Below are positions 1 to 64,000 of a stretch of DNA of 64,000 nt, piece by piece. Both the position numbers and the translations under genes were made by a program. The stretch lies in contig OZ244806.1 of the NCBI GenBank assembly GCA_965220075.1, positions 519,009-583,008 on the forward strand. The letters run 5' to 3'. The DNA comes from Chloroflexota bacterium. GTDB lineage: Bacteria; Chloroflexota; UBA11872. The notes below the pieces were generated by a model. It ran no database searches. It was not told where the DNA came from and saw only the letters and a program-made list of their open reading frames with translations. Each line of letters begins with the position of its first letter. Within the stretch, counting starts at the first letter, position 1.

Positions 1-1251
1 CACTGCGGCCGCAAAGTGCGCCAGCAGTGAGAAGCGAGCCACCACCCGGATTCCCTTGAATACCGGGGTGTGCTCGAACAGTTGCAGGTAAGGCAGCGCA
101 ATGTCGCTGACGACCTCATGTCGCTTCCAATGCGTACCCAGCGAGAACAGCACGCCTGTTGCGGCGAGCGCTACGAGCACGAATGTGGTGGCTCGCAACC
201 CCTTGCCTGTAGCCCGCTGCCCAACCAAACCAGCCACCAGGCCCACGGCTGCGAAGAGCGGCGGAACGAATCCGGGAAAAACCCGTCGTTCACCGTGCGG
301 CACCGGAAAGCGCTCCATCAGTGCGCCGTACCACTGCAGACGCCCATTCGGCGACAGGTAGTCTCGAAGCTGCACCGACCAGAACTGGACCTCCGTGATA
401 TCGCGGTCTAGGCGCCAGGCCTCGCTGAAGGCGAGGTAACCATGCAGGATAGGGACGAACGGTGCGGTGACCGCGGCGCCGGCGGCGAGCATGGCCAGCG
501 CGCGCCGAACGTCTCGCTCCTTGGCGACACGGTGGACGGCCGGCGCTGCCACGAACGCCGCGTAGACCATGCCGGCGAGCACGCCCAGGTGCGCGTTGGT
601 GGTGAATTGCACCCAGACCATCAACGTCGCCAGCCCGAAGTCCAGCCAGCCGCCGCCTCTCCATACTCGAATGCCGAACAAGAGCACCAACGGCAGCCAC
701 CAGGCACCCAGAAACTGGAAGTGGCTGGCGTACGCCAGTTGCAGCGGCCCGAAGGCATAAATCGCGCCCGCGAGCAGGGCGCCGGGACGCGACCGCGTTA
801 GCGTGAGCACAGTCGCGTACATCGCGCCGGCGTTGAGGGCGAAGGCCGCGACGTGCGTCAGGCTGTAGGCCAGCACGGGGTTCTGGGTCATCCATGCAAG
901 CGGCGCGTAGACGGGCAGGTAACCGAGCACCAGATCGCTGCCATAGAGCGCTTCGCCCGAACCGAAGTAGAAGTTCCCGGTGAAGAAATCTCCCGGCTGA
1001 GAGAACAAGGCGAGGCGCATCCATTCCAACTGGCTCAGCAAGAAAAGCTGATCGCCGCTGGGTTTGTAGGCGATGTGGGTCCCCGCAACTAGCCACAGCG
1101 GGTACGTGAACAGGAGGGCGCAGGCTACGTACAGCAGCGCGGCCGCGGCCTCAGCGGTCCAGCGCGGGCGGCGAGGCGCGGCCGCGGCCGTCAAGCGCTC
1201 CAGCATTGGGGTTCGATCGTGCCGCCGCCGCGGCGCCAAGGCTCTTAGCAT
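1..1251 (-). CDS. Polytopic integral membrane protein (3' end truncated by the window edge); possible GT-C-like glycosyltransferase or transporter
   Basis: I translated the minus strand by hand. The frame is open from ATG 1251..1249 to the window edge (MLRALAPRRRHDRTPMLERL...), with many hydrophobic helices rich in W, F, L and Y. The ATG directly abuts the TAG stop of the upstream lipoprotein gene (TAGATG), which indicates translational coupling. The ORF track omits it because it runs off the window. Confidence 0.6.
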   Translation of the reverse strand, partial: MLRALAPRRRHDRTPMLERLTAAAAPRRPRWTAEAAAALLYVACALLFTYPLWLVAGTHIAYKPSGDQLFLLSQLEWMRLALFSQPGDFFTGNFYFGSGEALYGSDLVLGYLPVYAPLAWMTQNPVLAYSLTHVAAFALNAGAMYATVLTLTRSRPGALLAGAIYAFGPLQLAYASHFQFLGAWWLPLVLLFGIRVWRGGGWLDFGLATLMVWVQFTTNAHLGVLAGMVYAAFVAAPAVHRVAKERDVRRALAMLAAGAAVTAPFVPILHGYLAFSEAWRLDRDITEVQFWSVQLRDYLSPNGRLQWYGALMERFPVPHGERRVFPGFVPPLFAAVGLVAGLVGQRATGKGLRATTFVLVALAATGVLFSLGTHWKRHEVVSDIALPYLQLFEHTPVFKGIRVVARFSLLAHFAAAV

Positions 1252-2547
1252 CTAGCTCCGCCGGACGTCGCCCGTAACGACGTCCAGCACCCACAGCTCG
1301 GCCTCGCTTCTCTCCCCCTGGTACGCCAGGAAGGCCAGTTCCCTTTCCGATCGCCAGGTTGGTGACGTCGTCGCCCAACCGTCCGCAGGGTGCAGTCTCT
1401 CGGCGATCACTTGCGAGACCTTCTGTACGTTGTCCTGATCTACCCGATAGACCTCCACCACGGGAAGCAGCGGTGTGAGCAGGGCGGCCGCCAGGTGCTG
1501 GCCGTCGGGACTCCACCGCAACGACTCCACCGATCCGTCGTGTACGAACGTCGTCACCGTGTTCACGCCGGAGGCGATGTCCAGCACGCCGGCGATGTGG
1601 CTGGTGGCGCCGGCCGTCGACCACGCCAAGCGCCGGCCGGACGAGTTCAGCGCTACCGGCCCGAATCGCGGCGCATCCACCGCAAACGCAAGACCATCTT
1701 GGGAACCTTGCGCCTCGCCGCCGGCCAATGGGTCCCAGTGGCGCGGCAGCTCGCGCAGGTGTAACAGCTTGACCTCCGCGCCGCCGGCCGTGCGCAGCAA
1801 CAGCTGGCCGTCCACGCCCTCGACGCGCCCGCGGGCGAGCGTTAGAAAGCCGCTCGCCGACCCGCCGCCGGTGAACCGGAGCGTATAGCTGACCTCGATT
1901 CCGCTGGCCGAAATCTGCCCGCGCGCGTCCACGCGCACGCCCACGCCGGGAATGTTCTCCGCGCGCATGGCCAGAGCTCCGTCGCTGGTCACTCTGATGC
2001 GCATGTCGCCTAGCAGGTCGTCCGACTGTGCGGTGAAGGTTGCGCCGTTCGCGTTCCAGGTGCCGCCAAACTCCCGTACCGGGGGATCCAGCAGCCCGAA
2101 CACGGGGCCGTCCACGTCGATGGTCAAGCGCGCGTCGCCGGCCGCTGAGACCTCGATATCGACCATCGCGGCGCCCGAGGTGCCGAACGTGAGGTTCTTC
2201 CAAACGCCGTGCCAGAGCCCATCCACCGCCGCGGACAAGCCGGATACCGGTGCCGAGGTGGCGTCGGGCCGCGGCGTCGCGGCGGCCGTGGGGAGGCGCG
2301 TGGCAGTAGCCCGCGGGCTGGGCGTCGCTTTGGGGCTGGACGCCGGCGAAGCCGTGCCCGTGATCGCTGGCGCGGCGGGCTTGCCGCTGGCGGGCTCGAC
2401 GGCAGGTCCCGGGCTGACGCTGGACGCCGCTGGCCCGTCCGTCGCCGTCGGGCCGGCCTGGCTTGTCGGAGCGTTCGTCTGGTCCGGGCCGCACGCGCCT
2501 GTGCCGGCCGCCACGGCGAGCGCCAGCAGGGCAAGCGCCAGACGCAT
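1252..2547 (-). CDS. Lipoprotein with a Thr/Pro/Ala-rich linker and a C-terminal PD40/TolB-like beta-propeller
   Basis: Internal start MRLALALLALAVAAGTGAC is a signal peptide plus lipobox; the ATG is at 2547..2545. There is a long PT-rich linker, then repeats containing WSPDG, which is the PD40 signature (LRWSPDGQHLAA). The N-terminal 180 aa of the listed 612-aa ORF is Arg-rich and was rejected as an artefact. Confidence 0.6.
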   Translation of the reverse strand: MRLALALLALAVAAGTGACGPDQTNAPTSQAGPTATDGPAASSVSPGPAVEPASGKPAAPAITGTASPASSPKATPSPRATATRLPTAAATPRPDATSAPVSGLSAAVDGLWHGVWKNLTFGTSGAAMVDIEVSAAGDARLTIDVDGPVFGLLDPPVREFGGTWNANGATFTAQSDDLLGDMRIRVTSDGALAMRAENIPGVGVRVDARGQISASGIEVSYTLRFTGGGSASGFLTLARGRVEGVDGQLLLRTAGGAEVKLLHLRELPRHWDPLAGGEAQGSQDGLAFAVDAPRFGPVALNSSGRRLAWSTAGATSHIAGVLDIASGVNTVTTFVHDGSVESLRWSPDGQHLAAALLTPLLPVVEVYRVDQDNVQKVSQVIAERLHPADGWATTSPTWRSERELAFLAYQGERSEAELWVLDVVTGDVRRS

Positions 2548-2865
2548 GCGTCCCCGACGCACTGCGGACCTCACCCTATTCCGGCGGGACACGGCGCCGC
2601 GACGCCGCGGCCGAGGCTCACTGCTTGCGTGACTTTCATGTCGTTGGCGGCGATGGTCGCACCGACCTCCGGTCCCAGGCCAGCTTCGCGCATGTTCCAT
2701 GCGTCGGCGAAACGCTCGCCCTCTCGGTCCAGGCGGAGCGCTCTTAGGCCGCGTAGCAGCGTCTGTTAGACGGCCGTCGTTGCCACCGTCGCGGCCGCGC
2801 TCGGTGATAGCGGCGCGCGGGCGTCGTTCGGCTCTTGTTCGGTGCGATAATATGCGGCCGCTCAA

Positions 2866-4176
2866 GTGTCTGATCGTCACGCCATGCCCGAAGTTTCCTC
2901 CGTCCGCTTCGTGCACGCGGCCGACCTGCATCTCGGTTACCGCCAGTACGGACTGGAGGCTCGCGCCCGAGATTTTGCCCGCGCGTTCGATAGCTTGGTC
3001 GCCTACTGCCTGCGCGAGCGGCCCGACTTCGTGGTGCTGGCGGGCGACCTCTTCGATGCCAAGTCGATCGAGCCGGGCACCTACGCTCACGCGGACGCTC
3101 GACTGCAGGAGCTGGCCGAGGCCTCAATTCCGGTGATCGCCGTGGAGGGCAACCACGAGCGCTGGTACCGGCGCGGAGGCCGCTCGTGGCTCTGGCAGCT
3201 CAGCCGTCACCAGCGTCTGCGCCTGCTGCGGCTTCACGATCCGGAGACCGGTCTGTTGACCTGGCAGCCCTGGGAGCCCGCGCGCGGCTTCGGCGCCTTC
3301 ACCGACGTGGGGCCCGTGCGCATGTTCGGTGTGGAGTACCTGGGCGCGCGCCTGGCCTCGGTGCTGCCCGATCTGACCGCCGCCGCGGGCGCCGGCGCGC
3401 CGCGGCATGTGTGGTTCAGAATCGGCGTCCTTCACACCGGCGTCGACGTCGAGTCGCAGTTCGAATTGAGCTCCGGTACCGGCATGGCGCTCGACGAGCT
3501 CCTCCCGCTGCGCGCGGTGGCGGACTACCTGGCGCTCGGTCATGTCCATCACCGCTATGAGCTTCCGGCCGGCGACCCCTGGATTTTCAACCCCGGCTCG
3601 CTGGAGGCGCACAACGTACTCGAGGGGCTGGATAGCGCCGGAAGAGCCCGTGGAATCTTCGATGTAAGCGCCGAGCGCGGCTCGCCATCGAGCTTTCGAG
3701 CGCGTTTCCTTGACGAGGTGATCGCGCGCCGGCCGTTCCGGCGCCTGCTTGTCACCGCCCCGGGGCCGACCAGTTTTGACGAGCTCTATAGACAAGTCGA
3801 GGCCGAGCTGCCCGCGGACGCGCTGGATGAATCGAGCCAGCCGGTAGTCCAGCTGCTGATCCGCGGCCGTCTGGCCTTCCCGCGCGCGCAGTTCGACGAG
3901 CCCCGCCTGCTCGATCTCCTGCAGGAGAGGCTGCGGCCGCTGCACGCGCGCATCACCCTCGACCTGGACGCGGCTCCCGCGATAGGCGTGCACGCGCCCG
4001 CGGGCTCGCGTGCCGACATAGAGCGTGAGGTGGTGCGCGCGCTCATCGCGGCGTCGCCCGAGCACAGTTCGCGCGCCGAGACGCTCGCGCGCCTGGCCCT
4101 GGACCTGAAAGCGGGAGCGCTCCAGGATCGGTCGCCCGAAGACATGGCCGCGCAGGTCGAAGCCGCTCTGGATTGA
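2866..4176 (+). CDS. sbcD: DNA repair exonuclease SbcD (Mre11-type, calcineurin-like phosphoesterase)
   Basis: VRFVHAADLHLGY...VVLAGDLFD...GNHE...GHVH are the metallophosphoesterase motifs I-V. It lies immediately upstream of sbcC. The alternative start MPEV is at 2884. Confidence 0.85.
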   Translation: MSDRHAMPEVSSVRFVHAADLHLGYRQYGLEARARDFARAFDSLVAYCLRERPDFVVLAGDLFDAKSIEPGTYAHADARLQELAEASIPVIAVEGNHERWYRRGGRSWLWQLSRHQRLRLLRLHDPETGLLTWQPWEPARGFGAFTDVGPVRMFGVEYLGARLASVLPDLTAAAGAGAPRHVWFRIGVLHTGVDVESQFELSSGTGMALDELLPLRAVADYLALGHVHHRYELPAGDPWIFNPGSLEAHNVLEGLDSAGRARGIFDVSAERGSPSSFRARFLDEVIARRPFRRLLVTAPGPTSFDELYRQVEAELPADALDESSQPVVQLLIRGRLAFPRAQFDEPRLLDLLQERLRPLHARITLDLDAAPAIGVHAPAGSRADIEREVVRALIAASPEHSSRAETLARLALDLKAGALQDRSPEDMAAQVEAALD

Positions 4177-4177
4177 C

Positions 4178-7033
4178 GTGTTCATACATCGCGTCGCACT
4201 AACCAATTTCAAGAGCTTCGAGGAAGCGGTAGTAGACCTGCCGCCCGGCCTGACAGCCATCGTCGGCGAGAACGGCGCCGGCAAGAGCACCATTCTCGCG
4301 GCTATCGGGTTCGGTCTCTTCGGCTTCTTGCCGCACACGCGCCTTGCTCACATGCGGCACGGCGCCTCTCGTGCGGCCGTCTCGGTGGAGTTCAGCTCGG
4401 CGCGCAACGGGCGACGCTATCGCGTAACCCGCACGTTGCGCCGCTCCAGATCGGGCGGCAGCGGCGATCTCTCCCGCACTGTGCAAGGCAGCGCGGCCGT
4501 ATGCGACGTTGCGTCGAACCGCGAGCTCGAGGGCGGCGTGGAAGAGGTGGGCGAGTTCGTGGCTCGCCACCTGGAAATGCCCAGCTTTGCCAGTCCCGCG
4601 GATTTGTTCGAGCACGCCGTCGGCGTCCCGCAGGGACGGCTCACCGCCGATTTTCTCGATCCGCCGCGCCTGCGCCAACAGCGCTTCGACCCGGTGCTGC
4701 AAACCGCCGAGTTCCAAACGGCTTTCGAGGCGTTGCGCGGGCTGGCTCAGCACTTCGCCGCGCGTAACGCCGCCGGCCAGGCCAAGGTGGCCGGTCTGCG
4801 CGGACAGCTCGACCGCCAACCGGAGATGCGCCGCCGCCTCGACGACGCGCGACAGGCCGCCGCTGCGGCTGCGCAAGAGCGAACTACCGCCCTGGCCAGG
4901 GCAAAATCCGCTGAGGACGAATTCCAAGTTCACGAGCGACTGCGCACGGCCGCCTCGGACACCGTGCGAGCGCTGGACGTCGCGCGCCAGCTGGAGGCCC
5001 ACGCGCGCGGCGCTCTGCGCGCGGCCGTCGAGCGCGTCGACCAGGCTGCGCGCGCGGCCCGGATCGTCGCGGCCGCGGTGCCCGGTCACGCGGCGCACCA
5101 GGCCGCGCACGCAGCGCTACGGGACCTGCGCGGGGTTGAAGCCCGCACGGCGCCGCTGCGTGAAACGCTGGCCATCCAGCGGCACTCGCTCGCCGCCAGT
5201 GAGTCCGACCTGCGAGACGCGCGGGCGCTGCTTGCGGGTTCGGAAGCGGCCGCCCCGGGGGCCGAGCCTGCCGGGACAGCCTCGGACGGGGGCTTAGATC
5301 TGCCCTCCGGGGTCGCCGCGCTGCGCGACGCGCACGCCGCCGCGCAAGCGCGCGCCCAAGCGCGCAGATCTGGCGCCGCCGCGGCGCTGGCCCGAGCCAA
5401 AAACGAAGCTGTCGCGGCCCACCGGCGCTTGGCAGGCCGCGTGGCCGCCCTTGAGCGCGCCGCGCAAGCCTTGCGGGACGCGCTGGCGGTTGCCGTGCGC
5501 AGCGGTGAGCCGGCGGCCCGGCTCGATGCTCTGCGCGACCGCCTGAGCGAGCTTCGCGCCAGGCGCGCCAACGTTGATGCGCTGTTCGAGGCGGATGAGC
5601 ACGCGCGCGACCTGCTTGCCCACCGCGGCCTCTGCCCCTTCTTCGATAACGCCTGTCGCAACCTGGCCGAGATTCCCGACGTGACCGAGATCTTTGGCCG
5701 GCGCGCTTCCGCAAGCCGGCGCCGTCTCGACGAGCTGGACGGCGAAATTGCGTCCACCCGGGAGAAGGTAGCCGGCGCCGCGGCCGCTCTGGAACACGCC
5801 CAGCGCGCCGGCGCTCTGGGCGTACGCTTCGCCGCGGAGCGGGCGCGCCTTGACGCGCTGCGTGGCGGCTTAGAGCTGCTCCAGCCGGTCCTCACGGCCG
5901 TGCGGACCGACAATCGAGCAGCCCTTGCAAAAGGCTTGGCCGCGCAAGCGAGCGCCGCTCATGCGGCCGACTCGGCGCCTGATTTGGACGCCGGTGCCGA
6001 GGGCGTGTGGGAAACCGCGTCACGCGTCGCCGACGCGTTGAGCGCGCTCGACGACGCCCGCGCGGACGCCGCCGCGCCGCGCATCGCGCGGGCGTTCGCC
6101 GTGGCTGCGCGGCGACGGCTCGACGCCGATCGCGCGGTCCTGACCGCCACCGAAGGCGAGCTGGCCGCCATTCAGCCCGATGTGGTGCGATTGCAAGCCG
6201 CGTCCAGGGAGTTCGGGCAGACCCGCGAAGCCAGCGAGCGCTATCTGCGCAACGTTTCGCTGGCCGGTGAGCTTGACCAACGGCAAGCTCAGGTCGCGGA
6301 TGCGCGGCGCACGGCCGGGCAGGCCGCCGAACAACTCGAGGCGGCGGCCGCAACCCACGATCGCGCCCGCCAGGCGTTCGATCCTGACGCGCACGCAGCG
6401 GCGCTGCGCGCGCGCGACGACTCCCTTGGACGCGTTCGCCAGCTCGCCGAGCGCGAAGCGCAGGCGCGCGCACGCGTAGCGGACCTTCAGGCCGAGCACG
6501 AGCGCCTGGAGCGAATCGGGCGGCAGCTTACCGAGGCTCGCGCTGAGTTGGCGCGCATCCGGCGGGCCGAGGGGCTGACCGACTTCGTACGCACCGTACT
6601 TCGGCGCGCCGGGCCGCTGGTCACTGAAGCGCTGCTAGCCGGCGTTTCGGCCGCCGCCGATGAGATCTTCGGCGTCATCATGGGTGACCCGTCGGCGCGT
6701 CTGCGTTGGACCAGCGACTACGACATCGTGCTGACCCGCGATGGCGACGAACGCCAGTTCACGCAGCTATCCGGCGGCGAGCAGGTGAGCGCCGCTCTGG
6801 CCGTGCGGCTGGCTGTCCTGCGCGAGATACTCAAGCTCGACGTCGCGTTCTTCGATGAGCCTACCCAGCACCTCGACGAGACCCGCCGGGCCAACCTGGC
6901 GGAGCAGATCTTGAATGTACGCGGCTTCTCGCAACTGGTGGTGATCACGCATGACGACACGTTCGAGCGCCTGCTCGACGGCGTAATCCACGTACGCAAG
7001 GTGGCCGGCCGCAGTGTGATCGAGCCGGCTTAG
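4178..7033 (+). CDS. sbcC: DNA repair ATPase SbcC (Rad50/SMC-like) with a coiled coil and a zinc hook
   Basis: N-terminal Walker A (GENGAGKSTIL). A long Ala/Arg/Glu-rich coiled coil carries the central hook motif HRGLCPFFDNAC. The C-terminal signature and D-loop are LSGGEQV...FFDEPTQHLD. It starts with GTG 1 nt after the sbcD stop. Confidence 0.9.
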   Translation: MFIHRVALTNFKSFEEAVVDLPPGLTAIVGENGAGKSTILAAIGFGLFGFLPHTRLAHMRHGASRAAVSVEFSSARNGRRYRVTRTLRRSRSGGSGDLSRTVQGSAAVCDVASNRELEGGVEEVGEFVARHLEMPSFASPADLFEHAVGVPQGRLTADFLDPPRLRQQRFDPVLQTAEFQTAFEALRGLAQHFAARNAAGQAKVAGLRGQLDRQPEMRRRLDDARQAAAAAAQERTTALARAKSAEDEFQVHERLRTAASDTVRALDVARQLEAHARGALRAAVERVDQAARAARIVAAAVPGHAAHQAAHAALRDLRGVEARTAPLRETLAIQRHSLAASESDLRDARALLAGSEAAAPGAEPAGTASDGGLDLPSGVAALRDAHAAAQARAQARRSGAAAALARAKNEAVAAHRRLAGRVAALERAAQALRDALAVAVRSGEPAARLDALRDRLSELRARRANVDALFEADEHARDLLAHRGLCPFFDNACRNLAEIPDVTEIFGRRASASRRRLDELDGEIASTREKVAGAAAALEHAQRAGALGVRFAAERARLDALRGGLELLQPVLTAVRTDNRAALAKGLAAQASAAHAADSAPDLDAGAEGVWETASRVADALSALDDARADAAAPRIARAFAVAARRRLDADRAVLTATEGELAAIQPDVVRLQAASREFGQTREASERYLRNVSLAGELDQRQAQVADARRTAGQAAEQLEAAAATHDRARQAFDPDAHAAALRARDDSLGRVRQLAEREAQARARVADLQAEHERLERIGRQLTEARAELARIRRAEGLTDFVRTVLRRAGPLVTEALLAGVSAAADEIFGVIMGDPSARLRWTSDYDIVLTRDGDERQFTQLSGGEQVSAALAVRLAVLREILKLDVAFFDEPTQHLDETRRANLAEQILNVRGFSQLVVITHDDTFERLLDGVIHVRKVAGRSVIEPA

Positions 7034-7041
7034 CAGGCGCC

Positions 7042-7062
7042 GCGTCGGACTACGGCCGACGC
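7042..7062 (+). terminator. Candidate stem-loop downstream of sbcC (gcgtcgg-actacgg-ccgacgc)
   Basis: A 7-bp perfect inverted repeat lies 9 nt after the sbcC stop. No U-tract follows, which is common in high-GC genomes. Confidence 0.25.
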
Positions 7063-7245
7063 GCGCAAGGAGGGACTGCATGTGACTCATGCGCCGCGCG
7101 GACGGCTACCATGACCGGCGCGCCTGGCTTGCGCGGCCCTCACCTCCGAGCTGCTTGAGTTCGTGTCCACGACTTTGCCCGCGTCCGGGCCGCTTGCGCG
7201 TATGACGGTTCTCAAGGCCGACGGGGGCGCCGCGGCCGCGCTCTC

Positions 7246-7963
7246 TTGAAGCTCGCCTACGTGCGGCGCTATGCCGAGGTCGTGCGAACCAACTGGTGGA
7301 GCCGCTCACGCCATGAGTTTGCGGGTGCCCTGGCCGCGCGCTCGGGCGACGGCGCTCTTCGATCCGTTCTCGACGTGGGGTCTTTCAATGGCGCGCTGCT
7401 GGAGACGCTCCCCCAGGTTCCCCTCCGCATTGGTGTTGACATATCGAAGGACGCCCTTGCGCTCATACCCGCGCGGCTGCGCTCCCGCGCGGCTCCCCTT
7501 CGCCGACGCTCAGTTCGATGGGGTCATGTGCTTGGACGTGCTGGAGCACATAGCGGACGACGCGGGCGCCGCGGCCGAAATGGCGCGTGTGTTGCGGCCG
7601 GGCGGCGTCCTGGTGCTGGCCGTGCCCGCCTACACGGGGCTTTGGACCTCGCGCGACGTCTATCTGGGACACCAGCGCCGCTATCGGCGCGCGCAGCTTG
7701 AATCGGTTGTCCGGGCGGCCGGCCTCGACGTGGCCTGGTGTACCCATTTCAGCGTGGCCATGGTTGCCCCGCTGCTGGCCTTGCGCGCTCTGGAGTGGCT
7801 CACGCGCCGTACGGCCGCCGCCGCGCCCCGCGCGGGCCAGCTGCGGGCCGGACGCCTGAACGACTGGCTCTATCGGTTCCACACCTGGGAGGCCCGCCTG
7901 GCTCTGCGAGTGCGCCTGCCGGTCGGTTCGTCCATCGCCTGCGTAGCGTGCCAGCCCGTCTAG
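7246..7963 (+). pseudogene. Class I SAM-dependent methyltransferase, apparently frameshifted
   Basis: Frame A (7246..7701) gives the motif-I region VLDVGSFNGALLETL...RIGVDISKDAL. Frame B (7271..7963) gives the post-I and II region LPFADAQFDGVMCLDVLEHIADD...VLRPGGVLVLAVP. The switch lies within about 7440-7500, near gctcccgcgcggctcccctt. Confidence 0.5.
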
Positions 7964-9972
7964 ACGCCTCGGTTCGATCCGGCCCTCTGAAACTCGTAGA
8001 TCAAAACGTCCCCGTCCGGCGCCCGGTGTACCTCGCGAAAGCGGCCGTCGGCCAGCTTGGCCGCGATCTCAGCCCGCTGCCGCTCGTCCATCTCGCGCGG
8101 CTCCACGTAGACGTAGCGAATCCCCAGCACTTCCAGATCGGAGTCGCGCAGCCGCTGCTGCGCCCACCCGTACAGCCGGGCGAACTCTTCGCCCCTGGAT
8201 AGATGGTGGTATCCGTAGGGGATGAATTGACCGGTCTCCGCTGCGATGTAGGCCGTAGTAAGCGGGGATTCACCGTCATAGAGCAGATAGGCGGTCCGGG
8301 CGCCGTGCACTACTAGCAGGCGATCGGACACTTGCGTCTGCGTGCTCAGAAAATCGGCCGTACCTGGCGGGATGCCGGGTTCCGCGCGGTGTGCCTGGGC
8401 CGCCATTCCCGGCCACGCCAGCGACGTCATCAGGAATCCTCCGCAAAGCGCGGCGCCGGCGGTCGCGGCCGCCGCGCCCCACGCGCGCCGCCAGCGCGGC
8501 AGCCGCACGCCGATCTCGGCCGCGGCGATGGCCGCCGCAAGCGCCGCGAAGCTCAGCCCCGCGTGGAGCAGGCGATACTGATCGGCGGCGGAGTGCTCGA
8601 GTCGAAAGACGATCACCACCGCCACGTTCGCCGCGGCCACCAGCGCCCAGGGCGCGGCGTGGGACCGGCCCCGCCGCACGCCGATCCACGCCAGCGTCAG
8701 GGCTAGAATCCAGAGAAGCGGTCCGGCGTCTACCAGCAGCTCGATGCTCGCAATCGGCACGTCGTGCCAGCCCGTCGTCGGCCAGCCAACGAACGGTCCG
8801 GCGCTGTTGTAGCCCCAGCTCGGAAGCTCGCCGAAGTGCACCGTGTTCAGGCTGGGCCGGAGTTGGCCCACGGCCGATTGCGAGCCAACCAACCCGCCCA
8901 GCACGCCGCTGGTTGTTTGGTTGAGCAAGAACGCCGCCGCGCTGGCGACTAGCACGCCGGCCGTGCTCCGCAGCGCCTGGCCGGCGCCCGATTTCCGACT
9001 AAGCCAGCACGCCGCCACAATTCCGGCGGGCACGGTGAACACCAGGAACTCGTTGCTCGCACCCAGATACGTCAGGGCCAACGCGGCCAGCAGCCAGGCC
9101 GCCAGCCCTCCTCTTTGGACCGCGGTCCAAAGCGCCGCCAGCGCCACCAGCGCCGCGATGAAACCGTGCAGTGCGGTGGGGTTGTGGGTCGCCATGGTGT
9201 AAGGCCCCCCCAACAGCAGCCCGCTCCATGCCACCGCGGCGGGGGATTCCACCACCACACCCAGCACGTCGCCCAAGCCCCGCTCGCGAATCGCGGGCAG
9301 AGTGGTCAGCCAGTAGAGCGGCCCCCAGGCGAACGCCAGCAGAGCGCCCCCAATCGCCCAGCGCGGCCTCAGCACGCTTCTCAGCGCACCGGCGGCCGTG
9401 GCCACCGCAACCGCGGCCGTAGCGCCGATTACGTGCGGCATCACGTCGCGCGTTGGCAGCTCCAGCAAATCGATCACGCCGGCCGCCAGGGTGTGCAGCG
9501 TTACCCGGTACTGCAGCGGATCGTTGGGCTCCATCGGGTTGATTACGGGAAAATTCCCCCGCGCGATCGACGTGACCAGCCCGCTGTGCATGTAGAGAGT
9601 TCCCACGTCCGCCCGGCCCAGAGTCCCCTCGTACCAGAACGCCAGCGCGGCCAGATAGGCGAGCAGGCAGGCGCCCAGCAAGGCCGCCGCCGCGCGCGCT
9701 GATTCGCGCCCGGCCGTCGGAACCTGGCCGCGCCGTGCCAGCCATCCGCCGGCCAGGCAGAGCGCACCGGTTACGAGCAGAGCGGCGGAAGCGGGCATGG
9801 CCAGCGGCAGCCACAGCATCGGCAGGCCCAGCGCGACCAGTCCGATCCCCGTGCCCAGCGCGGCGCGGCTCACTGTGCCGGCGGATGGGAGCAGGCGTCC
9901 GGCCAGCGCGATCCCCAGCCACCACGCCGCCCCCAGGCATAGAACCAGGGCGATCAGCCGCAGAACGATCAC
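7960..9972 (-). CDS. Large polytopic membrane protein with a C-terminal soluble domain; candidate GT-C glycosyltransferase
   Basis: 670 aa. About 12 predicted TM helices come first (MIVLRLIALVLCLGAAWWLGIALAG...), followed by a ~150-aa hydrophilic C-terminal domain. It is divergent from a polyprenol-phosphate-type GT2. Confidence 0.55.
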   Translation of the reverse strand: MIVLRLIALVLCLGAAWWLGIALAGRLLPSAGTVSRAALGTGIGLVALGLPMLWLPLAMPASAALLVTGALCLAGGWLARRGQVPTAGRESARAAAALLGACLLAYLAALAFWYEGTLGRADVGTLYMHSGLVTSIARGNFPVINPMEPNDPLQYRVTLHTLAAGVIDLLELPTRDVMPHVIGATAAVAVATAAGALRSVLRPRWAIGGALLAFAWGPLYWLTTLPAIRERGLGDVLGVVVESPAAVAWSGLLLGGPYTMATHNPTALHGFIAALVALAALWTAVQRGGLAAWLLAALALTYLGASNEFLVFTVPAGIVAACWLSRKSGAGQALRSTAGVLVASAAAFLLNQTTSGVLGGLVGSQSAVGQLRPSLNTVHFGELPSWGYNSAGPFVGWPTTGWHDVPIASIELLVDAGPLLWILALTLAWIGVRRGRSHAAPWALVAAANVAVVIVFRLEHSAADQYRLLHAGLSFAALAAAIAAAEIGVRLPRWRRAWGAAAATAGAALCGGFLMTSLAWPGMAAQAHRAEPGIPPGTADFLSTQTQVSDRLLVVHGARTAYLLYDGESPLTTAYIAAETGQFIPYGYHHLSRGEEFARLYGWAQQRLRDSDLEVLGIRYVYVEPREMDERQRAEIAAKLADGRFREVHRAPDGDVLIYEFQRAGSNRGV

Positions 9973-10107
9973 GCACCCCGCCTTTGTGCGCGGTTACACG
10001 CCGCTGCTTTCACAGTCACATGTGCGATTCTCTAGCCTCCGGTCGGATGGCAGGCGCCCCGCGCGCAGTCGGGGCCGCGTGAGCGCCTGGTGCGCTTTGG
10101 AGGATAG

Positions 10108-10854
10108 ATGCGGGACATTTCCATCGCGCTGGTCGTGCCCGCTTTCAACGAGCGCCAGCGCTTGGGCGCGACGCTCGACGCGATCGCGCGGTACGTGGAA
10201 ACCCAGCGCTTGAACATGTCCGTAATCGTGGCAGATGACGGCAGCATTGACGGCACCGCCGATCTCGCCTCCGAGCGCATAGCGCGTATGCCTTACATGG
10301 ACATCGTGAGCCTGGGGTCGCAGCGCGGCAAGGGCGCGGCGGTGCGCGCCGGCGTTCTGGCCGCCTCGGCCGACGTCATCGGGTTCAGCGACGCGGACCT
10401 ATCGACCCCACTGACCGAGCTGCCGCGTTTGATTGAGCCTCTGCTCGGCGACTATGACGTTGCGATCGCTTCGCGCGCGCTCGTGAGCAGTCAGGTCGTG
10501 CGCGCCCAGCCCCTATACCGCCGGTTGGGCGCGCGGGTCTTCCGCGAGCTTGCGCCCGCCCTGGCCGGCCTGCACGGATATTCCGACAGCCAGTGCGGTT
10601 TCAAGTTCTACCGATCCGCCGTGGCGCACGACCTGTACGGCGCCGCGGTCATCGACCGCTGGATGTTCGACGTGGAGGTCTTGCGGCTGGCGCGGCATCG
10701 CGGCTACCGGGTCGCCCAGGTTCCCGTGGCCTGGCGCAACCACCCGGACTCGCGTCTGCGCCTCTCGCTCGATACGTGGCGGATGTTTCGCGATCTCCTG
10801 CGAATCCGGCTACGCTTTTCGCGTGGTGCCTATGGTCCCCCGCGCACGGCTTGA
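10108..10854 (+). CDS. Family 2 glycosyltransferase (polyprenol-phosphate sugar synthase, DPM1/Ppm1-like)
   Basis: ALVVPAFNE...VIVADDGSIDGT...GFSDADLS...CGFKFYR are the GT2 DxD and catalytic motifs typical of dolichol/polyprenol-P-mannose synthases. Confidence 0.8.
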   Translation: MRDISIALVVPAFNERQRLGATLDAIARYVETQRLNMSVIVADDGSIDGTADLASERIARMPYMDIVSLGSQRGKGAAVRAGVLAASADVIGFSDADLSTPLTELPRLIEPLLGDYDVAIASRALVSSQVVRAQPLYRRLGARVFRELAPALAGLHGYSDSQCGFKFYRSAVAHDLYGAAVIDRWMFDVEVLRLARHRGYRVAQVPVAWRNHPDSRLRLSLDTWRMFRDLLRIRLRFSRGAYGPPRTA

Positions 10855-10890
10855 AGAATACGCGCCGGTTTTGCGGCGCCGCGAAGCATC

Positions 10891-11595
10891 GTGAGCGGCG
10901 TGCGCGTGAACCCCGGCGATCCGTTCCCCGACGTCTCGTTGCCGGACGTCCGGACCGGCGAGCAGGTTGCGTTGCACACTTTCTTCGACCGGTCGACCTG
11001 CATATTCGTTTGGGCCTCGTGGTGAGCGTGCCGCGCCCAGCTGCCCGTGTGGCAGCGATACCTCGAAGATCGCGGCGGCGGCCGGCTTGGCTTTGTCAGC
11101 GTGGCGGCCGACGCCCAGGGCCGCAACGCCGCCCTGCCCTGGGTCGGCGCGACGGCGGCGTCATTCCCGACTTTCGTTGACCCGGCGAACCGGCTCGGTC
11201 AGGCGTTCGGCTATCAGGCCATCCCGGTTGGAATCTTCGTGCGCGCGGGCGGCGCCGTGGAGCACGTGCGCGTGCCATTCTCCGTCGAGCGATCCGATGA
11301 CAGGGCGGCGCTGGAGGAATTCATGGCCGGCCGTGTTGCGTCTCCGCCCGCCGGCGGCTCTCTGGACGGCAGCGCGCCGGCGATAGATGGGTTTGCCGAG
11401 GGCGCGGCGGCGCTCGCCGCCGGCGATCGCGAATCCGCTCTGCGCTGCTGGCGCGAGGCGCTGCGCGATGACCCCGCTAACTTCCTCATCAGGAAGCAGA
11501 TATGGGCTGTTGAACACCCCGACAAGTTCTACCCCGCCATCGACCGAGGGTGGCAGGCGCGCGCGCTGGCGCGCGCGCGTGAGCTACCCGCCTGA
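10891..11595 (+). CDS. Thioredoxin-fold TlpA/redoxin-like protein with an in-frame TGA at the first active-site Cys position; candidate selenoprotein (or pseudogene)
   Basis: Manual translation in the frame of the 11047 ORF reads ...PFPDVSLPDVRTGEQVALHTFFDRSTCIFVWASW-TGA(11023..11025)-ACRAQLPVWQRYLEDRGGGRLGFVSVAAD...LGQAFGYQAIPVGIFV. TlpA/ResA homology (F-W-A-S-W-C-x-x-C-R-A-E-x-P; VLGVSVD; AYGV..LPTTF) continues on both sides of the TGA. The track splits the gene at the TGA. Confidence 0.5.
11040..11056 (+). promoter_or_regulatory. Hairpin (gctgcc-cgtgt-ggcagc) beginning 15 nt after the in-frame TGA; SECIS-like candidate
   Basis: A perfect 6-bp stem with a 5-nt loop containing G and U, seen directly in the sequence. 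Confidence 0.35.
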
Positions 11596-11624
11596 GCCTG
11601 ATCGCTTGAGGCGAATCAGACGGC

Positions 11625-12338
11625 TTGTTCCGGGCGGTCCTGATGCCTGATTGGCTGGTCGCGGCGCAGAACGCGCTGCTCGACTTTCTCAACACCTATC
11701 AGTACCTCGGATTGGCGCTTTACGTCGGAATCGAGGAGGCGGGCGTGCCCTTCCCCGTGCCGGCCGACACCGCCATCGTAGTCATGGGCTATCAGGTGTA
11801 CCGCGGAGAGGCCAACCCCGCGTCGGTCATCGCGGTGGTGGTGGGGTCGGCGACTCTGGGCGCCTCGATTCTCTACTGGATTTCGCGACTGGTGGGCGTG
11901 CGGATCATCCGCCGTTTCGAGCGCTTTCTGCGCATCACGCCCGAGCGCCACGCGCGCGCCGAGCGCTGGTTTGCCCGTTACCAGGTTCCCGCCGTCGTGA
12001 TTGGGCGCCTCATTCCCGGTTTCCGGATCGTCATCACGGTCGTGGCCGGCGTGGCGCGCGGCAACTTCCCGCTCTTCGTCATGTCCGCCGCGCTTTCGGC
12101 GCTCATATGGTCGCTCGTGTTCATGTCGCTGGGCTGGGCCTTTGGCGATCAATACGAGCGCGTGCTGGAGGCGGTGCGAGCCGACCCCCGCCTCGCCGCC
12201 GCCGTGGTGGGCGCGATTGTCATCCTGATTGCAGTGGGCGTATGGCTCTGGATACGCCGCCGCGCTAGCCGCACTAGTGAGTTTGAGCCGTACGGCGCCG
12301 CGGACCGGGACGGGACTCCGCCGGATGTCCGCGGCTGA
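11625..12338 (+). CDS. DedA/SNARE-associated (TVP38) family membrane protein
   Basis: YLGLALYVGIEEAGVPFPVPADTAIVVMG...IGRLIPGFRIVITVVAGVARGNF is the DedA signature. An alternative start MPDWLV is at 11643. Confidence 0.75.
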   Translation: MFRAVLMPDWLVAAQNALLDFLNTYQYLGLALYVGIEEAGVPFPVPADTAIVVMGYQVYRGEANPASVIAVVVGSATLGASILYWISRLVGVRIIRRFERFLRITPERHARAERWFARYQVPAVVIGRLIPGFRIVITVVAGVARGNFPLFVMSAALSALIWSLVFMSLGWAFGDQYERVLEAVRADPRLAAAVVGAIVILIAVGVWLWIRRRASRTSEFEPYGAADRDGTPPDVRG

Positions 12339-12343
12339 ACGGG

Positions 12344-12754
12344 TTAGCGGGGTGCCAGCTCGCCGGGCGCCAATCGCCCCCCGCGGCTCACCGCCCGCTT
12401 GATCAGCGGAAGCCAGGTCGACTCGCCATCGCGCCGCCAGTCGACTTCCGGCTGCAGCTTCATCAGCCGGTCCACCCGTCCCAACCGCTCGGCCCGCTCG
12501 TAGATCCGCAGCCAAACGCACGGCAGGCTGGGGTCCGTTTCGCACATTCCATATATGTCCGTGCCGCCGCACGGGCCGTCGCGCAGACCTTTAGGGCATG
12601 CCATCGGGCATATGAAAGCCGTGTCCTGCAAGATGCACTGCCCGCACATGCGACACCCAAAAAGCGGCCGCTTGACCATCCGCTCCACAAGCGTGAAGGC
12701 TTGTTCCGGCGCCTGGCGAATCGCTCGCGTCAGCGTGCGCTGGGTGATTGACAT
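12344..12754 (-). CDS. Small Cys-rich protein with 8 Cys; possible metal/Fe-S binding, MTHFR-C-terminal-domain-like
   Basis: FGCRMCGQCILQDTAFICPMACPKGLRDGPCGGTDIYGMCETDPSLPC gives the pattern C-x2-C-x2-C-x8-C-x3-C-x7-C-x7-C-x7-C. The family name is from memory and not verified. Confidence 0.45.
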   Translation of the reverse strand: MSITQRTLTRAIRQAPEQAFTLVERMVKRPLFGCRMCGQCILQDTAFICPMACPKGLRDGPCGGTDIYGMCETDPSLPCVWLRIYERAERLGRVDRLMKLQPEVDWRRDGESTWLPLIKRAVSRGGRLAPGELAPR

Positions 12755-12809
12755 CGACTCACCTGCGGCGTGACTACGCCACCAATTATAGGCTCGGCCG
12801 GCCGCGTCC

Positions 12810-13586
12810 CTACGTGGATGGGCGCGGCGGCGGCGGCGTGGAGCGTTTTTCCGGCACTTGCAGGCGGCGTCCCACGAAGAGCTGTGTAGGCTCGGTGATC
12901 TCGTTCAGGTTCGCCAGGTCTTCGACGGACACTTCAAGCTGCTGGGAGATCGCGTACAGCGTGTCGTCCGCCTGTACGACGTAGACGCCGGATTCACCCT
13001 CGGCCGGATCATCCACCGGGTTCACTCGTTCGTCCGGCTGGGGCAGAACGAGCTTCTGCCCAACAAAGATGGTGTTTGGGTCCAGCAACTCGTTCTTGGT
13101 GGCGAGGTCCTGCGCCTCGATCCCGAACCGCGTGGCGATGCTCAGCAGCGTGTCGCCCGCTTGCACCGTGTAAGTCTGCGGATTCGGTGTGGCGGTCGGG
13201 GTGGCCTCGGGAGTACGGGTGGGCGCGACGGTCGGCGTCGCGGTTACCGCCCCCGCGGTGGGCGAAGCCTCTTCCCCTTCAGCCGCGCCGAACGGCCGAC
13301 CGTCTTGCCATGTCTGGCTGACGAGCACGTAGCCCACCACGCCCAGAATCGCGAGGCCCAAGACACCGAAGATCAGTTCCCGGCGCGCGTGCGTCACCGC
13401 CGCCAGCCTCCGTCCTGCCCAGTGCCCGCGAGTCCGGCGCCTACCTGGAGCGCTGCCCGCCAAAGAGACTACTCCGCGGGCCGCACGGTGAGTATAGCCA
13501 CGCCGCTCCCGCGCCCGCTGGACCGCGCGCCTTGGCAGGCAGGGGATTGCGCCCGCGCGGCGGTACCATAGCTGCAATGCAAGCAT
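12810..13586 (-). CDS. LysM-domain protein, membrane-anchored, with two LysM repeats
   Basis: TM segment LIFGVLGLAILGVVGYVLV; a PT-rich linker; then YTVQAGDTLLSIATRFGIEAQDLATKNELLDPNTIFVGQKLVLP and YVVQADDTLYAISQQLEVSVEDLANLNEI...LFVGRRLQVP. The N-terminal boundary is uncertain; the upstream Arg-rich extension is probably not coding. Confidence 0.65.
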   Translation of the reverse strand: MLALQLWYRRAGAIPCLPRRAVQRARERRGYTHRAARGVVSLAGSAPGRRRTRGHWAGRRLAAVTHARRELIFGVLGLAILGVVGYVLVSQTWQDGRPFGAAEGEEASPTAGAVTATPTVAPTRTPEATPTATPNPQTYTVQAGDTLLSIATRFGIEAQDLATKNELLDPNTIFVGQKLVLPQPDERVNPVDDPAEGESGVYVVQADDTLYAISQQLEVSVEDLANLNEITEPTQLFVGRRLQVPEKRSTPPPPRPST

Positions 13587-14320
13587 TGGTTCTCGCGGCT
13601 GGATGGGCCACCCGGCTGGGCGATCTCGCTCGCGGCGCGCCCAAGCACCTGCTCCCAATCGGGGACCGTTACTGTATCGATTTCGTATTTGACCGTCTGG
13701 AAGCCTTGCCTCAGCTCGACCGGATTCATCTCATCACCCACGATGTCCACTTCCCCCGATTCACCAACTGGTCGGCCGCGCGTAAGGGCCGCGTGCCGGT
13801 CAGCCTGCACAGCGACGGCACGGACTCCGAGGCAACCAAGCTCGGCACGATTGGCGACATTCAGTACTTCCTCGCCAGCGTGAAGCCGCGTGACGACCTC
13901 CTCATCGTGGCGGGTGACAACCTTTTCGACTTCGACATCGGGCCCGTGGCCGAGCGTGCCCGCCGCGAGCCGGTCGTTGGACTCTTCGACGTGGGGTCCA
14001 CGGCGCTGGCCACGCGCTACGGGGTGGTGGAGCTCGATGCTGACGGCTACATCGTGTCTTTCGAGGAGAAGCCGTCCAATCCCCGCAGCTCCCTTGTGGC
14101 CACCACCATCTACGGGTTGCCGCGGGCGCACTTGGGCGATGTGCAGGCTTATCTGGACGCCGGCGGCGAGGCCGACAAGCTCGGATCGCTGATGGAGTGG
14201 CTCCACACGCGCAGACGCGTGGCCGGACATGTCTTTCGCGGCCGCTGGTTCGATGTCGGCAGTCCCGACGAATACGCCCGCGCGCAGGCGGCATTCGGCC
14301 ATATGGCCCCCACGGTATGA
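13577..14320 (+). CDS. Sugar-phosphate nucleotidyltransferase (NTP_transferase family)
   Basis: MQALVLAAGWATRLG...KHLLPIG is the G-x-G-T-R-L motif of glucose/mannose-1-P nucleotidyltransferases. ...IVAGDNLFDF...EEKP. Confidence 0.7.
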   Translation: MQALVLAAGWATRLGDLARGAPKHLLPIGDRYCIDFVFDRLEALPQLDRIHLITHDVHFPRFTNWSAARKGRVPVSLHSDGTDSEATKLGTIGDIQYFLASVKPRDDLLIVAGDNLFDFDIGPVAERARREPVVGLFDVGSTALATRYGVVELDADGYIVSFEEKPSNPRSSLVATTIYGLPRAHLGDVQAYLDAGGEADKLGSLMEWLHTRRRVAGHVFRGRWFDVGSPDEYARAQAAFGHMAPTV

Positions 14321-14344
14321 CGAACACTCGCGGCGAGCGCTGAC

Positions 14345-14896
14345 TTGGATTTCCTGCTCGCCGGCGTTCTGGGCGCGTCCGCCGGACTCAATCCCTACGT
14401 CACCCTGGCCATAACCGCGCTCGTGGCTTGGCGGCGCCCCGGCCTGCTGACCGTCAGTGAGCCGTTTGAGTTCGTTGCCACCATCACGGTGTTTGTCGTA
14501 GCGCTGCTGCTTCTGCCTATCGATCTCTTCGCCGACAAGCTCCCGGCAAGCGGCGGTCTGATGGACCGGGCCGGCTGGATCCTGCGTCCGGCGGCTGGCG
14601 GAATCGTCGGCGGCGCGGTCATCGCTGCCGCGGGTCCCACCGTGATAGCGGGGCTGGCCTTGGGCGCCATAGCCGCCGCCGCGGTGCACGGTCTGCGCCT
14701 GCGCGTGCGGGATCGGGTTCAGGGGCGTCTGCTGGGATTCGGCCGCATCGTCTTTGGCGCCTATGGCGACCTGGCCAGCGGGATGCTCGCTCTGCTGGCG
14801 ATCTTGTCCCCGCCGTTGGGCGCCGCGCTCGCCGCCCTGATCCTCGGCGCCGCCGCGTTGGTGGACCGGCGCTGGGGTGTCTCAGAGTCTCGCTAA
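14345..14896 (+). CDS. DUF4126-like membrane protein
   Basis: Four hydrophobic helices; LGASAGLNPYVTLAITALVAW is typical of the DUF4126 N-terminus. Confidence 0.5.
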   Translation: MDFLLAGVLGASAGLNPYVTLAITALVAWRRPGLLTVSEPFEFVATITVFVVALLLLPIDLFADKLPASGGLMDRAGWILRPAAGGIVGGAVIAAAGPTVIAGLALGAIAAAAVHGLRLRVRDRVQGRLLGFGRIVFGAYGDLASGMLALLAILSPPLGAALAALILGAAALVDRRWGVSESR

Positions 14897-14909
14897 AGCC
14901 GCCCCGGCC

Positions 14910-16001
<1,092 letters not shown>

Positions 16002-16546
16002 GCCTCGCGAAGAGTCGAGTTCGCCGCTGCGCGCAAGCGCGTCCAGAGCCTCGAAACCGTCGCGGCGGCGCGCGGCGTCGTGGCCCCGCGCGCCTCCGGG
16101 GTCCCACTGGATCTCGCCGATCGGGTCGGCTACCAGGTATGACCAGGCGGCGTCGCCCGGCGGCTGCCAGCGTCCCTGCAGGACCGCTAGCCCCGGCAGG
16201 TCCCGAAACGCCGGCGCGAGCTGCCATAGGGGCGCGATCGCGCCCAGCCGAGTCGCCCGCGGCGGCGCGCGGGTCGGGAGCTCAGTTACGCTCGTAGTAG
16301 CTCGCGATCACGTCAAGGAACGCTTTCCGCACAGAGGGTATCTTCGTTGCTCAACGGCAGGTTTGTGGCCGCTGCCCGAGACACTGGGATGCCGCCGCGC
16401 AGGATACGCGTCAACAGGCCGGCCGGAAACCGGCCGCTCGCCTCCCGGGCGAAGCGCGGCGCCGGGCGCGCCGCCAAACGGGTTGCCGTGCGGGCCGTGG
16501 CTCATACGCGGGGAGTCGCCGCCGCGCCCGCGCCGATTCCTAACCG

Positions 16547-17581
16547 GTGGAACCGGCGGCCGTGAACCTGCCCGACGGCAAACTGCCCGCCGGCATGCTG
16601 CGGGCTTTCCTAGCCTCGTTTCCCGCCCCGCACGAGTCCGTGCTGGTAGGCGGGGCGGTGGGCGAGGACGCCGCCGTGATCGACCTGGGCGGGCCGGAGC
16701 TGCTGGTCGCCACGACCGACCCGATTACCTTCGCCGGCGCTGACGTGGGGCGTTATCTGCTGGCCGTAAACGGCAACGACCTGGCCACCACCGGCGCCCT
16801 CCCGCGCTGGCTGCTGGCCACCGTCCTGCTGCCCTCGGGAGTGTCGCCCCGGGAGGCCGCGCCCGTTCTCGAGAGCCTTCGCGCGGCCTGCTCGCAGGCG
16901 CGTGTCGATCTCGTAGGCGGTCACACCGAGGTGACGCCCGGCGTAGCGCGCACGATTGTCGTCGGCTGTCTGCTGGGGACCGTGGCCCGGGACCGGCTTA
17001 TCAGCACCGCGGGCGCGCGCGTGGGGGATGCCCTGCTTCTCACGGCCGGCGTCGCCATCGAGGGCACCGCAATCCTGGCCACCGAGCACGCGCCCGCATT
17101 GCGAGCCGCGGGTCTGGCCGCCGCGGATATCGAGCGCGCGGCCGGCTGGCTGGACCAGCCCGGCATATCGGTGCTGCCCGCCGCTCGCGCGCTGCACTCC
17201 ACCGGCGCGGTTCACGCTCTGCACGATCCCACCGAGGGCGGGCTGGCGACGGCCCTGCATGAGCTCGCCGAGGCGGCCGGAGTTGGGCTGGAGGTCCGGC
17301 GCGACGCCGTGCCGGTGCTGCCCGAGTGCGAGCGCATCTGCGCGGCGCTCGGGCTCGACCCGTTGGGACTGCTGGCCTCGGGCGCCCTGTTGGCCGCACT
17401 GGACCCGGCCGAGGCGCCGTCCGCCCTCCAGCGCCTCGATCAGGCCGGGATCGCGGCCGCCGTTATCGGTCGCATCGTGCCCCGCCGCCAGGACCTCACG
17501 GCTCTGGAACGCGGCGGGCGCGCGCCGCTTCCCGTCTTCGATCGCGACGAGCTGGCCCGGTTCCTTGAAACGCGCGGCTAG
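16547..17581 (+). CDS. AIR synthase-related protein (PurM-like superfamily, HypE-like paralogue)
   Basis: GEDAAVIDLGG...LVATTDPITFAGADVGRYLLAVNGNDLATTGALPRWLL...VDLVGGHTEV are PurM-like N-terminal motifs. There is no HypE C-terminal PRIC motif and no SelD Cys/Sec loop. Confidence 0.55.
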   Translation: MEPAAVNLPDGKLPAGMLRAFLASFPAPHESVLVGGAVGEDAAVIDLGGPELLVATTDPITFAGADVGRYLLAVNGNDLATTGALPRWLLATVLLPSGVSPREAAPVLESLRAACSQARVDLVGGHTEVTPGVARTIVVGCLLGTVARDRLISTAGARVGDALLLTAGVAIEGTAILATEHAPALRAAGLAAADIERAAGWLDQPGISVLPAARALHSTGAVHALHDPTEGGLATALHELAEAAGVGLEVRRDAVPVLPECERICAALGLDPLGLLASGALLAALDPAEAPSALQRLDQAGIAAAVIGRIVPRRQDLTALERGGRAPLPVFDRDELARFLETRG

Positions 17582-17638
17582 CGACGCGTTAACATCGAAA
17601 CCGCAACACGCGGTCGTCGTGCTCGCCCGGCGCCGTAT

Positions 17639-18718
17639 TTGAACACCCGCGACAGCGAGGTGCCCGTGCCCGCCTCCGCCATCGAGCTGCGCAGCGACAC
17701 TATGACCCAGCCGACCACGGCTATGCGCCGCGCCATGGCGGCCGCCGAGGTGGGAGACGATGTCTTCGGTGAAGACCCCACCATGAATGCCCTGGAAGAG
17801 CGCGTGGCCGCGCTCTTCCAGACTGAGGCCGCCCTCTTCATAAGCAGCGGAACCCAGGGAAATCTGTGCGCCCTGCTCACTCACTGCCGGCCGCGCCAGG
17901 AGGTCGTAGCCTCCGCCGGCTGCCACGTCACCGAGTGGGAGGTCGGGGGCTGGGCCTCCCTGGCGGGGGTCACCATGCGTACCGTCGAGGCGCCGCGCGG
18001 GATCTTGACCGCCGATCTCATTCACGCCGCCGTCAATCCGCCCGACATCCACATGACGGGGTCGCATCTGGTTTGGGTCGAGAACACCCATAACGGCGGC
18101 GGCGGCGCCTGCGTCTCGCCGGCCGCCATGCGGGAGATCGCGGCCGCCGCCAGCGCGCACGGTATGCGGGTCCACGTGGACGGCGCGCGCATCTTCAACG
18201 CGGCCGCCGCTCTGGGCGTATCGGTTGCCGACCTGGCGGCGGACGCCGACAGCGTGCAGTTCTGCTTGTCCAAGAGCCTGGGTGCGCCGGTCGGCTCAAT
18301 GCTCGTGGGTCCGCGCGAGTTCATCGCGGAGGCGCGCCGCGTTCGCAAGATGCTCGGCGGCGGCATGCGGCAAGCCGGCGTGCTGGCGGCTGCCGCGCTC
18401 ACGGCGCTTGAGGAGATCCCGCCCAAGCTGTCCCGGGATCACGCCAACGCCCGCCTGCTGGCCGAGCTGCTCAGCGACACGCCGGGTCTGCGGATTGACC
18501 CGACTGAAGTAGAGACCAACATCGTCTTTTGGGACGTCGAGCCGCGGCTGGGCAGCGCGGAAGAGTTTGCGGCCCGCTTGGCGGAGCGCGGCGTGAGGGT
18601 GGTGGGTTTCACAGGCACGCCGCGCTGCCGCGCCGTCACACACCATCAGGTAAGCGCCGAAGAGGTGCGTCGGGCCGGCGAGATCATTCACGATCTCGCT
18701 CTCGAGCTGGCCGCCTGA
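17639..18718 (+). CDS. ltaE: Low-specificity L-threonine aldolase
   Basis: IELRSDT...MRRAMA...GDDVFGEDPT...SKSLGAPVGSMLVG (PLP lysine)...DGARIFNAA. Confidence 0.8.
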   Translation: MNTRDSEVPVPASAIELRSDTMTQPTTAMRRAMAAAEVGDDVFGEDPTMNALEERVAALFQTEAALFISSGTQGNLCALLTHCRPRQEVVASAGCHVTEWEVGGWASLAGVTMRTVEAPRGILTADLIHAAVNPPDIHMTGSHLVWVENTHNGGGGACVSPAAMREIAAAASAHGMRVHVDGARIFNAAAALGVSVADLAADADSVQFCLSKSLGAPVGSMLVGPREFIAEARRVRKMLGGGMRQAGVLAAAALTALEEIPPKLSRDHANARLLAELLSDTPGLRIDPTEVETNIVFWDVEPRLGSAEEFAARLAERGVRVVGFTGTPRCRAVTHHQVSAEEVRRAGEIIHDLALELAA

Positions 18719-18723
18719 CTCCC

Positions 18724-19746
18724 ATGCGGGTGCTGGCGACTGGCGCCACCGGAGACGTCGGGCCGGCCGTCGTTCGCGGCCTCATTGGCCAGGACCACGC
18801 CGTGCGAGTGCTGGTGCGCCCGGAGAGCGATCGGGAGAATCTCGTCGGGCTGAACGTGGACTTCGTGGTGGGTGACGTCACCCAGCCCGACACGCTGAGG
18901 TCAGCCCTGGATTCCATCGACGGCGTCGTGCACATGGCGGGCCTGCACGACACCTGGGCGCCGCGCGCCCGCCAGTTCTTCGACGTGAACGCGCTCGGGT
19001 CCATCAATGTCCGCGAGGCCGCGGCGCGCGCCGGCGTCGAGCGCCTGCTCTTCGTGAGCAGCGGCGCCACGATCGGCGAGCGCCGCCGCGAGACCGGCAC
19101 CGAGCAGTCCGCGCGGCGCGGCTACGTGTTGAGCGACTACGAGGCCTCCAAGCTCGACGCCGAGGAGGCGCTGCTGGCGGCCTCTCCTCCGCCGGAGATC
19201 GTGATCGTAAATCCGGCAACTGTGTACGGTCTCACCGGCCGGACCGGCCTGTCCCACGCCATCGTGTCGGCCGTCTCCGGTCGCCTGAGCGTGTCTATCG
19301 GTGCCGTGTCGGCGTTCGTTTACATCGACGATTTCGCCGCCGGCGTGGTTGCGGCCTTGACGCGCGGCCGTCCCGGTGAGCGCTACATCCTGGCGGGCCA
19401 GAACCTGTCGCGTCTCGAGCTGCTGCGACGCGCCGTGGCGCTGGTGGGTTCCCGGCGCCCCATTCGGCCCGCGTCCGCCTCGACCTGGCGGGCGCTCAGC
19501 TTCGTCTACGCGTTCCAGAGCTGGATCACGCGGCGCCGTCCGCCGGTCTCGCGCGACGCGGTCCGGATCGCCCTGCACGGCAGCCGCCTGGACGGTGGCA
19601 AGGCCGCGCGCGAGCTCGATATCGCATACACACGACTGGATGACGGACTACGCGCCACGCTGACCGCCTTGCACGCCGAGGGCCGGATAGAGGAGCCGCC
19701 GCTGGAGGGAATCGCCGGTCTGGGAGATCACCCTTTTGGACGTTGA
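18724..19746 (+). CDS. NAD-dependent epimerase/dehydratase (SDR family)
   Basis: MRVLATGATGDVG (Rossmann GxxGxxG)...YEASK. The ATG at 18724 follows the ltaE stop; the Arg-rich upstream extension was rejected. Confidence 0.75.
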   Translation: MRVLATGATGDVGPAVVRGLIGQDHAVRVLVRPESDRENLVGLNVDFVVGDVTQPDTLRSALDSIDGVVHMAGLHDTWAPRARQFFDVNALGSINVREAAARAGVERLLFVSSGATIGERRRETGTEQSARRGYVLSDYEASKLDAEEALLAASPPPEIVIVNPATVYGLTGRTGLSHAIVSAVSGRLSVSIGAVSAFVYIDDFAAGVVAALTRGRPGERYILAGQNLSRLELLRRAVALVGSRRPIRPASASTWRALSFVYAFQSWITRRRPPVSRDAVRIALHGSRLDGGKAARELDIAYTRLDDGLRATLTALHAEGRIEEPPLEGIAGLGDHPFGR

Positions 19747-20419
19747 GGCCGAAACTCGCGCCTACTATCGCGCCCGCGCCGCCGAGTATGAGCAGTGGTA
19801 CACGCGCACCGGCCGCTACGCGCGCGGTCCCGCGGAGGACGCCGCCTGGCGCCGGGACCTCCGGGCGGCCGAGGACTTCGTGCGGCCGCTGCGCGGCCAG
19901 CGTGTCTTCGAGATCGCTTGCGGCACCGGCTGGTGGACCCGCCGTCTGGCCATGACGAATCGGGTAACTGCCTCCGACCACGCCGCCGAGACACTGGCGG
20001 AGGCCCGTGCCAGCGACCCGCCCGGCGCGACGCTGCCGCGATGTCGGGCCGACGCCTATCGTCTGCCGCTGCCGGCCAGCAGCTTTGACGCCGCCTTCTT
20101 CGGGTTCTGGTTGAGCCATGTGCCGGTGCCGCGCGCCGCCGAGTTCATGCGCGAGGCTGCCCGCATCGTGCGGCCCGGCGGTCATCTCTGGTTGGTCGAC
20201 TCGCGTCAGGACCCCAGCCACGGAGCACGTGATCAATCCACGCTGGGAAGCCGCGTCCAGGCGCAGCGGCGCCGCCTGAATGACGGGCGCGAGTTCCGCG
20301 TGTGGAAGGTCTACTGGTCGCCCGCCGACCTCCGCTTCCTCTTCGGATTGGTTTGCCGCGACGTCGAAATCCACCTGACCGACCGCTTTTTCAGCCTGGC
20401 GCGCGGCGCGGTGGTCTGA
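19736..20419 (+). CDS. Class I SAM-dependent methyltransferase
   Basis: VFEIACGTGWWTRRLA (motif I)...LPLPASSFDAAFF...VRPGGHLWLVD. The TTG start overlaps the upstream stop. Confidence 0.65.
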   Translation: MDVEAETRAYYRARAAEYEQWYTRTGRYARGPAEDAAWRRDLRAAEDFVRPLRGQRVFEIACGTGWWTRRLAMTNRVTASDHAAETLAEARASDPPGATLPRCRADAYRLPLPASSFDAAFFGFWLSHVPVPRAAEFMREAARIVRPGGHLWLVDSRQDPSHGARDQSTLGSRVQAQRRRLNDGREFRVWKVYWSPADLRFLFGLVCRDVEIHLTDRFFSLARGAVV

Positions 20420-20451
20420 GGATCACTCAGGCGCGGCCGGCCGATCGACGT

Positions 20452-20742
20452 TCAGACGCGCTTGGCTGCGGCCGCCTCGATTTCGGCCAGCAACCCGAAG
20501 TCTTTTTCGGTCACGCCGCCCTGGTCGTGGGTGGACAGCGTGAAGGTGATGCGCCGGTAGTTGATGAACATGTCCGGATGGTGATCCGCCGCTTCCGCCG
20601 GACCGGCCACGTCGTTGACCAGCCCGACCACGTCCATGAAGCCTTCCAGCTCGAACTTCTTGACCAGCGCGTTTTCGCGCAGCTCCCAACCGGGATGATT
20701 CCGAATTCGGTTGCGAATCTCTGTCTCGCTCAGCACAGCCAT
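20452..20742 (-). CDS. phhB: Pterin-4a-carbinolamine dehydratase (PCD/PhhB)
   Basis: MAVLSETEIRN...GWEL...ADHHPD...THD. AGGAGG lies 7 nt upstream of ATG 20742. The longer listed ORF has an Arg-rich N-terminal artefact. Confidence 0.8.
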   Translation of the reverse strand: MAVLSETEIRNRIRNHPGWELRENALVKKFELEGFMDVVGLVNDVAGPAEAADHHPDMFINYRRITFTLSTHDQGGVTEKDFGLLAEIEAAAAKRV

Positions 20743-20825
20743 TTGCCAACCTCCTACTCTGACCGCATATGAGTTTGGCGAGCCGCAGCCACTCCGCACA
20801 AGTCGGCGCGGACGTTCGCGCCGCT

Positions 20826-20832
20826 TATAATT
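20826..20832 (+). promoter_or_regulatory. TATAAT -10-like hexamer in the divergent intergenic region upstream of the epimerase gene
   Basis: ccgcttataattgcg; an AT hexamer is conspicuous in ~70% GC sequence. Confidence 0.25.
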
Positions 20833-20899
20833 GCGCCCCTGTGCTGGCGACCTCACGGCCGCACGCGGCGGCCTCCAATACTGTTCCGTCCCCCCGGGC

Positions 20900-21859
20900 G
20901 TGAGAGTTCTCATAACCGGCGCCGCCGGCATGTACGGCATCACGCTAATCCGCCGCTTGCTGCGCGACGAACCGGCGGCGTCAATCGTGGCGGTGGACGA
21001 TTTCTCGCGCAGCTACCCGGGCGGCGAGCCGCTTACCGCCGAGGCTGAGCGCAGCGGGCGCATCCAGGTCCTGCGAAGTGACTACGCGGATATCTCCAGC
21101 GCCGACATCGACCGGCTGGCCCTACAGGCCGTGGTTCACTTCGCCGCGCGCATCTCCGTGCCGGAGTCCATGCGGGACCCGCACGGCTACTTCCAAAACA
21201 ACGAAGCCGGGACCTTCCGGTTCGCGCATGCCGTAGCCGGTGCGCGCCGGCCCCCATTGCTCGTCTACGCCTCCTCGCCCGAGGTTTATGGGGCCCCCGT
21301 GCGGGTTCCCATGGACGAAGATCACCCCCTGCATCCGCGCACCGTGTACGCGGTCAGCAAGGCCGCGGGCGAGATGCACTGTCTCGCCCTACACCGATGG
21401 TGGGGACATCCGGTCGTGATCCTGCGTAACTTCAACACGTACGGCCCCCACCAGAACCTGGCGGGCTACCCGGCGGTCATCCCGACCTTCATCCAGCGCG
21501 CCTTGCGCGGCGAGCCGCTCCGTCTCGAGGGCGGCGGAGCGCAGACGCGCGACTTCGTCTACGTGGACGACGCCGTGGACGCCTACTACCGCGTGCTCCT
21601 GAAGGGTCCTGGTCTGGCCGGCGCCGTACTCAACATCGGGACGGGCGTGCAGACATCCATCCGAACCCTTGCCGAAACGGTACGCCGCGTGACCTCTTCG
21701 CGCAGCAGCGTCGAAGTCAGCCAGGCCCGTCTTTCGGATCTGCCCGCGCTCTGCGCCGACACCACTCGCATACGGTCGGAGCTTGGGTGGGCGCCGCGCG
21801 TCTCGCTCGAAACCGGCATCGCGCGGACCGCCGAATGGCTGCGTGCGGCGCAGGCATGA
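20900..21859 (+). CDS. NAD-dependent sugar-nucleotide epimerase/dehydratase (SDR)
   Basis: VRVLITGAAGMYG...YAVSKAAGE...RNFNTYGP. GTG start at 20900. Confidence 0.75.
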   Translation: MRVLITGAAGMYGITLIRRLLRDEPAASIVAVDDFSRSYPGGEPLTAEAERSGRIQVLRSDYADISSADIDRLALQAVVHFAARISVPESMRDPHGYFQNNEAGTFRFAHAVAGARRPPLLVYASSPEVYGAPVRVPMDEDHPLHPRTVYAVSKAAGEMHCLALHRWWGHPVVILRNFNTYGPHQNLAGYPAVIPTFIQRALRGEPLRLEGGGAQTRDFVYVDDAVDAYYRVLLKGPGLAGAVLNIGTGVQTSIRTLAETVRRVTSSRSSVEVSQARLSDLPALCADTTRIRSELGWAPRVSLETGIARTAEWLRAAQA

Positions 21860-22839
21860 GGACGCTGGTTACCGGCGGAGCGGGGTTTATCGGGCGGCAC
21901 GTCGTCGCCGAGCTATTGCGCCGGCGCCACGAGGTGAGCGTGCTCGACGATCTCTCCCGCGCGCATCAGGGCGGCCTAGACGAGTTCGCCGGGCACGCCG
22001 CTTACTTGGGGCTTGAAACCGCCGACGTCGCCGACGCCTGCGTCGTCGAGCGCGCCGCGCGCGGCGTGGACGTGATCTTTCATCTCGCGGCCAGCGTGTC
22101 CGTGGGGACGAGCGTGCGCGACCCCAGCGCCGCCATCCGCGGCAACGTGCTCGGGGCGCTCGCCGTGCTGGAAGCGGCGCGCCGCGCCGACCTTCGTCTT
22201 GTTCACGTCAGCACCTGTCACGTCTACGCCGCCGCGGCCGCGCCGCTGGCTGAGTCGGCGCCCGCCGTTCCTGCTTCCCCCTATGCCGCGTCCAAGCTGG
22301 CCGCCGAGGAGCTGGCGCGCGCCTACCGGGCCGCCTACGGGCTGCGTCTCACCATCGTGCGCCCGTTCAACGTCTACGGCCCGTGGCAGCGCCGCGATCT
22401 CGAGGGCGGAGTAGTGGCGCGATTCATCGGCGCCGATCTCGCCGGAGAGGTAATCGAGGTCCACGGCGACGGGGAGCAGACGCGCGACTTCCTATATGTC
22501 ACCGACTGCGCGCGCGGCATCGTGGACGCCGCCAGGGATGCCGCCGTCGGCACGGTGATCAACCTGGCCACCGGTATCGAGACCAGCGTGGTCGAGCTGG
22601 CTCGCCTGGTTGCCGCCCGGCCGGAGCTGATTCGGCACGTCCCTCACCCACACGCCGGGGCCGAGGTCGAGCGTTACGTCGGCGATGCGGGCGTGGCCCA
22701 CCGGCTCTTGGGCTGGAAAGCGCGGATCGCTCTGACCGACGGGCTGCGCCGCACGCGCGCGTGGCTCGGATCATACGACCAGCTCGAGACCGGGCCATCT
22801 ATCATGGGGGGTGCGCCCCGGCGTGTAAGCGATCCATAG
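21856..22839 (+). CDS. NAD-dependent sugar-nucleotide epimerase/dehydratase (SDR), tandem paralogue
   Basis: MRTLVTGGAGFIG...YAASKLAAE...RPFNVYGP. Its ATG overlaps the upstream stop (ATGA). Confidence 0.75.
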   Translation: MRTLVTGGAGFIGRHVVAELLRRRHEVSVLDDLSRAHQGGLDEFAGHAAYLGLETADVADACVVERAARGVDVIFHLAASVSVGTSVRDPSAAIRGNVLGALAVLEAARRADLRLVHVSTCHVYAAAAAPLAESAPAVPASPYAASKLAAEELARAYRAAYGLRLTIVRPFNVYGPWQRRDLEGGVVARFIGADLAGEVIEVHGDGEQTRDFLYVTDCARGIVDAARDAAVGTVINLATGIETSVVELARLVAARPELIRHVPHPHAGAEVERYVGDAGVAHRLLGWKARIALTDGLRRTRAWLGSYDQLETGPSIMGGAPRRVSDP

Positions 22840-22885
22840 AGGACCGCCGTGGCCGCATTCCCTTTCTGCCAGGATCGCCCGCCCC

Positions 22886-23449
22886 TTGCGCCCGCACGAC
22901 GAACCGTCAGAGGAGCAGCTGGACGAGCTCATACGGGCCGCCGCGCGTCTCGACCGCGACGCCTTCGGTGAGATATACCGCGCCTTCGCTCCCAAGATCC
23001 ATAGGTTCATCGCCTACCAGATCGGGGATCGGGTAACCGCCGAGGACCTGACCAACCAGGTGTTCCTGCGCGCCATGGAGGCGATCGCTCGATACGAGCA
23101 CCGCTCGGTTGGGGAGTTCACCGCCTGGCTCTTCCGAATCGCCCGAAACGTGGTCGTGGATAACTGGCGCGCCCGCAAGGACACGGTCCCGCTCGAAGAA
23201 GCCTTGGTGGCGCAGCCCGTGGACACGCTCGATTCGCACTTCGAATCGCTGGCGCGCCGCGATGAGCTGCGTCGCGGCTTGCGGCGGCTCACCGACGATC
23301 AGCGCCTCGTGCTCACCTACCGATTCGGGCTGGGAATGAGTCATGCCGAGACGGCCCGGCTCATGGGGCGTAACGAGCCCGCCGTCCGTGCGTTGCAATT
23401 TCGAGCGATTGCGACGCTGCGCAACGTCTTGGCCGAAGAGGACGCATGA
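22886..23449 (+). CDS. ECF-type RNA polymerase sigma factor (sigma-70 family, group IV)
   Basis: Region 2 (FGEIYRAFAPKIHRFIAYQIGDRVTAEDLTNQVFLRA) and region 4 (LTDDQRLVLTYRFGLGMSHAETARLMGRNEPAVRALQFRAI). Confidence 0.8.
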   Translation: MRPHDEPSEEQLDELIRAAARLDRDAFGEIYRAFAPKIHRFIAYQIGDRVTAEDLTNQVFLRAMEAIARYEHRSVGEFTAWLFRIARNVVVDNWRARKDTVPLEEALVAQPVDTLDSHFESLARRDELRRGLRRLTDDQRLVLTYRFGLGMSHAETARLMGRNEPAVRALQFRAIATLRNVLAEEDA

Positions 23450-25800
23450 GTCCGGAGTTGCAGACCGCCTTCGAAGTGAGCCTCGAGCGCCTGCTGCGCG
23501 GTGAGGCCACGCTCGAACAGTGCCTGCGTGACTTCCCGCGGCATCGCGGCGAGCTGCGCGACTTTTTGGTGATCGCCCTGGACCTGGAGGGCATGACCCC
23601 GCTGCCAATGTCCGACGCCGCCCTGCAGCGTGGTCTCGCGCTCACGCAGGGAGAGCTCGACCGGCGGCGCCTGCGCGCCGCCTCCACCCCGGCGCCCGCC
23701 CTTTGGGATCGCATCACCGCACGCGTCCCACGCTTCAGACCGTTGCGACTGGCGAGTCTGGCGGCCACCTTCGCCGTTGCCCTCATCGCGTACGGCGGCG
23801 TGACCCTGGCCGCTGTCGGCAGCGGTCCCGACAGCGCCCTCTACGGCTACCGTCTGGCGCTCGAGGAGTTCCGTATCTCGTTCGCCGCGGACGAGGACCG
23901 CGCGGCCCTCTACCTCGACACGGCCGAGGAGCGGCTGCGCGAGATCGAGCGTACCGCGGTCGGCAGCGACTCCGAGGCGGTTCAGCGCGCCTCCGACGCC
24001 TACGAGTCGCTAGTGCGCAAAGGCGTGTCGGCGCTCGGCGACGCCAGCGCCAATCCGGCGCCGCAACGGCGTGAGCGCGCCGTTGCGGCCATCCAGTCGT
24101 TCCGTGCTCGACTCCGTGAGCACGAGCGGCGCTTCGAGAGCATCACCGCCGGATTGGCGCCGGCCTTCCAAGCGCCCGTCACCCGCGCCGGCACCTCGGC
24201 GTCGGCCGGCTTGGCGCACGTGCAGAGCGGCGCCATCTTGGCCTTGGCGCCCACGCCATTCGCGGCCACGCCCTCGTCAGCGCCGCCCGCTATCACCGCC
24301 ACCGCCCCACCGACCGTGACGCCGCGGCCCGCCGTCCAGTCCCCACCCACGCCGGTGCCCACCGCAACGCAGACCGCGCCAAGCGTTACGACGGCTTCTC
24401 CAACCCCGCAGGCCCAGGCCGCCGCGGTGGACGCCGCCCCCGCCGACGCCGTTCTGATCGGCGTGCTCGATCTGCTCGAAGAGGGACGCGCGGTTGTCTC
24501 CGGCGTGGAGCTGCGTGTGCCGGCGGGACCGGACGCGCCGGACTTCGATCCGAGTCAGTTCGCGATCGGTGCTTGGGTCGAGGTCGCCGCTACCCTGAGC
24601 CCCGAAGGCGTTCTGTTCCTGCACGAGCTCAGCCTGCTCGCGCCCCCCGCCAGCGAACCCGCGCCTGCGGCAGCCGACTCTGACGCCGAACAGACGGCCA
24701 CGCCCGGCCCGCCGCCCGTGGCGGAGCCTACGCCCGACGCGGAAGTGACGGCCGAGGCAAGCCCGTCGCCGCAGCCCGGCGCGGCCCCTGCTGCCGGTGC
24801 CACACCCTCGCCCGAAGCCGAGCCCGCTGAAACACCCACGGCTGCGCCCGATGAGACGCCTCAGCCCACGGCCACCGCGGCGCCCGACTCCGCGGAAGAG
24901 CCCGGAGAAGTCACGCCCACGCCTGCGCCCGCACCTGAGACCGAGCCTACGGAGACACCCACGGCCACGCCCGGCGAGACTCCCCAGCCCACCGCCACTG
25001 CGGCGCCCGACTCCGAGGAAGAGCCCGGAGAAGTCACGCCCACGCCTGCGCCCGCACCTGAGACCGAGCCTACGGAGACACCCGCGGCCGAGCCCGGCGA
25101 GACCCCTCAGCCCACCGCCACCGCGGCGCCGGACTCCGCGGAAGAGCCCGGAGAAGTCACGCCAACGCCCGCGCCCGCACCTGACACCGAGCCTACCGAG
25201 ACGCCCACGGCCGCGCCCGGCGAGACTCCGCAGCCCACCTCCACCGCGGCGCCCGACTCCGCGGAAGAGACCGTCGAGGTCTCGCCCACGCCGCAGGCCG
25301 AGACCGGAGACGCTCCCGCGCTGGCGCTTAGTCCGTCACTGCTGGGGGTGTTGCAGGCCTTAGACGAGAGTCGCCTAGTCGTGGCGGGAGTGACGTTCGT
25401 GCGGTCCGACGACCCACCGCTCGAGATTCGTGGAACGCCGGCGATCGGGGACAAGGTGAGCGTGGAGTTCGAGGTCGCGACCGGCCCCGACGGTGAGTCC
25501 CTGCTGACTGCCCACGTGCTTGCGGCGCACGAGCCCGCCGGCGCGCAGCCTTCTTCGCACGCGCTCGTGCGGATCGAAGGCGTCGTCGAAGCCGTGAGCG
25601 ACGAGATGGTGCAGGTGGACGGTCAGATAGTGACGCTGCGAGGCGGTGAGGCGCCGACTGAAGTGCAAGGCGTGATCGAGGTCGGCGTCAGAGTCCGAAT
25701 TGAAGCGCTCGCCGCCGCGGCGGGCTATGAAGCCCTGCGCATAGTCGTCATCGAGTCCGCTGTCCAGGCGGCGGTCCCGAACGCGCCGCCGGTAGGCTAG
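23446..25800 (+). CDS. Putative membrane-anchored anti-sigma factor with a Pro/Thr/Glu-rich tandem-repeat linker and a C-terminal beta-rich domain
   Basis: Its ATG overlaps the sigma-factor stop (ATGA). A cytoplasmic N-terminus is followed by a TM segment (LASLAATFAVALIAYGGVTLAAV), then 41-aa repeats, then a C-terminal domain that looks DUF5666-like. Confidence 0.55.
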   Translation: MSPELQTAFEVSLERLLRGEATLEQCLRDFPRHRGELRDFLVIALDLEGMTPLPMSDAALQRGLALTQGELDRRRLRAASTPAPALWDRITARVPRFRPLRLASLAATFAVALIAYGGVTLAAVGSGPDSALYGYRLALEEFRISFAADEDRAALYLDTAEERLREIERTAVGSDSEAVQRASDAYESLVRKGVSALGDASANPAPQRRERAVAAIQSFRARLREHERRFESITAGLAPAFQAPVTRAGTSASAGLAHVQSGAILALAPTPFAATPSSAPPAITATAPPTVTPRPAVQSPPTPVPTATQTAPSVTTASPTPQAQAAAVDAAPADAVLIGVLDLLEEGRAVVSGVELRVPAGPDAPDFDPSQFAIGAWVEVAATLSPEGVLFLHELSLLAPPASEPAPAAADSDAEQTATPGPPPVAEPTPDAEVTAEASPSPQPGAAPAAGATPSPEAEPAETPTAAPDETPQPTATAAPDSAEEPGEVTPTPAPAPETEPTETPTATPGETPQPTATAAPDSEEEPGEVTPTPAPAPETEPTETPAAEPGETPQPTATAAPDSAEEPGEVTPTPAPAPDTEPTETPTAAPGETPQPTSTAAPDSAEETVEVSPTPQAETGDAPALALSPSLLGVLQALDESRLVVAGVTFVRSDDPPLEIRGTPAIGDKVSVEFEVATGPDGESLLTAHVLAAHEPAGAQPSSHALVRIEGVVEAVSDEMVQVDGQIVTLRGGEAPTEVQGVIEVGVRVRIEALAAAAGYEALRIVVIESAVQAAVPNAPPVG
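24862..25300 (+). repeat. Tandem direct repeat, 123 bp unit, about 3.6 copies, in frame within the anti-sigma gene
   Basis: Unit starts at 24862, 24985, 25108 and 25231. It encodes TPQPTATAAPDSAEEPGEVTPTPAPAPETEPTETPTA(T/A)PGE with a few substitutions per copy. Confidence 0.85.
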
Positions 25801-25801
25801 A

Positions 25802-26821
25802 TCAGGCTATCACCAGCACGTGGGGCGCCGCCCACATGCGGTGGCCGCCCGGCGTGGGGTCGAGCCCAAACACTTGCTGCGGCGTCAACATGGGGCGGTC
25901 CGAGAATCGCGGCGCGTAGGGGTTGGCCTGAAAGAGCTTCAGGCCACGCCACTGTATTCGTGGATACCTCTCTTGGCTGGTCAGTTCGTTGTACGCCCAT
26001 ACTTTGACGTCCGGCGAGCCAAACCCATCCGCGTCGATCACCAGCTCCACCTCGGGAAACACCTCGAGATCGTGCTTGTGCGAAATCATCGTCCAACCTG
26101 TGGTGGCCAGGTCCGCAAACTGATGGACCATCAACAGCTTCTTGAAAGGCAGGTTCTCGTCACGCACGTAGGTGGCCAGAAGCTCCTGCGCCCGATTGAT
26201 CGCATCGGCTGTGAGGTGCCCAATCGGATCTCCCGGCATCGTTTGTCCGGGTCGAGTCGCGAACTCAGGGTCCAGGGCCACGTGCACGTTGGGGTACGCC
26301 AGAAAGCCCGCGTCGATCATCCGGCGTATGAAGTACAGCGGCGACAGACGACCCATCTGGGCATCCAGCACCACCGCCATCCCGCGCTCCCGCGCTGGCT
26401 CGATGTAGTCCCCGATGATGTCCACGCCGGATGCGTCCAGCAGGATTACGCAAGAGTCGTCGTCGCTGTAGCACGGCCGCGCCACTGCGTAGAGTAAATG
26501 CGGGGCGAGCGTTACGGGGCGGTTATCGTTCAGTTGCCCTACGCTGTCCGCCCACGGCTGCACTCTCTGGGCCATCTCATCGAGCGATTGCACGGCGCCG
26601 AGCATCCCGAGAACGGGCGCGACCCCGAAGCTGCGGCCGTAGACCGTGATCAGCGTGCGGTCGCCTATGAACGACTGTGGCCGGGGTGGTGAAGGATCGG
26701 CCTTAGCGTCCTGCGGGTACGGGATGAGGCCATCCGGGGGGAACGCGGGATCGTAGATGTCCCATGCTCCAGCGTTCCGAGTGGCCAGGAGCCCGGCGGC
26801 CCCTCCCGCCAACAGGCCCAA
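25802..26821 (-). CDS. Secreted/lipoprotein-like hypothetical protein (possible glycoside-hydrolase-like TIM-barrel)
   Basis: N-terminal LLAGGAAGLLA signal-like segment. No diagnostic motif was recognised. Composition and codon usage look coding. Confidence 0.45.
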   Translation of the reverse strand: MGLLAGGAAGLLATRNAGAWDIYDPAFPPDGLIPYPQDAKADPSPPRPQSFIGDRTLITVYGRSFGVAPVLGMLGAVQSLDEMAQRVQPWADSVGQLNDNRPVTLAPHLLYAVARPCYSDDDSCVILLDASGVDIIGDYIEPARERGMAVVLDAQMGRLSPLYFIRRMIDAGFLAYPNVHVALDPEFATRPGQTMPGDPIGHLTADAINRAQELLATYVRDENLPFKKLLMVHQFADLATTGWTMISHKHDLEVFPEVELVIDADGFGSPDVKVWAYNELTSQERYPRIQWRGLKLFQANPYAPRFSDRPMLTPQQVFGLDPTPGGHRMWAAPHVLVIA

Positions 26822-27046
26822 CCCACCTTTGACAAGCGACCGCCGTCCTCCCCTTTTTTGCTGCCAAGTCCCTGGCGCTGGCAGGCGGTCTAGCAGTGAG
26901 CGGTCCTTAGTCGGGGCGCAAAAACATTCCTGTTACGTAGGTGTTGACCATAGTGTACAGCGCTTCTCGGCTCTGCCAATTCCAAAACTCCGATGTCGCT
27001 CCGCGGCCGGCTGGAAACCTCGGCCCGGGCTATCGCCAAGAGGGGA

Positions 27047-28141
27047 CTAAGTGAGCGACCTGCGCAGGCGGCGCCGTTCCCGGTGCCGCTCCAGCGCCAG
27101 CTCGATCAGGCGCGACATCAGCTCCCGGTCGCCAACGCCGCTCGCCCTCCATAGCTTCGGGAACATGCTGATCGAGGTGAAACCCGGAATCGTATTGATC
27201 TCACTCACGAAGGGATCGAGCGACCCGCCGTCGACCAGAAAATCCACCCGGGCATACCCAGCCGCGTCCACCGCGCGAAACGTCCGCACGGCCATTTCTC
27301 GAAGACGCTCCGACAGCTCCGCCGGCAGGTCAGCCGGAATCACCTCCCGCGAGGTTCCATCGACGTATTTGGCCGCATAGTCATAGAACTCGTTGCCGGG
27401 GATCACTTCGCCGCACACGGACGCTTCGGGCGCGTCGTTGCCTAGCACGCTCACCTCGATCTCACGCGCCGATGGGACCGCTTGCTCGACGATGACGCGG
27501 CGGTCGAACTCGGCCGCCAGCCGCAGCGCCGCTGCCAGCTCGGTGCTGTCGTGAGCCTTCGAGATGCCCACGCTGCTTCCCAGGTTGCAAGGCTTTACGA
27601 ACACCGGATAGTCGAAGCCGCCTTCAACCTGGCGCCGGACGCGGTCAAGTTCGTGCTGAATGTCACGCCGCGTTACTATTATCCAGTCGGCTACCGGCAG
27701 CCCGCTGTCGCGCAGCACGCCGTTCGTGATCCCTTTGTCCAGGCCCACGGCCGATCCGGCTACGCCCGACCCCACGTACGCCAGGCCGGCCAGCTCGAAG
27801 AGTCCTTGCACGGTGCCGTCCTCGCCGTAGGTCCCGTGCAGCACCGGGAACACTACGTCCAGCCGCCCGATCGAATGTTCGCCCGCGCGCCGCCGCACCT
27901 CGGCGATCGGCAGCGCGGCGGGCAGACTCACTCCGTCCGCCGCTCGCTCACCGCCGTCGGTCAGCACGCTCATCGGATCGGCGCTCAGCAGCCACTCGCC
28001 CGCGCGCGTGATCCCTATGGGCACAACCTCGTATAGCTCCGGGTCCAGGGACTCGAGCACGAAGCTGGCCGAGCGCAGCGAGACTTCGTGCTCGCCGGAG
28101 CGGCCTCCGAAGACCACCCCCACGCGCAGACGCCGGTTCAA
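27047..28141 (-). CDS. ddl: D-alanine--D-alanine ligase
   Basis: [16 protein letters not shown]...[25 protein letters not shown]...EINTIPGFT. The TTG start overlaps the pyrE stop. Confidence 0.9.
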
Positions 28142-28803
28142 AGCGCCAGCCCCAGGCTCGTGCGTGTGAAGAGCGGCTCGAAGCTGAATCCCGCCTGGCG
28201 CAGCGCCTCCCCGGCGCCCTCCTCGCGGTCGATCACCACCAGCACCCGCACTACCTCGGCCCCGAAATCCCGCAGCGCCGTCGCCGATTCGATCACCTGG
28301 CCCCCGCTGGTCACCACGTCCTCGATCAGAGCCACTCGCTCGCCGGCTTCGAGCGCGCCTTCGAAGCGCTTGAGGGTGCCGTAGGTCTTGGCTTCACCCC
28401 GGATGAGCACGCTCGGGATGCCGCTGGCCAACGCCGTAGCCGTTGCGAGCGGCACCGCGCCCAGCTCCGGTCCCGCAATGCGCTGCACCCCTTCTGGCAG
28501 CCGGGCCGCCAGAGCCGCGCCCAGGTCGCGCAATAGGGCCGGATTGGTGGCGAACAGAAACTTATCCAGGTAGTAGCGGCTGCGCCGGCCCGACCGCAGC
28601 AAGAAGTCGCCCTCCAGATACGCGGCTTGGACGATGCGCCGTCCGAGGTCGCTTAGATCGATCGTTCCGGGTGCCGGTGCCGCCACGCTCACCAGACTAG
28701 CAATCGCCGCCGGTGACGTAGCCGTGCGCAACAGGACCACCCCCACGGTCGCGCCGCCGGGACGGATTGCATGGCCTGTTGTGTCACCATGGCGGCTCTC
28801 CAT
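28138..28803 (-). CDS. pyrE: Orotate phosphoribosyltransferase
   Basis: [16 protein letters not shown]...[14 protein letters not shown] (PRPP-binding motif). The start shown is the maximal one; an internal GTG near VSVAAPAPG is more likely. The rest of the 679-aa listed ORF is an artefact. Confidence 0.8.
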
Positions 28804-28896
28804 TTGCGATCGGCGCCCGCGCCAGCGGCTCAGCGGCGCGCAGGGGTCCGGGCGCCGCCAATCTCCTGACGGGGCGCGCGCGGGCATGACAGGGCC

Positions 28897-30705
28897 ATGA
28901 CTTTCGAGATCGCGCTCGCGTTCGCCATCGCCGCGGCGGCCATCATCGCCTTCGCGTCGGGTCGGCTGCCGCCCGACCTGGTCGGCATCGGGGTTCTTTT
29001 GGCCACCGTATTCGGCGGCCTGATCTCGCACGAGAGCGCCCTGATGGGCTTCGCCAATCCGGCCATCTTTACGATCGGCGCCATTTTCGTAATCAGCGCC
29101 GGGCTCACGCACACCGGGGTCGCATTCGCGATTGGACGCGTGATCCGGCGCCTGGCGGGCCGCAGCGAGGCTCGCCTCATCGTCGTATCGATGCTTCTGG
29201 TCGCGGGGCTTTCCGCCTTTATGAACTCGGTCGGTGCGGTGGCGGTTCTGCTCCCGGCCGTGGTCGCCGCCGCGCGCGATATGCAGGCGCCGGTGGCGCG
29301 CGTGCTGATGCCCGTTTCGTTCGGCTCGCTGTTGGGCGCCACGCTCACCCTCGTGGGCACTCCCTCCAACATCCTTGTCTCCGGCGTGCTTGCGAATCAG
29401 GGCTACCGAGAGTTCGGCCTCTTCGAGTTCACACCGTTCGGTGTCGTCTTGCTTGCCGTGGGCGTTGCGGTGGTTTTGTTGACCCGCCGCGCGCTGCTGC
29501 CCGACCGACCGGCCGGCGCGCAGGCCGCCGCCATGCTGCCGGCCGAGCGCAAACAGCACGCGCCCTACCGGCTCGAGGAGCGTCTCTTCGAGGCCGCCCT
29601 CGCGCCGGAGAGCGCACTGGCCGGCCAAACGCTGCGCGATTCGGCCTTGGGCCGCACGTATGGGATTGGCGTGCTGGCAATCCTGCGGGACGGGCGCGCG
29701 ATCGCGGCGCCCGTCCCCGATGTCGCGCTTCTCGCGGGCGACCGCCTGATCCTCAGCGGGCGCGCCGAGGACGTGGAGCGCATGGGCCGCGAGCACCCAC
29801 TCGAGATCAGCGGCGCCCAGAGCATGCACACCGAATTCCTGCAGGCGGGCGCCGTTGGCATCGTCGAGGTCGTGCTGGGACCGCGCAGCCGCTTCATCGG
29901 ACGCACGCTCGCCCAGCTCCGCTTTCGCGAGCAGTACGGGGCCAACGTGCTCGGAATCTGGCGGGACGGCGCCCCGCGCCGCACGCGCCTCGCCGCCATG
30001 CCGCTGCAAGCCGGCGACGCGATGCTGCTGCAGGCGCCGGTGGAGCGGTTGGCGCAGTTTCGCGCCTCGCCGGACCTGGTGGTGCTGACCGAGGAGACGG
30101 GCGCGCGCCTCCGCAGGCGGCGCGCACCCATCGCGGTCGCGATCCTCCTCGGTTTCGTCATCGCGCTGGTGCTCCACCTGCAGCCGGTGGCGATCGTGGC
30201 GGTCACCGCCGCGGCGGCCATGGTGCTCACCGGCTGCGTGCGCATGAGCGAGGCGCGTCAGTCAATCGAATGGCGTGTGATCGTGCTGATCGGCTCGATG
30301 TCCGCCCTGGCGCAGGCCGCCCTCGATACCGGCGCCGCCGCCTGGCTGGCCGACGGCATGGCGGCCAGCCTTGGCGCGCTGGGTCCCTTGCCGGTCATGG
30401 CCGGCGTGTTGCTGCTCACCGCCGTCTTTGCTCACGTGATGGGTAACCACGTCAGCGCGCTCCTCATGGCGCCGCTCGCCATCCACGCGGCCCTGGGCGT
30501 GGGCGCCGACCCGCGTATGTTCGCCATGGCCGTGGCGCTTGGCGCCACCTTGATCTTCATGAACCCATACGCCCACCCCGGTCACATCCTCGTTACGGGC
30601 CCCGGCAACTACCGCTTCGGCGATTTCGTGCGCTTTGGCGCGCCGCTTGGCGTCCTGGCACTCGCGGCGGCGTTCGGCATGCTGCTGCTGGTGTTCGGCA
30701 ATTGA
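28897..30705 (+). CDS. SLC13/DASS-family anion transporter with two central TrkA-C domains
   Basis: Two blocks of TM helices flank two TrkA-C-like repeats (LAGQTLRDSALGRTYGIGVLAILRDGR...; IGRTLAQLRFREQYGANVLGIWRDG...). Confidence 0.75.
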   Translation: MTFEIALAFAIAAAAIIAFASGRLPPDLVGIGVLLATVFGGLISHESALMGFANPAIFTIGAIFVISAGLTHTGVAFAIGRVIRRLAGRSEARLIVVSMLLVAGLSAFMNSVGAVAVLLPAVVAAARDMQAPVARVLMPVSFGSLLGATLTLVGTPSNILVSGVLANQGYREFGLFEFTPFGVVLLAVGVAVVLLTRRALLPDRPAGAQAAAMLPAERKQHAPYRLEERLFEAALAPESALAGQTLRDSALGRTYGIGVLAILRDGRAIAAPVPDVALLAGDRLILSGRAEDVERMGREHPLEISGAQSMHTEFLQAGAVGIVEVVLGPRSRFIGRTLAQLRFREQYGANVLGIWRDGAPRRTRLAAMPLQAGDAMLLQAPVERLAQFRASPDLVVLTEETGARLRRRRAPIAVAILLGFVIALVLHLQPVAIVAVTAAAAMVLTGCVRMSEARQSIEWRVIVLIGSMSALAQAALDTGAAAWLADGMAASLGALGPLPVMAGVLLLTAVFAHVMGNHVSALLMAPLAIHAALGVGADPRMFAMAVALGATLIFMNPYAHPGHILVTGPGNYRFGDFVRFGAPLGVLALAAAFGMLLLVFGN

Positions 30706-30827
30706 TGCGTAGTGCGACGCTATACGCGTCGGGCGCAGGCGTTATCGGACCGAAGGACCCGGCCCTGGCGCGAAAGGCTATCGCCCTTGATGGATAGACC
30801 CGCCTCATCCGCGAGCTCCCCATCACC

Positions 30828-31715
30828 GTGAGCGCGGAGCGCCACGCCCAGGCCGCTCGCGAGATCGCGCTGGCCGTCTTTCCCTCCGATCGGCGTGGGA
30901 TCCGGGCGGCCTTGCAGTGCCTGCCGCGCGACGCCTACGCGCGCGCCGCGTGGGCTATTTGCGCCCGCCCGCCCGGCGTGGCCTTGATCGCCACGGGCTT
31001 CCCGGTGGGTGCGATTGGTGAGACCGACGGGCCGCCCGGTGCGCGCGCGCTAGGCGACGCCATGGCCGCGCTGGGCTGGAGCGTGGTCGGCGTTGCCTGC
31101 CCTACTACTCGGTCCGCCGTGAGCACCGTCATTCAGCCGCGCTATCCGGTGGAAGTAGTCCCCGCCGTCTCTGTCCCGGACGCCGCCGCGGCCTGCCGTG
31201 GATTGCTCGCGAAGTACAACCCGGATGCGGTGGTTGCGATCGAGCGGCCCGGCCTGACCGCGCAGGGACGCCTGATCAACATGCACGGCCAGGATCTCGC
31301 GCAACGAGCGGCCGCGCTCGACGGCTTGATGCGCGCGCCTCTCACCATCGCCATCGGCGACGGCGGCAACGAGGTCGGCATGGGCGCCATCGCCGGTTTC
31401 CTGGCCGCGCGGGAGATCCTTTCAGCGCCCTGCGTGACCCCGGCCACGCATCTCCTGCTGGCCTCGGTGAGCAACTGGGGGGCCTATGGGCTCGCGGCCA
31501 TGCTTGCGATCGTGACCGGAACCGAGGTGCTACCGTCGCCGGACGACGATGCGGCCTGGATGGACGCGCTGCGGCGGATAGGTGCGGCGGACGGGGTGAC
31601 CGGTGAGTTGACCGCGTGCACGGTTGACGGGCATCCGCGCGCGCGAACGGCCGCGGTTCTGGACGATCTGCGCAAGATCCAGCGCCGTTACGCGGGCGCG
31701 CCGCCAGGCGCTTAG
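30828..31715 (+). CDS. DUF4392-like protein (C-terminal half of the D-glutamate cyclase architecture)
   Basis: GFPVGAIGETDGPPGARAL...AIGDGGNEVGMG. The family assignment is from memory; the gene is co-directional with and 3 nt upstream of a DUF1445-like gene. Confidence 0.45.
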   Translation: MSAERHAQAAREIALAVFPSDRRGIRAALQCLPRDAYARAAWAICARPPGVALIATGFPVGAIGETDGPPGARALGDAMAALGWSVVGVACPTTRSAVSTVIQPRYPVEVVPAVSVPDAAAACRGLLAKYNPDAVVAIERPGLTAQGRLINMHGQDLAQRAAALDGLMRAPLTIAIGDGGNEVGMGAIAGFLAAREILSAPCVTPATHLLLASVSNWGAYGLAAMLAIVTGTEVLPSPDDDAAWMDALRRIGAADGVTGELTACTVDGHPRARTAAVLDDLRKIQRRYAGAPPGA

Positions 31716-31718
31716 GAC

Positions 31719-32525
31719 GTGAGCCGCGGCTTGCGATTCGCCACCGGCGCGGAGGTGCGCGCGGCCTCCCGCGCGGGCGTGTGGGACCGCCCTACCAGCG
31801 GGCTCGCGCCCGGGTATGTGCAGGCCAACCTGGTAATGCTGCCGGGTGATCTGGCGGACGACTTCGAGCGGTTTTGCCGCGCCAACCCCATCGCCTGTCC
31901 GCTGCTCGAGCGCACCGCTCCGGGCACTCCCGAGCCCGTCCGCTTTGCGCCCGGCGCCGACGTTCGCCGTGACGCTCCGCGCTACCGCGTCTATCTGAAC
32001 GGCGAGTCGGCGGCAGGTGAACCGCACGACGTGCTGCGTCACTGGACGGACGACATGGTCGCGTTCCTCATAGGCTGCAGCTTCACCTTCGAGGCGGCCA
32101 TGCTCCGGGCCGGCTTGCCCCTGCGGCACGTCGAGTCGGGATGCAACGTGCCCATGTACCGCACCTCGCGCCTTTGCCGGCCGCGCGGCGTCTTCCATGG
32201 CCCCATGGTCGTGAGCATGCGCCCCATCGCGTCGCGGCGGGTGGCCGAGGCGCGGCGCGTGACCGGCCGCTTCCCGCGCATGCACGGCGCGCCGGTGCAC
32301 GTGGGCGATCCGAGCGCGCTCGGCATCGCCCACCTCGACCGGCCGGACTGGGGTGATCCGGTGGAGATCCGTCAGGGCGAGGAGCCGGTGTTCTGGGGGT
32401 GTGGGGTGACTCCGCAGGCGGTCGCCATCGCCTCGCGCCCGGCCTTGATGCTCACCCACGCTCCGGGCCACATGTTCGTGACCGACCGCCGCGACGCCGA
32501 GTTCGAGGAGCCCGACGCGGCCTAG
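31719..32525 (+). CDS. DUF1445/UPF0317 putative hydro-lyase (N-terminal half of the D-glutamate cyclase architecture)
   Basis: GYVQANLVMLP...FCRANPIACPLLE...GAPVHVGDP. GTG start at 31719. Confidence 0.5.
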   Translation: MSRGLRFATGAEVRAASRAGVWDRPTSGLAPGYVQANLVMLPGDLADDFERFCRANPIACPLLERTAPGTPEPVRFAPGADVRRDAPRYRVYLNGESAAGEPHDVLRHWTDDMVAFLIGCSFTFEAAMLRAGLPLRHVESGCNVPMYRTSRLCRPRGVFHGPMVVSMRPIASRRVAEARRVTGRFPRMHGAPVHVGDPSALGIAHLDRPDWGDPVEIRQGEEPVFWGCGVTPQAVAIASRPALMLTHAPGHMFVTDRRDAEFEEPDAA

Positions 32526-32594
32526 CCTCCCCCGCTCAGACGTCTCATATTCGAACGACGACGGAGGCGCCGGCTTCCAGCCTGTTCCGGCCGG

Positions 32595-33449
32595 CTATCC
32601 GCGCGAAGGCTCGCCCATCTTCCGGCGCGCTTCGTGCACGAGCTCGGGCAGGTGCCCGTCGTTCGCGAGCCGCTGCTCCAAGTGACGCATGCGGCGCGGT
32701 CCGGCTGTTTTGATCATGGTTTCGCCATACGCCCGCGTGGCCCAGAACCTCACCAGCGACCTGATGTCTTCCCGCAGCGTTGTCAAATCGTCATCGTGAA
32801 AGCGCTGTGACACGTTGATCGTGAACATGCGCCGGCGGGTTCCGCCTCCAAACGACGCGTGCTTGAGGCCCTGGTTGAACATCACCAGGTCGCCCGGGCG
32901 GGTTTCCAGCGCCACCGCGGGCATGTCGTGACCCGAGACGCCGATTTGATCCTCGACGCGCCCCGTCGGACTGCTCGACACGATCTGCTCGAGCGACTCG
33001 GCGTACCCCTCACCGTGACGGTGGCTGCCCGGAATCACACGCAGGCACCCCGATTCGCGCCCGACGGGGTCCAGATAGAACGCGAATTTCAGGAAGCGGT
33101 ACTTCGCGCGCGTGTAGCCGTCGGAATGCCAGCGTGTATTGCCCACGTAGAAGTTGCCGTCGCTGCTCTCGTAGTTGTAGTCGTCGCCCAGCAAGTCGCC
33201 GGCCACGTCGTCGATGCGCGGATCGTCCAGCAGCGCGCTCAGGTATTCGCTCTGGTCGATAAAGGGCACCAGCGCCGATTGCCGCTCGTGGTCGTGCGTC
33301 CGACCATGGTGACCGCCGCCGTGCTCGGACCACACGCGCTCGAACTCCTCGGTGATGGCCTCGGCTTCCGCGGCGAAGGCCCCCGGAAAGCTGAGGTAGC
33401 CGAACGTCTCGAAGAAGGTCCGCTGCTGATCGGTGAGCTTCATGCTCAT
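32595..33449 (-). CDS. Phytanoyl-CoA dioxygenase (PhyH) family Fe(II)/2-oxoglutarate oxygenase
   Basis: WHSDG...HxD-type motif...VIPGSHRHGE...R...F. Confidence 0.7.
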   Translation of the reverse strand: MSMKLTDQQRTFFETFGYLSFPGAFAAEAEAITEEFERVWSEHGGGHHGRTHDHERQSALVPFIDQSEYLSALLDDPRIDDVAGDLLGDDYNYESSDGNFYVGNTRWHSDGYTRAKYRFLKFAFYLDPVGRESGCLRVIPGSHRHGEGYAESLEQIVSSSPTGRVEDQIGVSGHDMPAVALETRPGDLVMFNQGLKHASFGGGTRRRMFTINVSQRFHDDDLTTLREDIRSLVRFWATRAYGETMIKTAGPRRMRHLEQRLANDGHLPELVHEARRKMGEPSRG

Positions 33450-33667
33450 GCTCCGCCGCGCCTACGCCCGCGCGGCGGCAAGTGTAGGGAGTACCGGCCG
33501 GCTCGACCACAGCGGCGCCCGGCTGTCGTCCAGCTTCTAGGGAGGTGCGGCGAGGCCGCGTACTGAGCGCGGCGGTGGTCGGAATGCTTGTCGCGGATCA
33601 GACTCACACCTAGGATTAGCTCAGGCGCGCTGCTGGACTCTCCCCGCGCCCCGAGTGGTCGGCCGCC

Positions 33668-34960
33668 ATGTTTGGAATCGGCGCACCTGAATTCTTCGCC
33701 ATCGTAGTCATCGCGATCGTCGTTCTGGGACCTGATCGCGTGCCGGTGGCGTTTCGCGCCATGGGGCGGGCCGTGCGGCGTCTGCGCGCCATGACCCGCG
33801 AGTTCCGCGCGGAGTTTGCCGAGGAGTTTCAATTCCTCTACGAGGAAGTAGATGTCCTGCGCAAGGAGGCCGCCGATACGCGTGCGGAGCTCCAGGAGAT
33901 CCGCCGCGAGCTCAGCGAGACCGTGCAGGAAACCACGAGCGAGCTGACCAGTGTCGGTGAAGAGCTTGGGAACGAAGTGAAAGGCGTGGCTTCCGACGTT
34001 CAGGGCGCGGTGTCAGTCGAGGGTCTTGAGCAGGGAATACGGGCGGCCGCCGTTGACGGCCCGGCCAGCCCGCCCGCGCCCGCCGTCGCCCCCGCCGCTG
34101 CAGCCAGCCCGACCGCACCTGCCTTCAAACCCGAACCGCTGGGCCCGGCCGATGCAATGGCGCTGGCCATCGCCGAAACCTTTGGCTCGAACGGCGCTCC
34201 GGACACCTCAGTCAGATCCCTCCCCGCCTTTGACGCCGTCCCGCCCGCCGCCGCGCCGGACCCGCCCTCGCCGGTTGAGCAGTTGGTCGCCTCGCGCGCA
34301 CGCCTTTCAGCCTTTGCCGCGGACCCGCCGGACCCGCCCGAGACCGTTGCGGCGCCTGCCGCCCCCGCCAGCCCCCCGCCGATCCCGGTGTCTCAGGCGT
34401 CCGAGCCGCCATACGCCCCGTTGTCCGCGGCGGGCATTGGCGCCGCGTCGGAGCCGGGCCTGCACAACCAGCTGGGCGGCTTCGTGCGCCTGATGGTGAT
34501 GCGGCAGCTCGAGCAGGACCAGGCGTTTCGAAGCGAAGCCGAGCGGACCTTGCGGGCGCAGGCGCATCTGGACGCGGACCGTGCGGCCGAGATCGAAGAC
34601 GCCGGCCTGAGCGACATCGCCGACGCCTGGATAGCGCAGCGGCGCCAGCTCGTTCGGCACGGAACGGTTGTGCGGCAACCATCCAAGGATGGTTCGGGCG
34701 TGATCGAGCTTTTCGAGTGCCCCTACCGCCTCGGGCCGGGCGACGCGCACCCGGTGTGCGACGTCAGCAACGTCTACGACGTCGAGTACTTCCAGCGGTT
34801 GGGTGTGGAGGCCAGCTACGCGCAACGCATGTCCGATGGGGCGCCGCATTGTCAGCTGAAGATCGCGCTTACCGCGAAGTCGGAAGCCGCCGGCGGGCAC
34901 GCTGACTCGGCGCCGCTGGACGGTGACCCCGCGTCACCCGCGCCCCAACCAGCACGCTGA
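33668..34960 (+). CDS. TatA/TatB-like twin-arginine translocase subunit fused to a long Pro/Ala-rich linker and a C-terminal Cys-containing domain
   Basis: N-terminus MFGIGAPEFFAIVVIAIVVLGPDRVPVAFRAMGRAVRRLR is a Tat TM helix plus amphipathic helix. The C-terminal ~150 aa contain ELFECPYRLGPGDAHPVCDVS...APHCQL, which is possibly ATC-hydrolase-like (unverified). Confidence 0.55.
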   Translation: MFGIGAPEFFAIVVIAIVVLGPDRVPVAFRAMGRAVRRLRAMTREFRAEFAEEFQFLYEEVDVLRKEAADTRAELQEIRRELSETVQETTSELTSVGEELGNEVKGVASDVQGAVSVEGLEQGIRAAAVDGPASPPAPAVAPAAAASPTAPAFKPEPLGPADAMALAIAETFGSNGAPDTSVRSLPAFDAVPPAAAPDPPSPVEQLVASRARLSAFAADPPDPPETVAAPAAPASPPPIPVSQASEPPYAPLSAAGIGAASEPGLHNQLGGFVRLMVMRQLEQDQAFRSEAERTLRAQAHLDADRAAEIEDAGLSDIADAWIAQRRQLVRHGTVVRQPSKDGSGVIELFECPYRLGPGDAHPVCDVSNVYDVEYFQRLGVEASYAQRMSDGAPHCQLKIALTAKSEAAGGHADSAPLDGDPASPAPQPAR

Positions 34961-35021
34961 CCAGCCATCACCCGATAGCCTCACGGGCGCGGCGCGGCAA
35001 ACTCGGGATCGAGGCCGAACC

Positions 35022-35957
35022 TTGAGGATAGGCGCGCATTGCAGCGCCGCCGGCGGCCTGCACCTGGCGCTTGAGCGGGCCGCTCAAATGGGTTGCCGCA
35101 GCGTTCAGATATTCACCTCGAGCCCGCGCCGCTGGCAGCCAAGCGTGCACGGCACTGAGGCTGTCGAGAAATGGCGCGAGGCCCGCGCGGCGCACGACGT
35201 CGGGCCGGTCTTTTCGCACGGCCCCTACCTCATCAACCTGGCGGCCGAGCAGCGGCGAATCTACCAAGCCTCAGTCGCGGCGCTCTCAGCGGGACTGCGT
35301 CACTGTGAAGCCCTGGGACTCGAGGGGCTCATCTTTCACCTGGGCAGCCACCAGGGCCGCGGCCTGCCGGCGGCGCTGCCGCAAGTCGCCGGAGGGCTGG
35401 CCCAGGCGTTGGAAGCGTCACCCGGCGCGTCCCTCCTGCTCCTCGAGAACAGCGCCGGCGCCGGCAACGCGATCGGCGCCTCGTTGCACGAGTTGGCGGC
35501 CGTCATCGACAGTACGGGCGGACACGAGCGCCTCCGAGTTTGCCTGGACAGCGCCCATGCCTTTGCCGCCGGATTCGATCTGCGCCGCGCCGAGGAGGTA
35601 GTACGTCTGGTTCACGACCTGCGAGCCAACGTGGGGCTGGACCGTCTCGCCGCCCTGCACCTCAACGACTCGTTGACGCCGCTCGGATCAAAGCGCGATC
35701 GACACGCAAACCTGGGGGAGGGTGAGATCGGCCTCGCGGGGCTGGCCAACTTCCTGCGGCACCCCGCCTTCGCGGGTCTGCCCGCGATGCTGGAGACGCC
35801 GGGCTTCGGCGGCGGCGGACCCGATAAGTGCAACGTCGAGATCGCGCTGGCTCTTATCGAACAGGGGTCCGCTACGGCCTGTGGCGCCTTGCGGCGCGCC
35901 CGCGCAAGTCACGGGACCTCCGCGCAACCGCGCGGCCCGCGGAACTCCAGGCGATGA
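35022..35957 (+). CDS. nfo: Endonuclease IV (AP endonuclease family 2)
   Basis: LRIGAHCSAAGGL...HGPYLINL...FHLGSH...LLENSAGAGN...VCLDSAHAFAAGFDL...LHLNDS...SKRDRHANLGEGEIG...LETPG closely parallels E. coli Nfo. TTG start at 35022; the upstream part of the listed ORF was rejected. Confidence 0.85.
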   Translation: MRIGAHCSAAGGLHLALERAAQMGCRSVQIFTSSPRRWQPSVHGTEAVEKWREARAAHDVGPVFSHGPYLINLAAEQRRIYQASVAALSAGLRHCEALGLEGLIFHLGSHQGRGLPAALPQVAGGLAQALEASPGASLLLLENSAGAGNAIGASLHELAAVIDSTGGHERLRVCLDSAHAFAAGFDLRRAEEVVRLVHDLRANVGLDRLAALHLNDSLTPLGSKRDRHANLGEGEIGLAGLANFLRHPAFAGLPAMLETPGFGGGGPDKCNVEIALALIEQGSATACGALRRARASHGTSAQPRGPRNSRR

Positions 35958-36775
35958 GCGCCCCGCACGTCCGTCTGCTGGCCCTGGACCTGGACGGAAC
36001 GCTGGTCAAGGGCGCGCGCGGCGTCACCGAGCGGTCGCGGGCCGCGATTCGGGCGGCTCAGGATGCCGGCGTCGCGGTTACGATCGCCACCGGGCGCATG
36101 TTTCAATCCGCCCGCCGCTTTGCGCAGTCGCTGGATATCCACATCCCCATCATCTGCTACCAGGGCGCCATGGTGCGGCACCCCGACACGGGCGAGTTGG
36201 TGACCTCGCACGTCCTGCCAATCGAGCCCGCCCTGGCTCTGGTCGCGTACGCCAAGCGTCACAACCTCCACGTCAATGCCTACGTCGACGACGAGCTCTA
36301 CATGGAGCGCATGACCGCGGAGGGCAGGTTTTACGCCGAGACTTCGCGCGTGGATGCTTGCTTGGCGAAGGATCTGGGAGCCCCGATAAGGCGCGGCACA
36401 ACCAAGCTCGTTATCGTCACCGACGAAGACCGCACGGTCGACCTGACCGAGGAGCTGCGTGCCGAGTTCGGGGATGTCCTCGAGATCACGCGCTCGCACC
36501 CGCGCTTCGCGGAGGCCATCCGCCCCGGCGTGGACAAGGGTACGGGTCTGCGCGTGGTGGCCCAGGCGCAGGGCGTTCCGGTCGAGGAAACTATGGCTAT
36601 TGGCGATAACCTCAACGACCTGGCGCTGGTCAGGGCCGCCGGCTTGGGCGTGGCGATGGGTGATGGAGACCCCCGCGTGCGCGCCGCGGCCGACTGGGTC
36701 ACCGGCGCCTATGAGCAGGAGGGGGTCGCGTCGGCTATCCAGCGATTTATTCTGGATCGGAGCGTCCCGGCCTGA
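35954..36775 (+). CDS. Cof-type HAD-IIB phosphatase
   Basis: LLALDLDGTL...GDNLNDLALVRAAGLGVAMGD. ATG 35954 overlaps the nfo stop (ATGA). Confidence 0.8.
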   Translation: MSAPHVRLLALDLDGTLVKGARGVTERSRAAIRAAQDAGVAVTIATGRMFQSARRFAQSLDIHIPIICYQGAMVRHPDTGELVTSHVLPIEPALALVAYAKRHNLHVNAYVDDELYMERMTAEGRFYAETSRVDACLAKDLGAPIRRGTTKLVIVTDEDRTVDLTEELRAEFGDVLEITRSHPRFAEAIRPGVDKGTGLRVVAQAQGVPVEETMAIGDNLNDLALVRAAGLGVAMGDGDPRVRAAADWVTGAYEQEGVASAIQRFILDRSVPA

Positions 36776-36840
36776 GCCCGCAACCGCCCCCACTGAGCAC
36801 TCAGCTGGAGCGCTGCGCGGCCGTCATAGCGCGCGGCGGG

Positions 36841-37422
36841 GTGGCGGCGGTTCCCACCGATACGCTCTACGGTCTGGCCGCCAGCATCGCGCTTCCGCAT
36901 GCCGTGGCGCGCGTGCTGCAAATCAAGGGTCGCGCGGCCGCGCGCGGTATGCCGGTGCTGCTGGCCTCGACCGAGCAGGCCGCCCATGTGGGTGAGGCGC
37001 CGCGCTACTTTGCGCAGCTCGGCGCCGCCTTCTGGCCGGGAGGGCTCACGCTGGTGATCAGGGCCTTGCCGGGAGTGGACCGCGGCGTTCAGGACGGCCG
37101 CGGCACGGTGGCCGTGCGCGTGCCCGGCATGACCGTCACCCGCGAGCTCGCGCGGCTGGTCGGCGCTCCGCTCACGGGCACCAGCGCCAACCCCAGCGCA
37201 CAGCCTCCGCCGGCATCCGCGCAGGAAGCGCGCGCCTCCCTGGGCGACAGCGTGGACTTCGTTCTCGACGGCGGCAGCGTGGGCGGAACGCCCTCGACCA
37301 TCATCGATCTGACCACCGAGCCCGTCCGCCTCATTCGCGCCGGTGCGGTGCCGATTCAAGAGCTCCGGCGGATCGTGCCCGTGATCGACGCCAGCCCCGC
37401 TGAGGACGCCGCCGGCAAATGA
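36841..37422 (+). CDS. tsaC: L-threonylcarbamoyladenylate synthase (TsaC/YrdC/Sua5 family)
   Basis: VAAVPTDTLYGLAAS...TSANPSAQ...IIDLT. The N-terminus probably extends upstream (LSTQLERCAAVIARGG) to a non-ATG start near 36793. Confidence 0.7.
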   Translation: MAAVPTDTLYGLAASIALPHAVARVLQIKGRAAARGMPVLLASTEQAAHVGEAPRYFAQLGAAFWPGGLTLVIRALPGVDRGVQDGRGTVAVRVPGMTVTRELARLVGAPLTGTSANPSAQPPPASAQEARASLGDSVDFVLDGGSVGGTPSTIIDLTTEPVRLIRAGAVPIQELRRIVPVIDASPAEDAAGK

Positions 37423-37784
37423 GGAGCTCGTCAGTCGAGCTGGTCGGCGAGTTCGAGCGCGCCGAGACCGGCTTCCTGCGGGACTCGTTCGACCATTGCC
37501 GCATCGAGCTCCTCGCGCGTTCCAAGCTGGACCCCGCCATCGCTCTGCTCCGCTGGTCGCCGCGGGTCGCGGGCAGCGACCAGCGCGTGACCGACCGCCG
37601 CCGCGTGCCGCCGGCCGCCTACTACGTGCTGGTCCCGGCGCACCGTGAGTTCGAGCTCACGCCGGTGCGCTCGCAACGCGAGCTCGATCAGCGCTATTCA
37701 GGTCACTTCGACGAGGGCTTGCTGCCGGAAACTCAACCAGGCCGCGGATGCCTTCTCCGATCCCTCTTCTGGCCTTGGTTCTGA
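37419..37784 (+). CDS. Hypothetical protein (121 aa), translationally coupled to tsaC
   Basis: Its ATG overlaps the tsaC stop (ATGA). No recognisable motif. Confidence 0.3.
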   Translation: MRSSSVELVGEFERAETGFLRDSFDHCRIELLARSKLDPAIALLRWSPRVAGSDQRVTDRRRVPPAAYYVLVPAHREFELTPVRSQRELDQRYSGHFDEGLLPETQPGRGCLLRSLFWPWF

Positions 37785-37880
37785 TCCGCCGCCCACGGAG
37801 AAAATTGCGCCCGAGCTCGCGGCGGACACAGTGCGCGACGACTCTGCCGGCGCGGGCGCGTAGCCGTGGCGGCCGGCTCT

Positions 37881-38339
37881 TCAGCTGAGAAGGCGCAGCG
37901 CCTCTTCAGGCGTCAGGCGGCCTATGTTCGTGGTGCTGTAGACCGAGGACATCACGCGGTGCTCCGCGTCCAGAACGAACCCGGTGGCTTGGAAGGCGCG
38001 TTGCTCCTCATACATATAAGCGCCTAGCCGATCCGGCGCGGACGGGTATTCGAGCTCGCAGACCAGCGGCACGTCCAGACGGTGCGCGGCGGCGAACGCC
38101 GCCGTGTCCGCCAGCGAGTCCGTGGAAAGCGCGACCACCTGCGCGCCGATCGCCTCGAAAGCGTCCAGCAGGTAGTTGTAGGCCGCCAACTGGCGGCGGC
38201 AATGGCTTCACCAATGGCCGCGGTAGCAGATCACCACGGCCGGCTTGGGTTCGAGGTCCGCGGGGATCGTTATCACCGATCCATCTGCGCGCCGACCCGT
38301 GATAGCCGGAAACGAATCGCCGGGAACTAGCTGTCCCAT
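37881..38339 (-). CDS. Peroxiredoxin-like (AhpC/TSA-redoxin fold) protein with in-frame TGA in a U-x-x-C motif; candidate selenoprotein
   Basis: Manual minus-strand translation from ATG 38339: MGQLVPGDSFPAITGRRADGSVITIPADLEPKPAVVICYRGHW-TGA(38210..38208)-SHCRRQLAAYNYLLDAFEAIGAQVVALSTDSLADTAAF...LVCELEYP...GRLTPEEALRLLS. The frame is continuous with the listed 102-aa ORF. Its fold layout matches AhpC/TSA (beta-hairpin, VV.FYP-like strand, active site, ...GISTDS...). Confidence 0.6.
38182..38197 (-). promoter_or_regulatory. Hairpin gccgcc-aguu-ggcggc beginning 11 nt after the in-frame UGA; SECIS-like candidate
   Basis: A perfect 6-bp GC stem with a 4-nt loop containing G and U. The spacing equals the canonical 11-nt spacing of bacterial SECIS elements. 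Confidence 0.4.
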
Positions 38340-38486
38340 CGCGCCGCCGCCTTTCTCCCGACTCCCCGCGCCCCACGATCCTGAGCGGCGGGGCGTGACC
38401 GGAAAGTACTTTTCTGTATACGCGGGTTCGTTTGTCAGAATTGCCTACCCTATGACGGTTTGGATTTTCGTCCAAGGAGATTGTGC

Positions 38487-38834
38487 ATGGCAACCCGACC
38501 CCAGCCGACGATCGTTGGCTACCTCAAGCCCGTATGCGGATGGAGCGGCGGCGTCCGGGCGGTGCTGGACAAGTACGGACTGGATTACCAGGACAAGGAC
38601 ATCATCAACAACCGCGCGAACTATGCCGAGATGGTGCGCAAGAGCGGGCAGCCGCTCTCGCCCTGCGTGGTCGTGGACGGGCGCATGCTGGCCGACGTGA
38701 GCGGCGAGGAAGTCGAGGCCTGGCTGGCGGACAAGGGCTACATCGAGAGAAACAACCTGCCCACGCCGGTGCCGATCGACCAGGCATGCGCGGATGAAGC
38801 GTCGACGGTGACGGTCTCCTTCGAGGAGGCATAA
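38487..38834 (+). CDS. Glutaredoxin-family protein with a C-G-W-S (monothiol-type) active site
   Basis: IVGYLKPVCGWSGGVRAVLDKYGLDYQDKDI...GQPLSPCVVVDGRML has the glutaredoxin fold layout. AAGGAG lies 8 nt upstream of ATG 38487. The listed ORF starts earlier at a TTG. Confidence 0.65.
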   Translation: MATRPQPTIVGYLKPVCGWSGGVRAVLDKYGLDYQDKDIINNRANYAEMVRKSGQPLSPCVVVDGRMLADVSGEEVEAWLADKGYIERNNLPTPVPIDQACADEASTVTVSFEEA

Positions 38835-38879
38835 AGGGGCCTGGCTTTCTTGCCGACCCGTCTGTAACTCAGGCGCGAA

Positions 38880-39060
38880 GCCCGCCCCGTACTCGATACG
38901 GGGTCTGGCCTATATCCGTCATCCCGGCGCAAGCCAGGGGTGGGTTTCGGGTCAAGCCGGGAGCCCGGAATGACGGGCCTATACCCGATGCTGGGAGTCC
39001 AGTCCCCGTACGTTACCCCGGCGCAACGCTCACGCCGGGCTCGATACGGGGACTAATCCA
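38880..39060. repeat. Cluster of three imperfect inverted repeats (stem-loops) in the convergent intergenic region
   Basis: Hairpin 1 at 38885..38903 (ccccgta-ctcga-tacgggg). Hairpin 2 at about 38916..38976 (ccgtcatcccgg ... ccggaatgacgg). Hairpin 3 at 39002..39053 (gtccccgta ... nested ccggcg/cgccgg ... ctcga-tacggggac). Hairpins 1 and 3 share ctcgatacgggg. Confidence 0.45.
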
Positions 39061-39101
39061 GCCCAACTCAACCTGTGGCCGCCTGCCCACCGTGTCCCCG
39101 G

Positions 39102-41627
39102 TCAACTCCGCAGCTCAGCCTCGAAGCGCTTGCCCAGCGCGCGCACGATCTGAGCATGCGCTTTGTCGACTTCGTCGTCCGTCAGCGTGCGATCGTGCGA
39201 CCCGTAGCTGATAGCGAAGGCCAGACTGCGCTTGCCGGGCGCGACCTGTGCGCCGCGGAATTCATCGAACAGCCGCAGGTCCTGCACGAGGCCGCGGCCG
39301 CTGCGGCGAATGGTCAGCTCTACCTCCTGGGCGGCTACGTGCTTGCCCACCACGATCGCGAGATCGCGCCGCGCGGGAGGGTACTGGGACCATGGCGCGA
39401 AGGCGCGCGCCGGTTCGCTCAGCGCCAGGATTCGGGGCATGTCCAGCAGCGCCGCCCAGGTGGGCTCGTCCAGATCGAACGCGGCCGCCACAGCCGGATT
39501 GATCTGCCCGTAGGCCGCCACGATCTCATCGTTGAGCGCCACGGCCGCGGCCTGCACGGCCTCGAAGGTGGGGTGCTTCAGCGCGACGTGTCGCAGCGCG
39601 GGCTCGCGCCCATCGCGCGCCTCGGATTGGACGCCGAGCCGGTGCAGGCACTCATCCAGCAGACCCTTTAGCAGCAGCAGATCGACCTCGCGCGTCTCGT
39701 TCCAGCGGCCCGCGCTCACGCGCGCCCCGGCAACCAGCGTCACTTGCCGGCGCTCCTCCGGCAGATCTCCATCGCGCGGCCAGAAGTTCGCCCCATACTC
39801 GAATAGGAGCAGGTCGCGATCGGCGTGTCGTCTGTTCGCCCGCAGCGTCTCCAGCAGGGTGGACAAGGCGGTGAGACGCATCGTGTCCTCGTCCGCGCTC
39901 AAGGGATTCAGCAGCTTCAGCGGTGCGCGATCCAGCGGCAGCAGACGGTCGCGAACCGCGCGCCCCGCCTCGTTCATACCGTCGCGCTCGCTTGCAACGC
40001 CTCCCTGCGGCGCTCCACCGCTGGTTTCGGTGGTTGGAATCAGACGCGCCATTCGGGTCACGCTCGTCATCGCGTACGAAACGCATTCCGTGAATCCGAG
40101 ACTGACCAGGATGTCGCGCACGTCGTCCTCGCGTGGGTTCGACTCCGACGCATACCCCACCGCCGTCCGACCCGCCGGCAGGGTGTCGGGGATGACGTCG
40201 TATCCGATCAGGCGCGCTACGTCCTCGATCACGTCGGCCGGACTACGCACGTCGCGCCGCCAGAAGGGCGGCTGCACCACCAGGCTTTCTCCTTCGTCTG
40301 TGATCTCGAACCCCACCGCCTGCAGGACGCCGCGCACCTGCGCGCGCGGATAGCTCACACCCACGAGCCGCTCGATATCCGCGTAGCCCAGCCTCACCGG
40401 GTCCACGGCCGCCGGACGGGGGTAGGCGTCGCTGGAGAGGAGCTCGCCGCGTCCGGCCCCAATCTCCTCCAAAAGCTGCACGGTGCGCGCCAGCGCCTGG
40501 GTTGTCAGCTCCGGCGGCAGGCCCTTCTCGAAACGGCGTGAGGCCTCGCTGCGCAGCCCCAGGCGCTGCGCGGTGCGGCGGATGCTGTAAGGGTTGAAGG
40601 TGGCGGACTCGAGCAGGACGGTGCGCGTGGCCGGCGTCACCTCGGTCTCCAGGCCGCCCATCACGCCGGCCAGAGCGATGGGGCGCTCCGTGTCGGCGAT
40701 CACCAGCGTGTCGCCGGTCAGCTCGCGCTCCTGCCCGTCCAGGGTTAGCAGCCGTTCGCCCGCCCGGGCCGCTCGGATCACGACTGCGTCTCCGCGCAGC
40801 TTGTCCCAGTCGAAGGCGTGCAGCGGCTGCCCGAGCTCCAGCATCACGTAGTTCGTCACGTCCACGATGCTGTTGATCGGCCGCATGCCGGCCAGCTCCA
40901 GACGCCGCCGCATCCAGGCGGGCGACTCACCCACTTGCACGTCCCGCACGAAAGCGGCCGAATAGCGCGCGCACAGGTCGGGGTCCTCGATCTCGATTGC
41001 CGCCTCGAGCTCCACGACCGACCGCCCGTCGGCCTCCATGGGTCCGGGGACGTGGAGCGGCGCGTCGAACAGGGCTGCCGCCTCGCGCGCTATGCCCACC
41101 ATCGAGAGGGCGTCGGGACGGTTGGCCTTGAGCTCGAACTCGATCACGTTCTCGCCAAGCACGTCCGCCAGTGGGGTTCCCACCGGCGCGTCGGGATCCA
41201 AGACCAGGATTCCCTCATGCGCCTCGCTCAATCCCAGCTCTTTCGGCGAGCAGAGCATCCCCTCCGAGGCCACGCCGCGGATCTTGGCCGGCTTCAGCCG
41301 TTTGCGGGTCGGCTCGGCGGCGTACGCGTCCCACAGCTCCGCGCCGGTATGCGCGAAGGCGATCTTGTCGCCCGCTTTGAAGTTCCACGCCCCGCAGACG
41401 ACCTGCGTCTCGCCGCCGCCCGTGTCGACGACCGGGAGATTCAACCGATCGGCGTTGGGATGCGGATCCACCCTGACTACGCGGCCCACCACGATCCGAT
41501 CCCAGGCCTCGCCGCCGCGATGGACCTTTTCCACCTCGAATCCGGCGTCCGTCAGACGGCGCGCGATCTCGGCGGCGGGGGCCTCCAGCGGCGTCAGCGA
41601 GCGCAACCACTCTACCGGGACACGCAT
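39102..41627 (-). CDS. pheT: Phenylalanine--tRNA ligase beta subunit
   Basis: 841 aa with the N-terminal tRNA-binding domain, B3/B4, B5 and C-terminal FDX-ACB; MRVPVEWLRSL... Confidence 0.95.
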   Translation of the reverse strand: MRVPVEWLRSLTPLEAPAAEIARRLTDAGFEVEKVHRGGEAWDRIVVGRVVRVDPHPNADRLNLPVVDTGGGETQVVCGAWNFKAGDKIAFAHTGAELWDAYAAEPTRKRLKPAKIRGVASEGMLCSPKELGLSEAHEGILVLDPDAPVGTPLADVLGENVIEFELKANRPDALSMVGIAREAAALFDAPLHVPGPMEADGRSVVELEAAIEIEDPDLCARYSAAFVRDVQVGESPAWMRRRLELAGMRPINSIVDVTNYVMLELGQPLHAFDWDKLRGDAVVIRAARAGERLLTLDGQERELTGDTLVIADTERPIALAGVMGGLETEVTPATRTVLLESATFNPYSIRRTAQRLGLRSEASRRFEKGLPPELTTQALARTVQLLEEIGAGRGELLSSDAYPRPAAVDPVRLGYADIERLVGVSYPRAQVRGVLQAVGFEITDEGESLVVQPPFWRRDVRSPADVIEDVARLIGYDVIPDTLPAGRTAVGYASESNPREDDVRDILVSLGFTECVSYAMTSVTRMARLIPTTETSGGAPQGGVASERDGMNEAGRAVRDRLLPLDRAPLKLLNPLSADEDTMRLTALSTLLETLRANRRHADRDLLLFEYGANFWPRDGDLPEERRQVTLVAGARVSAGRWNETREVDLLLLKGLLDECLHRLGVQSEARDGREPALRHVALKHPTFEAVQAAAVALNDEIVAAYGQINPAVAAAFDLDEPTWAALLDMPRILALSEPARAFAPWSQYPPARRDLAIVVGKHVAAQEVELTIRRSGRGLVQDLRLFDEFRGAQVAPGKRSLAFAISYGSHDRTLTDDEVDKAHAQIVRALGKRFEAELRS

Positions 41628-41633
41628 GAGCTC

Positions 41634-42677
41634 CTACCTGAACTGACGCAGCAGTCGCAGGTCGTTGCGATACAGCATGCGCATGTCTGGAATGCCGTAC
41701 TTGAGCATGGCAATGCGCTCGATGCCCGCGCCGAAGGCGAATCCCTGATAGCGGTTAGGGTCGTAGCCGACGTTCCTGAGCACCGTGGGATGCACCATGC
41801 CCGCGCCCAGAATCTCGATCCAGCCATTGCCTCCGCAGACCCGGCAGCCCTCGCCGCCGCAGACGTGGCAGGTCATCTCGGCCTCGGCGCTGGGCTCCGT
41901 GAACGGAAAGTAGCTGGCCCGCAATCGCAAACGGCGTTCCCGTCCAAACATCTCGCGCACGAAGTGCGCCAGCGTGCCGCGCAGGTCGGCCATGGTGATG
42001 TGCTCGTCGATGGCAAGCCCCTCGAACTGCATGAACTCGGCTTCGTGCAGCGCGTCGCGGTCTTCATGGCGGTAGCACTTGCCCGGCATGATTACCCGGA
42101 TTGGCGGCTGCACCTCCTGCATCACCCGTATCTGCACCGGCGACGTGTGGGTGCGCAGAAGCATCTCGCCCGGCCGCCGCTCGTCCTTCACGAACAGCGT
42201 GTCCCACATGTCGCGTGAAGGGTGGTCGGGCGGGATGTTCAAAAGCTCGAAGTTGTAGAGGTCCCATTCGACCTCCGGCCCCTCCACTGCGCGAAACCCC
42301 AGCGGAGCGAAGATGCGGCGAATCTCGCGCACGGTGCGGGTGAGGGGATGCAGCGCCCCCAGGCGCACCGGATACCCCGGCATCGTCACGTCCACCGGCG
42401 GCACCGGTTCCGCGCCGGACCCAAGCCGCGCGGCCTGCGCCTCCAGCGCTTGCGTAAGCGCCGAGCGAGCCGCGTTTCCGACCTTTCCCGCCGACTGGCG
42501 CTCCGCGGGCGGAAGGCCGCCGAGCGAGCGCATCAAACTGTTGAGCTCGCTTCTGCGCCCGAGATGGCGTACGCGCCACGCCTCTAGATCGGATTCCGAG
42601 CTCACGGCGTCAAGCTCGGCGCGCGCAGCCTCTGTGACCTGCTCAATGCGTTCTTTCAACACCACTCGATTCGGCAT
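41634..42677 (-). CDS. pheS: Phenylalanine--tRNA ligase alpha subunit
   Basis: PSRDMWDTLFV...FRPxYFPFTEPSAE...GCGMVHP class II aaRS motifs. Confidence 0.95.
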   Translation of the reverse strand: MPNRVVLKERIEQVTEAARAELDAVSSESDLEAWRVRHLGRRSELNSLMRSLGGLPPAERQSAGKVGNAARSALTQALEAQAARLGSGAEPVPPVDVTMPGYPVRLGALHPLTRTVREIRRIFAPLGFRAVEGPEVEWDLYNFELLNIPPDHPSRDMWDTLFVKDERRPGEMLLRTHTSPVQIRVMQEVQPPIRVIMPGKCYRHEDRDALHEAEFMQFEGLAIDEHITMADLRGTLAHFVREMFGRERRLRLRASYFPFTEPSAEAEMTCHVCGGEGCRVCGGNGWIEILGAGMVHPTVLRNVGYDPNRYQGFAFGAGIERIAMLKYGIPDMRMLYRNDLRLLRQFR

Positions 42678-43449
42678 GGGACGCTTGGGCGCGCTGCCGC
42701 GCCGCCTCGAACAGGATAACGGCGGCCGCCGACGCTGCGTTTAGCGAATCCACCTCAAGGCTCATGGGGATGCGCACCGAATCGTCCGCCAAGCCTCGCA
42801 GCGGAGCGGACACGCCATGCGCCTCCGAGCCGATGATAAGCGCTTGCGGCCCGGTCCAATCGACTTCTGCGTAGTCGTGCGAACCGTCGGCCGCGGCCGC
42901 GTGAATCCGCGCTCCCTCCAGCGCGGCCCGCACGGACTCGGCCGTCGCGGCCGCCCACACGGGAATCTGAAACTGCGCGCCCGCGCCGGCCCGCATCGCT
43001 TTTGGACCAAACGGATCGGCGCCGCCCGTGAGCCAGCACACGTCCGTTGCCGCCGCCGCGGCGGCCGTGCGCACCAGCGCGCCCATGTTGCCCGGGTCCT
43101 GCACCCCATCGATCACCAGCGTCAGGCGCGCCCCACTGCGCGCGGCGGGTTTTGGGATGCTCACTTCCGCCAGAATCCCGGCCGGCGTCTCGGTCTGGGC
43201 CGCGGCCGCCAGCACGGCCCGCGTGCAGGCTGCCACCTCGATCTCACGTTGCCTCGCGCTGCTCGCCAGCCGGCAAATCGTGTCCCCTGCGCCAGCCTCG
43301 AACAGGACGAATGTCACCTCACCATGCGTCAGCGCCGCATCGACCAGACGCAGACCTTCGACAATCGTGCGTCCGCGCTGCCGCCGCGTGCGTGCGTCCG
43401 CCAGCGCGCGTATTGTCCGGATGCGGGGATTGCGGCTGCTCGAGATCAT
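42643..43449 (-). CDS. TrmH/SpoU-family RNA 2'-O-methyltransferase
   Basis: LTLVIDGVQDPGNMGALVRTAAA...LIIGSEAHGVS...SLNAASAAAVILFE. The 3' end overlaps the pheS start. Confidence 0.8.
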   Translation of the reverse strand: MISSSRNPRIRTIRALADARTRRQRGRTIVEGLRLVDAALTHGEVTFVLFEAGAGDTICRLASSARQREIEVAACTRAVLAAAAQTETPAGILAEVSIPKPAARSGARLTLVIDGVQDPGNMGALVRTAAAAAATDVCWLTGGADPFGPKAMRAGAGAQFQIPVWAAATAESVRAALEGARIHAAAADGSHDYAEVDWTGPQALIIGSEAHGVSAPLRGLADDSVRIPMSLEVDSLNAASAAAVILFEAARQRAQASHAESSGVERTH

Positions 43450-43486
43450 GGCCAGTTCACCGCTGCCGGCCTCATTGGCCGCGGAC

Positions 43487-43840
43487 CTAGCTGGCCGCCT
43501 GCGCCTGCCTGACGAGCCCTTCGAAGGCCTGCGGCTGATTTACCGCCAGATCGGCCAGGACTTTTCGATTCACCTGCACGTCGGCCCGGCGCAAGCCGTT
43601 CATCAGGCTGCTGTAGGTGAGGCCCAGCATGCGGGCACGCGCGTTGATACGCGCTATCCACAAACGCCGCATGTCGCGTTTGCGCGTGCGCCTGTGCATG
43701 TAGGCGTAATGCCGCGCCCGCATGAGGTCCTCATGCGCGGCCCGAACCTGACGGCTGCGCGCGCCTCGGTGGCCCTTGACGGCCTTCAGAATGCGGCGGC
43801 GGCGGCGGCGGCTCGCAACGCTTCGCTTTACGCGCGCCAA
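43487..43840 (-). CDS. rplT: 50S ribosomal protein L20
   Basis: MARVKRSVASRRRRRRILKAVKGHRGARS... Confidence 0.9.
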   Translation of the reverse strand: MARVKRSVASRRRRRRILKAVKGHRGARSRQVRAAHEDLMRARHYAYMHRRTRKRDMRRLWIARINARARMLGLTYSSLMNGLRRADVQVNRKVLADLAVNQPQAFEGLVRQAQAAS

Positions 43841-43852
43841 TCCCGCCTCCTG

Positions 43853-44047
43853 CTAGGACGCCAGCAGACGCCGCGCCGTGCGCAACTGACTGCCCGCCAG
43901 TGGCTGCTCATGGCCCTTGGCGCGGCGCGCGCGGGCGCTCTTGCGGCGCCGCGAGCTAGTGGCCGTGCCCTTTGCGGATGTGATCTTGCCGCGCCGCGTC
44001 ATGCGCAGGCGCTTCGCGGCCGCCTTGCGGGTCTTCAGCTTGGGCAT
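43853..44047 (-). CDS. rpmI: 50S ribosomal protein L35
   Basis: Internal start MPKLKTRKAAAKRLRMTRRGKI... Confidence 0.85.
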   Translation of the reverse strand: MPKLKTRKAAAKRLRMTRRGKITSAKGTATSSRRRKSARARRAKGHEQPLAGSQLRTARRLLAS

Positions 44048-44089
44048 TAGAACAAAAAACGCGGCACACGTAGTGTCGCGAGAACTCAC

Positions 44090-45440
<1,351 letters not shown>

Positions 45441-45472
45441 GGACGCTCCACGATGGCGCCGGAGGATTTCAG

Positions 45473-45838
45473 ATGATAAACGGGGTCCATTCGCTGATCT
45501 TCACCAAGGATGCCGAGGCCGCGCGCGCGTTTTTCCGCGACGTGCTCGAGTTCCCGTGGGTGAACGCTGGCGACGGCTGGCTCGTCTTCGCGCTGCCGCC
45601 CATGGAGATCGGCCTGCACCCGGAGGACGGCGACCGCAGCCATGAGATACATCTCCTCTGCGACGACATTCACGCAACCGTGGCGCGGCTCCAGGCCAAG
45701 GGCGTCAAGCTCGTCCAACCCGTCCACGAAGAGGTATGGGGAATCGCCACCGCCATCGAGGTCCCCGGCGGCGCCTGGATCGGCCTCTACCAGCCCAAGC
45801 ACCCACTGGCAATCCAGCCCTCACCGCCGCCCTCCTAG
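45473..45838 (+). CDS. VOC-family (glyoxalase/bleomycin-resistance fold) protein
   Basis: MINGVHSLIFTKDAEAARAFFRDVLEF...HEIHLLCDDIHATVARLQAKGVKL. GGAGG lies 7 nt upstream of the ATG. The 569-aa listed ORF was rejected except for this segment. Confidence 0.7.
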   Translation: MINGVHSLIFTKDAEAARAFFRDVLEFPWVNAGDGWLVFALPPMEIGLHPEDGDRSHEIHLLCDDIHATVARLQAKGVKLVQPVHEEVWGIATAIEVPGGAWIGLYQPKHPLAIQPSPPPS

Positions 45839-46116
45839 CCGCCCATCGGGGCCTACATCCGAACCCGCCGTCCTTCCCGTACCAGCCTCTGGCGCTGCTG
45901 GGATCTCGGTGGGCTCACAGATCGGCCCGCCGACCAGCGCGGGGGGGGCAAAATCTTGACAGTCTGGCGCGCCTCTACTAGCGTTTTGCCGTGGAGCATC
46001 TGGCAAGTGCTCCGTTACCCCCCTAGCCACTTCGCTGGCTGGGATAGAGGCTGCCTGCGGGCGGTCTCTGCCGCTTTAAGGGCTCGATTACAACAATCAA
46101 GCAGCGCACGAATTTA

Positions 46117-46335
46117 GTGACATGTCCGGCCGCCACCATCTACGTGGACGGATTCAACCTCTACTATCGCGCCCTTCTAGACACGCCTTGGCGCTGGCTG
46201 GACCTCCAGGCCCTGGCTGTCCGGCTGCCCGGACTGTATTGGCGCCATTGGCAATCTGTGGGGCCTAAAAAAAATCGAGACCTACCCACGAGCAGCGCGA
46301 TAGACGGCGCGTCACTGAAGTTGTGCCCCGCGTAG
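46117..46335 (+). pseudogene. Remnant of a NYN-domain (LabA/DUF88-like) gene
   Basis: TIYVDGFNLYYRALL matches the NYN N-terminal signature. The ORF ends after 72 aa. The surrounding region has lower GC. Confidence 0.35.
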
Positions 46336-46345
46336 ACTCTACGCG
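46329..46345. promoter_or_regulatory. Perfect palindrome cgcgtaga-c-tctacgcg 40 bp upstream of the ATPase gene
   Basis: 8-bp arms with a 1-nt spacer, seen directly. It may be an operator or a terminator. Confidence 0.3.
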
Positions 46346-46382
46346 CGGGCAGCGGCGTGGTGCCGACACGGAGGGGTGACGG

Positions 46383-47561
46383 ATGCAAATCGAGAGCATC
46401 CAAATCAAGAACTACCGGCTCTTTCGCAGCGTCACCCTGAGTGATCTGCCGCGCATGGCTGTGGTCGTGGGCGCCAACGGGTCAGGCAAATCGACGCTGT
46501 TCGACGTCTTCACCTTCCTCAAGGACGCGCTGACTCAGAACGCCGCCGCGGCGGTGGCCAGGCGCGGCGGATTCCGCGAGTTGGTCAGCCGCGGTGAGCA
46601 GGGTCCAGTCGGAATCACCATCAAGTTTCGCGAGAGCGGCGGGCGGCTGGCGACCTATCTGCTCGATGTTGCCGTAGCGAGCGGGCGCGTGGTCGTGGAC
46701 CGCGAAGTGCTGCGCTACCGCCGAGGCCAGGGAGGCGGTCGGCCCTGGCGCTTCGTGGACTTCTCGCGAGGTGCCGGAACCGCAATCACCAACGAGTCTG
46801 CCTATGGCCAGGAAGGCGTGGACGAGGAGCGCGAGAACTACGAGCTCGACGATCCTAGCGTCCTCGCCATCAAGGGCCTGGGTCAATTCCGCGAGTTCCG
46901 GGTAGTCGCGGAGTTCCGCAACCTGATCGAGAACTGGCACGTCTCAAACTTCCATGTCGCCGACGCCCGGCCTAGCGCCGAGGTCGGCTACGCCGAGCAC
47001 CTTTCCACCCGCGGCGACAACGTCGCGCAGGTTGCTCAGTACCTCTACGAGAACGAGCGCGAGCGCTTCAACCAGGTCCTCGCGGCCATGAGCCGGCGCG
47101 TCCCTGGCGTGAGCGGCGTCGAGGCCAAACCCACCGAGGACGGGCGTCTTGTGCTGCGCTTCCAGGACGGCAGCTTCCGGGACCCGTTCATTGCCCGCTA
47201 CGTCTCGGACGGCACGATCAAGATGTTCGCCTACCTTGTGCTGCTCTACGACCCCAAGCCGCACCCCCTGCTGGCAATCGAGGAGCCGGAGAACCAGCTC
47301 TACCCCGAGTTGCTGCCGGAGTTGGCTGAAGAGTTCCGCGACTACGCGCGGCGCGGCGGCCAGGCGTTCGTTTCGACCCACTCGCCCGACTTCCTGAACG
47401 GAGTGGAGCTCGACGAAATCCTCTACCTGGTCAAGCAGGACGGCTTCACCACCGTGCACCGCGCTCGTGAGAGTGAGTTACTGCGCAATCTGGTGGCAGA
47501 GGGGGACTTGCCAGGCGCGCTGTGGAAGCAGGGGCTGTTCGAAGGCGCGGGGATTCAGTGA
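46383..47561 (+). CDS. AAA_21/ABC-type ATPase, OLD-family N-terminal-domain-like (AbiLi-like)
   Basis: IQIKNYRLFRSVTL...VVVGANGSGKSTLFD (Walker A)...LLAIEEPENQLYPELL (Walker B/D-loop)...STHSPDF (H-loop). No fused nuclease domain. Confidence 0.75.
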   Translation: MQIESIQIKNYRLFRSVTLSDLPRMAVVVGANGSGKSTLFDVFTFLKDALTQNAAAAVARRGGFRELVSRGEQGPVGITIKFRESGGRLATYLLDVAVASGRVVVDREVLRYRRGQGGGRPWRFVDFSRGAGTAITNESAYGQEGVDEERENYELDDPSVLAIKGLGQFREFRVVAEFRNLIENWHVSNFHVADARPSAEVGYAEHLSTRGDNVAQVAQYLYENERERFNQVLAAMSRRVPGVSGVEAKPTEDGRLVLRFQDGSFRDPFIARYVSDGTIKMFAYLVLLYDPKPHPLLAIEEPENQLYPELLPELAEEFRDYARRGGQAFVSTHSPDFLNGVELDEILYLVKQDGFTTVHRARESELLRNLVAEGDLPGALWKQGLFEGAGIQ

Positions 47562-48118
47562 GCCGGCTGGTGCTTCTGCTCGAAGAGGCCTCCATGAAAA
47601 CACTTCTCGATAGGCTTCTGCCACGGCTCTTCCCAGACCTGACGTTCCTCTGTGTTAGGCATGAGGGCAGGCAGGACCTCGAAAAGAGCATCCCGCGCAA
47701 GCTGCGCGCATGGCGGGAGCCGGGAGTCCGCTTCCTAGTGCTGCGGGACAACGACGGCGGCGACTGTCACGCCCTGAAAGATAGGCTCCTCGGACTCTGC
47801 CGGCAGGGCGGCCGGGGCGATTCGCTGGTGCGGATCGCGTGTCAGGAACTCGAAGCCTGGTACCTGGGCGAGCCGGAGGCGCTGGCGGACGCGTTTTGCA
47901 ACGAAGAGCTGCGTGGGATCCGCCGACTGGCGCGCTATCGAAATCCAGACGCGGTCGCGACGCCATCTAAAGCTATCAAGCGGCTCATACCTGAGTTCCA
48001 GAAAATATCGGGCGCCCGCCGGATGGCGCAGTTCCTTTCAAAGGAACGCAACCGATCCACCAGCTTCCAGACGCTGCTGCGCGGAATTGAGCGACTCTGT
48101 CCGGACGCCTCCCAATAG
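47558..48118 (+). CDS. DUF4276-family protein (TOPRIM-like E...DxD), AbiLii-like partner of the ATPase
   Basis: The GTG overlaps the ATPase stop (GTGA). LVLLLEEASMKTLLDRLLPRLFP...FLVLRDNDGGD carries a conserved Glu and a DxD, consistent with a split OLD-family TOPRIM. Confidence 0.6.
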   Translation: MSRLVLLLEEASMKTLLDRLLPRLFPDLTFLCVRHEGRQDLEKSIPRKLRAWREPGVRFLVLRDNDGGDCHALKDRLLGLCRQGGRGDSLVRIACQELEAWYLGEPEALADAFCNEELRGIRRLARYRNPDAVATPSKAIKRLIPEFQKISGARRMAQFLSKERNRSTSFQTLLRGIERLCPDASQ

Positions 48119-48353
48119 GGACCAACCGCCCATGGGTGAGTGCCCGCAAGCCGATCGAGGTCGATCTGTCACTGGATGACATCAATGCGGCGTCGGTGCA
48201 TGGCATGGGAAGGCTGTCCCGCGACGTGGCCAGAGGGCATCGTTTTGGGATATGGACCCGCGGGTTTCGTCAGAAGTTTGGACTCTGGCCGTCCTGACCG
48301 CGCTACGCTGCCGTCGTACTGCATTTTGAAGGCCGCGGCCGGCTAGAAGCTCC

Positions 48354-49082
48354 ATGCGCGTCGCGCTTTTTGCAGACGTTCACGCCAACCTGACGGCGCT
48401 GCGGGCCGTCTTGGCGGACATCCGGGCGCGCGGCCCGTTCAATCTCATCGTCTCCGACGGCGACCAGATAATGGGTGGGCCGCGTCCGCTCGAGGTTTGG
48501 AGCGAGCTGCGGGAAGGCGGTGTGACGCTGCTGCGCGGCAACGTAGAACGCGATCTCGGCAGCGGCCGTTTCCCGCCTGAGCCTGCCGGCGGAAAGAACC
48601 GCGCCGCCATCGAGTCGGTTTTCTACTGGACCCTGGAGCAAGTTCCCGACCAGGTGCGCGCGGCGGCCGCGGGGCTTCCCGCGGAACTGAAGGTCGAGAT
48701 GGACGGCGCGCCGCCTCTCGTGGTCGTGCACGCCAACCGAGACAATCTGGACGACTTCATATGGGAAGACACCCCGCCCGCTGAGTTGCGGCGTTTGATC
48801 GGCCACCCGCCGCCGGGTCTGCTCGTGCTCGGTCACGTGCACGCGCCGCTCGACATGCAGTTCGAGTCGACCCGTATCGTGCGCCCTGGCAGTGTGGCCC
48901 TGAAGTACGAGGCCGACGTGTACAACCTGGCGCACTGGGCCGAGGCCGCCTGGGACACCAGCGTCGGCGCCTGGACCTGCCGCAGTCACGTCGTGGCCTG
49001 GGACCACCGCGCGGAGATCGAGGCGGCTTACGCCGTCGGGTATCCCGGCGTCGAGATATTGCCGGGATTCGACCGCGCCTGA
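48354..49082 (+). CDS. Calcineurin-like metallophosphoesterase (YfcE-like)
   Basis: MRVALFADVHAN...VSDGDQI...GNVE...LLVLGHVHAP. Confidence 0.75.
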   Translation: MRVALFADVHANLTALRAVLADIRARGPFNLIVSDGDQIMGGPRPLEVWSELREGGVTLLRGNVERDLGSGRFPPEPAGGKNRAAIESVFYWTLEQVPDQVRAAAAGLPAELKVEMDGAPPLVVVHANRDNLDDFIWEDTPPAELRRLIGHPPPGLLVLGHVHAPLDMQFESTRIVRPGSVALKYEADVYNLAHWAEAAWDTSVGAWTCRSHVVAWDHRAEIEAAYAVGYPGVEILPGFDRA

Positions 49083-49185
49083 CGCCCAGAGCTGCTGTCA
49101 GCGCGCGGCCGTCCCTTGTAGGCGAGTAGCCTGACTGCGATGCTTGAGCAGAATGTTGAGTGGGGGGGCTGCGGTTGTGAGCACG

Positions 49186-49524
49186 ATGGTCACCGAGGAC
49201 GAGGTTCGCGAGAAGCTGGGCACCGTGATAGATCCCGAGATCGGGATCGGCATCGTGGATCTCGGGCTCATCTATGAAATCGCCATAGCGCCCTATCACC
49301 CCGAGGAGGGCGAGCCGGAGGCTGAGCCGGAGGACCTGGCGGTCAAGGTCACCATGACGCTTACCACGCCCGGCTGCCCGGCCGGTCCATACATCCTGCA
49401 GCAGGTGAAGGAGCAGGCGGAGTCGATAGACGGCGTAAGGAAATCCAAAATCGACCTGACCTTCAGCCCGATGTGGAACGAAGACATGATGAGCGAGGAC
49501 GTGCGCTGGATCCTTGGCCGCTAG
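49186..49524 (+). CDS. DUF59/MIP18-family Fe-S cluster assembly protein (SufT-like)
   Basis: TEDEVREKLGTVIDPEIGIGIVDLGLIYEI...TMTLTTPGCPAGPYI. Confidence 0.65.
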   Translation: MVTEDEVREKLGTVIDPEIGIGIVDLGLIYEIAIAPYHPEEGEPEAEPEDLAVKVTMTLTTPGCPAGPYILQQVKEQAESIDGVRKSKIDLTFSPMWNEDMMSEDVRWILGR

Positions 49525-49617
49525 GCGGTTTCGATCGGCCGGGTTGCAAACCGACTCCATAGTCCTAGCCTTCTACCTCGATCAGGCTGGCCGCGAGCGC
49601 GCTAATCCGCCGGGTAC

Positions 49618-50355
49618 TTGATCGTGCGGATCAGCTTCACCAAGCTCGATCTCTTCGAGTTCTGCCCTTGGGCCTACCGCTACCGCTACGTCGAGCGAAT
49701 CCCCACGCCGTTTTCACCGCGGCTTGCCACCGGCGCCGCGGTTCACGCCGTGCTGCGGCGGTTCTTCGAGCGCCTGCAGTCGGGCGCGCAGGCCGGACTG
49801 TCCGAGCTTCTCGCTATGTACGAGGACTATTGGGCTGGTGCGCCTTGGCTCGATCCGGCGCGGCAGCCAGACCTGTGGGACCGGGGTCTGGCGCTTCTCA
49901 AAGGCTTTTGGGCCGCCAACGCGGCTAACCTGGGCCGTCCTGTTCTGCTTGAGGCGCGCTTTCGTGTATCGCTGGAGCCAGGTGATCGGCACACCGTGGA
50001 GGGCCTGATCGACCGCGTGGACGAAACGGCTGGCGGCGTGGAGATCATCGATTACAAGAGCGGCGCCCGGCCCGACGGCTTGCCCGAGTACACGCGTACC
50101 CAGCTGCACACTTACGCGCTTGCCGTCGAACGCCAGTTCGGTTTGACCCCTGTGCGTCTTACGGCCTACTTCCTTAGCGACAACCGCGCCTTGTCGTCCG
50201 CGCCGGATCGCGGCTATGCCAGCCGACTGCGAAAGCGCTTCGCGGCTGCCGCCGCTGACATCGCCGCGGGGAGTTTCGGGGCGACTCCCGGACCGCAGTG
50301 CGCGCGCTGCGATTACGCCGACCGCTGTCCCCATAAGTGGACCGAAGGCGCGTAG
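49618..50355 (+). CDS. PD-(D/E)XK-superfamily nuclease with a Cas4/AddB-like four-Cys cluster
   Basis: The FCPWAYRY N-terminal Cys plus the C-terminal CARCDYADRC give the 1+3 Cys spacing of Cas4/RecB-family Fe-S nucleases. The central IDRVDE...IIDYKSG matches the D...E-x-K core. Confidence 0.6.
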   Translation: MIVRISFTKLDLFEFCPWAYRYRYVERIPTPFSPRLATGAAVHAVLRRFFERLQSGAQAGLSELLAMYEDYWAGAPWLDPARQPDLWDRGLALLKGFWAANAANLGRPVLLEARFRVSLEPGDRHTVEGLIDRVDETAGGVEIIDYKSGARPDGLPEYTRTQLHTYALAVERQFGLTPVRLTAYFLSDNRALSSAPDRGYASRLRKRFAAAAADIAAGSFGATPGPQCARCDYADRCPHKWTEGA

Positions 50356-50500
50356 CCCGACCCGGCCGGATACGGGACCGTTTCGCGCCCCAAGGCGCAA
50401 GGCTTGCTCGTCGGTAGGAGCGAAAGAAGACCGGGGCGAAACGCGGCCGAAAAAGCCTCTTTTAGTCTACCCGGGCAAGTCGTAGGAGTCGCGAGACCCT

Positions 50501-51802
50501 CTAAGAGCCGAGCCGTCCATTGCCGCCGGCGATCGGGCAGGATCCGGCCTCGCAATGATGATCGCGGATGTGCGCCTCGAACTCGTCGCGGAAGATCCGC
50601 ACCGCGCCGCGCACCGGCTGATGAGCGAAATGGCCTAGAGCACAGAACGAAGCCATCATGCTGGCGCCCAGCTCCTCCAGCAGATCGAGGTCGTCCATTG
50701 TTCCCTGGCCGTGCATGATGCGCTCGCAGATTTGCACCAGATTGGGCGCACCCTCACGGCAGGGAATACAGAATCCGCAGCTCTCTTCCTCGAAGAAGAG
50801 GGCGTCCCGATAGGCCGCGTCCACCATGCACGCCGAGTCGTCGTATACGACCACGCCTCCGGTGCCCATGATGGTCCCCAGCGCGGACATGGATTTCGGC
50901 TCCAGCGGCGCGTCCAGATTGTCGGGCCCGAGCGGCGCCGAGGAAGCCCCGCCGGGCTTGAAGCCCTTCAACGGCCGCCCGCTGCGTACTCCTCCGCCGT
51001 ATTCGAAGATCAGCTCGCGCGCCGTAGTGCCCAGGGGCAGCTCGTGCACGCCGGGATTCGCGACGTGTCCGGAGAGGCAGTACATCTTCGTGCCCGCCGC
51101 GCCGCCCGCGCCCAGGCCCTGAAACCACTCGGCGCCCTTCGTCACGATATCCGGCGCGCAGGAAAGAGTCTCGACGTTGTTGATCGCCGTCGGCTTGCCC
51201 CAAACCCCCACGTTAGTCGGGAAGGGCGGCTTGAAACGCGGATTGCCCCGCTTGCCTTCCAGCGAGTTGAACAGCGCGGTCTCCTCACCAACTATGTAGG
51301 CCCCGGCGCCGCGCCGGAACTCTAGATCGAAGTTGAAGCCCCTCTTGCCCAGCACGTCCTGGCCCAGATAGCTCGCCTGGTAGGCCTCGCGCATCGCCGC
51401 CTGCACGCGCTCGTGGGACAGCCCGTACTCGCCCCGAATGTAGACGTACCCGCGCTCCGCGTTGGCCGCGTAGGCGGCGATGAGCATCCCTTCCAGCATC
51501 AAGTGGGGATCGAGCTCCAGCGAGTAACGGTTCACGTAAGTGCCGGGCTCGCTCTCGTCGCCGTTGCTCACGACGTAACGCGGCGTCTTCGGGTCCTTGC
51601 GTACGAACTCCCACTTGAGTCCGGTCGGGAAGAAGGCCCCCCCGCGCCCCGTCAGACCGGAGGCTTTGATGACATCGGTCACGTCCTCCGGGGCCATCTC
51701 GCGCAGCACCCGCTCGAGCGCTTCATAGCCGCCGGCTTCACGGTACGACCGCAGCGTCCACGACTCCGGCCGCCCGAAGTTCTTGGTGACCACCCGTTCC
51801 AT
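50501..51802 (-). CDS. nuoF: NADH dehydrogenase flavoprotein subunit (NuoF/51-kDa family)
   Basis: GRGGAFFPTGLKW...NGDESEPGT...ESCGFCIPCREG...C (N3 cluster). ATG at 51802. The N-terminal Arg-rich 77 aa of the listed ORF were rejected. Confidence 0.85.
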   Translation of the reverse strand: MERVVTKNFGRPESWTLRSYREAGGYEALERVLREMAPEDVTDVIKASGLTGRGGAFFPTGLKWEFVRKDPKTPRYVVSNGDESEPGTYVNRYSLELDPHLMLEGMLIAAYAANAERGYVYIRGEYGLSHERVQAAMREAYQASYLGQDVLGKRGFNFDLEFRRGAGAYIVGEETALFNSLEGKRGNPRFKPPFPTNVGVWGKPTAINNVETLSCAPDIVTKGAEWFQGLGAGGAAGTKMYCLSGHVANPGVHELPLGTTARELIFEYGGGVRSGRPLKGFKPGGASSAPLGPDNLDAPLEPKSMSALGTIMGTGGVVVYDDSACMVDAAYRDALFFEEESCGFCIPCREGAPNLVQICERIMHGQGTMDDLDLLEELGASMMASFCALGHFAHQPVRGAVRIFRDEFEAHIRDHHCEAGSCPIAGGNGRLGS

Positions 51803-51807
51803 TGGCT

Positions 51808-52329
51808 TCAGACCTCGCCGTCGCGCAGCTCGCGAATCAACACCGGCACGTCTTCCGGCCGTATCGGTCCGCGCTGATCCAGGTTCACCGACATGGCTGG
51901 TTGTTTGTCGCACAGGCCCAGGCAGGAGACGGCCTCGATCTTGAACTCGGAGTCGCCGCTCACCTCGCCTCGCCGGATTCCCAGCTCCTGCTCCAGCGCC
52001 GCGAAGACCCCCTGCGCGCCGGCCAGGTGGCAACTCAAATCACGGCACACGCGCAAAATGTGCTTTGGCTGAGGCGCCAGGTAGAACATGGTGTAGAAAG
52101 TCGCAACGCCAAAGACTTGGCTTTCGGGAATGCGGAGCTCCTCGGCGATCGTGCTGATCGTCTCCGGGGGCACGTAGCTGAACAAGGCCTGCGCGGCGAA
52201 CAGCGCCTCTAGCGTGGAGCCCGGCCGGCCTTTGAACTCCCGCAGTTGCGCGCGCAGCCGCTCGAGCTTAGGTTGGTCCTCGGATCGCAGCGCCGGCCGG
52301 CCGGGAGCGCCGGCTTCCGTCACCGCCAT
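51808..52329 (-). CDS. nuoE: NADH dehydrogenase 24-kDa subunit (NuoE, 2Fe-2S)
   Basis: CRDLSCHLAG...VSCLGLCDKQPAMSVN. ATG at 52329. Confidence 0.85.
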   Translation of the reverse strand: MAVTEAGAPGRPALRSEDQPKLERLRAQLREFKGRPGSTLEALFAAQALFSYVPPETISTIAEELRIPESQVFGVATFYTMFYLAPQPKHILRVCRDLSCHLAGAQGVFAALEQELGIRRGEVSGDSEFKIEAVSCLGLCDKQPAMSVNLDQRGPIRPEDVPVLIRELRDGEV

Positions 52330-52898
52330 TGGCGGCGCAGGTCGAAAAGGCCCACGGCCAAGCGAGCGCTTCCTTCCTGAAGGGGGCGAACGGAGGCCGA
52401 GTCTATCACCTGGGGCTGCGGCGTCAGACCGGGACGTACCCATGACCCGGCTGCGGCTCGCGTTCGTGAATGTCCCAGCCTGGGCTGCGACGCCGCGTTA
52501 GGCTGCGTTCGACAGCACGTCCGAGGCGCATCCGATGGCCCTCACCCAAGCTCAGGCCCGCGAGCTGCGCAGCCTCATGCAAACCTGGAATAAGTCGTCC
52601 CGCGAAGTCGGCGACATGCTGGGCGGTTCCGCCGTGACGGCCGGCGGCTTGCAGATGAACCGTCTGCGCGCGGCGATGGATCGCCGCTCGCAGGCTGAGC
52701 AACTCGTAATAGCCTTCTGGTCCCGCACCTCCTAGAGATCGGGATTTCAGCCCGACCCGAGCTCGCGGGCCGACCGGCCGGCGTGACCCGGCTTGCAAGA
52801 TCCGCCGGCGCTTGAAAGCGCGCGCCTCTATCCGTCCGATCGGAGGCTGGCGGGCCGAGCGCGGCATAATTGACCGACTCGGCTAAAGGGGCCGCACC

Positions 52899-53273
52899 AT
52901 GTCTCTCGCGAATGCTAGGACGAATATCGAACGGTGCATCGAACGCCTGCGCGCCGGAACTTTGCGCGAGCAAGATCTGGCGCGCGTGCGAGACGAGCTC
53001 GAGTCCTCCGGGACGCCGCGCCAGGACATCCTCTATCTACAGGCCAGAAGCACCGACCTCGCGAGCGAGGTCGTGGGCATGCGTCTGGTACGCAACGGCG
53101 CCATGTACGAGGGCGCCGACGATCCCGACGAGTGGCCCTATCAGTCGGTCCTGGACGCTATCCAGGATGGCTGGCGCGTGATCGAGTTTCCCAACCTGGC
53201 CCTGTTGCTGGACGAGTCGCGCGCGTACGGTCTGGGCGTCGAGTTCATCCTCGAGAAGATCGAGGCGGCTTGA
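52899..53273 (+). CDS. Hypothetical protein (124 aa) coupled to the downstream PhyH-family dioxygenase
   Basis: Its stop overlaps the next ATG (TGATG). Non-Arg-rich, plausible coding composition. No known motif. Confidence 0.4.
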   Translation: MSLANARTNIERCIERLRAGTLREQDLARVRDELESSGTPRQDILYLQARSTDLASEVVGMRLVRNGAMYEGADDPDEWPYQSVLDAIQDGWRVIEFPNLALLLDESRAYGLGVEFILEKIEAA

Positions 53274-54133
53274 TGGATACCTCCCATGTCGCGCCCACTC
53301 TCACCGACACGCAGGTCTTGGACTTCTGCAAGAACGGCTACCTGGTGCTGGAGGGCGTCGTCTCCGCGGAGGTCAACCGCCGCACGGTTGAGTTTCTCAA
53401 CGAGGATGCGCGGAACGTGATCGAGAACCCGGGCGAGCCGAGCGAAATCCTGCACGAGGATTGGTTCGTCGACAGCGTGATCATGAATCCCGCCGCGGCC
53501 GGCGCCGTGCGCTGTCTCCTCGGTGCGAACTTCGCGACGCCGGTGCTGATAAGCAACCACCGTATGCGCATGCCTCAGCCGCCGCAGACCTGGCATCGCG
53601 ACAGCGGCTCGCGCCACGGTCCCGCACTTCATTACCTGCAGGTGTTCTACTACCCCGAGGACTGCCCCGTGGAGATGGGCCCCACCGAGGTGCTGCCCGG
53701 CTCGCACCTGCTCTTCCAATACGCGAGCCACATGGGGCACTACGGCGGCGTGCGGGAGGCTGTCAAGACCGCCGCGCCGGCGGGCTCGATCTTTCTGACC
53801 GTGTACTCGATCTGGCACCGGCGCTCGCGGTCGACCGCCAGTGGGATTCGCAACCTGCTCAAGTACAACTACTGGCGCACGGCGCCGCCGCAGCGCGACT
53901 GGATTGTCGATCCCGAGTTTGACTTCGGCACGGCCAACTACGCGCTGCCCAGGCCGGCCATGCGCCACCGGCTGTACGAGGACGGCGCCCGCATGTTCTT
54001 CTGGCTGTGCGGAAAGTCCGACGAGTTCCACACCATGGGCGGCCAGGGCTGGCCCATGAGCGCCGCGCTCGGACACCACTACATCGACCGTTCCATGGGC
54101 TATCCCGGCGAGCCGACCGGCACCATCTACTAG
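53274..54133 (+). CDS. Phytanoyl-CoA dioxygenase (PhyH) family protein
   Basis: LDFCKNGYLVLEGVV...WHRDSG...LPGSHL... The upstream part of the 399-aa listed ORF is in a different reading context and was rejected. Confidence 0.7.
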
Positions 54134-54335
54134 CTGCGTCCCAATGCGTCCTATTTCGGACCAGGAAGCACGAATGAGGCTTTGCTCACAGCCGGCGAGG
54201 GCGATTTCTATCGCGTGACTGCTAAGAGTGTATTCCGTCACGTGCGCCGCCTGGATCCTCTTTGATATTTTGTATTCCAGCGAGTTGCGAGATATATGCA
54301 TGCCCTGTATAAGTATGCACAAAGACTGCCGAGTC

Positions 54336-54372
54336 TTGACTCACACACGCCTTTTTTATGACATCTGATATG
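54336..54372 (+). promoter_or_regulatory. AT-rich region with a TTGACT (-35-like) and a TATGAC/TTATGA (-10-like) upstream of the glycan-cluster methyltransferase
   Basis: ttgactcacacacgccttttttatgacat lies within a 285-bp stretch whose GC is far below the window average. Confidence 0.25.
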
Positions 54373-54418
54373 CGTGACTGGGCTTCAGCGTGGAGTACGA
54401 ACTTGCTAAGTTTAGAAG

Positions 54419-55405
54419 GTGAGATTGATGTCTGGTAGTTCGTCCAGCGACCTCGGCGGTGTTACAAATCACAGCCATAGCTGCGCATTGTGCTCCTCCC
54501 GCGTCCATATCCCTACTGGGATAAAGCCGCCGCCCTACACCCTGCCGGAATACCGGTTCGAGATTCTTCGTTGCGCCTCATGCGGCCTGATGTCTACGCA
54601 GCCGCAGCTGACGCCCACTGAACTCAAGTCGGTATATGACTTGATTGACTACTATTCGCTTTCGGAGGCTACCGACCAAAGCGCGGCCAGTGGATCGGAG
54701 CGGCTGCGCTGGAGCGTGCGTAGTCGGGTCACGCGGTACTACTACGCGCGAGACCGCAAGGGCGCGGGCTTGCTGACTCGACTGATCGCCATGGCCGCCC
54801 ACCGGCGCTTTGGCTGGGCTCCCTCTAACCTCCAGGGCAGCCATTTACTCGATGTCGGATGCGGCGACGGCGCTTTCCTTCTTGACGCGCGCGACGCGGG
54901 CTGGACGGTCCAGGGCCTGGAGTTCTCGGAAACGGCCGGCGCCAACGCTGCGCGCCTGGGCCTCAACGTCACAATCGGTCGGCTTGAAGATCGCCCGTTC
55001 GAGCCGGAATCCTTCGACGTGGTGCGGCTTTGGAGCGTCTTAGAGCACCTATCCGATCCGTGTGGAGCAATGCGTGAAGTCGCCCGCATTCTGCGGCCGG
55101 GAGGCTGGGCGATTGTCCAGACGCCCAACGCCCGATCGCCGGCGGCGCGCCTGATCGGCGACGGCTGGATCGGCTGGCAGATACCTGTCCACCTCAATCA
55201 CTTTACGCCTGCCACTCTGGAGCGCACAATCCGCACCACCCGGCTGCTACCGGTCGAGGTGCACCACGCCTCCATAGGAACCTTGACCTGCGGCCTTCAC
55301 CCCAACCTCAGAAGCGCGCGTTACCTCATCGTTCTCGTGGACTACTTATTGGATCTGCTCAAGCTCGGCGATTGCGTCGTGGTGTTCGCTCGAAAACCCG
55401 CCTGA
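54419..55405 (+). CDS. Class I SAM-dependent methyltransferase with an N-terminal Cys4 zinc-ribbon
   Basis: CALCSS...CASCGL (2x CxxC) followed by LLDVGCGDGAFL (motif I)...FDVVRLWSVLEHLSDP...LRPGGWAIVQTPN. Confidence 0.7.
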   Translation: MRLMSGSSSSDLGGVTNHSHSCALCSSRVHIPTGIKPPPYTLPEYRFEILRCASCGLMSTQPQLTPTELKSVYDLIDYYSLSEATDQSAASGSERLRWSVRSRVTRYYYARDRKGAGLLTRLIAMAAHRRFGWAPSNLQGSHLLDVGCGDGAFLLDARDAGWTVQGLEFSETAGANAARLGLNVTIGRLEDRPFEPESFDVVRLWSVLEHLSDPCGAMREVARILRPGGWAIVQTPNARSPAARLIGDGWIGWQIPVHLNHFTPATLERTIRTTRLLPVEVHHASIGTLTCGLHPNLRSARYLIVLVDYLLDLLKLGDCVVVFARKPA

Positions 55406-56419
55406 TCACCGCGTACCCCAGCCATCGCGACTCATGATCCCGTAGCCAAGCCAATTTGCGACAACGCCTTCCGCATAAGTGAGGAGCGTGACCCAGCACA
55501 CTGGGATGTGGAATAACCAAACCCAGCTTGGCGCACGCCGGAACCCACGTATCGCTTGTAGAACCAGCGGTAAGATCGTAATGGTTGAAATGCAGAAATA
55601 GATAATCCTGAGCGATGTTCCCTGTAGCACGTCACCGCGCACACCGACGGATCGGTAGTGCAGGTAATCACGGACTCTCCGCTTCTGCTTACGGCGGAAG
55701 ACCGAGAAGCTATCCGCATAGAAGTGAGCGATTTCAGGATATGACTTCGCAACTGACACGAATCTACCAGGCGCACCCAGCCTTAGGATGTCGACATCGA
55801 CGAGGAGTCCGTCGCTAACCGCTCTGCGAACGAATTCAGTGCGGGCCATGAAGCCGTTGGAGCCAATTGTCGGAGGCCTGTTCTTGTCAAATGTGACTTT
55901 GCTATAACCTTCTCTATTCACGACTCGTAACATTGGAAGATCGGTCCAGCGGCCTGTAACCATGCTGAATCGATCATAGTCGCCAATGAACAGCCGCAGA
56001 GGGTCATTCATTCCGAGCAGGGCAAAATAGCGGTTCAAAGGCTTCATGCCGGGTACGACGCCAAACGCGATGGCTTCGGAAGCGACAATTTCTTCGTCCT
56101 CGAATGGTTTCATCATGCGCGCCAGCCAGTCATCTCCGATGAGTATGTTGTCGGCGTCTACGGATAGCATGAACGGATACTTCGCCGCGCCGAGACCGCG
56201 GGCTTTGCCCGCCTCTGTCGTGACGTCTTCGTTGGCAACCACCCGGCAGCCTGCGCGCCGTGCGACCGCGACGGTGGAGTCAACCGAACCCCCGTCCGCG
56301 ACGATCACCTCGACATCGCCCAGTGTGTATTGCTGTCGACCTATTGAGCGCAGCAGATGACCCAAATCATCCGCGCAGTTCAACGTCGGCACTATGATGC
56401 TGATCGATCTATCGTTCAT
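55406..56419 (-). CDS. Family 2 glycosyltransferase with two C-terminal TM helices (ArnC-like polyprenyl-phosphate aminosugar transferase)
   Basis: ISIIVPTLNCADDL...VIVADGGSVDST...SVDADNIL, followed by C-terminal TM segments. Confidence 0.7.
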   Translation of the reverse strand: MNDRSISIIVPTLNCADDLGHLLRSIGRQQYTLGDVEVIVADGGSVDSTVAVARRAGCRVVANEDVTTEAGKARGLGAAKYPFMLSVDADNILIGDDWLARMMKPFEDEEIVASEAIAFGVVPGMKPLNRYFALLGMNDPLRLFIGDYDRFSMVTGRWTDLPMLRVVNREGYSKVTFDKNRPPTIGSNGFMARTEFVRRAVSDGLLVDVDILRLGAPGRFVSVAKSYPEIAHFYADSFSVFRRKQKRRVRDYLHYRSVGVRGDVLQGTSLRIIYFCISTITILPLVLQAIRGFRRAPSWVWLFHIPVCWVTLLTYAEGVVANWLGYGIMSRDGWGTR

Positions 56420-56515
56420 CGCCGTGCGCAAACCTTAGCCGACGCTCTGAGCCATGCATATCCGTATACCGGCTGCGCGACAACTACTCGCCATCACTAG
56501 ACGGCCAAGCGCCGG

Positions 56516-57661
56516 CTACCCGCGGCGCAGCTCGGCGAGGGTGTCCTCGACGGCTGTGATCACCGCGGACTGCTCGTCGGCCGTGATAGTGGGGTAGAGC
56601 GGAAGCGTCACCGTCGACGCGCCCACGCGTTCGGCCTCGGGGAAGTCGCCGGGGCCGTGCCCCAGGCGTGTGCGATATGCCTCGAACAGGTGGATCGGGC
56701 GGAAGTTCACGGCCACTCCGATATGTCGTTCCTGGAGGGAATGCAGGAGCGCGTCGCGCAGGCTCGGATCGACTTGAATGGTGAAGAGGTGCACGGCGTG
56801 GCGGCCACCGGGCGGCCGGCGGGGCATGCGCAGGCCCTGGACGTGTTCGAACGCGGCCGCGTACCGGTTGAAGGCGGCCGTGCGCGCCGCCAATAGCTCG
56901 TCGATGCGGGCCAGTTGGCCGGTCAGGAGCGCCGCCTGGATGTCGCTCATGTTGTACTTCCAGCCATGCTCGGGCACGTCATAGTGCCGGTAGCGTCCGG
57001 TGTAGCGGTCGGCCGCGCCGGCGCTCATTCCATGCAGCCGCAGGCGTCGCAGCTTTTCGGCGAGCGCGTCGTCGCGAGTGACGATCGCACCGCCTTCGCC
57101 GGACGTGATGTTCTTGGTGGCGTAGAAGCTCAGGCAGGCGGCCGCCGAACGAGCCCCGACCGCCTCACCATCTCGCCGCGCCTCCAGGGCGTGCGCCGCG
57201 TCCTCGAGCACTGCGAGGTCGTGCTCCTGGGCGAGCGCTTGGAGAGCTTGCATGTCACACATCTGGCCGTACAGGTGCACGGGGAGCAGCACTCGGGTGC
57301 GCGGCGTGATCGCGGCTGCGACGCCATCGGGGTCGAGATTGCCGGTGTCGGGAAGCACGTCGACGAACACGGGAGTGGCGCCGGTGTGGATGATGGCGTT
57401 TGCCGTGGCTACAAAGCTCAGCGGAGTCGTGATGACTTCGTCGCCCGGAGCGATTCCGAGAGCGACGAGGCTGAGGTGGATGGCGGCCGTTCCACTGGTC
57501 ACGCCTACCGCCGCGGCCGTGCGCGTATAGGCGGCGAGCGACTTTTCTAGATCGGCGGTGACCGTGCCAGTGGTCAGGAAGCTCGTGCGCAGTACCTTGG
57601 CGACCCGCTCGATGTCTGACTCATCGACGCTCGTGCGGAAGAATGGCACTTCCCGAATCAC
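56516..57661 (-). CDS. DegT/DnrJ/EryC1/StrS-family PLP-dependent sugar aminotransferase (ArnB-like)
   Basis: VTSGTAAIHLSL...SFYATKNITSGEGGAIVT (PLP Lys)... Confidence 0.85.
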   Translation of the reverse strand: MIREVPFFRTSVDESDIERVAKVLRTSFLTTGTVTADLEKSLAAYTRTAAAVGVTSGTAAIHLSLVALGIAPGDEVITTPLSFVATANAIIHTGATPVFVDVLPDTGNLDPDGVAAAITPRTRVLLPVHLYGQMCDMQALQALAQEHDLAVLEDAAHALEARRDGEAVGARSAAACLSFYATKNITSGEGGAIVTRDDALAEKLRRLRLHGMSAGAADRYTGRYRHYDVPEHGWKYNMSDIQAALLTGQLARIDELLAARTAAFNRYAAAFEHVQGLRMPRRPPGGRHAVHLFTIQVDPSLRDALLHSLQERHIGVAVNFRPIHLFEAYRTRLGHGPGDFPEAERVGASTVTLPLYPTITADEQSAVITAVEDTLAELRRG

Positions 57662-57688
57662 CGGTGCTGCTCCGACCTCACCGTCGCA

Positions 57689-59308
57689 GTGCCGATTCTC
57701 GCATCGGCCGTCGGATGCGGGGTAGCGGGGATCTCGGTTTTATTTGGGCGGTGGGTTTGGGAAGATCGCGGCGCAATGGACATCTTCTGGGCTCTGCCGG
57801 TCGCGGCGGCTTCGTTCTTGCTGCAGATCTGGCCGCGTGTCGGCAATCGGCATTTCGGCGTCGACACTTGGCGCCACCTTGCAATCGCCGAATATTACCG
57901 TCGCCGCCGTCGGGGAGAAACGCAAGAGTTCGACCAGTACATCATCGAGGAGCGGTCGGATTATCCGCCGATGCTCCGAGTCCTGCTGTCGCTGCTGCCG
58001 AGAGCCGTCGTCGACCGCACGCAGTGGTTGGTCAGCCCGATCTTCGATGCCGCCCACAGTCTCCTGCTGTTCGGCGCCGCCTATTGGTTGACCGGCGAGA
58101 TAGCCGCGGCCATGGCCGCGCAGGCGGCCTACGCCCTGGCCCCTCTGATCGTGATGGAGAACTCCAACCTCTCGACGAGGCCGCTCGCGTCGCTCATGTT
58201 CTCGAGCCTGATGCTTCCGCATCTGGCCTTTCATACCTCGGGCGACTGGGTCTGGTATCCCGTGTCACTCGCGGTCGGGACGGCGCTCTTCTTGACGCAC
58301 CGAATGGCGGTGCAGGCGCTGACGGCGGTGACCGTAGTGCTGTCGCTCTGGTTCCTTACGCCGTACTACGCGGCGGCCTTCGCAGGTTCGTGGCTTGCGG
58401 CCCTGGTCGTGTCGCGTGGCTTCTATCTGCGGGTCTTCGCCGGGCACGTGGCGATGCTCCGGTGGTGGCGCCGAAACATCCACAACCGCTACGCGCATCA
58501 GGTCCGTGGACTCCCTCGCGAGGCGAGTCAAAGCGGCGATCCCGTCTTTCGGATATACAGCTTGGTGCGGCGCGCGCCGTTCATCGCCGTGGTTGCTGCG
58601 AACGCCTTTGTGGTGTTTCCCATCCTGGTCGCGATCGATCGCGGGTTTGAGCTCGGTCTGTTCCGGCCCCTGGACTGGGATCGCCAGCTCGAGTTCGTGC
58701 TCGTCTGGGCGCTGACACTGCTCACCACCGGTGTTGTGATTCGCCAGGTGCGGCAGGTCGAGTGGCTTGGCGAAGGCGAGCGCTACGGTGAATACGCCGC
58801 CTTTCCCGCCGCCCTCGCAGTGGCGGCCGCAATCACGAGCATCCGGCTCGACCTCACCTGGCTCCCCTGGCTCGTCCTCGCGCTCATTGGCGCCGGCGGC
58901 GGACTCATCCCGTCGTTGTTCCTGCAGCGGCGCGTCATCGCGAACGACACGAGTCGATCGCTCACCCCCGAGCTCCGCAAGGTTCTCGAGGAGATTGATA
59001 GGATCGAGCCACGCCCCAACCTAATGACGTTCCCGCTGTTTCTGGCGGACTTCGCCCTGTACTTCACCCACGCCCGCGTCTGGAGCACCGACAGCTCGTT
59101 CGGCCATCTGCGTCACTACGATGCGGTTTGGCCGGTGCTTCAGCAGCCGGTCCCCGAGATTCTGCGTCGCTACGATGTGGATCATGCGCTGGTTAATGAG
59201 GACTACGTGCGCCTCGCGGAGCTCGGTTTGGACAGCGCCCCCGTTCGGGCGCGCGCGGGTAACTTCGTGCTCGTCAACGTGAGCGATTTGCCGGGACATC
59301 CCGCGTGA
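57689..59308 (+). CDS. Polytopic membrane protein, candidate GT-C glycosyltransferase (ArnT-like by context)
   Basis: More than 10 hydrophobic helices. It is only 27 bp from the divergent DegT start, so the true start may be the internal MDIFWAL at 57776. Confidence 0.5.
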   Translation: MPILASAVGCGVAGISVLFGRWVWEDRGAMDIFWALPVAAASFLLQIWPRVGNRHFGVDTWRHLAIAEYYRRRRRGETQEFDQYIIEERSDYPPMLRVLLSLLPRAVVDRTQWLVSPIFDAAHSLLLFGAAYWLTGEIAAAMAAQAAYALAPLIVMENSNLSTRPLASLMFSSLMLPHLAFHTSGDWVWYPVSLAVGTALFLTHRMAVQALTAVTVVLSLWFLTPYYAAAFAGSWLAALVVSRGFYLRVFAGHVAMLRWWRRNIHNRYAHQVRGLPREASQSGDPVFRIYSLVRRAPFIAVVAANAFVVFPILVAIDRGFELGLFRPLDWDRQLEFVLVWALTLLTTGVVIRQVRQVEWLGEGERYGEYAAFPAALAVAAAITSIRLDLTWLPWLVLALIGAGGGLIPSLFLQRRVIANDTSRSLTPELRKVLEEIDRIEPRPNLMTFPLFLADFALYFTHARVWSTDSSFGHLRHYDAVWPVLQQPVPEILRRYDVDHALVNEDYVRLAELGLDSAPVRARAGNFVLVNVSDLPGHPA

Positions 59309-60279
59309 GGGTTCTCGTCACCGGCGGCGCGGGCTTCCTGGGATCGCACGTTGTCGACGTTCACATTGCGCGCGGCGACGATGTCGTCGCCGTCGACCTG
59401 ACCGATGGATCAAAGGTCGCGCATCTGTCCGACAACCCGCGCTTCCAGTTCGTCCGCGGCTCCGTCATGGACGCGGAGTTGATGGAGGTCCAGATCGCGG
59501 AGTCGGAAATCGTCTACCACCTCGCGGCTGTTGCCGACCCGAAGGTGTACGTGGCAGACCCGCTGCACACCATGAATCTGGATCTGATCGGGGGGCTGCG
59601 CGTCGCCGAGATTGCCGCCCGGCGCGGTCGGCTGCTCGTGTTCACCTCCACATCCGAGGTCTACGGCCGCAATACAGCCGTCCCTTGGTCGGAGGACGAC
59701 GACCGCGTGCTGGGCGCGACCACGATCAACAGGTGGAGCTATGCGACGGCTAAAGCTGCCGTCGAGCACTACATCCTTGCCCTGCACCAGTCGCAGGGGC
59801 TGGAGTTCGTCATCTTCCGCCCGTTCAATATCTATGGGCCGCGCCTGGATTCGCTCGGGGCCGGCCGCGTCGTCACCGTCTTCCTTCACCGACTTCTGTC
59901 CGGCAAGCCTGTCCAGGTGCACGGCGACGGCCGCCAAACACGGACCTTTTGCTACGTCGCGGACGCGGCGCAGGGTGTCGTCGACGGCGCGCTGGCGTCC
60001 GCCGCAAGAAACCGCGTCTTCAACATAGGCACCGATGAGGAGTACGCGATCGTCGATCTAGCCAAGATCATGCGGCGCGTCGGTGGGTTCGATGTCCCGA
60101 TCGAGGCCGTCGAATACGAATCCGTCTTCGGGCCAAGCTACGAGGACATTCGTCGACGCGTGCCTGACCTTACGCGCATTCGCCAGGCCATCGGCTGGGA
60201 GGCGACGACGCCTCTGGACGAGGGTCTCGTCCGCACGATCGAGTACTTCCGCGGCGAAACGGACGTCTCCCGGCCGTGA
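59305..60279 (+). CDS. NAD-dependent UDP-sugar decarboxylase/epimerase resembling the ArnA C-terminal (UDP-glucuronate decarboxylase) domain
   Basis: VRVLVTGGAGFLGSH...TSTSEVYG...RWSYATAK...RPFNIYGPRLD...HGDGRQTRTFCYV closely parallels ArnA-CT/UXS motifs. GTG overlaps the upstream stop. Confidence 0.7.
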   Translation: MRVLVTGGAGFLGSHVVDVHIARGDDVVAVDLTDGSKVAHLSDNPRFQFVRGSVMDAELMEVQIAESEIVYHLAAVADPKVYVADPLHTMNLDLIGGLRVAEIAARRGRLLVFTSTSEVYGRNTAVPWSEDDDRVLGATTINRWSYATAKAAVEHYILALHQSQGLEFVIFRPFNIYGPRLDSLGAGRVVTVFLHRLLSGKPVQVHGDGRQTRTFCYVADAAQGVVDGALASAARNRVFNIGTDEEYAIVDLAKIMRRVGGFDVPIEAVEYESVFGPSYEDIRRRVPDLTRIRQAIGWEATTPLDEGLVRTIEYFRGETDVSRP

Positions 60280-60434
60280 AGATCCTCTTTCATGGGCGGC
60301 CAGCAGCGGGGAATCTCAACGCTCGATGGGCTTACGGCGTCAGGCCAAACCAACTCCAGGTCTCGCGTCTACTCCGGACGACGGCGCATTAGTCGCCTGC
60401 AAGGCGTCGACACGACTCGCCGCTTGAGCCGCGC

Positions 60435-61703
60435 ATGACAACGCCGTCGAGCTCCTCGAAGCGGGACACGCCGGGCAGCAGTTGGGCGCGCACGAATTCA
60501 CCGCTCACCGCTGAAAGAGGCGCCCTCGGCCTCGGCGCACCTAACGGCTTTACGTACCGCCCGTGGCGCGAAGGCGACGACCCCGCCTGCGTCGACATGC
60601 TCGCGCCAATGGGTTGGACGACGGCCGAGCGTTACGCGCGGAAGTTTGAAGACGAGGGTCTGGTACCGGGATCCGTCTTGATCGCCGAATCCGCTGGCGA
60701 GATCCGCGGCCATTCGATCACCGCGTTGCGCCGTCTCATCTTTGGCGACGCACGGCTTCCCGCCGCGACGATCGGGCAAGTGGTGGTTCGAGGCGATAGC
60801 CGCGGGCGCGGAGTTGGCCGCAACCTTCTGGAGCAGGCGCTTAGGTTCGCCCTGAGGCACGGCGCGGTGTTGGTCTGGCTGACGGCGCACCCTGGTCGTG
60901 GAGTCGCGTATGACATGTATCGCCGCCGCGGATTCGAGCGCGTGCAGCATCGTCTGACCGCCAGATTCTCCGCCAAGGAGTCCACCGATGGCCTGTCCGC
61001 CCGGCGGGCGTCGCCGTCCGACGCTGCCGAGCTACGGCGGCTTCGAAGAACGTTCGCCCGCCTGACCGGGGCGGTCCAGGACCGCGACTATGAGCAGGCC
61101 TTCGGATGGGAGTGGTGGCTCGTTTCCCGTGGCGGCCGCGCACACGCCGCAGTCCGGATCCGGATGGATCTGAAGCCCCCCACTATCAGCGCCGCTCTGT
61201 TTGATGCTGATGAAGACCCGGCGCCCTACATGAATTCGGCGATCCGCGCCGCGGGGCTGTCGGAAGTTGATGTCCGTGCGTCCCCCGCCGCGCCGCTGGT
61301 CGCCCGCATGCCAGGTCTCGACTGGCAAATGGTCAGTGGCGAGTACCTCGCCTTCGTTCCGTCCCTCTCACGGCTTCTCACGAGCCTTCTGCCGTGCTAC
61401 CGGCGTCGTGCCGTCGAGCTTGGCATTCGAACGGGACGGGTGGCCGTCGAGCGCAATGATGCCCGGATCGCCGTGGCCTTTGATCGTGGCGAGGCGCGGA
61501 TTTCACCACCGCGTCCTGACGACACGCGCGTCGTGTTCCCAGGTGAAGGTATCGCCTCGGCGGTGCTCGGCGCTTTCGATCCGAGTACGGCAGTGCGCGA
61601 CGGCGCCATCAGTATCCAGGATGGCTCCGTGCCAGCTGCCAAAGCGCTTGAATGGCTTTTTCCATATCGACACTGCGACTTCACCCAGCATTCGGTCTGG
61701 TAG
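60435..61703 (+). CDS. GNAT-family N-acetyltransferase with a C-terminal extension (Eis-like architecture)
   Basis: VVVRGDSRGRGVGRNLLEQALRFA is the acetyl-CoA-binding motif A (Q/RxxGxG/A). 422 aa. Confidence 0.55.
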   Translation: MTTPSSSSKRDTPGSSWARTNSPLTAERGALGLGAPNGFTYRPWREGDDPACVDMLAPMGWTTAERYARKFEDEGLVPGSVLIAESAGEIRGHSITALRRLIFGDARLPAATIGQVVVRGDSRGRGVGRNLLEQALRFALRHGAVLVWLTAHPGRGVAYDMYRRRGFERVQHRLTARFSAKESTDGLSARRASPSDAAELRRLRRTFARLTGAVQDRDYEQAFGWEWWLVSRGGRAHAAVRIRMDLKPPTISAALFDADEDPAPYMNSAIRAAGLSEVDVRASPAAPLVARMPGLDWQMVSGEYLAFVPSLSRLLTSLLPCYRRRAVELGIRTGRVAVERNDARIAVAFDRGEARISPPRPDDTRVVFPGEGIASAVLGAFDPSTAVRDGAISIQDGSVPAAKALEWLFPYRHCDFTQHSVW

Positions 61704-61805
61704 CTATCTGCGGATTACGTAGTCTTTGTGCAAAAGCTTTGGCAGGGCTAAAATACTCAGTTTACAGAGGCAGACAAGCGCTTACTAAAACTCTTTAGCA
61801 CCGCA

Positions 61806-62876
61806 TCAAACCCTGTCGTACTCTCGATACAGATTCAAATCGTACCGCCACGGTACCGCCGCCCACGCAAATTTCATCAAGCTTCGATCGTCGCGGCAGC
61901 GCACAACTCCCTGAACATGCTGTCGCTTCATCATCGTCTTGTTTAAGTTAAAGATATTCCATGCGAGTGCGTCCGCAATCGCACGCGCTTTCCTCCTTCG
62001 ACCTCGCAAGCAATACACGGCGAATAGTCCGACACAGACCAACACATGTATGGGCAATATCTTCAATAGATAAAATAAACCTAGATTCTTCAACAACGAC
62101 TGAATACGATTCTTGAATGCATGATAGTTGACCAAATAAGAGTCCAAGCTCCGCGATGTCGCCGCGACACGATGGAGGATTCGCGCGGACGGAACGAAGT
62201 ATACCTTATAACCAGCCAGCCAGATGCGCCAACATAAGTCGGTCTCTTCAAAGTAAGCGAAGTAAGAATCATCAAACATACCAACCTCATCCAAGACTGA
62301 TGCTCGAACGAGAAGGCAGACGCCCTTGGCTGCAAAGATAGGGTGGGGCGTGTCGAAGCCTCGATCTTTCTGCCGGTACCCGTAGTGATACATCATGCCG
62401 GTAGCTGTCAAGAAATCCCCAATGCAATCTATTCTTGATGGGTCTTCCATCCACAGTATCTTTGGCGTGCACGCGCCTGCGTCCGGATTCGCTTCCATGA
62501 ACTTGATGAGCTCATTCAGCGAATCAGCCTCGATCTGCGTGTCCGAGTTCAGAAAGCAGACATAGTCGCCCGTCGCGCGCGCATAGCCCAGCAGATGGCC
62601 GCCGACAAATCCTAGATTCACCGGTGACGTCACCAGTTGGACGGACGGAAAATCGCTCCGCACCATGTGAGCCGAGCCGTCGTGCGACCCGTTGTCAACG
62701 ACAATCACCTCGCAAGGCTGGTAGTCGACCTTGCAAACCGAGTCCAGGCAATCTCGCAGCAGGTCCCGCGTGTTGTGGTTCACAATGAGTACCGACACGG
62801 TGGGGATGCTGTGGGTCGCCGCGTCGGATGCCACGTGCTTATCCGAGTGGCGGGGTGGCTGGCCGCTCTCGGCCAT
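61806..62876 (-). CDS. Family 2 glycosyltransferase
   Basis: VSVLIVNHNTRDLLRDCLDSV...VIVVDNGSHDGS...LNSDT, with a C-terminal amphipathic/TM segment. Its codon usage is noticeably AT-richer than the window average. Confidence 0.75.
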   Translation of the reverse strand: MAESGQPPRHSDKHVASDAATHSIPTVSVLIVNHNTRDLLRDCLDSVCKVDYQPCEVIVVDNGSHDGSAHMVRSDFPSVQLVTSPVNLGFVGGHLLGYARATGDYVCFLNSDTQIEADSLNELIKFMEANPDAGACTPKILWMEDPSRIDCIGDFLTATGMMYHYGYRQKDRGFDTPHPIFAAKGVCLLVRASVLDEVGMFDDSYFAYFEETDLCWRIWLAGYKVYFVPSARILHRVAATSRSLDSYLVNYHAFKNRIQSLLKNLGLFYLLKILPIHVLVCVGLFAVYCLRGRRRKARAIADALAWNIFNLNKTMMKRQHVQGVVRCRDDRSLMKFAWAAVPWRYDLNLYREYDRV

Positions 62877-62964
62877 TCGCGGGTTGGACTAGTAACTTTC
62901 CGGAGGGACGCGGGGATTTGCGCCAGCGAGACCTTGTGTGGGGTGACCGAAAGCGGGAATGTGA

Positions 62965-63696
62965 GTGAGCTACAAGCGCCTGTCGATCATCGTGGCCGCT
63001 GCGGCCGCGGCCGTGGTACTCACCCTCGGCGCCGTCCTTCACACGCGTGTTCTCCCGCTGACTTCGCATGCCCCCGCCGAGGTCTTCGCGTTTGGGCCGG
63101 TGGTTGGCAAAGTCATACAGAGATTCGAGGCGCCGGCGGATTTCATGACGCGGATCGACCTGTACCTCGTTGCGGATACGCGCGGCGCTGAATTGGTGCC
63201 GGTCAATCTTCGGCTGCGCCACGCGTCTGGCGAAATAGTAGCCGAATCCCGAATTGACATTGGGGCGGGCGACCGAGCTCAACTCCACCGGTTCAGGTTC
63301 ACTCCCATCGAGAACAGCCGGCAAGCCGACTTTGATCTCGAAATCGAGCGTGCCCCGAGCGCGGCCGGTGAGCTCTTCGTGCCCGTCGCACGTGTTCGCG
63401 ATCGAGCTTCCGGCGTGTTCACCGATCACGATGGGGTCCCGCACTCCGACTGGACCGTTCGCTATCAGCTTTTTCAGCGCATTCGCCCCATCAGCTATTT
63501 CCGATCCCTCCTGGAGTCGGATTTTCTTACCGCGGCGGGCGCGCTGGCGGCGGCGGGTTTGCTCGCTCTCGGGGCTGGCGGCGGCATTCGCCGGCTTGCG
63601 CCCGGATTGGCGCCTGCCGCGGCCCCGTGGCTCTTTGGCGTGATCCTGACCATCGGCGCCGCCTGGCTGGCTTTCGCCTTCTTGCCCGCGGCTTGA
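62965..63696 (+). CDS. Hypothetical protein with an N-terminal signal-anchor and a C-terminal TM segment
   Basis: LSIIVAAAAAAVVLTLGAVL...; C-terminal LFGVILTIGAAWLAFAFL. Confidence 0.4.
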   Translation: MSYKRLSIIVAAAAAAVVLTLGAVLHTRVLPLTSHAPAEVFAFGPVVGKVIQRFEAPADFMTRIDLYLVADTRGAELVPVNLRLRHASGEIVAESRIDIGAGDRAQLHRFRFTPIENSRQADFDLEIERAPSAAGELFVPVARVRDRASGVFTDHDGVPHSDWTVRYQLFQRIRPISYFRSLLESDFLTAAGALAAAGLLALGAGGGIRRLAPGLAPAAAPWLFGVILTIGAAWLAFAFLPAA

Positions 63697-63854
63697 GGCG
63701 TGGTGGTCCGCCGCGCGGCAAGCACGGTTTTCGCGGCTAACCAATAGGCCGCGCCCTCTCGCCGTCCGCCGCGTGATGCGGTGGTTGCCGATCAAAGCGC
63801 CCTTGGGTTTCCGTCCAATTCGTTGGGCCTTAGCGGCCTTTGAGGCCGGCGGGC

Positions 63855-64000
63855 TACGCGCTGGCTTCAGCCGGCTCGCGTGGCTCCATTCGGCGCAGAA
63901 ACAAGACCGTCTCGATTCCCAGGTACACGACGCCCGTGGTCACGGCTGCCAGGAGCACGGTCGCCGTCTCAACCGGTGCTGCATGGAATCCCAGCATGCC
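63855..64000 (-). CDS. 3' end of a gene encoding a hydrophobic (membrane) protein; the 5' part lies beyond the window
   Basis: The open minus-strand frame ...GMLGFHAAPVETATVLLAAVTTGVVYLGIETVLFLRRMEPREPAEASA ends with TAG at 63857..63855. Confidence 0.3.

Follow-up and report, generated by a model that had tools for sequence, protein, structure and literature searches.

Between positions 45960 and 50400 of the window (the whole 64,000-nucleotide stretch of a Chloroflexota bacterium analysed here), an ATPase/TOPRIM gene pair is followed by genes for a metallophosphoesterase (MPE), a DUF59/SufT-like protein and a PD-(D/E)XK nuclease (NUC). Do these genes form one extended defence island, as the original prediction proposed? 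All the genes that it named are present close to where it had placed them and were correctly typed, based on open reading frames, Pfam, PADLOC and NCBIfam (Table 1). The interval very probably consists of two unrelated pieces that happen to abut, an acquired accessory insert with a HEC-01 pair and a core chromosomal trio. The island claim holds for the NYN stub and the ATPase/TOPRIM pair, which are accessory, but not for the trio, which lies outside the island and is not a mobile module.

Table 1. Features of the locus (window coordinates) and the matches on which their annotation is based.
Feature	Coordinates	Strand	Evidence or content
rplT + rpmI	43487-44050	-	Conserved left flank; tblastn identity 65-77% in relatives
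Accessory insert	44155-48353		IS110 + glyoxalase-family gene + NYN stub + intact ABC-ATPase/DUF4276 pair
IS110-family insertion sequence, 1180 bp	44155-45334	-	Pfam DEDD_Tnp_IS110 8.5e-21, Transposase_20 5.4e-20
Glyoxalase/VOC-family gene, 121 aa	45473-45838	+	Pfam Glyoxalase 1.1e-8
NYN-domain (HEC-09-like) gene stub	46117-46335	+	PADLOC HEC-09 6.2e-5, model positions 5-37 of 203
HEC-01 ABC-type ATPase, 392 aa, intact	46383-47561	+	PADLOC PDLC04144 2.6e-174, 1-393 of 395; Pfam AAA_21 6.7e-31, AAA_15
HEC-01 DUF4276/TOPRIM-like putative nuclease, 186 aa	47558-48118	+	Pfam DUF4276 4.8e-15; PADLOC PDLC04143 1.5e-59
Metallophosphoesterase (MPE), 242 aa	48354-49082	+	Pfam Metallophos_2 1.2e-12
DUF59/SufT-like Fe-S assembly-family protein, 123 aa	49153-49524	+	Pfam FeS_assembly_P 3.1e-15
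Stand-alone Cas4/AddB/AdnAB-type PD-(D/E)XK nuclease (NUC), 243 aa	49624-50355	+	Pfam PDDEXK_1 5.5e-38
nuoF + nuoE	50501-51802 + 51808-52329	-	Conserved right flank, convergent on nuclease gene

The region upstream of rplT and rpmI, the divergent intergenic region between rpmI and MPE, is a variable insertion site. We compared 34 related Chloroflexota loci by tblastn with all window proteins. The distance from rpmI to MPE is 191-200 nt in 17 genomes, 0.76-6.45 kb in 10 and 4.3 kb in the window, and the cargo in the 10 relatives comprises other genes, LRR proteins in most of them. None of the 34 loci has the IS110, VOC, NYN or HEC-01 genes, and the NYN stub and the ATPase/TOPRIM pair were found within 10 kb in none of 31 family-level relatives. 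The insert appears to have been acquired horizontally. Protein identity between the window and the nearest insert-free genomes is only ~50-75%, and gain in this lineage is formally indistinguishable from loss in the others.

The IS110 transposase is encoded by an open reading frame at 44177-45226 (ATG start likely at 45124), and no second IS110 copy was found within the window. The element is missing from two ~99% identical genomes (L066 and L067) and is thus strain-specific. In L067, the empty site links window positions 44154 and 45335, with an ambiguity of 2 nt (AG), and directly adjoins the palindrome GGGCGGTTCGCGAACCGCC. The IS110 element had been taken as one boundary of the island; it is present, but the glyoxalase-family gene intervenes, so it does not bound the island directly. 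This gene, also called at 121 aa in L066 and L067, belongs to the accessory cargo carried at the variable site; no link to defence was detected for it. The NYN stub has no Pfam match. Its residues 6-37 share 81% identity with residues 3-34 of a 214-aa NYN protein (P0171; Pfam NYN, 3.4e-10), and homology is confined to 46132-46227, corresponding to the N-terminal ~32 residues of a protein of ~210 aa; no other NYN fragments were found in the window. The open reading frame contains a run of eight A at 46268-46275 (seven in L066). Judged by its sequence, the stub is a dead 5' pseudogene fragment.

The ATPase/TOPRIM pair is of a known kind, as it belongs to an already catalogued candidate anti-phage system, HEC-01 (Hma-embedded candidate 01, PADLOC-DB; Payne et al., bioRxiv 10.1101/2024.01.29.577857). 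Like HEC-01, it is a two-gene cassette of an ABC ATPase and a DUF4276 TOPRIM-like protein, and both proteins match the PADLOC models over their full length (2.6e-174 and 1.5e-59; positions 3-184 of 190 for DUF4276). DUF4276 has been placed in the Toprim superfamily as a homologue of Mad4 (PMC12065111). The two genes overlap and are coupled, as in Hma-embedded copies: the GTG start of the DUF4276 gene overlaps the ATPase stop codon as GTGA, which can be read directly from the sequence and indicates translational coupling. The ATPase has more than 8000 homologues, and 117 of the 120 best listed are 80-84% identical to it and come from several phyla. In Hma systems of phyla other than Chloroflexota (L068, L070 and L071), copies that are 81-84% identical are flanked by the DUF1156 methylase gene on one side and the DUF499/HEPN_Swt1 genes on the other. 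Nucleotide homology to the Hma-embedded copies begins exactly at 46383 and ends at ~48092, and the DUF4276 protein is 63% identical to its L068 counterpart from residue 1 of the latter onwards. In contrast to these copies, the window cassette is outside any Hma system, in a housekeeping intergenic region beside ribosomal protein genes, and none of the Hma core genes (SNF2/NOV_C helicase, DUF1156 methylase, DUF499 ATPase) was found in the window. In all likelihood, the pair is an orphaned HEC-01 member that stands alone after horizontal transfer and whose usual home is Hma (helicase-methylase-ATPase) systems.

The same architecture and ATPase superfamily are found in PARIS (AriA/AriB), AbiL (AbiLi/AbiLii), MADS (Mad3/Mad4) and OLD/Gabija. 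However, the PADLOC matches of the window ATPase to AriA (3.3e-29), AbiLi (4.4e-23), mad3 (1.2e-22) and GajA (5.6e-16) are far weaker than that to HEC-01. Unlike in PARIS and AbiL, the partner matches only DUF4276 in Pfam and HEC-01 in PADLOC, not DUF4435 (AriB) or the AbiLii family. The pair had been called AbiL-like, which is accurate as a resemblance; assignment to AbiL itself was rejected, given that the partner, a DUF4276 protein, matches no AbiL-family model in Pfam or PADLOC and that the ATPase scores 80 bits with AbiLi versus 578 bits with HEC-01. The pair also differs from MADS, with an NCBIfam MAD3 score of 120.9 (cut-off 420) and no methylase neighbours.

If the pair works like OLD, PARIS and Gabija, a phage cue would be detected by the ATPase, which would in turn allow the TOPRIM nuclease to cleave nucleic acid. 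The defence role of HEC-01 is unproven because it gave no protection in the sole published assay (bioRxiv 10.1101/2024.01.29.577857). That result also fits an alternative in which the pair is a functionless, decaying relic of a lost Hma island, as do its separation from all Hma core genes, the dead NYN stub that adjoins it and a 1-nt deletion in the DUF4276 gene of one of the two sister strains (L067). We consider this unlikely. The deletion in L067 may stem from a long-read error in a homopolymer, both open reading frames are full length relative to the PADLOC models in the window and in L066, the start/stop overlap is retained in both, and the ATPase is untruncated, with 84% identity to Hma-embedded copies.

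The trio is part of a ~13-kb block (pheT-pheS-trmH-rplT-rpmI / MPE-DUF59-NUC / nuoF-nuoE) that ~30 Chloroflexota genomes, counted at species level, have in common, with protein identities of 51-76%. Nearly all genomes whose NUC orthologue reaches 51% identity contain the block (tblastn, 34 Chloroflexota loci). Independent gene calls with Pfam annotation recover the same block in L072/L073 and L066/L067, including the nuo genes of L066 (Complex1_51K/NADH_4Fe-4S and 2Fe-2S_thioredx). In relatives, nuoF is 80-86% and nuoE 54-67% identical (tblastn). MPE has an orthologue (52-63% identity) at the equivalent position in 29 relatives and also in L072, and in all 30 assessable relatives a DUF59 orthologue (59-76% identity) precedes NUC on the same strand, at a distance of no more than 3.1 kb. 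Adjacency is retained in 30 of 30 assessable genomes for DUF59-NUC, 29 of 30 for MPE-DUF59 and 30 of 31 for NUC-nuoF. With all adjacencies in the block retained at similar frequencies, the trio does not stand out from the general synteny.

Nor do the three genes form a compact operon. In 22 genomes, DUF59 and NUC are separated, either by a gene for a GH113 lipoprotein or by a pair of membrane-protein genes, of which one is encoded on the other strand (in L006 and L027), and a ~0.9-kb insert with a weak PIN open reading frame separates MPE from DUF59 in seven. One genome (L002) has kept a DUF59-GH113-NUC sub-block whose surroundings no longer include MPE, nuoFE or pheST; together with the constant position of DUF59 upstream of NUC, this could point to a weak functional link between these two genes. 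Co-occurrence elsewhere largely fails, as the nuclease is found without the other two genes beyond the syntenic clade: near the most distant NUC homologues (L028, L029 and L034; 35-43% identity), no MPE or DUF59 gene was detected within 10 kb, even at an E-value of 1e-2. It is therefore highly likely that the trio genes are vertically inherited and that their adjacency reflects shared ancestry of gene order, and not a mobile or defence module. The core synteny of rpmI, the trio and nuoFE in related Chloroflexota takes these genes out of the proposed island and favours the fallback reading of the original prediction, that they are merely housekeeping; most likely, they are ordinary chromosomal genes and constitute no new defence island.

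The roles of the three proteins are most likely separate housekeeping ones. NUC has the Cas4/AddB-type four-cysteine Fe-S motif (C16, C228, C231 and C237) and the catalytic residues D132, D145, K147, Q162 and Y166. Among 20 homologues, C16 and all five catalytic residues are invariant, and each of C228, C231 and C237 is retained in at least 90%. The closest folds to its AF2 model (pLDDT 81.8) are the AdnA/AdnB nuclease domain (7sjr, TMq 0.71), ACE1 (9iab, TMq 0.68) and AddB. AdnAB/AddAB nuclease domains are the best match in structure (7sjr_A; 6ppu_A, TMq 0.65; 3u44_B) and in PDB searches with the family profile (6ppu, 2.8e-4). They share with NUC the D...D-x-K and Q-x-x-x-Y motifs and the arrangement of one N-terminal and three C-terminal cysteines, and distant tblastn matches of NUC in Oscillospiraceae are AddB C-terminal domains. 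However, NUC is a stand-alone protein of 243 aa that lacks a helicase or helicase-like domain and an adjacent helicase gene. Cas4 (7mi4, 8d3l, 4ic1) and ACE1 (Argonaute-associated Cas4-family enzyme 1) have a PD-(D/E)XK + Fe-S fold and a similar size, and NUC matches Cas4 HMMs weakly, but it scores 31.4 with TIGR00372 (cut-off 65) and is only 12-14% identical to ACE1. No cas genes, CRISPR-associated neighbours or Argonaute gene were found in the orthologous loci examined. NUC may be a stand-alone Fe-S exonuclease, similar to the AddB/AdnAB nuclease domain, whose role is to trim DNA ends during repair or recombination.

MPE, with PDB sequence matches to 3qfm (1.2e-7) and 3rqz, is probably a small binuclear-metal phosphodiesterase. 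The DUF59 protein shares the FeS_assembly_P domain and the TTPGCP cysteine motif with the SufT/DUF59 family (TM0487, MIP18, PaaD), and its closest solved relative is TM0487 (1uwd, 2.4e-16). It differs in being outside any suf operon here and in scoring below the NCBIfam cut-offs for SufT (93.7 versus 202.6) and SUF_assoc (81.4 versus 143.4). It may act as a SufT-type Fe-S maturation factor.

A rather improbable alternative is that the trio, or at least the DUF59 and NUC genes, is one functional housekeeping unit, unrelated to defence, in which the SufT-like protein loads the 4Fe-4S cluster of the nuclease. The constant position of DUF59 relative to NUC, the retention of the two genes in L002 despite different flanks on both sides and the four conserved cysteines are consistent with such a unit. 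However, the rpmI/MPE (at the level of the site) and NUC/nuoF adjacencies are equally conserved, the pair is split by unrelated genes in the 22 genomes described above, and DUF59 is missing from the surroundings of the three most divergent NUC orthologues. The adjoining NuoE and NuoF are also Fe-S proteins, so proximity to an Fe-S client is unspecific.

Separate housekeeping roles and two unrelated pieces are thus retained, and it is extremely improbable that 45960-50400 is a single island whose trio is a new nucleic-acid-targeting module gained with the ATPase/TOPRIM pair: the genes share one strand and lie beside a genuine defence candidate and an IS element, and NUC matches Cas4 and DruK models weakly (PADLOC, 8e-11 to 3e-10) and folds like ACE1, but ~30 related genomes carry the trio at the same chromosomal position without HEC-01, HEC-01 occurs without the trio inside Hma systems of other phyla, cassette homology stops short of the trio, MPE and DUF59 have no PADLOC match, cas and Argonaute genes are missing from the neighbours of NUC, and core synteny, which the original prediction itself had named as grounds for rejection, already refutes it.

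Base composition does not mark the insert. The lower-GC stretch noted at its start is a real but only mild dip (0.61 at 46000-46499, versus 0.68 for the whole window), and per-gene GC and GC3 do not separate the insert from the core, except for the IS110 element at 0.75.

Every gene named in the original prediction was recovered between 45960 and 50400 by ORF listing and profile searches (see table). This gene description was accurate; the reading of the whole interval as one extended defence island fails for 48354-50355. Variable presence at the locus holds for 44155-48353, an accessory segment, and not for the three genes that follow it, which encode a metallophosphoesterase, a DUF59 protein and a PD-(D/E)XK nuclease (the trio). 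A promoter and terminator scan of 43800-50700 gave counts no better than chance.

Genes of the interval, and sites of leucine-rich-repeat (LRR) proteins in loci of related genomes (coordinates along each sequence)
Sequence	Feature	Coordinates	Profile match or remark
Window	Truncated NYN-domain gene, HEC-09-like	46117-46335	
Window	ABC-type ATPase	46383-47561	AAA_21 6.7e-31
Window	DUF4276 protein	47558-48118	GTG start at 47558; 4-nt GTGA overlap with the ATPase stop codon
Window	Metallophosphoesterase	48354-49082	Metallophos_2
Window	DUF59 protein	49153-49524	FeS_assembly_P, PF01883 3.1e-15
Window	Nuclease	49624-50355	PDDEXK_1
L003	LRR-protein site	2523-8795	
L004	LRR-protein site	3655-5463	
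L005	LRR-protein site	3470-8398	
L006	LRR-protein site	2856-7159	
L010	LRR-protein site	6691-8652	
L031	LRR-protein site	6740-8626	

Using the nuclease-family profile, we collected 34 Chloroflexota loci, each with 10 kb of flank on either side, and mapped all window proteins onto them by tblastn. The recurring order is pheT-pheS-trmH-rplT-rpmI, then phosphoesterase-DUF59-nuclease, then nuoF-nuoE. It is kept from pheT to nuoE in 31 genomes, in which the nuclease shares 51-58% identity with that of the window and the neighbouring proteins 42-86%. The DUF59 gene lies upstream of the nuclease gene in all 30 assessable loci, the phosphoesterase gene upstream of the DUF59 gene in 29 of 30, and nuoF is convergent on the nuclease gene in 30 of 31. 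Two further loci with a 48%-identical nuclease (L072 and L073, from an independent look-up) have the same block according to precomputed gene calls and Pfam labels. The trio therefore occupies a fixed position in about 30 species-level relatives, the core synteny that the original prediction had itself named as speaking against a variable island, and we exclude these genes from it.

The three genes do not form a compact operon, because unrelated genes interrupt them in many relatives. In 22 genomes, the DUF59 and nuclease genes are 1.16-1.68 kb apart, with either a GH113 glycoside-hydrolase lipoprotein gene (Pfam 1.5e-49) between them or a pair of membrane-protein genes of which one is on the opposite strand. 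A gap of ~0.9 kb between the phosphoesterase and DUF59 genes holds a weak PIN-like ORF in seven genomes. In the most divergent orthologous loci (L028, L029 and L034, 35-43% identity), no phosphoesterase or DUF59 gene was detected within 10 kb, even at an E-value of 1e-2, and the ORF translations suggest as neighbours a cyclophilin, an M20 amidohydrolase and a MATE transporter. One observation is at odds with the absence of a link between the DUF59 and nuclease genes: in locus L002 they are still together, with the GH113 gene between them, and both flanks are different. Distant tblastn matches of the nuclease in Oscillospiraceae (Clostridia) are uninformative on the trio, because they are the C-terminal nuclease domains of full-length AddB. 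In locus L004 the DUF59 gene occurs twice between the phosphoesterase and nuclease genes (6594-6911 and 8005-8322), evidence of a local duplication.

The accessory segment is missing from all 31 family-level relatives, and tblastn searches of the 34 loci for the IS110 element, the glyoxalase gene, the truncated NYN gene and the ATPase/DUF4276 pair returned no match. The distance from rpmI to the phosphoesterase gene is 191-200 nt in 17 genomes (~195 nt, the empty site), 0.76-6.45 kb in 10 genomes, where it is mostly taken up by LRR proteins of varying length, and 4.3 kb in the window. With both distance and content varying among relatives, the region between the two divergent genes is a site where cargo recurs in the lineage. 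The site in one relative subclade encodes secreted LRR proteins of 600-1640 aa (see table), and several MAG names among the LRR-carrying relatives suggest a sponge origin. Eukaryote-like repeat proteins such as LRR proteins are often seen in host-associated bacteria.

The lower-GC stretch predicted at the start of the interval is present as a dip to 0.61 (GC of the window, 67.8%) and has no diagnostic value; GC and GC3 taken gene by gene fail to tell insert from core, the IS110 element excepted. This element was also predicted to bound the interval; it is there, although a glyoxalase-family gene intervenes and the two do not abut directly. No tRNA was detected anywhere in the window and no Rfam match in 40000-54000. 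Boundary repeats and a second IS copy were sought by self-BLAST of 44000-48400 against the window, which returned the self-match alone.

Through the ATPase we found two strains (loci L066 and L067) with about 99% identity to the window. Both carry the glyoxalase gene, the truncated NYN gene, the ATPase/DUF4276 pair, the trio and nuoFE as in the window, and both lack IS110, which is thus strain-specific. The comparison with these two loci sets the limits of the element at 44155-45334, with an AG ambiguity of 2 nt; its insertion point directly adjoins the palindrome GGGCGGTTCGCGAACCGCC. Should the start codon of the transposase be the ATG at 45124, the element would have ~210 nt of non-coding DNA ahead of the transposase, the place to search for a bridge or guide RNA. 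At the IS110 site, L066 has a different 675-bp segment (8358-9032) encoding a 167-aa secreted-looking protein, annotated as PF27111 (Rv1352) in the precomputed annotation and unmatched in our own Pfam scan. In L067, a 1-nt deletion at ~11340 (window 47722) causes the DUF4276 gene to be called as a 135-aa fragment, reflecting either real decay, with the effector inactivated, or an error in the long-read assembly.

The profile scores assign the ATPase/DUF4276 pair to HEC-01. Residues 1-390 of the ATPase align to positions 1-393 of 395 in the PADLOC model PDLC04144 (2.6e-174, 578 bits), and its adjacent, same-strand partner matches PDLC04143 (1.5e-59) and Pfam DUF4276 (4.8e-15). The HEC-01 scores are far above those of AriA, AbiLi, mad3 and GajA in PADLOC. 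[quoted passage not shown] Embedding in Hma is the context of discovery and not a requirement of the PADLOC models.

Homologues of the ATPase number more than 8000. Among the 120 best listed, 117 are 80-84% identical and come from several phyla, the named ones being labelled Gammaproteobacteria, Nitrospirae, Thermoleophilia, Krumholzibacteriota and Planctomycetes. This conservation is unusual for a defence candidate; for the DUF4276 partner, identity is no more than ~63%. In three loci with homologous pairs (L068, L070 and L071, 6001-7745), the pair lies between DUF1156 and DUF499/HEPN_Swt1 proteins, with a SNF2/NOV_C helicase upstream in L068 and L070, which is the Hma arrangement. Searches of the window for the Hma core genes (DUF1156, DUF499, SNF2/NOV_C) or their remnants found none, and nucleotide homology to the Hma-embedded copies runs from the exact start of the ATPase gene to near 48092. 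The pair is therefore a HEC-01 cassette acquired by horizontal transfer and orphaned from Hma. The truncated gene beside it was correctly predicted as NYN: over residues 6-37 it shares 81% identity with residues 3-34 of P0171, a protein of 214 aa that carries the Pfam NYN domain. The remainder of the gene was not found in the window, including downstream of the cassette. Its family is also an Hma-embedded candidate, and its position next to HEC-01 fits a defence-island origin.

Three other systems resemble the pair less closely than HEC-01 does. As regards MADS, DUF4276 belongs to the Toprim superfamily and is kin to Mad4 (PMC12065111); however, the ATPase reaches only 120.9 bits with the Mad3 model NF047739 against a cut-off of 420, and no methyltransferase lies beside the pair, whereas MADS has methylation-associated neighbours. 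The original prediction had called the pair AbiL-like, and the ATPase does match AbiLi (4.4e-23), at 80 bits compared with 578 bits for HEC-01; the AbiL partner is the RloB-family AbiLii, whereas the partner here matches the DUF4276 (Pfam) and HEC-01 (PADLOC) models only, and we abandon this label. As regards PARIS, the AriA match to the ATPase is only 3.3e-29, and the partner has no match to AriB, a DUF4435 TOPRIM protein.

Alignment of the nuclease with 19 homologues shows that C16, D132, D145, K147, Q162 and Y166 are invariant and that C228, C231 and C237 are kept in at least 90% of the sequences. These residues combine the Cas4/AddB cysteine pattern with RecB-family catalytic motifs. In the AlphaFold model (mean pLDDT 81.8), the C-terminal cysteine loop alone is of low confidence. 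The closest fold matches are the AdnA/AdnB nuclease domains (7sjr, TMq 0.71), followed by the Argonaute-associated Cas4 protein ACE1 (9iab, TMq 0.68) and AddB, and the best PDB sequence match of the family profile is also AdnAB. In AddB and AdnAB, however, the nuclease domain shares a polypeptide with a (pseudo)helicase and has AddA or AdnB as its partner; the window protein is a nuclease domain alone (243 aa), and no helicase gene was found beside it among the called neighbours. Cas4 shares the PD-(D/E)XK fold and the putative Fe-S motif of four cysteines, but the TIGR00372 score is 31.4 against a cut-off of 65 and no cas genes occur among the called neighbours in L066, L067 and L072. For ACE1, the model gives TMq values of 0.63-0.68 at 12-14% identity, and no Argonaute-type gene was found within 10 kb in any annotated orthologous locus. 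On these sub-threshold scores and neighbourhoods we reject both Cas4 and ACE1. We see no sign here of an unusual role for the uncharacterised family of stand-alone AddB-like Fe-S nucleases. A 394-aa homologue (P0047) is 30% identical and occurs in an unrelated gene context.

The nearest solved relatives of the phosphoesterase are 3qfm and 3rqz, and the DUF59 protein resembles TM0487; neither protein matched a PADLOC model. The SufT-like label holds for the DUF59 domain and not at the equivalog level, with scores of 93.7 for SufT (TIGR03406, cut-off 202.6) and 81.4 for SUF_assoc (TIGR02945, cut-off 143.4). The gene does not lie in a suf operon, as would be expected of a SufT/SUF-associated gene; its neighbours are the phosphoesterase and nuclease genes.

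On the model of OLD, PARIS and Gabija, the HEC-01 ATPase may sense an infection cue and then license its TOPRIM partner to cleave nucleic acid. The nuclease would be a stand-alone Fe-S enzyme of DNA-end processing, the DUF59 protein a general Fe-S maturation factor, for which NuoE and NuoF next door are equally possible clients, and the phosphoesterase an unrelated small phosphodiesterase. The linkage of the DUF59 and nuclease genes survives intervening insertions and, in L002, rearranged flanks. The DUF59 protein could instead be an Fe-S maturation factor dedicated to the nuclease in this Chloroflexota lineage, within a minimal, helicase-independent DNA-end-processing unit gated by Fe-S delivery; we consider this quite improbable.

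The HEC-01 content of the insert is already catalogued as a candidate system; what is new is an orphan member, which shows that the cassette can be a free-standing two-gene unit outside Hma, here in a sponge/marine-type Chloroflexota genome. Beyond correct annotation the importance is small: a conserved housekeeping trio is kept out of the defence candidates, and the region between rpmI and the phosphoesterase gene is named as cargo site.

In Merdimmobilis hominis (L043, 7760-16915) and other Oscillospiraceae, addB-addA lie immediately upstream of infC-rpmI-rplT-trmH, so that an AddB-type Fe-S nuclease domain occurs near rpmI-rplT-trmH both there and in these Chloroflexota, probably by coincidence. 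At 2866-7033, a gene for an SbcD-like metallophosphoesterase (436 aa) precedes one for an SbcC/Rad50-like ABC ATPase (951 aa), so that the genome has a canonical DNA-end-processing nuclease besides the one studied here. Finally, 54000-56500 is markedly low in GC (0.53-0.58 against 0.68) and common to both sister strains. Its genes encode a class I methyltransferase, a family-2 glycosyltransferase and, after these, a DegT-type aminotransferase, and it resembles glycan-modification DNA gained by horizontal transfer more than 45960-50400 does.

Follow-up and report, generated by a model that had tools for sequence, protein, structure and literature searches.

An orphan HEC-01-type ATPase and DUF4276 gene pair beside housekeeping genes of a Chloroflexota bacterium

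Pairs of an ABC-type ATPase gene and a DUF4276 gene occur both inside Hma systems and apart from them, which raises the question of whether such a pair is autonomous or works solely as an effector arm within methylation systems of the Hma/MADS type. The pair considered here lies on contig OZ244806.1 of an uncultured Chloroflexota bacterium, within a stretch of 64,000 nt that was analyzed as a whole (hereafter the window), and judged by its profile matches it belongs to HEC-01, a candidate anti-phage system that is already catalogued. HEC-01 ("Hma-embedded candidate 01" in PADLOC-DB v2) was predicted by Payne et al. [quoted passage not shown] HEC-01 counts among the commoner candidate systems of environmental genomes: a cold-seep survey (PMC12881386) placed it within the top 12 system types by abundance, and there E. 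coli B gained protection from at least one of T4, T5, and T7 when given one representative. This positive report is sparse in detail. The architecture has thus been published together with HMM models, was tested twice, and is present in at least 576 species-level genomes, so the finding is not new and the novelty implied by the first-pass annotation was set too high. What the locus adds is a clean natural case of a pair that is intact after the apparent loss of its Hma neighbors, evidence that both genes are still under purifying selection outside Hma, and a hint that the nuclease allele moves by recombination.

The upstream gene (46383–47561, forward strand) encodes an ABC-type ATPase of 392 aa. 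It carries a Walker A (GANGSGKS, residues 30–37), a signature-like SDGT (residues 275–278), a Walker B (LLAIEEPE, residues 296–303), and an H-loop (STHS, residues 331–334), and it was matched in Pfam by PF13304 (AAA_21; 6.7e-31, residues 25–338) and PF13175 (AAA_15; 3.1e-21), with no nuclease domain found in this search. The ABC-type motif arrangement, the AAA_21/AAA_15 membership, and the lack of a nuclease domain had all been claimed by the first-pass annotation and were borne out. On sequence grounds, the ATPase falls into the clade that includes OLD, GajA, AriA, PtuA, and Mad3. Two HEC-01 models of PADLOC matched it, PDLC04144 (2.6e-174, residues 1–390 of 392) and PDLC04182 (3.4e-127, full length), and its best NCBIfam match was MAD3 (NF047739; 7.6e-35, 120.9 bits with a cut-off of 420). 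Homologues from more than 10 phyla share 72–85% identity with it. An AlphaFold model built with 47 homologues reached a pLDDT of 52.5, because the alignment, at 80–85% identity, was too shallow, and a PDB sequence search with both proteins returned generic P-loop or chance matches and no relative. To our knowledge, no biochemical or structural study of any HEC-01 member has been published. A putative Shine-Dalgarno-like motif (GGAGG, 46370–46374, forward strand) is located 8 nt 5′ of the ATPase ATG, and a consensus scan upstream of the pair gave one weak sigma-70-like promoter match (TTGGCA-16-AAAAAT, 46248–46275, forward strand), with 0.4 matches expected.

The ATPase stop codon TGA (47559–47561) is overlapped by an in-frame GTG (47558–47560) that opens gene 2, and the resulting GTGA (47558–47561, forward strand) would couple the translation of both genes. 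As listed, the ORF of gene 2 starts at 47522 and ends at 48118, and public gene calls put its start at 47570 or 47594. The conserved overlap, together with a conserved N-terminal strand bearing Glu9/10, favors GTG 47558, which is most likely the true start and yields a putative TOPRIM-like nuclease subunit of 186 aa (47558–48118, forward strand). Among the 67 related loci with an alignable N-terminus, 63 had a start/stop overlap, which measured 4 nt in 46 loci (37 ATGA, 9 GTGA), 13 nt in 9, and 1 nt in 8; by this comparison the overlap is not due to chance, and the translational coupling that had been proposed for the pair is supported. DUF4276 matched gene 2 at 4.8e-15, exceeding the gathering score, and was its only Pfam match, so that no sequence-level match to TOPRIM_OLD exists. 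The HEC-01 models PDLC04143 (1.5e-59, full length) and PDLC04202 (1.2e-32) matched it as well. The Glu and DxD motifs on which a DUF4276/TOPRIM assignment had originally been based, and which hold together with that assignment, are LLLEEAS (Glu9/Glu10) and RDNDGGD (Asp64, Asp66, and Asp69). The putative catalytic residues are Glu9/Glu10, Asp64-x-Asp66, and Glu99; in representatives at 34–56% identity, E9, D64, and E99 were invariant, and E10 and D66 were at least 90% conserved. With a four-stranded beta-alpha arrangement, a Glu after strand 1, and a DxD after strand 3, the gene 2 protein has a TOPRIM core of the OLD-like kind and a helical part at its C-terminus, and nuclease activity is predicted.

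The window pair thus agrees with HEC-01 in that its models match the full length of both proteins, the genes follow the same order (an ABC ATPase gene, then a TOPRIM/DUF4276 gene) on one strand with a 4-nt overlap, and the close relatives sit inside Hma systems just as Payne et al. described. Reading the pair as a defense candidate, as had been done at first, is reasonable. The window copy differs in being outside any Hma system and adjoining ribosomal-protein and pheST genes; the embedding from which the name derives, and which the model does not demand, is lacking in the window.

With AbiL, PARIS, MADS, and Menshen the pair has in common only the layout of an ATPase plus a separate TOPRIM nuclease, and by its profile matches it is none of them. 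AbiL (AbiLi/AbiLii, Lactococcus) is likewise bicistronic, with an ATPase and a TOPRIM-related effector, and the window ATPase matched part of the PADLOC AbiLi profile (4.4e-23). AbiLii, however, has been assigned to the RloB family (PMC10440598), and for gene 2 no RloB or AbiLii match was found in Pfam or PADLOC at E up to 0.1; the "AbiL-like" label of the first-pass annotation therefore fails, and HEC-01 fits in its place. PARIS also consists of two genes, an ABC ATPase (AriA) and a separate TOPRIM nuclease (AriB), and offers a plausible mechanistic template in which the ATPase cages the nuclease until a trigger releases it (PMC11464382), but AriB is a DUF4435 protein of ~300 aa, whereas gene 2 is a 186-aa DUF4276 protein without an AriB match, and the matches of the window ATPase to AriA are of the generic AAA_21/AAA_15 kind. 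Mad3 and Mad4 of the MADS system from Pseudomonas aeruginosa (bioRxiv 10.1101/2023.03.30.534895) are likewise an AAA_21-type ATPase and a DUF4276 protein, the latter being called so in PMC12065111. MADS defense requires both mad3 and mad4, and deletion of mad5 is tolerated only in the absence of mad2 or mad3 and is otherwise lethal, which suggests a toxic effector role (bioRxiv 10.1101/2023.03.30.534895). The score of the window ATPase is, however, far under the MAD3 cut-off, gene 2 has no mad4 match in PADLOC, and the remaining mad genes, e.g., the methyltransferase, are missing from the window. In Menshen, NsnB is a related ATPase (5.5e-19) and some NsnC proteins end in a DUF4276 TOPRIM effector domain, whereas gene 2 is a stand-alone protein, and neither NsnA nor NsnC was found at the window locus. 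The members of the OLD family (class 1, P2 Old and Thermus OLD; class 2, Burkholderia and Xanthomonas OLD; GajA of Gabija) have an ATPase of the same clade, but in OLD and GajA both domains share one polypeptide, whereas the ATPase and TOPRIM parts of the window pair are encoded separately, and the UvrD/GajB partner of Gabija is missing beside it.

The pair is an orphan: neither HmaA, HmaB, and HmaC nor methylase, DUF499, or helicase genes were found within the window, and its neighbors are housekeeping genes and not a defense island. Of the surroundings that had been put forward as support, an IS110 element (44156–45353), an upstream gene remnant, and a PD-(D/E)XK gene (49618–50355) are indeed there, but the last of these lends little support as a nuclease-like neighbor, because it is syntenic with nuoEF, an FeS-assembly gene, and a metallophosphoesterase gene in a related genus whose corresponding slot lacks the pair, and hence is part of the core genome. 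The upstream remnant (46135–46227, forward strand, ~31–37 codons inside the 72-aa ORF 46117–46335) corresponds to the N-terminus of an NYN-domain (HEC-09-like) gene. HEC-09 was the sole PADLOC match of this ORF (6.2e-5, residues 7–37 against profile positions 5–37 of 203), and the remnant resembles the N-terminal end of a complete NYN ORF that sits between helicase and methylase in the Hma locus L090 (tblastn 1.5e-4). Downstream of the pair, what may be left of the N-terminal part of a DUF1156 (HmaB-type) methylase gene (48139–48201, forward strand, inside the 53-aa ORF 48136–48297) is weak and not significant on its own: the sole PADLOC match of the ORF was HmaB at E 0.032 (residues 2–22 against profile positions 6–26 of 973), over the six-frame translation of the whole window, an HMM of HmaB N-termini scored best here, with E 0.39, and the E values from tblastn were 1.2 and 0.03. 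The gene order gene 2 followed by HmaB was not found among 160 loci. When the flanks (45839–46382 and 48119–48353) were compared by tblastx with 80 genome loci, only two sister strains matched, and repeats, terminators, and tRNAs around the pair gave nothing beyond chance. A compositional island was rejected on the host-like GC3 of the ATPase gene (0.84), and the metallophosphoesterase, a 592-aa ORF in the pair's slot of the related genus, and an Rv1352-like gene of locus L001 were rejected as system components, since PADLOC gave no match for any of them.

The gene pair, overlap included, is found again in over 150 related loci that represent more than 10 phyla. In 63 of the 115 loci with readable context, the pair lay between the DUF1156 methylase and the HEPN_Swt1+DUF499 genes of Hma systems, and the other 52 were orphans, among them orphan-only clades with intact pairs in Dehalococcoidia. 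HmaC followed directly 3′ in 42 of the 63 metagenomic loci with sufficient downstream sequence (67%), and seven of the eight nearest relatives of the window ATPase were Hma-embedded. Some orphan copies adjoin HerA, type I or IIG restriction-modification, SoFic, or GmrSD genes, and a copy on the Synechocystis plasmid pSYSM sits amid toxin-antitoxin, HNH, and phosphorothioation-associated genes. A search of 50,697 phage records yielded one distant homologue (33%). Identity to locus L083 was 81% for HmaA, 80% for the ATPase, 70% for HmaB, and 69% for HmaC. The notion of a hyper-conservation unique to the ATPase had to be tempered, as the Hma helicase is equally conserved. Because this conservation matches that of the Hma genes and because of the 67% Hma embedding, the ATPase/DUF4276 subfamily may need Hma partners that are missing from the window.

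The two genes appear to be co-inherited, as their distances are correlated (Mantel r 0.70, reached by none of 999 permutations), and substitution patterns point to purifying selection on both. In comparisons with other phyla, pS was saturated at ~0.69–0.75, with a pN of 0.14 (ATPase) and 0.27 (nuclease), while omega relative to the sister strain L082 was 0.15 and 0.30, respectively. The ATPase is 80–85% identical across phyla, whereas PheS of the genome that holds the window shares 54–73% identity with its next relatives. In three strains, both ORFs are intact and have all motifs. In L082, the gene 2 allele diverges by ~12% across 47500–48300 against a background of ~1%, and this imported allele is intact as well, hinting that the nuclease may be exchanged between co-occurring strains by homologous recombination.

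We consider it probable that the pair is an intact, co-translated HEC-01 module, i.e., an ATPase-gated nuclease acting against phages or mobile DNA, which came from an Hma-embedded cassette. The ATPase and the gene 2 nuclease would form a complex in which the former keeps the latter inactive or, alternatively, loads it. Upon sensing of a phage or foreign-DNA cue, ATP binding or hydrolysis would license metal-dependent cleavage at the TOPRIM site (Glu9/10, Asp64/66, and Glu99), with DNA or possibly tRNA as the target. The invader would then be destroyed directly or the infection aborted, for which OLD and Gabija (DNA) and PARIS (tRNA) may serve as precedents. The most likely origin of the window copy is an Hma-embedded cassette that lost its neighbors by deletion, because seven of the eight nearest ATPase relatives are Hma-embedded and an NYN remnant lies upstream, and the copy would now act, if at all, alone. 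More tentatively, and with considerable doubt, orphan HEC-01 pairs might in general work autonomously, as defense or addiction modules that left Hma systems on repeated occasions. This broader idea draws on the unusually strong constraint of the ATPase (72–85% identity over more than 10 phyla despite saturated synonymous sites), a nuclease evolving about twice as fast, and the swapping of the nuclease between strains; if true, it would suggest a division of labor between a near-invariant sensor or motor and a swappable effector as the target of counter-defense.

Alternatively, the pair could be the leftover sub-module of a decayed Hma/MADS-type system, an effector arm with no defense function of its own that is being lost. 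The predominance of Hma-embedded copies among its nearest relatives (7 of 8), the HmaC gene directly downstream in 42 of 63 metagenomic loci, an ATPase about as conserved as HmaA (as in an integral subunit), the NYN and weak HmaB-like remnants on either side, and a window without Hma genes agree with such decay, and so do the operation of mad3 and mad4 inside an 8-gene MADS, the failure of HEC-01 alone to defend in Payne et al. (bioRxiv 10.1101/2024.01.29.577857), and the state of gene 2 in 81 related loci, 5 of which lack it and 15 of which have it in an apparently disrupted form, although many of these disruptions, seen in metagenome-assembled genomes from long reads, could stem from faulty assembly. 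We nevertheless regard it as unlikely, given the intact ORFs and motifs in three strains, the low omega values of both genes against the sister strain, the intactness of the allele imported into L082, the 52 orphans among 115 loci with their intact Dehalococcoidia clades, and the one HEC-01 representative that was protective without Hma (PMC12881386); the host-like GC3 of the ATPase gene moreover implies that the pair has been resident for long without decay.

A toxin-antitoxin-like addiction unit, in which a TOPRIM toxin is neutralized by the ATPase, the pair stabilizes itself or adjacent DNA, and phage defense is a by-product, seems quite unlikely to us. NetFlax paired AAA ATPase 'antitoxins' with TOPRIM_OLD or RloB toxins, with some neutralizations validated (PMC10440598), and the tight coupling with the ATPase gene first, the patchy spread over more than 10 phyla including plasmid copies, the toxic arm hinted at by the MADS data, and the more frequent loss or disruption of the nuclease gene than of the ATPase gene in the sampled loci (subject to selection bias) would suit it. 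Type II antitoxins, however, are typically small and labile, whereas here the partner is a highly conserved ATPase of 392 aa, and a place inside a methylation-based defense system is more readily understood as immunity than as plasmid addiction. Both readings may hold at once. Very improbable, in turn, is a housekeeping role in DNA repair or recombination for a RecF/SMC-like ATPase and a TOPRIM nuclease. In some sources, homologues go by 'recombination protein F' or 'chromosome segregation protein SMC', the N-terminus has weak matches to RecF, SMC, and Rad50 models, amino-acid conservation is very strong, and housekeeping genes adjoin the pair, but the RecF/SMC matches cover the P-loop region only and lie far under the family cut-offs, a related genus does without the pair in the syntenic slot, the spread is patchy and non-taxonomic (as seen from ATPase and PheS identities), and the relatives are mostly found inside Hma systems.

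For annotation, pairs given as "AAA family ATPase + DUF4276" beside housekeeping genes should be labeled HEC-01-type rather than AbiL, PARIS, RecF, or SMC, and the DUF4276 gene should be started at the overlapping codon. In PADLOC, the two best models bear A and B labels that are swapped with respect to the naming of Payne et al.

The ATPase gene occupies 46383..47561 on the plus strand (392 aa), with a GGAGG located 8 nt 5' of its ATG, and its stop TGA (47559-47561) is overlapped as GTGA by an in-frame GTG at 47558, from which a DUF4276 gene (gene 2, 186 aa) is read in a different frame up to 48118. Pfam searches placed the first protein in AAA_21 (6.7e-31, residues 25-338) and AAA_15 (3.1e-21) with no additional domain, and gene 2 in DUF4276 only (4.8e-15); motifs present in the ATPase are Walker A (GANGSGKS), SDGT, Walker B (LLAIEEPE) and STHS. 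Every detail that the first-pass annotation had read from 46383-48118 (ORFs, GTGA overlap, both families, motifs) was thus borne out, including an ATPase devoid of a nuclease domain. GC3 is host-like in the ATPase (0.84) and lower in the nuclease (0.74). In public annotations the DUF4276 gene begins at 47570 (182 aa) or with an ATG at 47594 (174 aa), the latter of which would drop strand 1 and the putative catalytic Glu9/Glu10 of the protein; the start at 47558, overlapping the ATPase stop, is the version conserved among loci.

Screening of the region against PADLOC-DB identified both genes as HEC-01 (Hma-embedded candidate 01), with the ATPase matched along its entire length by PDLC04144 (2.6e-174), gene 2 by PDLC04143 (1.5e-59), and other HEC-01 models as runners-up for both. 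ATPase matches to AriA, AbiLi, mad3, NsnB and GajA were much weaker and of a generic AAA_21 kind, and no AriB, AbiLii, mad4 or NsnC model was matched by gene 2; the AbiL label given at first pass therefore falls, while the general reading as a split OLD-like ATPase/TOPRIM defence candidate stands. In NCBIfam, the top match of the ATPase was MAD3 (120.9 bits; cut-off 420), while nothing there matched gene 2. The system is already catalogued, and the locus adds a member to a known candidate family, with modest extra interest in its orphan state (outside an Hma system), flanking remnants and swapped nuclease allele. HEC-01, as defined, combines an ABC ATPase with a TOPRIM protein and was found inside Hma systems (helicase HmaA, DUF1156 methylase HmaB, DUF499 ATPase HmaC); its E. 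coli assays showed no protection from any tested phage (Payne et al., bioRxiv 10.1101/2024.01.29.577857). A later survey reports protection of E. coli B by one representative from one or more of T4, T5 and T7 (PMC12881386), and others still handle HEC-01 as an unvalidated candidate (PMC12853721). PDLC04143 is named HEC-01A (190 positions) yet fits the TOPRIM protein, and PDLC04144 is named HEC-01B (395 positions) yet fits the ATPase, which inverts the usage both of the paper and of the remaining HEC-01 models.

Neither protein has a sequence relative among solved structures. The AlphaFold model of the ATPase (pLDDT 52.5) was too low in confidence to support structural claims, whereas that of gene 2, built from a 63-homologue alignment, reached a mean pLDDT of 92.9. 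Its core is beta-alpha-beta-alpha-beta-alpha-beta (strands 3-8, 29-34, 57-64, and 90-94, helices following), and structural comparison returned the Burkholderia OLD C-terminal region (6nk8, 11.9), Thermus OLD (6p74, 10.0), an uncharacterised Pyrococcus protein (2p62, 9.6), AriB (8v46, 8.6), and GajA (8u7i, 8.1). Glu9/Glu10 directly after strand 1 and Asp64 at the end of strand 3, with Asp66 next, are placed in the model in a TOPRIM arrangement; DUF4276 has independently been assigned to the Toprim superfamily (PMC12065111). When 1.84 billion representatives were scanned in full with HMMER, 1285 relatives were recovered, and among 44 of these (34-56% identity) E9, G37, D64, E99, S167, and S169 were invariant and E10, D40, D66, C70, K74, R92, C95, W101, and D131 at least 90% conserved. 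Besides the acidic TOPRIM residues, His35, Cys70 and Cys95 (window ~47660, 47765, and 47840) are likewise (near-)invariant in the DUF4276 family; they could make up a structural or metal site absent from the OLD literature consulted.

In embedded relatives the pair has a DUF1156 methylase on one side and a HEPN_Swt1+DUF499 protein on the other, with an SNF2/NOV_C helicase farther upstream, an arrangement found in 23/80 genome loci and in 42/63 metagenomic loci having enough downstream sequence; totals were 63 embedded and 52 orphan loci. Median identities to the Hma locus L083 were 81% for HmaA, 80% for the ATPase, 70% for HmaB, 69% for HmaC, and 60% for the nuclease. By these values the entire Hma block is conserved, with the nuclease evolving fastest, and high conservation is common to the ATPase and the Hma helicase. 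Among the eight nearest relatives of the window ATPase seven are Hma-embedded; orphans are spread throughout the clustering, with a few orphan-only clades, and neighbour chiefly ordinary metabolic genes, along with some defence genes (HerA, type I and IIG restriction-modification, SoFic, and GmrSD). One orphan clade of three Latescibacterota loci (L009, L014, L031) has a ~80% identical ATPase with a slightly longer C-terminus, located between sulfatase and MATE-type transporter genes, and shows no trace of the DUF4276 gene.

ATPase homologues number in the thousands, with essentially no carriage by phages, and relatives occur in at least 576 species-level genomes. Those with the highest identity (80-85%) belong to Latescibacterota, Dehalococcoidia, Acidobacteriota, Planctomycetota, Elusimicrobia, Nitrospirae, proteobacteria, and further groups. 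The host's PheS, in contrast, shares only 54-73% identity with its next relatives, the named ones being Chloroflexota, which places the host in this phylum. Between the window and other phyla synonymous sites are saturated and pN is low (0.14 for the ATPase, 0.27 for the nuclease), hence the similarity reflects constraint and not recent transfer. Across 81 genome loci an intact gene 2 lay next to the ATPase in 58 and at some distance from it in 2; gene 2 was absent in 5, at a contig end in 1, and apparently disrupted in 15, some of which may be errors as many of these loci are long-read metagenome-assembled genomes. The start/stop overlap is present in 63 of 67 alignable junctions, and ATPase and nuclease distances correlate (Mantel r 0.70).

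The whole 64-kb window is devoid of Hma genes. Upstream of the pair, the ORF at 46117..46335 (72 aa) had a single PADLOC match, the NYN protein HEC-09 (6.2e-5; residues 7-37 on profile positions 5-37 of 203), and these residues also match the N-terminal end of a complete NYN ORF (634..1374) between helicase and methylase in an Hma locus (L090) that also has the pair; by sequence it is the truncated start of an HEC-09-like NYN gene, with homology lost after ~31-37 codons. The downstream ORF at 48136..48297 (53 aa) matched in PADLOC only the very beginning of HmaB (E 0.032; 0.39, 1.2, and 0.03 in further tests), a lead to a possible HmaB-like remnant; a methylase 3' of gene 2 was found in no sampled locus. 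At its start (RKPIEVDLSLDDINAAS) this ORF is similar to DUF1156/HmaB methylases at their extreme N-terminus (KKLIEVALPLDAINKAS); all tests of this are marginal.

Two sister strains from the same sample have the same arrangement. Relative to one of them (L082), the IS110-family element at 44156..45353 (transposase on the minus strand, 44177..45226) is cleanly inserted, and in the other (L001) that rpmI/glyoxalase spacer instead holds another insert, of 675 bp, with an Rv1352-like gene; a single population thus has three haplotypes at this site. A related genus (L086) keeps rpmI-rplT-spoU-pheST on one side of the slot and, on the other, metallophosphoesterase, FeS-assembly, PD-(D/E)XK, and nuoFE genes in the order of window 48354-52443, with a 592-aa ORF (no Pfam or PADLOC match) in place of glyoxalase and cassette. 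The slot of the pair is therefore variable within an otherwise conserved core genome. Since the PD-(D/E)XK gene is syntenic there, it provides no evidence for a defence island. The window PD-(D/E)XK gene has Cas4-like matches only.

Compared with L082, the ATPase and flanking genes have dS of 0.016-0.034, whereas gene 2, with its ORF intact, reaches 0.336 (dN 0.10, omega 0.30), which argues for an imported allele and not decay. The divergent tract, ~47500 to ~48300 (L082 9900-10750), covers gene 2 and the stretch after it and differs by ~12% vs. ~1% elsewhere between the sister strains; it looks as though homologous recombination had brought in a different nuclease allele.

Both the ABC-type ATPase and the OLD-like TOPRIM protein are intact, and the pair is co-translated, co-inherited and under purifying selection; that it is a non-functional relic seems rather unlikely to us, and we consider a functional defence or addiction module probable. 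By analogy with OLD/Gabija, PARIS, and MADS, the ATPase would control a metal-dependent nuclease that, on a phage cue, would cut foreign or cellular nucleic acid. In MADS, where Mad4 is a DUF4276 homologue (PMC12065111), defence requires mad3 and mad4, and mad5 could not be deleted unless mad2 or mad3 was also deleted. A primarily toxin-antitoxin-like role is slightly less plausible still than a relic, and a role in DNA repair is very improbable.

More distant copies occur on plasmids, including pSYSM of Synechocystis PCC 6803 (ATPase 55% identical), with a DUF4276 gene directly 3'. The neighbours of the pSYSM pair (25994-27735) include toxin-antitoxin, HNH, and phosphorothioation-associated methyltransferase genes; being in a model cyanobacterium, this pair is tractable for testing the family.

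Follow-up and report, generated by a model that had tools for sequence, protein, structure and literature searches.

This locus raises the question of whether the sugar-nucleotide and membrane genes at the 3' end of the window (the whole 64,000-nucleotide stretch of a Chloroflexota contig that was analysed) encode an Arn-type route for decorating the cell envelope with a 4-amino-pentose, as was proposed in the initial annotation of positions 54134-63700. The reading favoured here, with a probability of about 0.55, is an Arn-analogous, polyprenyl-phosphate-dependent route adding an N-acetyl-4-amino-4-deoxy-pentose to an envelope glycan.

Layout and borders of the locus

All the open reading frames of the initial annotation were recovered in place and with their domains by the ORF check and the Pfam/NCBIfam searches. 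The features of the segment are the following:

54134..54418, no strand: AT-rich intergenic spacer, GC 0.498, containing an indel junction at 54148-54380
54419..55405, plus strand: SAM-dependent methyltransferase (MT) with an N-terminal CxxC...CxxC Zn ribbon (Pfam Methyltransf_23/11/25)
55406..56431, minus strand: GT2a, family-2 glycosyltransferase with a membrane anchor (Pfam Glycos_transf_2), candidate synthase of a polyprenyl-phosphate sugar
56516..57661, minus strand: DegT/ArnB-type PLP-dependent sugar 4-aminotransferase (Pfam DegT_DnrJ_EryC1, E = 3e-119)
57776..59308, plus strand: MEMB, membrane glycosyltransferase of 510 aa with a GT-C fold, from a family without annotation (AF2 model, Foldseek)
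59305..60279, plus strand: UXS/ArnA-CT-type SDR, predicted UDP-glucuronate C4-oxidase/decarboxylase (NCBIfam/PDB ranking, motifs)
60435..61703, plus strand: 422-aa GNAT acetyltransferase of the Acetyltransf_9 type (Pfam), predicted 4-amino-sugar N-acetyltransferase
61806..62876, minus strand: GT2b, glycosyltransferase of family 2 with a single C-terminal TM segment (Pfam Glycos_transf_2 / Glyco_tranf_2_3)
62965..63696, plus strand: 243-aa membrane protein with an N-terminal TM, a soluble domain of ~160 aa and a C-terminal TM pair
63854..64000, minus strand: 3' end of the 447-aa gene of a MOP/Wzx-like polytopic flippase, cut by the window end (last 147 bases)

The reading frame of MEMB spans 57689-59308, with the true start placed by homologues at M30 (57776), and its stop codon is overlapped by 4 nt by the start of the SDR gene, the two being translationally coupled. 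The lower GC described for the region was borne out (0.623 for 54134-64000 versus 0.694 for 1-46000), the dip being patchy: the spacer is at 0.498, GT2a at 0.558 (GC3 0.64), GT2b at 0.536 (GC3 0.65) and MT at 0.624, while the DegT, MEMB, SDR and GNAT genes are near the background at 0.65-0.68 (GC3 0.73-0.82). GT2b, earlier singled out for its AT shift, is indeed the most AT-shifted gene, and its orthologues in relatives stay within 1-4 points of the GC of their own loci. The 285-bp region at the left edge is AT-rich as described; as for the promoter assigned to it, no match to the sigma-70 consensus was found there.

Positions 53417-54147 and 54381-64000 align at 97.4% with a sibling contig (L046), in which 5.9 kb with the genes for a carbamoyltransferase and a 1128-aa membrane protein takes the place of 233 bp of the spacer (54148-54380), and the left edge is thus a strain-specific indel junction. 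The end of the cluster at 63700 did not hold, for the flippase gene runs on at 63854-64000 on the minus strand. The translation of this fragment matches the C-terminus of a 447-aa protein of L046, which aligns with Polysacc_synt flippases of the Actinomycetes (E = 3e-12) and Omnitrophota (1e-14) loci; beyond it, the genes of the L046 locus encode a radical-SAM enzyme, a GT2, an unassigned membrane protein and a GT-C of the PMT_2 type. Rather than a self-contained island, the segment is the central and in part mosaic section of a surface-glycan locus that measures at least 21 kb.

Horizontal acquisition, suggested for the whole segment, fits a part of it. DegT with GT2a and the low-GC allele of GT2b look like lineage-specific replacements, the nearest relative of GT2a being 47% identical, apart from a 90%-identical close relative (P0064). 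The GT-C/SDR/GNAT/MT/GT2b set, on the other hand, is ancestral in related Chloroflexota; the core was not imported recently, its genes being syntenic in other phyla as well as in eight Chloroflexota relatives. Nucleotide identity of 90% to the nearest species is confined to the GT-C/SDR core. Neither a tRNA nor an integrase was found at the borders of the region, and an IS110 transposase gene lies 9 kb upstream.

Sugar-nucleotide enzymes and their conserved order

The SDR groups with the UDP-glucuronate decarboxylases (UXS/ArnA-CT), as had been supposed from its motifs, and away from RmlB and GalE, by the NCBIfam scores (PRK11908, U4kpxs, 191 bits and ArnA 161, ahead of RmlB 133 and GalE 103), by the ranking of the solved structures and by the motifs STSEVYG, YxxxK and RRRVP, which supply the Thr-Ser-Glu / Tyr-x3-Lys / Arg catalytic set kept in 17/17 orthologues from five phyla. 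These scores are below the NCBIfam equivalog cut-offs. A complete split arn operon (ArnT-ArnB-ArnC-formyltransferase-SDR-ArnD) has a stand-alone decarboxylase that is 48.4% identical, with NCBIfam scores (181/154 bits) mirroring the 191/161 of the window SDR; in another genome, a 57%-identical SDR homologue is directly followed by a DegT gene. Among solved structures, human UXS ranks first (172 bits) and ArnA next (152 bits), with UXS ahead for the C-terminal third as well. The enzyme scores slightly better against the true UDP-xylose synthases than against ArnA, and by sequence it may or may not release the 4-keto intermediate.

The aminotransferase was likewise correctly called ArnB-type, its top solved relative being ArnB with 244 bits, and it shares 39% identity with the ArnB encoded in the split arn operon. 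Its NCBIfam scores are 349 bits for PseC, the top model, and 317 for ArnB, both under the cut-offs. The DegTs most similar to it, from Patescibacteria and Gammaproteobacteria, have an RmlB-like 4,6-dehydratase as partner, so that a 4-keto-6-deoxyhexose is a possible substrate. In agreement with the initial annotation, the searches gave no formyltransferase domain, and its suggestion that the GNAT takes over this step is backed by synteny: in Chloroflexota, Nitrospinaceae, Actinomycetes and Omnitrophota alike, a GNAT occupies the slot past the SDR. The window GNAT has weak WecD matches in NCBIfam, and outside Chloroflexota the slot is taken by a non-homologous, WecD-like tandem GNAT of the 4-amino-sugar N-acetyltransferase type.

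Gene neighbourhoods were counted in 34 loci of the GT-C gene with a distance of 10 kb, and seven loci were annotated. The order GT-C then SDR is a conserved pair in five phyla; 17/34 loci have an SDR orthologue no more than 10 kb from the GT-C gene, and in 14 the two lie within about 130 nt (Chloroflexota, Omnitrophota, Nitrospinaceae, Planctomycetia), and in the Actinomycetes locus a UbiA gene stands between the two. The pair is usually followed by a GNAT, in the company of DegT (within 10 kb in 23/34 loci) and of the Zn-ribbon methyltransferase (12/34), whose ribbon cysteines are kept in orthologues of up to four phyla, including Chloroflexota, Nitrospinaceae and Omnitrophota. GT2b orthologues occur in 16 of the 34, including 8/8 Chloroflexota loci, while seven of these eight related loci have no DegT within 10 kb of the GT-C gene. 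SDR, GNAT and DegT lie side by side in the loci of Omnitrophota and Actinomycetes, and the Omnitrophota operon (L014) has MT, GT-C, SDR, GNAT, DegT and GT2a consecutively, plus a Wzx flippase, so that the order of DegT then GT2a recurs there. The 243-aa protein has no Pfam match; its orthologues adjoin the GT-C gene divergently in 8/8 Chloroflexota loci, with more paralogues per locus, one of which, weakly similar, adjoins the PMT_2 GT-C in L046.

Membrane transferase and proposed lipid-linked steps

The membrane protein, called ArnT-like by its context, resembles ArnT in the fold and not in the sequence. The GT-C features expected of it are present in the AF2 model (pLDDT 90.6), whose top 41 Foldseek matches in the PDB are all GT-C enzymes (STT3, ArnT, AglB, DPY19, AftD, PglB, Pmt4), led by STT3, ArnT, AglB and PglB. 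The ArnT match has E = 1.1e-5 and TM 0.55/0.53, and when normalised by target length it is the nearest among the leading matches (TMt 0.53), ALG12, with a far weaker E-value, being nominally at 0.54. At the sequence level, hhalign gave a probability of 0.2% against a real ArnT, and no PMT_2 or any other Pfam, NCBIfam or PDB sequence match was found. Judging from the modelled fold, MEMB is a widespread, unannotated family of predicted GT-C transferases, with at least 1,600 representatives of 50% clusters and no Pfam or NCBIfam model of its own. Within the family, D30 is invariant and R135, H175, K/R176, Q180 and Y337 are nearly so. In solved GT-C enzymes, the catalytic acid is placed right after TM1, and the conserved acidic residue D30 lies just past TM1. 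Several GT-C-like proteins were seen together in a single locus, some of them ~1,100 aa long and weakly matching AftD.

The ArnC-like label, given at first to one GT2, holds for neither of the two GT2 enzymes. GT2a (AF2 pLDDT 92.9; C-terminal helices 242-327 with a hydrophobic helical bundle at 273-327) has no match to the NCBIfam ArnC model, a profile comparison of it against a real ArnC yields an alignment over the generic N-terminal GT-A core only, and its best full-length structural match is PcManGT 6yv7 (TM 0.53), with ArnC ranking 36th; GT2b reaches 26 bits against an ArnC cut-off of 529. A place for both in the ArnC/GtrB/DPMS clade was considered and rejected, the likeness being confined to the generic GT-A core.

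Homologues of the MOP flippase were found in the inspected Chloroflexota (L042, L046), Omnitrophota (L014) and Actinomycetes (L045) loci, and the domain searches of the window gave no ArnD and no ArnE/F. A phosphoglycosyltransferase of the Bac_transf or MraY/WecA type was found in none of the seven annotated loci, for which reason a polyprenyl-monophosphate donor fits better than an Und-PP-linked oligosaccharide. The annotated loci also hold no UDP-glucose 6-dehydrogenase gene and no amine-unmasking deacylase. MEMB might transfer a different sugar, since the loci encode additional Leloir glycosyltransferases and more putative GT-C proteins.

Alternatives, related systems and the proposed route

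The same genes may be arranged as a Pgl/Wzx-type block assembly, in which a nucleotide-activated N-acetyl-amino sugar comes from SDR, DegT and GNAT, cytoplasmic Leloir GT2 and GT4 enzymes build it into an Und-PP-oligosaccharide, the MOP protein flips this oligosaccharide and the GT-C protein, as an oligosaccharyltransferase, ligase or polymerase, passes the entire glycan to protein or wall. Such oligosaccharides are the classical cargo of MOP/Wzx flippases, diNAcBac synthesis follows the logic of a dehydratase/aminotransferase/acetyltransferase trio, and Campylobacter offers a parallel with PglF/E/D plus PglB; the oligosaccharyltransferases STT3, AglB and PglB are at the top of the structural matches of MEMB, a MOP/Wzx flippase is in the locus, and related loci hold several extra GT2 and GT4 genes. 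We nevertheless regard this assembly as unlikely, since the initiating phosphoglycosyltransferase is absent from 7/7 annotated loci and ArnT is the closest leading match by target length. Oligosaccharyltransferases have a large C-terminal domain with a WWDYG motif, whereas MEMB has about 115 residues past its last TM helix in the AF2 model and no STT3 Pfam match. Moreover, a flippase of the MOP/MATE family has already been assigned to a polyprenyl-monophosphate sugar (PMC11127046).

Somewhat more doubtful is an SDR that works as an ordinary UDP-xylose synthase or another uronate SDR, with DegT and GNAT acting on a different sugar (e.g., a 4-keto-6-deoxyhexose, the dehydratase being encoded elsewhere), so that no 4-amino-pentose is made and the genes are neighbours because all feed one multi-sugar glycan. 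The higher score of human UXS, also over the C-terminal third, the SDR and GNAT kept without a nearby DegT in 7/8 Chloroflexota relatives, the kinship of the window DegT with dehydratase-paired enzymes and its top model PseC, a 4-amino-4,6-dideoxyhexose transaminase, speak for it; they are countered by the 48% identity with the arn-operon decarboxylase, well above the ~172-bit UXS match, by the contiguity of SDR, GNAT and DegT in two phyla and of SDR and DegT in another genome, and by the SDR-adjoining GNAT, which would have no obvious substrate if the product were UDP-xylose. A horizontally acquired equivalent of the Arn island, placing a cationic aminopentose on an envelope lipid as protection against cationic antimicrobial peptides, is very improbable: the homology of SDR and DegT to ArnA-CT and ArnB, the reduced GC of GT2a, GT2b and the spacer and the upstream IS110 gene are in its favour, but members of the ArnC, ArnD, ArnE/F and ArnT families are missing, no unmasking deacylase was seen in the annotated loci, the core is syntenic across eight related Chloroflexota and other phyla, and the borders hold neither tRNA nor integrase.

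The favoured Arn-analogous route shares with Arn (PmrHFIJKLM) the UXS/ArnA-CT decarboxylase (48%) and the ArnB-type aminotransferase (39%, both against the complete split operon), an N-acylation after transamination, the overall logic, completed by a membrane-bound GT2 together with a flippase and a transferase of GT-C fold, and even the arnB-arnC order, matched by DegT then GT2a. It differs in that the acyl group would be an acetyl from a GNAT instead of the formyl of a formyltransferase, the ArnD deformylase is missing, the GT2s are outside the ArnC clade, the GT-C protein has no detectable sequence similarity to ArnT/GT83, the flippase candidate is MOP/Wzx-like and not of the ArnE/F SMR type, and the genes are inside a large polysaccharide locus. 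The GtrA/B/C type and the three-component pentofuranose systems (GT136) of Kelly et al. 2024 likewise combine a cytoplasmic lipid-phosphate sugar synthase, a flippase (of the MATE/MOP family in the latter) and a GT-C_A-fold transferase of a new family, as MEMB may found its own, and the 2024 systems too lie within glycan loci whose auxiliary SDR enzymes set the sugar identity (PMC11127046). Their donor, however, is a PRPP-derived pentofuranose and not a predicted N-acetyl-aminopentose made at the nucleotide level; the window has no UbiA-type synthase, although one adjoins the GT-C gene in the Actinomycetes locus, and MEMB, at only 510 aa, lacks a CBM and has a small C-terminal domain.

A 4-aminotransferase followed by an N-acetyltransferase is also known from O-antigen amino sugars, such as a 4-acetamido-4-deoxy-L-arabinose derivative natural in Psychrobacter cryohalolentis (2,3,4-triacetamido-2,3,4-trideoxy-L-arabinose, PMC8040287) and the Fuc4NAc of WecE/WecD, the GNATs of the equivalent slot in other phyla being WecD-like. 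Those sugars are built in by cytoplasmic Leloir transferases, whereas here the translational coupling of the decarboxylase gene with that of the GT-C protein suggests a lipid-phosphate-mediated extracytoplasmic transfer. The mycobacterial PpgS/Rv3779 (GalN) and Aft/Emb (arabinan) systems similarly decorate a monoderm-type envelope outside the membrane by GT-C enzymes with polyprenyl-phosphate sugars; their sugar chemistry is different, and no sequence relationship was seen to PpgS (20 bits for GT2b) or to the Aft/Emb Pfam families.

Accordingly worded as a prediction, the Arn-analogous route would start with oxidation and decarboxylation of UDP-glucuronate to UDP-4-keto-pentose by the SDR, as its homology and conserved catalytic residues suggest, followed by C4 transamination to UDP-4-amino-4-deoxy-pentose by DegT, on the grounds of homology and synteny. 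The GNAT, from the conserved gene order, would N-acetylate the amine and so make an unfavourable transamination irreversible, which is the role of N-formylation in Arn, and the Zn-ribbon methyltransferase may methylate. A membrane-anchored GT2, with GT2a favoured for its conserved pairing with DegT and GT2b as the alternative, would load the sugar onto polyprenyl phosphate, the MOP-type flippase would move it outwards, and the GT-C enzyme, by its modelled fold, may transfer it to an extracytoplasmic acceptor. Chloroflexota are generally regarded as being without lipid A, which makes it an unlikely acceptor; a wall polysaccharide or a surface glycoprotein is more probable. With the deacylase absent, the sugar probably stays neutral, and the role in polymyxin/CAMP resistance raised at first is unlikely provided that the amine stays acetylated. 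The conserved core works like Arn, largely from other protein families: the first two sugar-nucleotide enzymes of the Arn type, joined by an acetyltransferase, unrelated membrane glycosyltransferases and a new GT-C protein, would probably place an N-acetylated 4-amino sugar on the envelope, by a route that is probably parallel to, yet distinct from, the lipid A modification of polymyxin resistance.

Gene content and edges of the segment

The open reading frames proposed by the initial annotation were all present, with their domains confirmed by Pfam/NCBIfam, and are arranged as follows, with one partial gene at the window end added as the last entry:

54419-55405, +, Zn-ribbon methyltransferase (MT; Pfam/NCBIfam)
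55406-56431, -, family 2 glycosyltransferase GT2a (Pfam/NCBIfam)
56516-57661, -, DegT aminotransferase (Pfam/NCBIfam)
57776-59308, +, polytopic membrane protein of 510 aa (GT-C protein), 57776 being the true start
59305-60279, +, extended SDR, with a 4-nt overlap with the preceding GT-C gene
60435-61703, +, GNAT of 422 aa (Pfam/NCBIfam)
61806-62876, -, second family 2 glycosyltransferase GT2b (Pfam/NCBIfam)
62965-63696, +, membrane protein of 243 aa (ORF243)
63854-64000, -, 3' end of a MOP/Wzx-like flippase gene (C-terminus of a 447-aa protein), by homology to a protein of the sibling contig L046

The lower GC content of the segment holds (0.623 in the last 10 kb vs. 0.694 over 1-46000), but the proposed AT shift is uneven, the drop being concentrated in the spacer (0.498), GT2a (0.558), GT2b (0.536) and MT (0.624), while DegT, the membrane protein, SDR and GNAT are near the background. 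The sigma-70 promoter scan gave no match in the AT-rich spacer or elsewhere within 53.9-64 kb, and no tRNA is found within 40-64 kb, hence there is no classic island attachment site.

The edges were judged against L046 (97.4% nucleotide identity), which carries a 99%-identical membrane protein. A strain-level indel was found, with 5.9 kb in L046 (732-6605) at the position where the window has an unrelated AT-rich stretch of 233 bp (54148-54380); the extra L046 segment holds genes for a carbamoyltransferase of the NodU/CmcH type and for a membrane protein of 1128 aa. According to the same comparison, the locus runs beyond the window end: the 447-aa protein, with about 12-14 TM helices, has homologues among the Polysacc_synt/Wzx flippases that related loci encode, and L046 then continues with a radical-SAM enzyme, a GT2, an uncharacterised membrane protein and finally a GT-C of the PMT_2 type. 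For the large neighbours that lack annotation (1128, 1162, 447, 380, 450 and 292 aa), Pfam scans produced no significant match. The Zn ribbon of MT is conserved across phyla; the gene call recorded for L046 (6815) begins after it and yields only 271 aa (the part left out corresponds to 54419-54590 of the window), and, judging from the CxxC...CxxC conserved in orthologues, the true product is the longer form of 328 aa.

Upstream, the stretch 44177-50355 may represent a small mobile or defence region that has nothing to do with the glycan genes. It begins with an IS110-family transposase (44177-45226, -) and continues at slightly lower GC with the following features:

46383-47561, AAA_21/AAA_15 (AbiEii/OLD-like) ATPase
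48354-49082, metallophosphoesterase
49618-50355, PD-(D/E)XK nuclease

Arn-related enzymes and a membrane protein of the GT-C fold

The SDR groups with UXS/ArnA-CT and not with RmlB/GalE, as first proposed, on the basis of the NCBIfam and PDB rankings, the catalytic motifs and a homologue in an arn operon. Its NCBIfam scores descend from PRK11908 (UDP-4-keto-pentose/UDP-xylose synthase, 191 bits) through ArnA (161), RmlB (133) and LegB (130) to GalE (103), and the best PDB relatives are human UXS (172 bits), a Thermotoga epimerase and then ArnA (152 bits). The alignment reveals the ArnA-CT-type decarboxylase catalytic set, namely STSEVYG, YATAK (YxxxK) and the C-terminal Arg in RRRVP, which align with T118/E120, Y147/K151 and R277 of human UXS; none of the three motifs varies among 17 orthologues drawn from five phyla. 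The Arn comparison used the complete 'split' arn operon L050 2965-9983 (JGI metagenome contig Ga0528474_000011), which encodes ArnT (PMT_2+Arnt_C), ArnB, ArnC, a stand-alone ArnA-type formyltransferase, a stand-alone decarboxylase (SDR) and ArnD. The weightiest evidence is that the window SDR is 48.4% identical to this stand-alone SDR, whose NCBIfam scores (181/154 bits) are practically equal to its own. It falls under the NCBIfam equivalog cut-offs (161 vs. 777 for ArnA, 191 vs. 294 for PRK11908), which are likewise missed by the enzymes of the divergent but complete L050 operon; with all its members below the cut-off, such a divergent Arn system is probably under-called by standard annotation. 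An action of the SDR on a lipid-linked sugar (ORF13/DprE2-like) was set aside as less likely because the UXS-type Thr-Ser-Glu/Arg are strictly conserved, and is also disfavoured by the nearest contextual homologue, a nucleotide-sugar decarboxylase in an arn operon.

The best solved relative of DegT is ArnB (244 bits), and DegT is 39% identical to the ArnB of L050; it scores below the NCBIfam cut-offs for both PseC and ArnB (317 vs. 631 bits for ArnB), with PseC slightly above ArnB. The reported lack of a formyltransferase in the segment was borne out by Pfam among the window open reading frames, and neither a Formyl_trans nor a Polysacc_deac_1 domain (ArnA-NT, ArnD) was found in these or in the six related loci that were annotated. 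Behind the SDR, the slot is held by GNAT. The GNATs of the Omnitrophota, Actinomycetes and Nitrospinaceae loci are homologous to one another and WecD-like (related to dTDP-4-amino-4,6-dideoxygalactose acyltransferase), whereas the window GNAT is not homologous to them. On sequence comparison, the GNAT slot is a non-orthologous replacement in a fixed position, which argues that the N-acylation of a 4-amino sugar is a part of the module's function. Thus, the suggestion that GNAT stands in the formyltransferase's stead is supported by the conserved gene order as to position, and from that order we infer the acetylation step itself.

The designation of a GT2 as ArnC-like was not upheld. GT2a has no match to ArnC (PRK10714) and GT2b reaches 26 bits against a cut-off of 529; in the PDB sequence search, GT2a again had no ArnC match and GT2b gave 25.8 bits. 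Only 131 N-terminal columns of the GT2a family align with true ArnC by hhalign. In the GT2a model (pLDDT 92.9), the GT-A domain precedes an amphipathic helix and a bundle of membrane helices; the best full-length structural neighbours of GT2a by Foldseek are the membrane mannosyltransferase PcManGT and the BcsA catalytic core, with ArnC in 36th place (TM 0.40). The two C-terminal helices are therefore a topological resemblance to ArnC and not a mark of family membership. In other bacteria and in an archaeon (L047 9811-12588; L048 10559-13483, Methanocaldococcus indicus; L049 9076-11583), GT2a homologues adjoin unannotated proteins of 835-974 aa that share one layout: a TM bundle at the N-terminus, an extensive soluble region and a TM segment at the C-terminus. 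Large membrane transferases may thus be repeated partners of this GT2 family.

Sequence searches of Pfam, NCBIfam and the PDB gave no match for the 510-aa membrane protein. Its AlphaFold2 model, built on a 37-homologue alignment (pLDDT 90.6, pTM 0.90), retrieved GT-C enzymes as all of the first 41 Foldseek PDB matches (24 with E <= 1e-3; TM about 0.5-0.6), including STT3 of the OST complex, ArnT (E = 1.1e-5, TM 0.55/0.53), AglB, DPY19, AftD, PglB and Pmt4. The 'ArnT-like' label is thereby retained for the fold but not for the family: with no PMT_2/Arnt_C match and an hhalign probability of 0.2% against the L050 ArnT, the protein is GT-C by fold and not ArnT/GT83 by family. A role as N-oligosaccharyltransferase was rejected: the STT3/PglB enzymes have a large C-terminal soluble domain with WWDYG, while here there is no STT3 Pfam match, no WWDYG in the sequence and only about 115 residues past the last TM helix. 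A profile search of 1.84 billion representatives yielded at least 1,600 members at E <= 1e-3 (367 at E <= 1e-30), and ten of the weakest-scoring among the 150 listed (about 200 bits) have no Pfam match either. In the set of 187 full-length members, Asp30 is invariant in all 184 aligned, within an FG[VI]D[TV]W motif directly after TM1 (helix 2-23), and Arg135, His175, Lys/Arg176, Gln180 and Tyr337 are nearly invariant. The loop bearing Asp30, which also contains a DYPP motif (62-65), would face outwards, judging from the GT-C fold match. Literature searches on such GT-Cs, monoderm Arn homologues and 4-acetamido-4-deoxy-arabinose pathways turned up no paper on this family, which is apparently undescribed.

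Distribution, gene neighbourhoods and mosaic history

Counted as 50%-identity clusters (at least 1,600), the GT-C family extends over Chloroflexota, Omnitrophota, Nitrospinota, Actinomycetota, Planctomycetota, Patescibacteria, Gammaproteobacteria and one Hadarchaeota archaeon. Genomic loci encoding GT-C relatives were retrieved (39), and 34 with a clear full-length match were compared. An orthologous SDR lies no farther than 10 kb from the GT-C gene in 17 of the 34, and these make up 17 of the 19 loci whose GT-C exceeds 300 bits (about 40% identity or more); within 10 kb are also found DegT (23/34), the GT2b orthologue (16/34), the window-type MT (12/34) and GT2a (1/34). One Omnitrophota contig carries in one direction Wzx, GT2, B12-radical-SAM, GT4, MT, GT-C, SDR, GNAT, DegT, GT2a, GT4, RmlD, radical-SAM and MT; the Actinomycetes order is GT-C, UbiA, SDR, GNAT, DegT, AsnB and MT, and that of Nitrospinaceae is MT, GT-C, SDR, GNAT and carbamoyltransferase. 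Patescibacteria and uncultured Gammaproteobacteria have two divergent GT-C paralogues, DegT and an RmlB-like 4,6-dehydratase instead of the UXS-like SDR, which links the GT-C family to 4-amino-4-deoxy sugars and not to pentoses only. Such paralogue pairs are divergently or convergently arranged (L020, L023, L026-L030, L032, L035, L036).

Several other families recur in these loci. The ORF243-like proteins occur as 2-4 paralogues per locus and are confined to Chloroflexota (window 62965-63696; L003-L010; L046 20499-21377(-)). In each, one TM helix at the N-terminus and two at the C-terminus enclose a soluble domain of some 160 aa, a topology on which the flippase assignment of ORF243 was rejected. 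One copy always adjoins the GT-C gene divergently and another adjoins the PMT_2 GT-C, so that they may be accessory subunits. The GT-C loci in Chloroflexota, Nitrospinaceae and Omnitrophota also encode a conserved family of 980-1175 aa (L046 2896-6282(-); L042 14837-18325; L002 6023-9181 and 15334-18276; L001 4621-8148), whose members match one another with E values of 1e-67 to 1e-148. About 8-10 TM helices at the N-terminus are followed by an extensive soluble region and, at the C-terminus, by a TM anchor. The family has no significant Pfam match, with a weak GT-C_AftD match in one member, and may be a second novel GT-C-like enzyme, whose gene is deleted in the window strain. Radical-SAM enzymes, most of them with a B12-binding domain (L001 8392-9849; L002 973-2487; L014 4899-6356 and 16232-17614; L045 8467-9987; L046 17689-19407), occur alongside AsnB-type amidotransferases and carbamoyltransferases, which suggests heavily tailored sugars. 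In related Chloroflexota (L042 3827-6704, L052 4043-7627), the SIS isomerase, GHMP kinase, nucleotidyltransferase and epimerase beside the module form a set typical of nucleotide-activated heptose synthesis, so the glycan may also contain heptose.

In eight loci of related Chloroflexota, the genes follow one another as GT2b, flippase-like gene, ORF243 (-), GT-C, SDR, GNAT, MT (-); these loci have no GT2a, and seven of the eight no nearby DegT. Against the nearest species (GT-C 89% identical), only 57774-60966 of the window aligns at about 90% nucleotide identity. Apart from a 90%-identical close relative (P0064), the nearest relative of GT2a is 47% identical; GT2b is about equally distant from all its relatives, and its GC is 15 points under the window background, while its orthologues deviate by 1-4 points from their own loci. 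These data on alignment, divergence and GC indicate a core inherited vertically, flanks exchanged and two genes lost in one strain. The horizontal acquisition suggested initially may consequently hold for the flanks but not for the GT-C/SDR core, and exchanged flanks round a fixed core are the usual behaviour of surface-glycan loci.

Proposed route, alternatives and significance

We give a probability of roughly 0.35 to the reading that the GT-C protein represents a new broad family devoted to transferring N-acylated 4-amino-4-deoxy sugars to envelope glycans from a polyprenyl phosphate carrier, the sugar being a pentose with a UXS-like decarboxylase partner and a 6-deoxyhexose with an RmlB-like dehydratase partner. 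The route favoured for the window module is a separate and somewhat likelier proposal. From homology and context, the SDR would convert UDP-GlcA to UDP-4-keto-pentose and DegT would convert this to UDP-4-amino-4-deoxy-pentose, which GNAT, according to the conserved gene order, would N-acetylate and MT may methylate. A membrane GT2 would then load the sugar onto polyprenyl phosphate, the MOP flippase would move it across the membrane, and the GT-C enzyme, with Asp30 as the candidate catalytic acid, would transfer it to an envelope glycan or glycoprotein. The GT-C fold comes from modelling, and we infer the lipid carrier, the GT-C donor sugar and the acceptor.

The Arn system works alike, but family membership is common only for the decarboxylase and the aminotransferase. 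A literal Arn/CAMP-resistance island is highly improbable: the sugar probably remains neutral, no deacylase being present, which argues against such a role. Somewhat less remote, yet still distinctly unlikely, is an ordinary UXS beside an unrelated aminotransferase branch. In UXS the NADH is retained and the 4-keto-pentose is reduced to UDP-xylose; the genomic context favours release of the keto sugar instead, and in another genome a 57%-identical SDR homologue has a DegT gene directly after it. Pgl/Wzx-type block transfer, with the GT-C protein as oligosaccharyltransferase or ligase, appears doubtful, as no phosphoglycosyltransferase was found in seven annotated loci, which favours a monophosphate-linked monosaccharide donor over an Und-PP-oligosaccharide. 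In the preferred monosaccharide transfer, the system works like the three-component type of extracytoplasmic glycosylation that Kelly et al. 2024 (PMC11127046) reviewed and extended; of the components of that type, the transferase has a counterpart here in the GT-C fold (model) and the flippase one in the MOP-like protein (homology), while GT2a and GT2b are only candidates for the synthase. An N-acetylated 4-amino-arabinose derivative is present in a Psychrobacter O-antigen (PMC8040287).

The envelope chemistry of Chloroflexota, Omnitrophota, Nitrospinota and Patescibacteria is almost unstudied, and the module predicts for it an N-acetyl-aminopentose, an uncommon and well-defined sugar, together with the transferase that would handle it, which provides a concrete target for glycan analysis. 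The transferase belongs to what may be a new GT-C family, characterised by an invariant Asp/Arg/His set; to our knowledge, each new family of the GT-C superfamily has so far brought new chemistry. The strain-level indel and allele replacement round the fixed GT-C/SDR core illustrate clearly how surface glycans diversify in an uncultured lineage. The recombination of an Arn front end with non-homologous membrane machinery bears on the evolution of the polymyxin-resistance pathway. If the reading of a broad, dedicated GT-C family is true, the system would be an ancient Arn-analogue whose origin owes nothing to lipid A modification, and little-studied phyla could possess an envelope component that has so far gone unrecognised.
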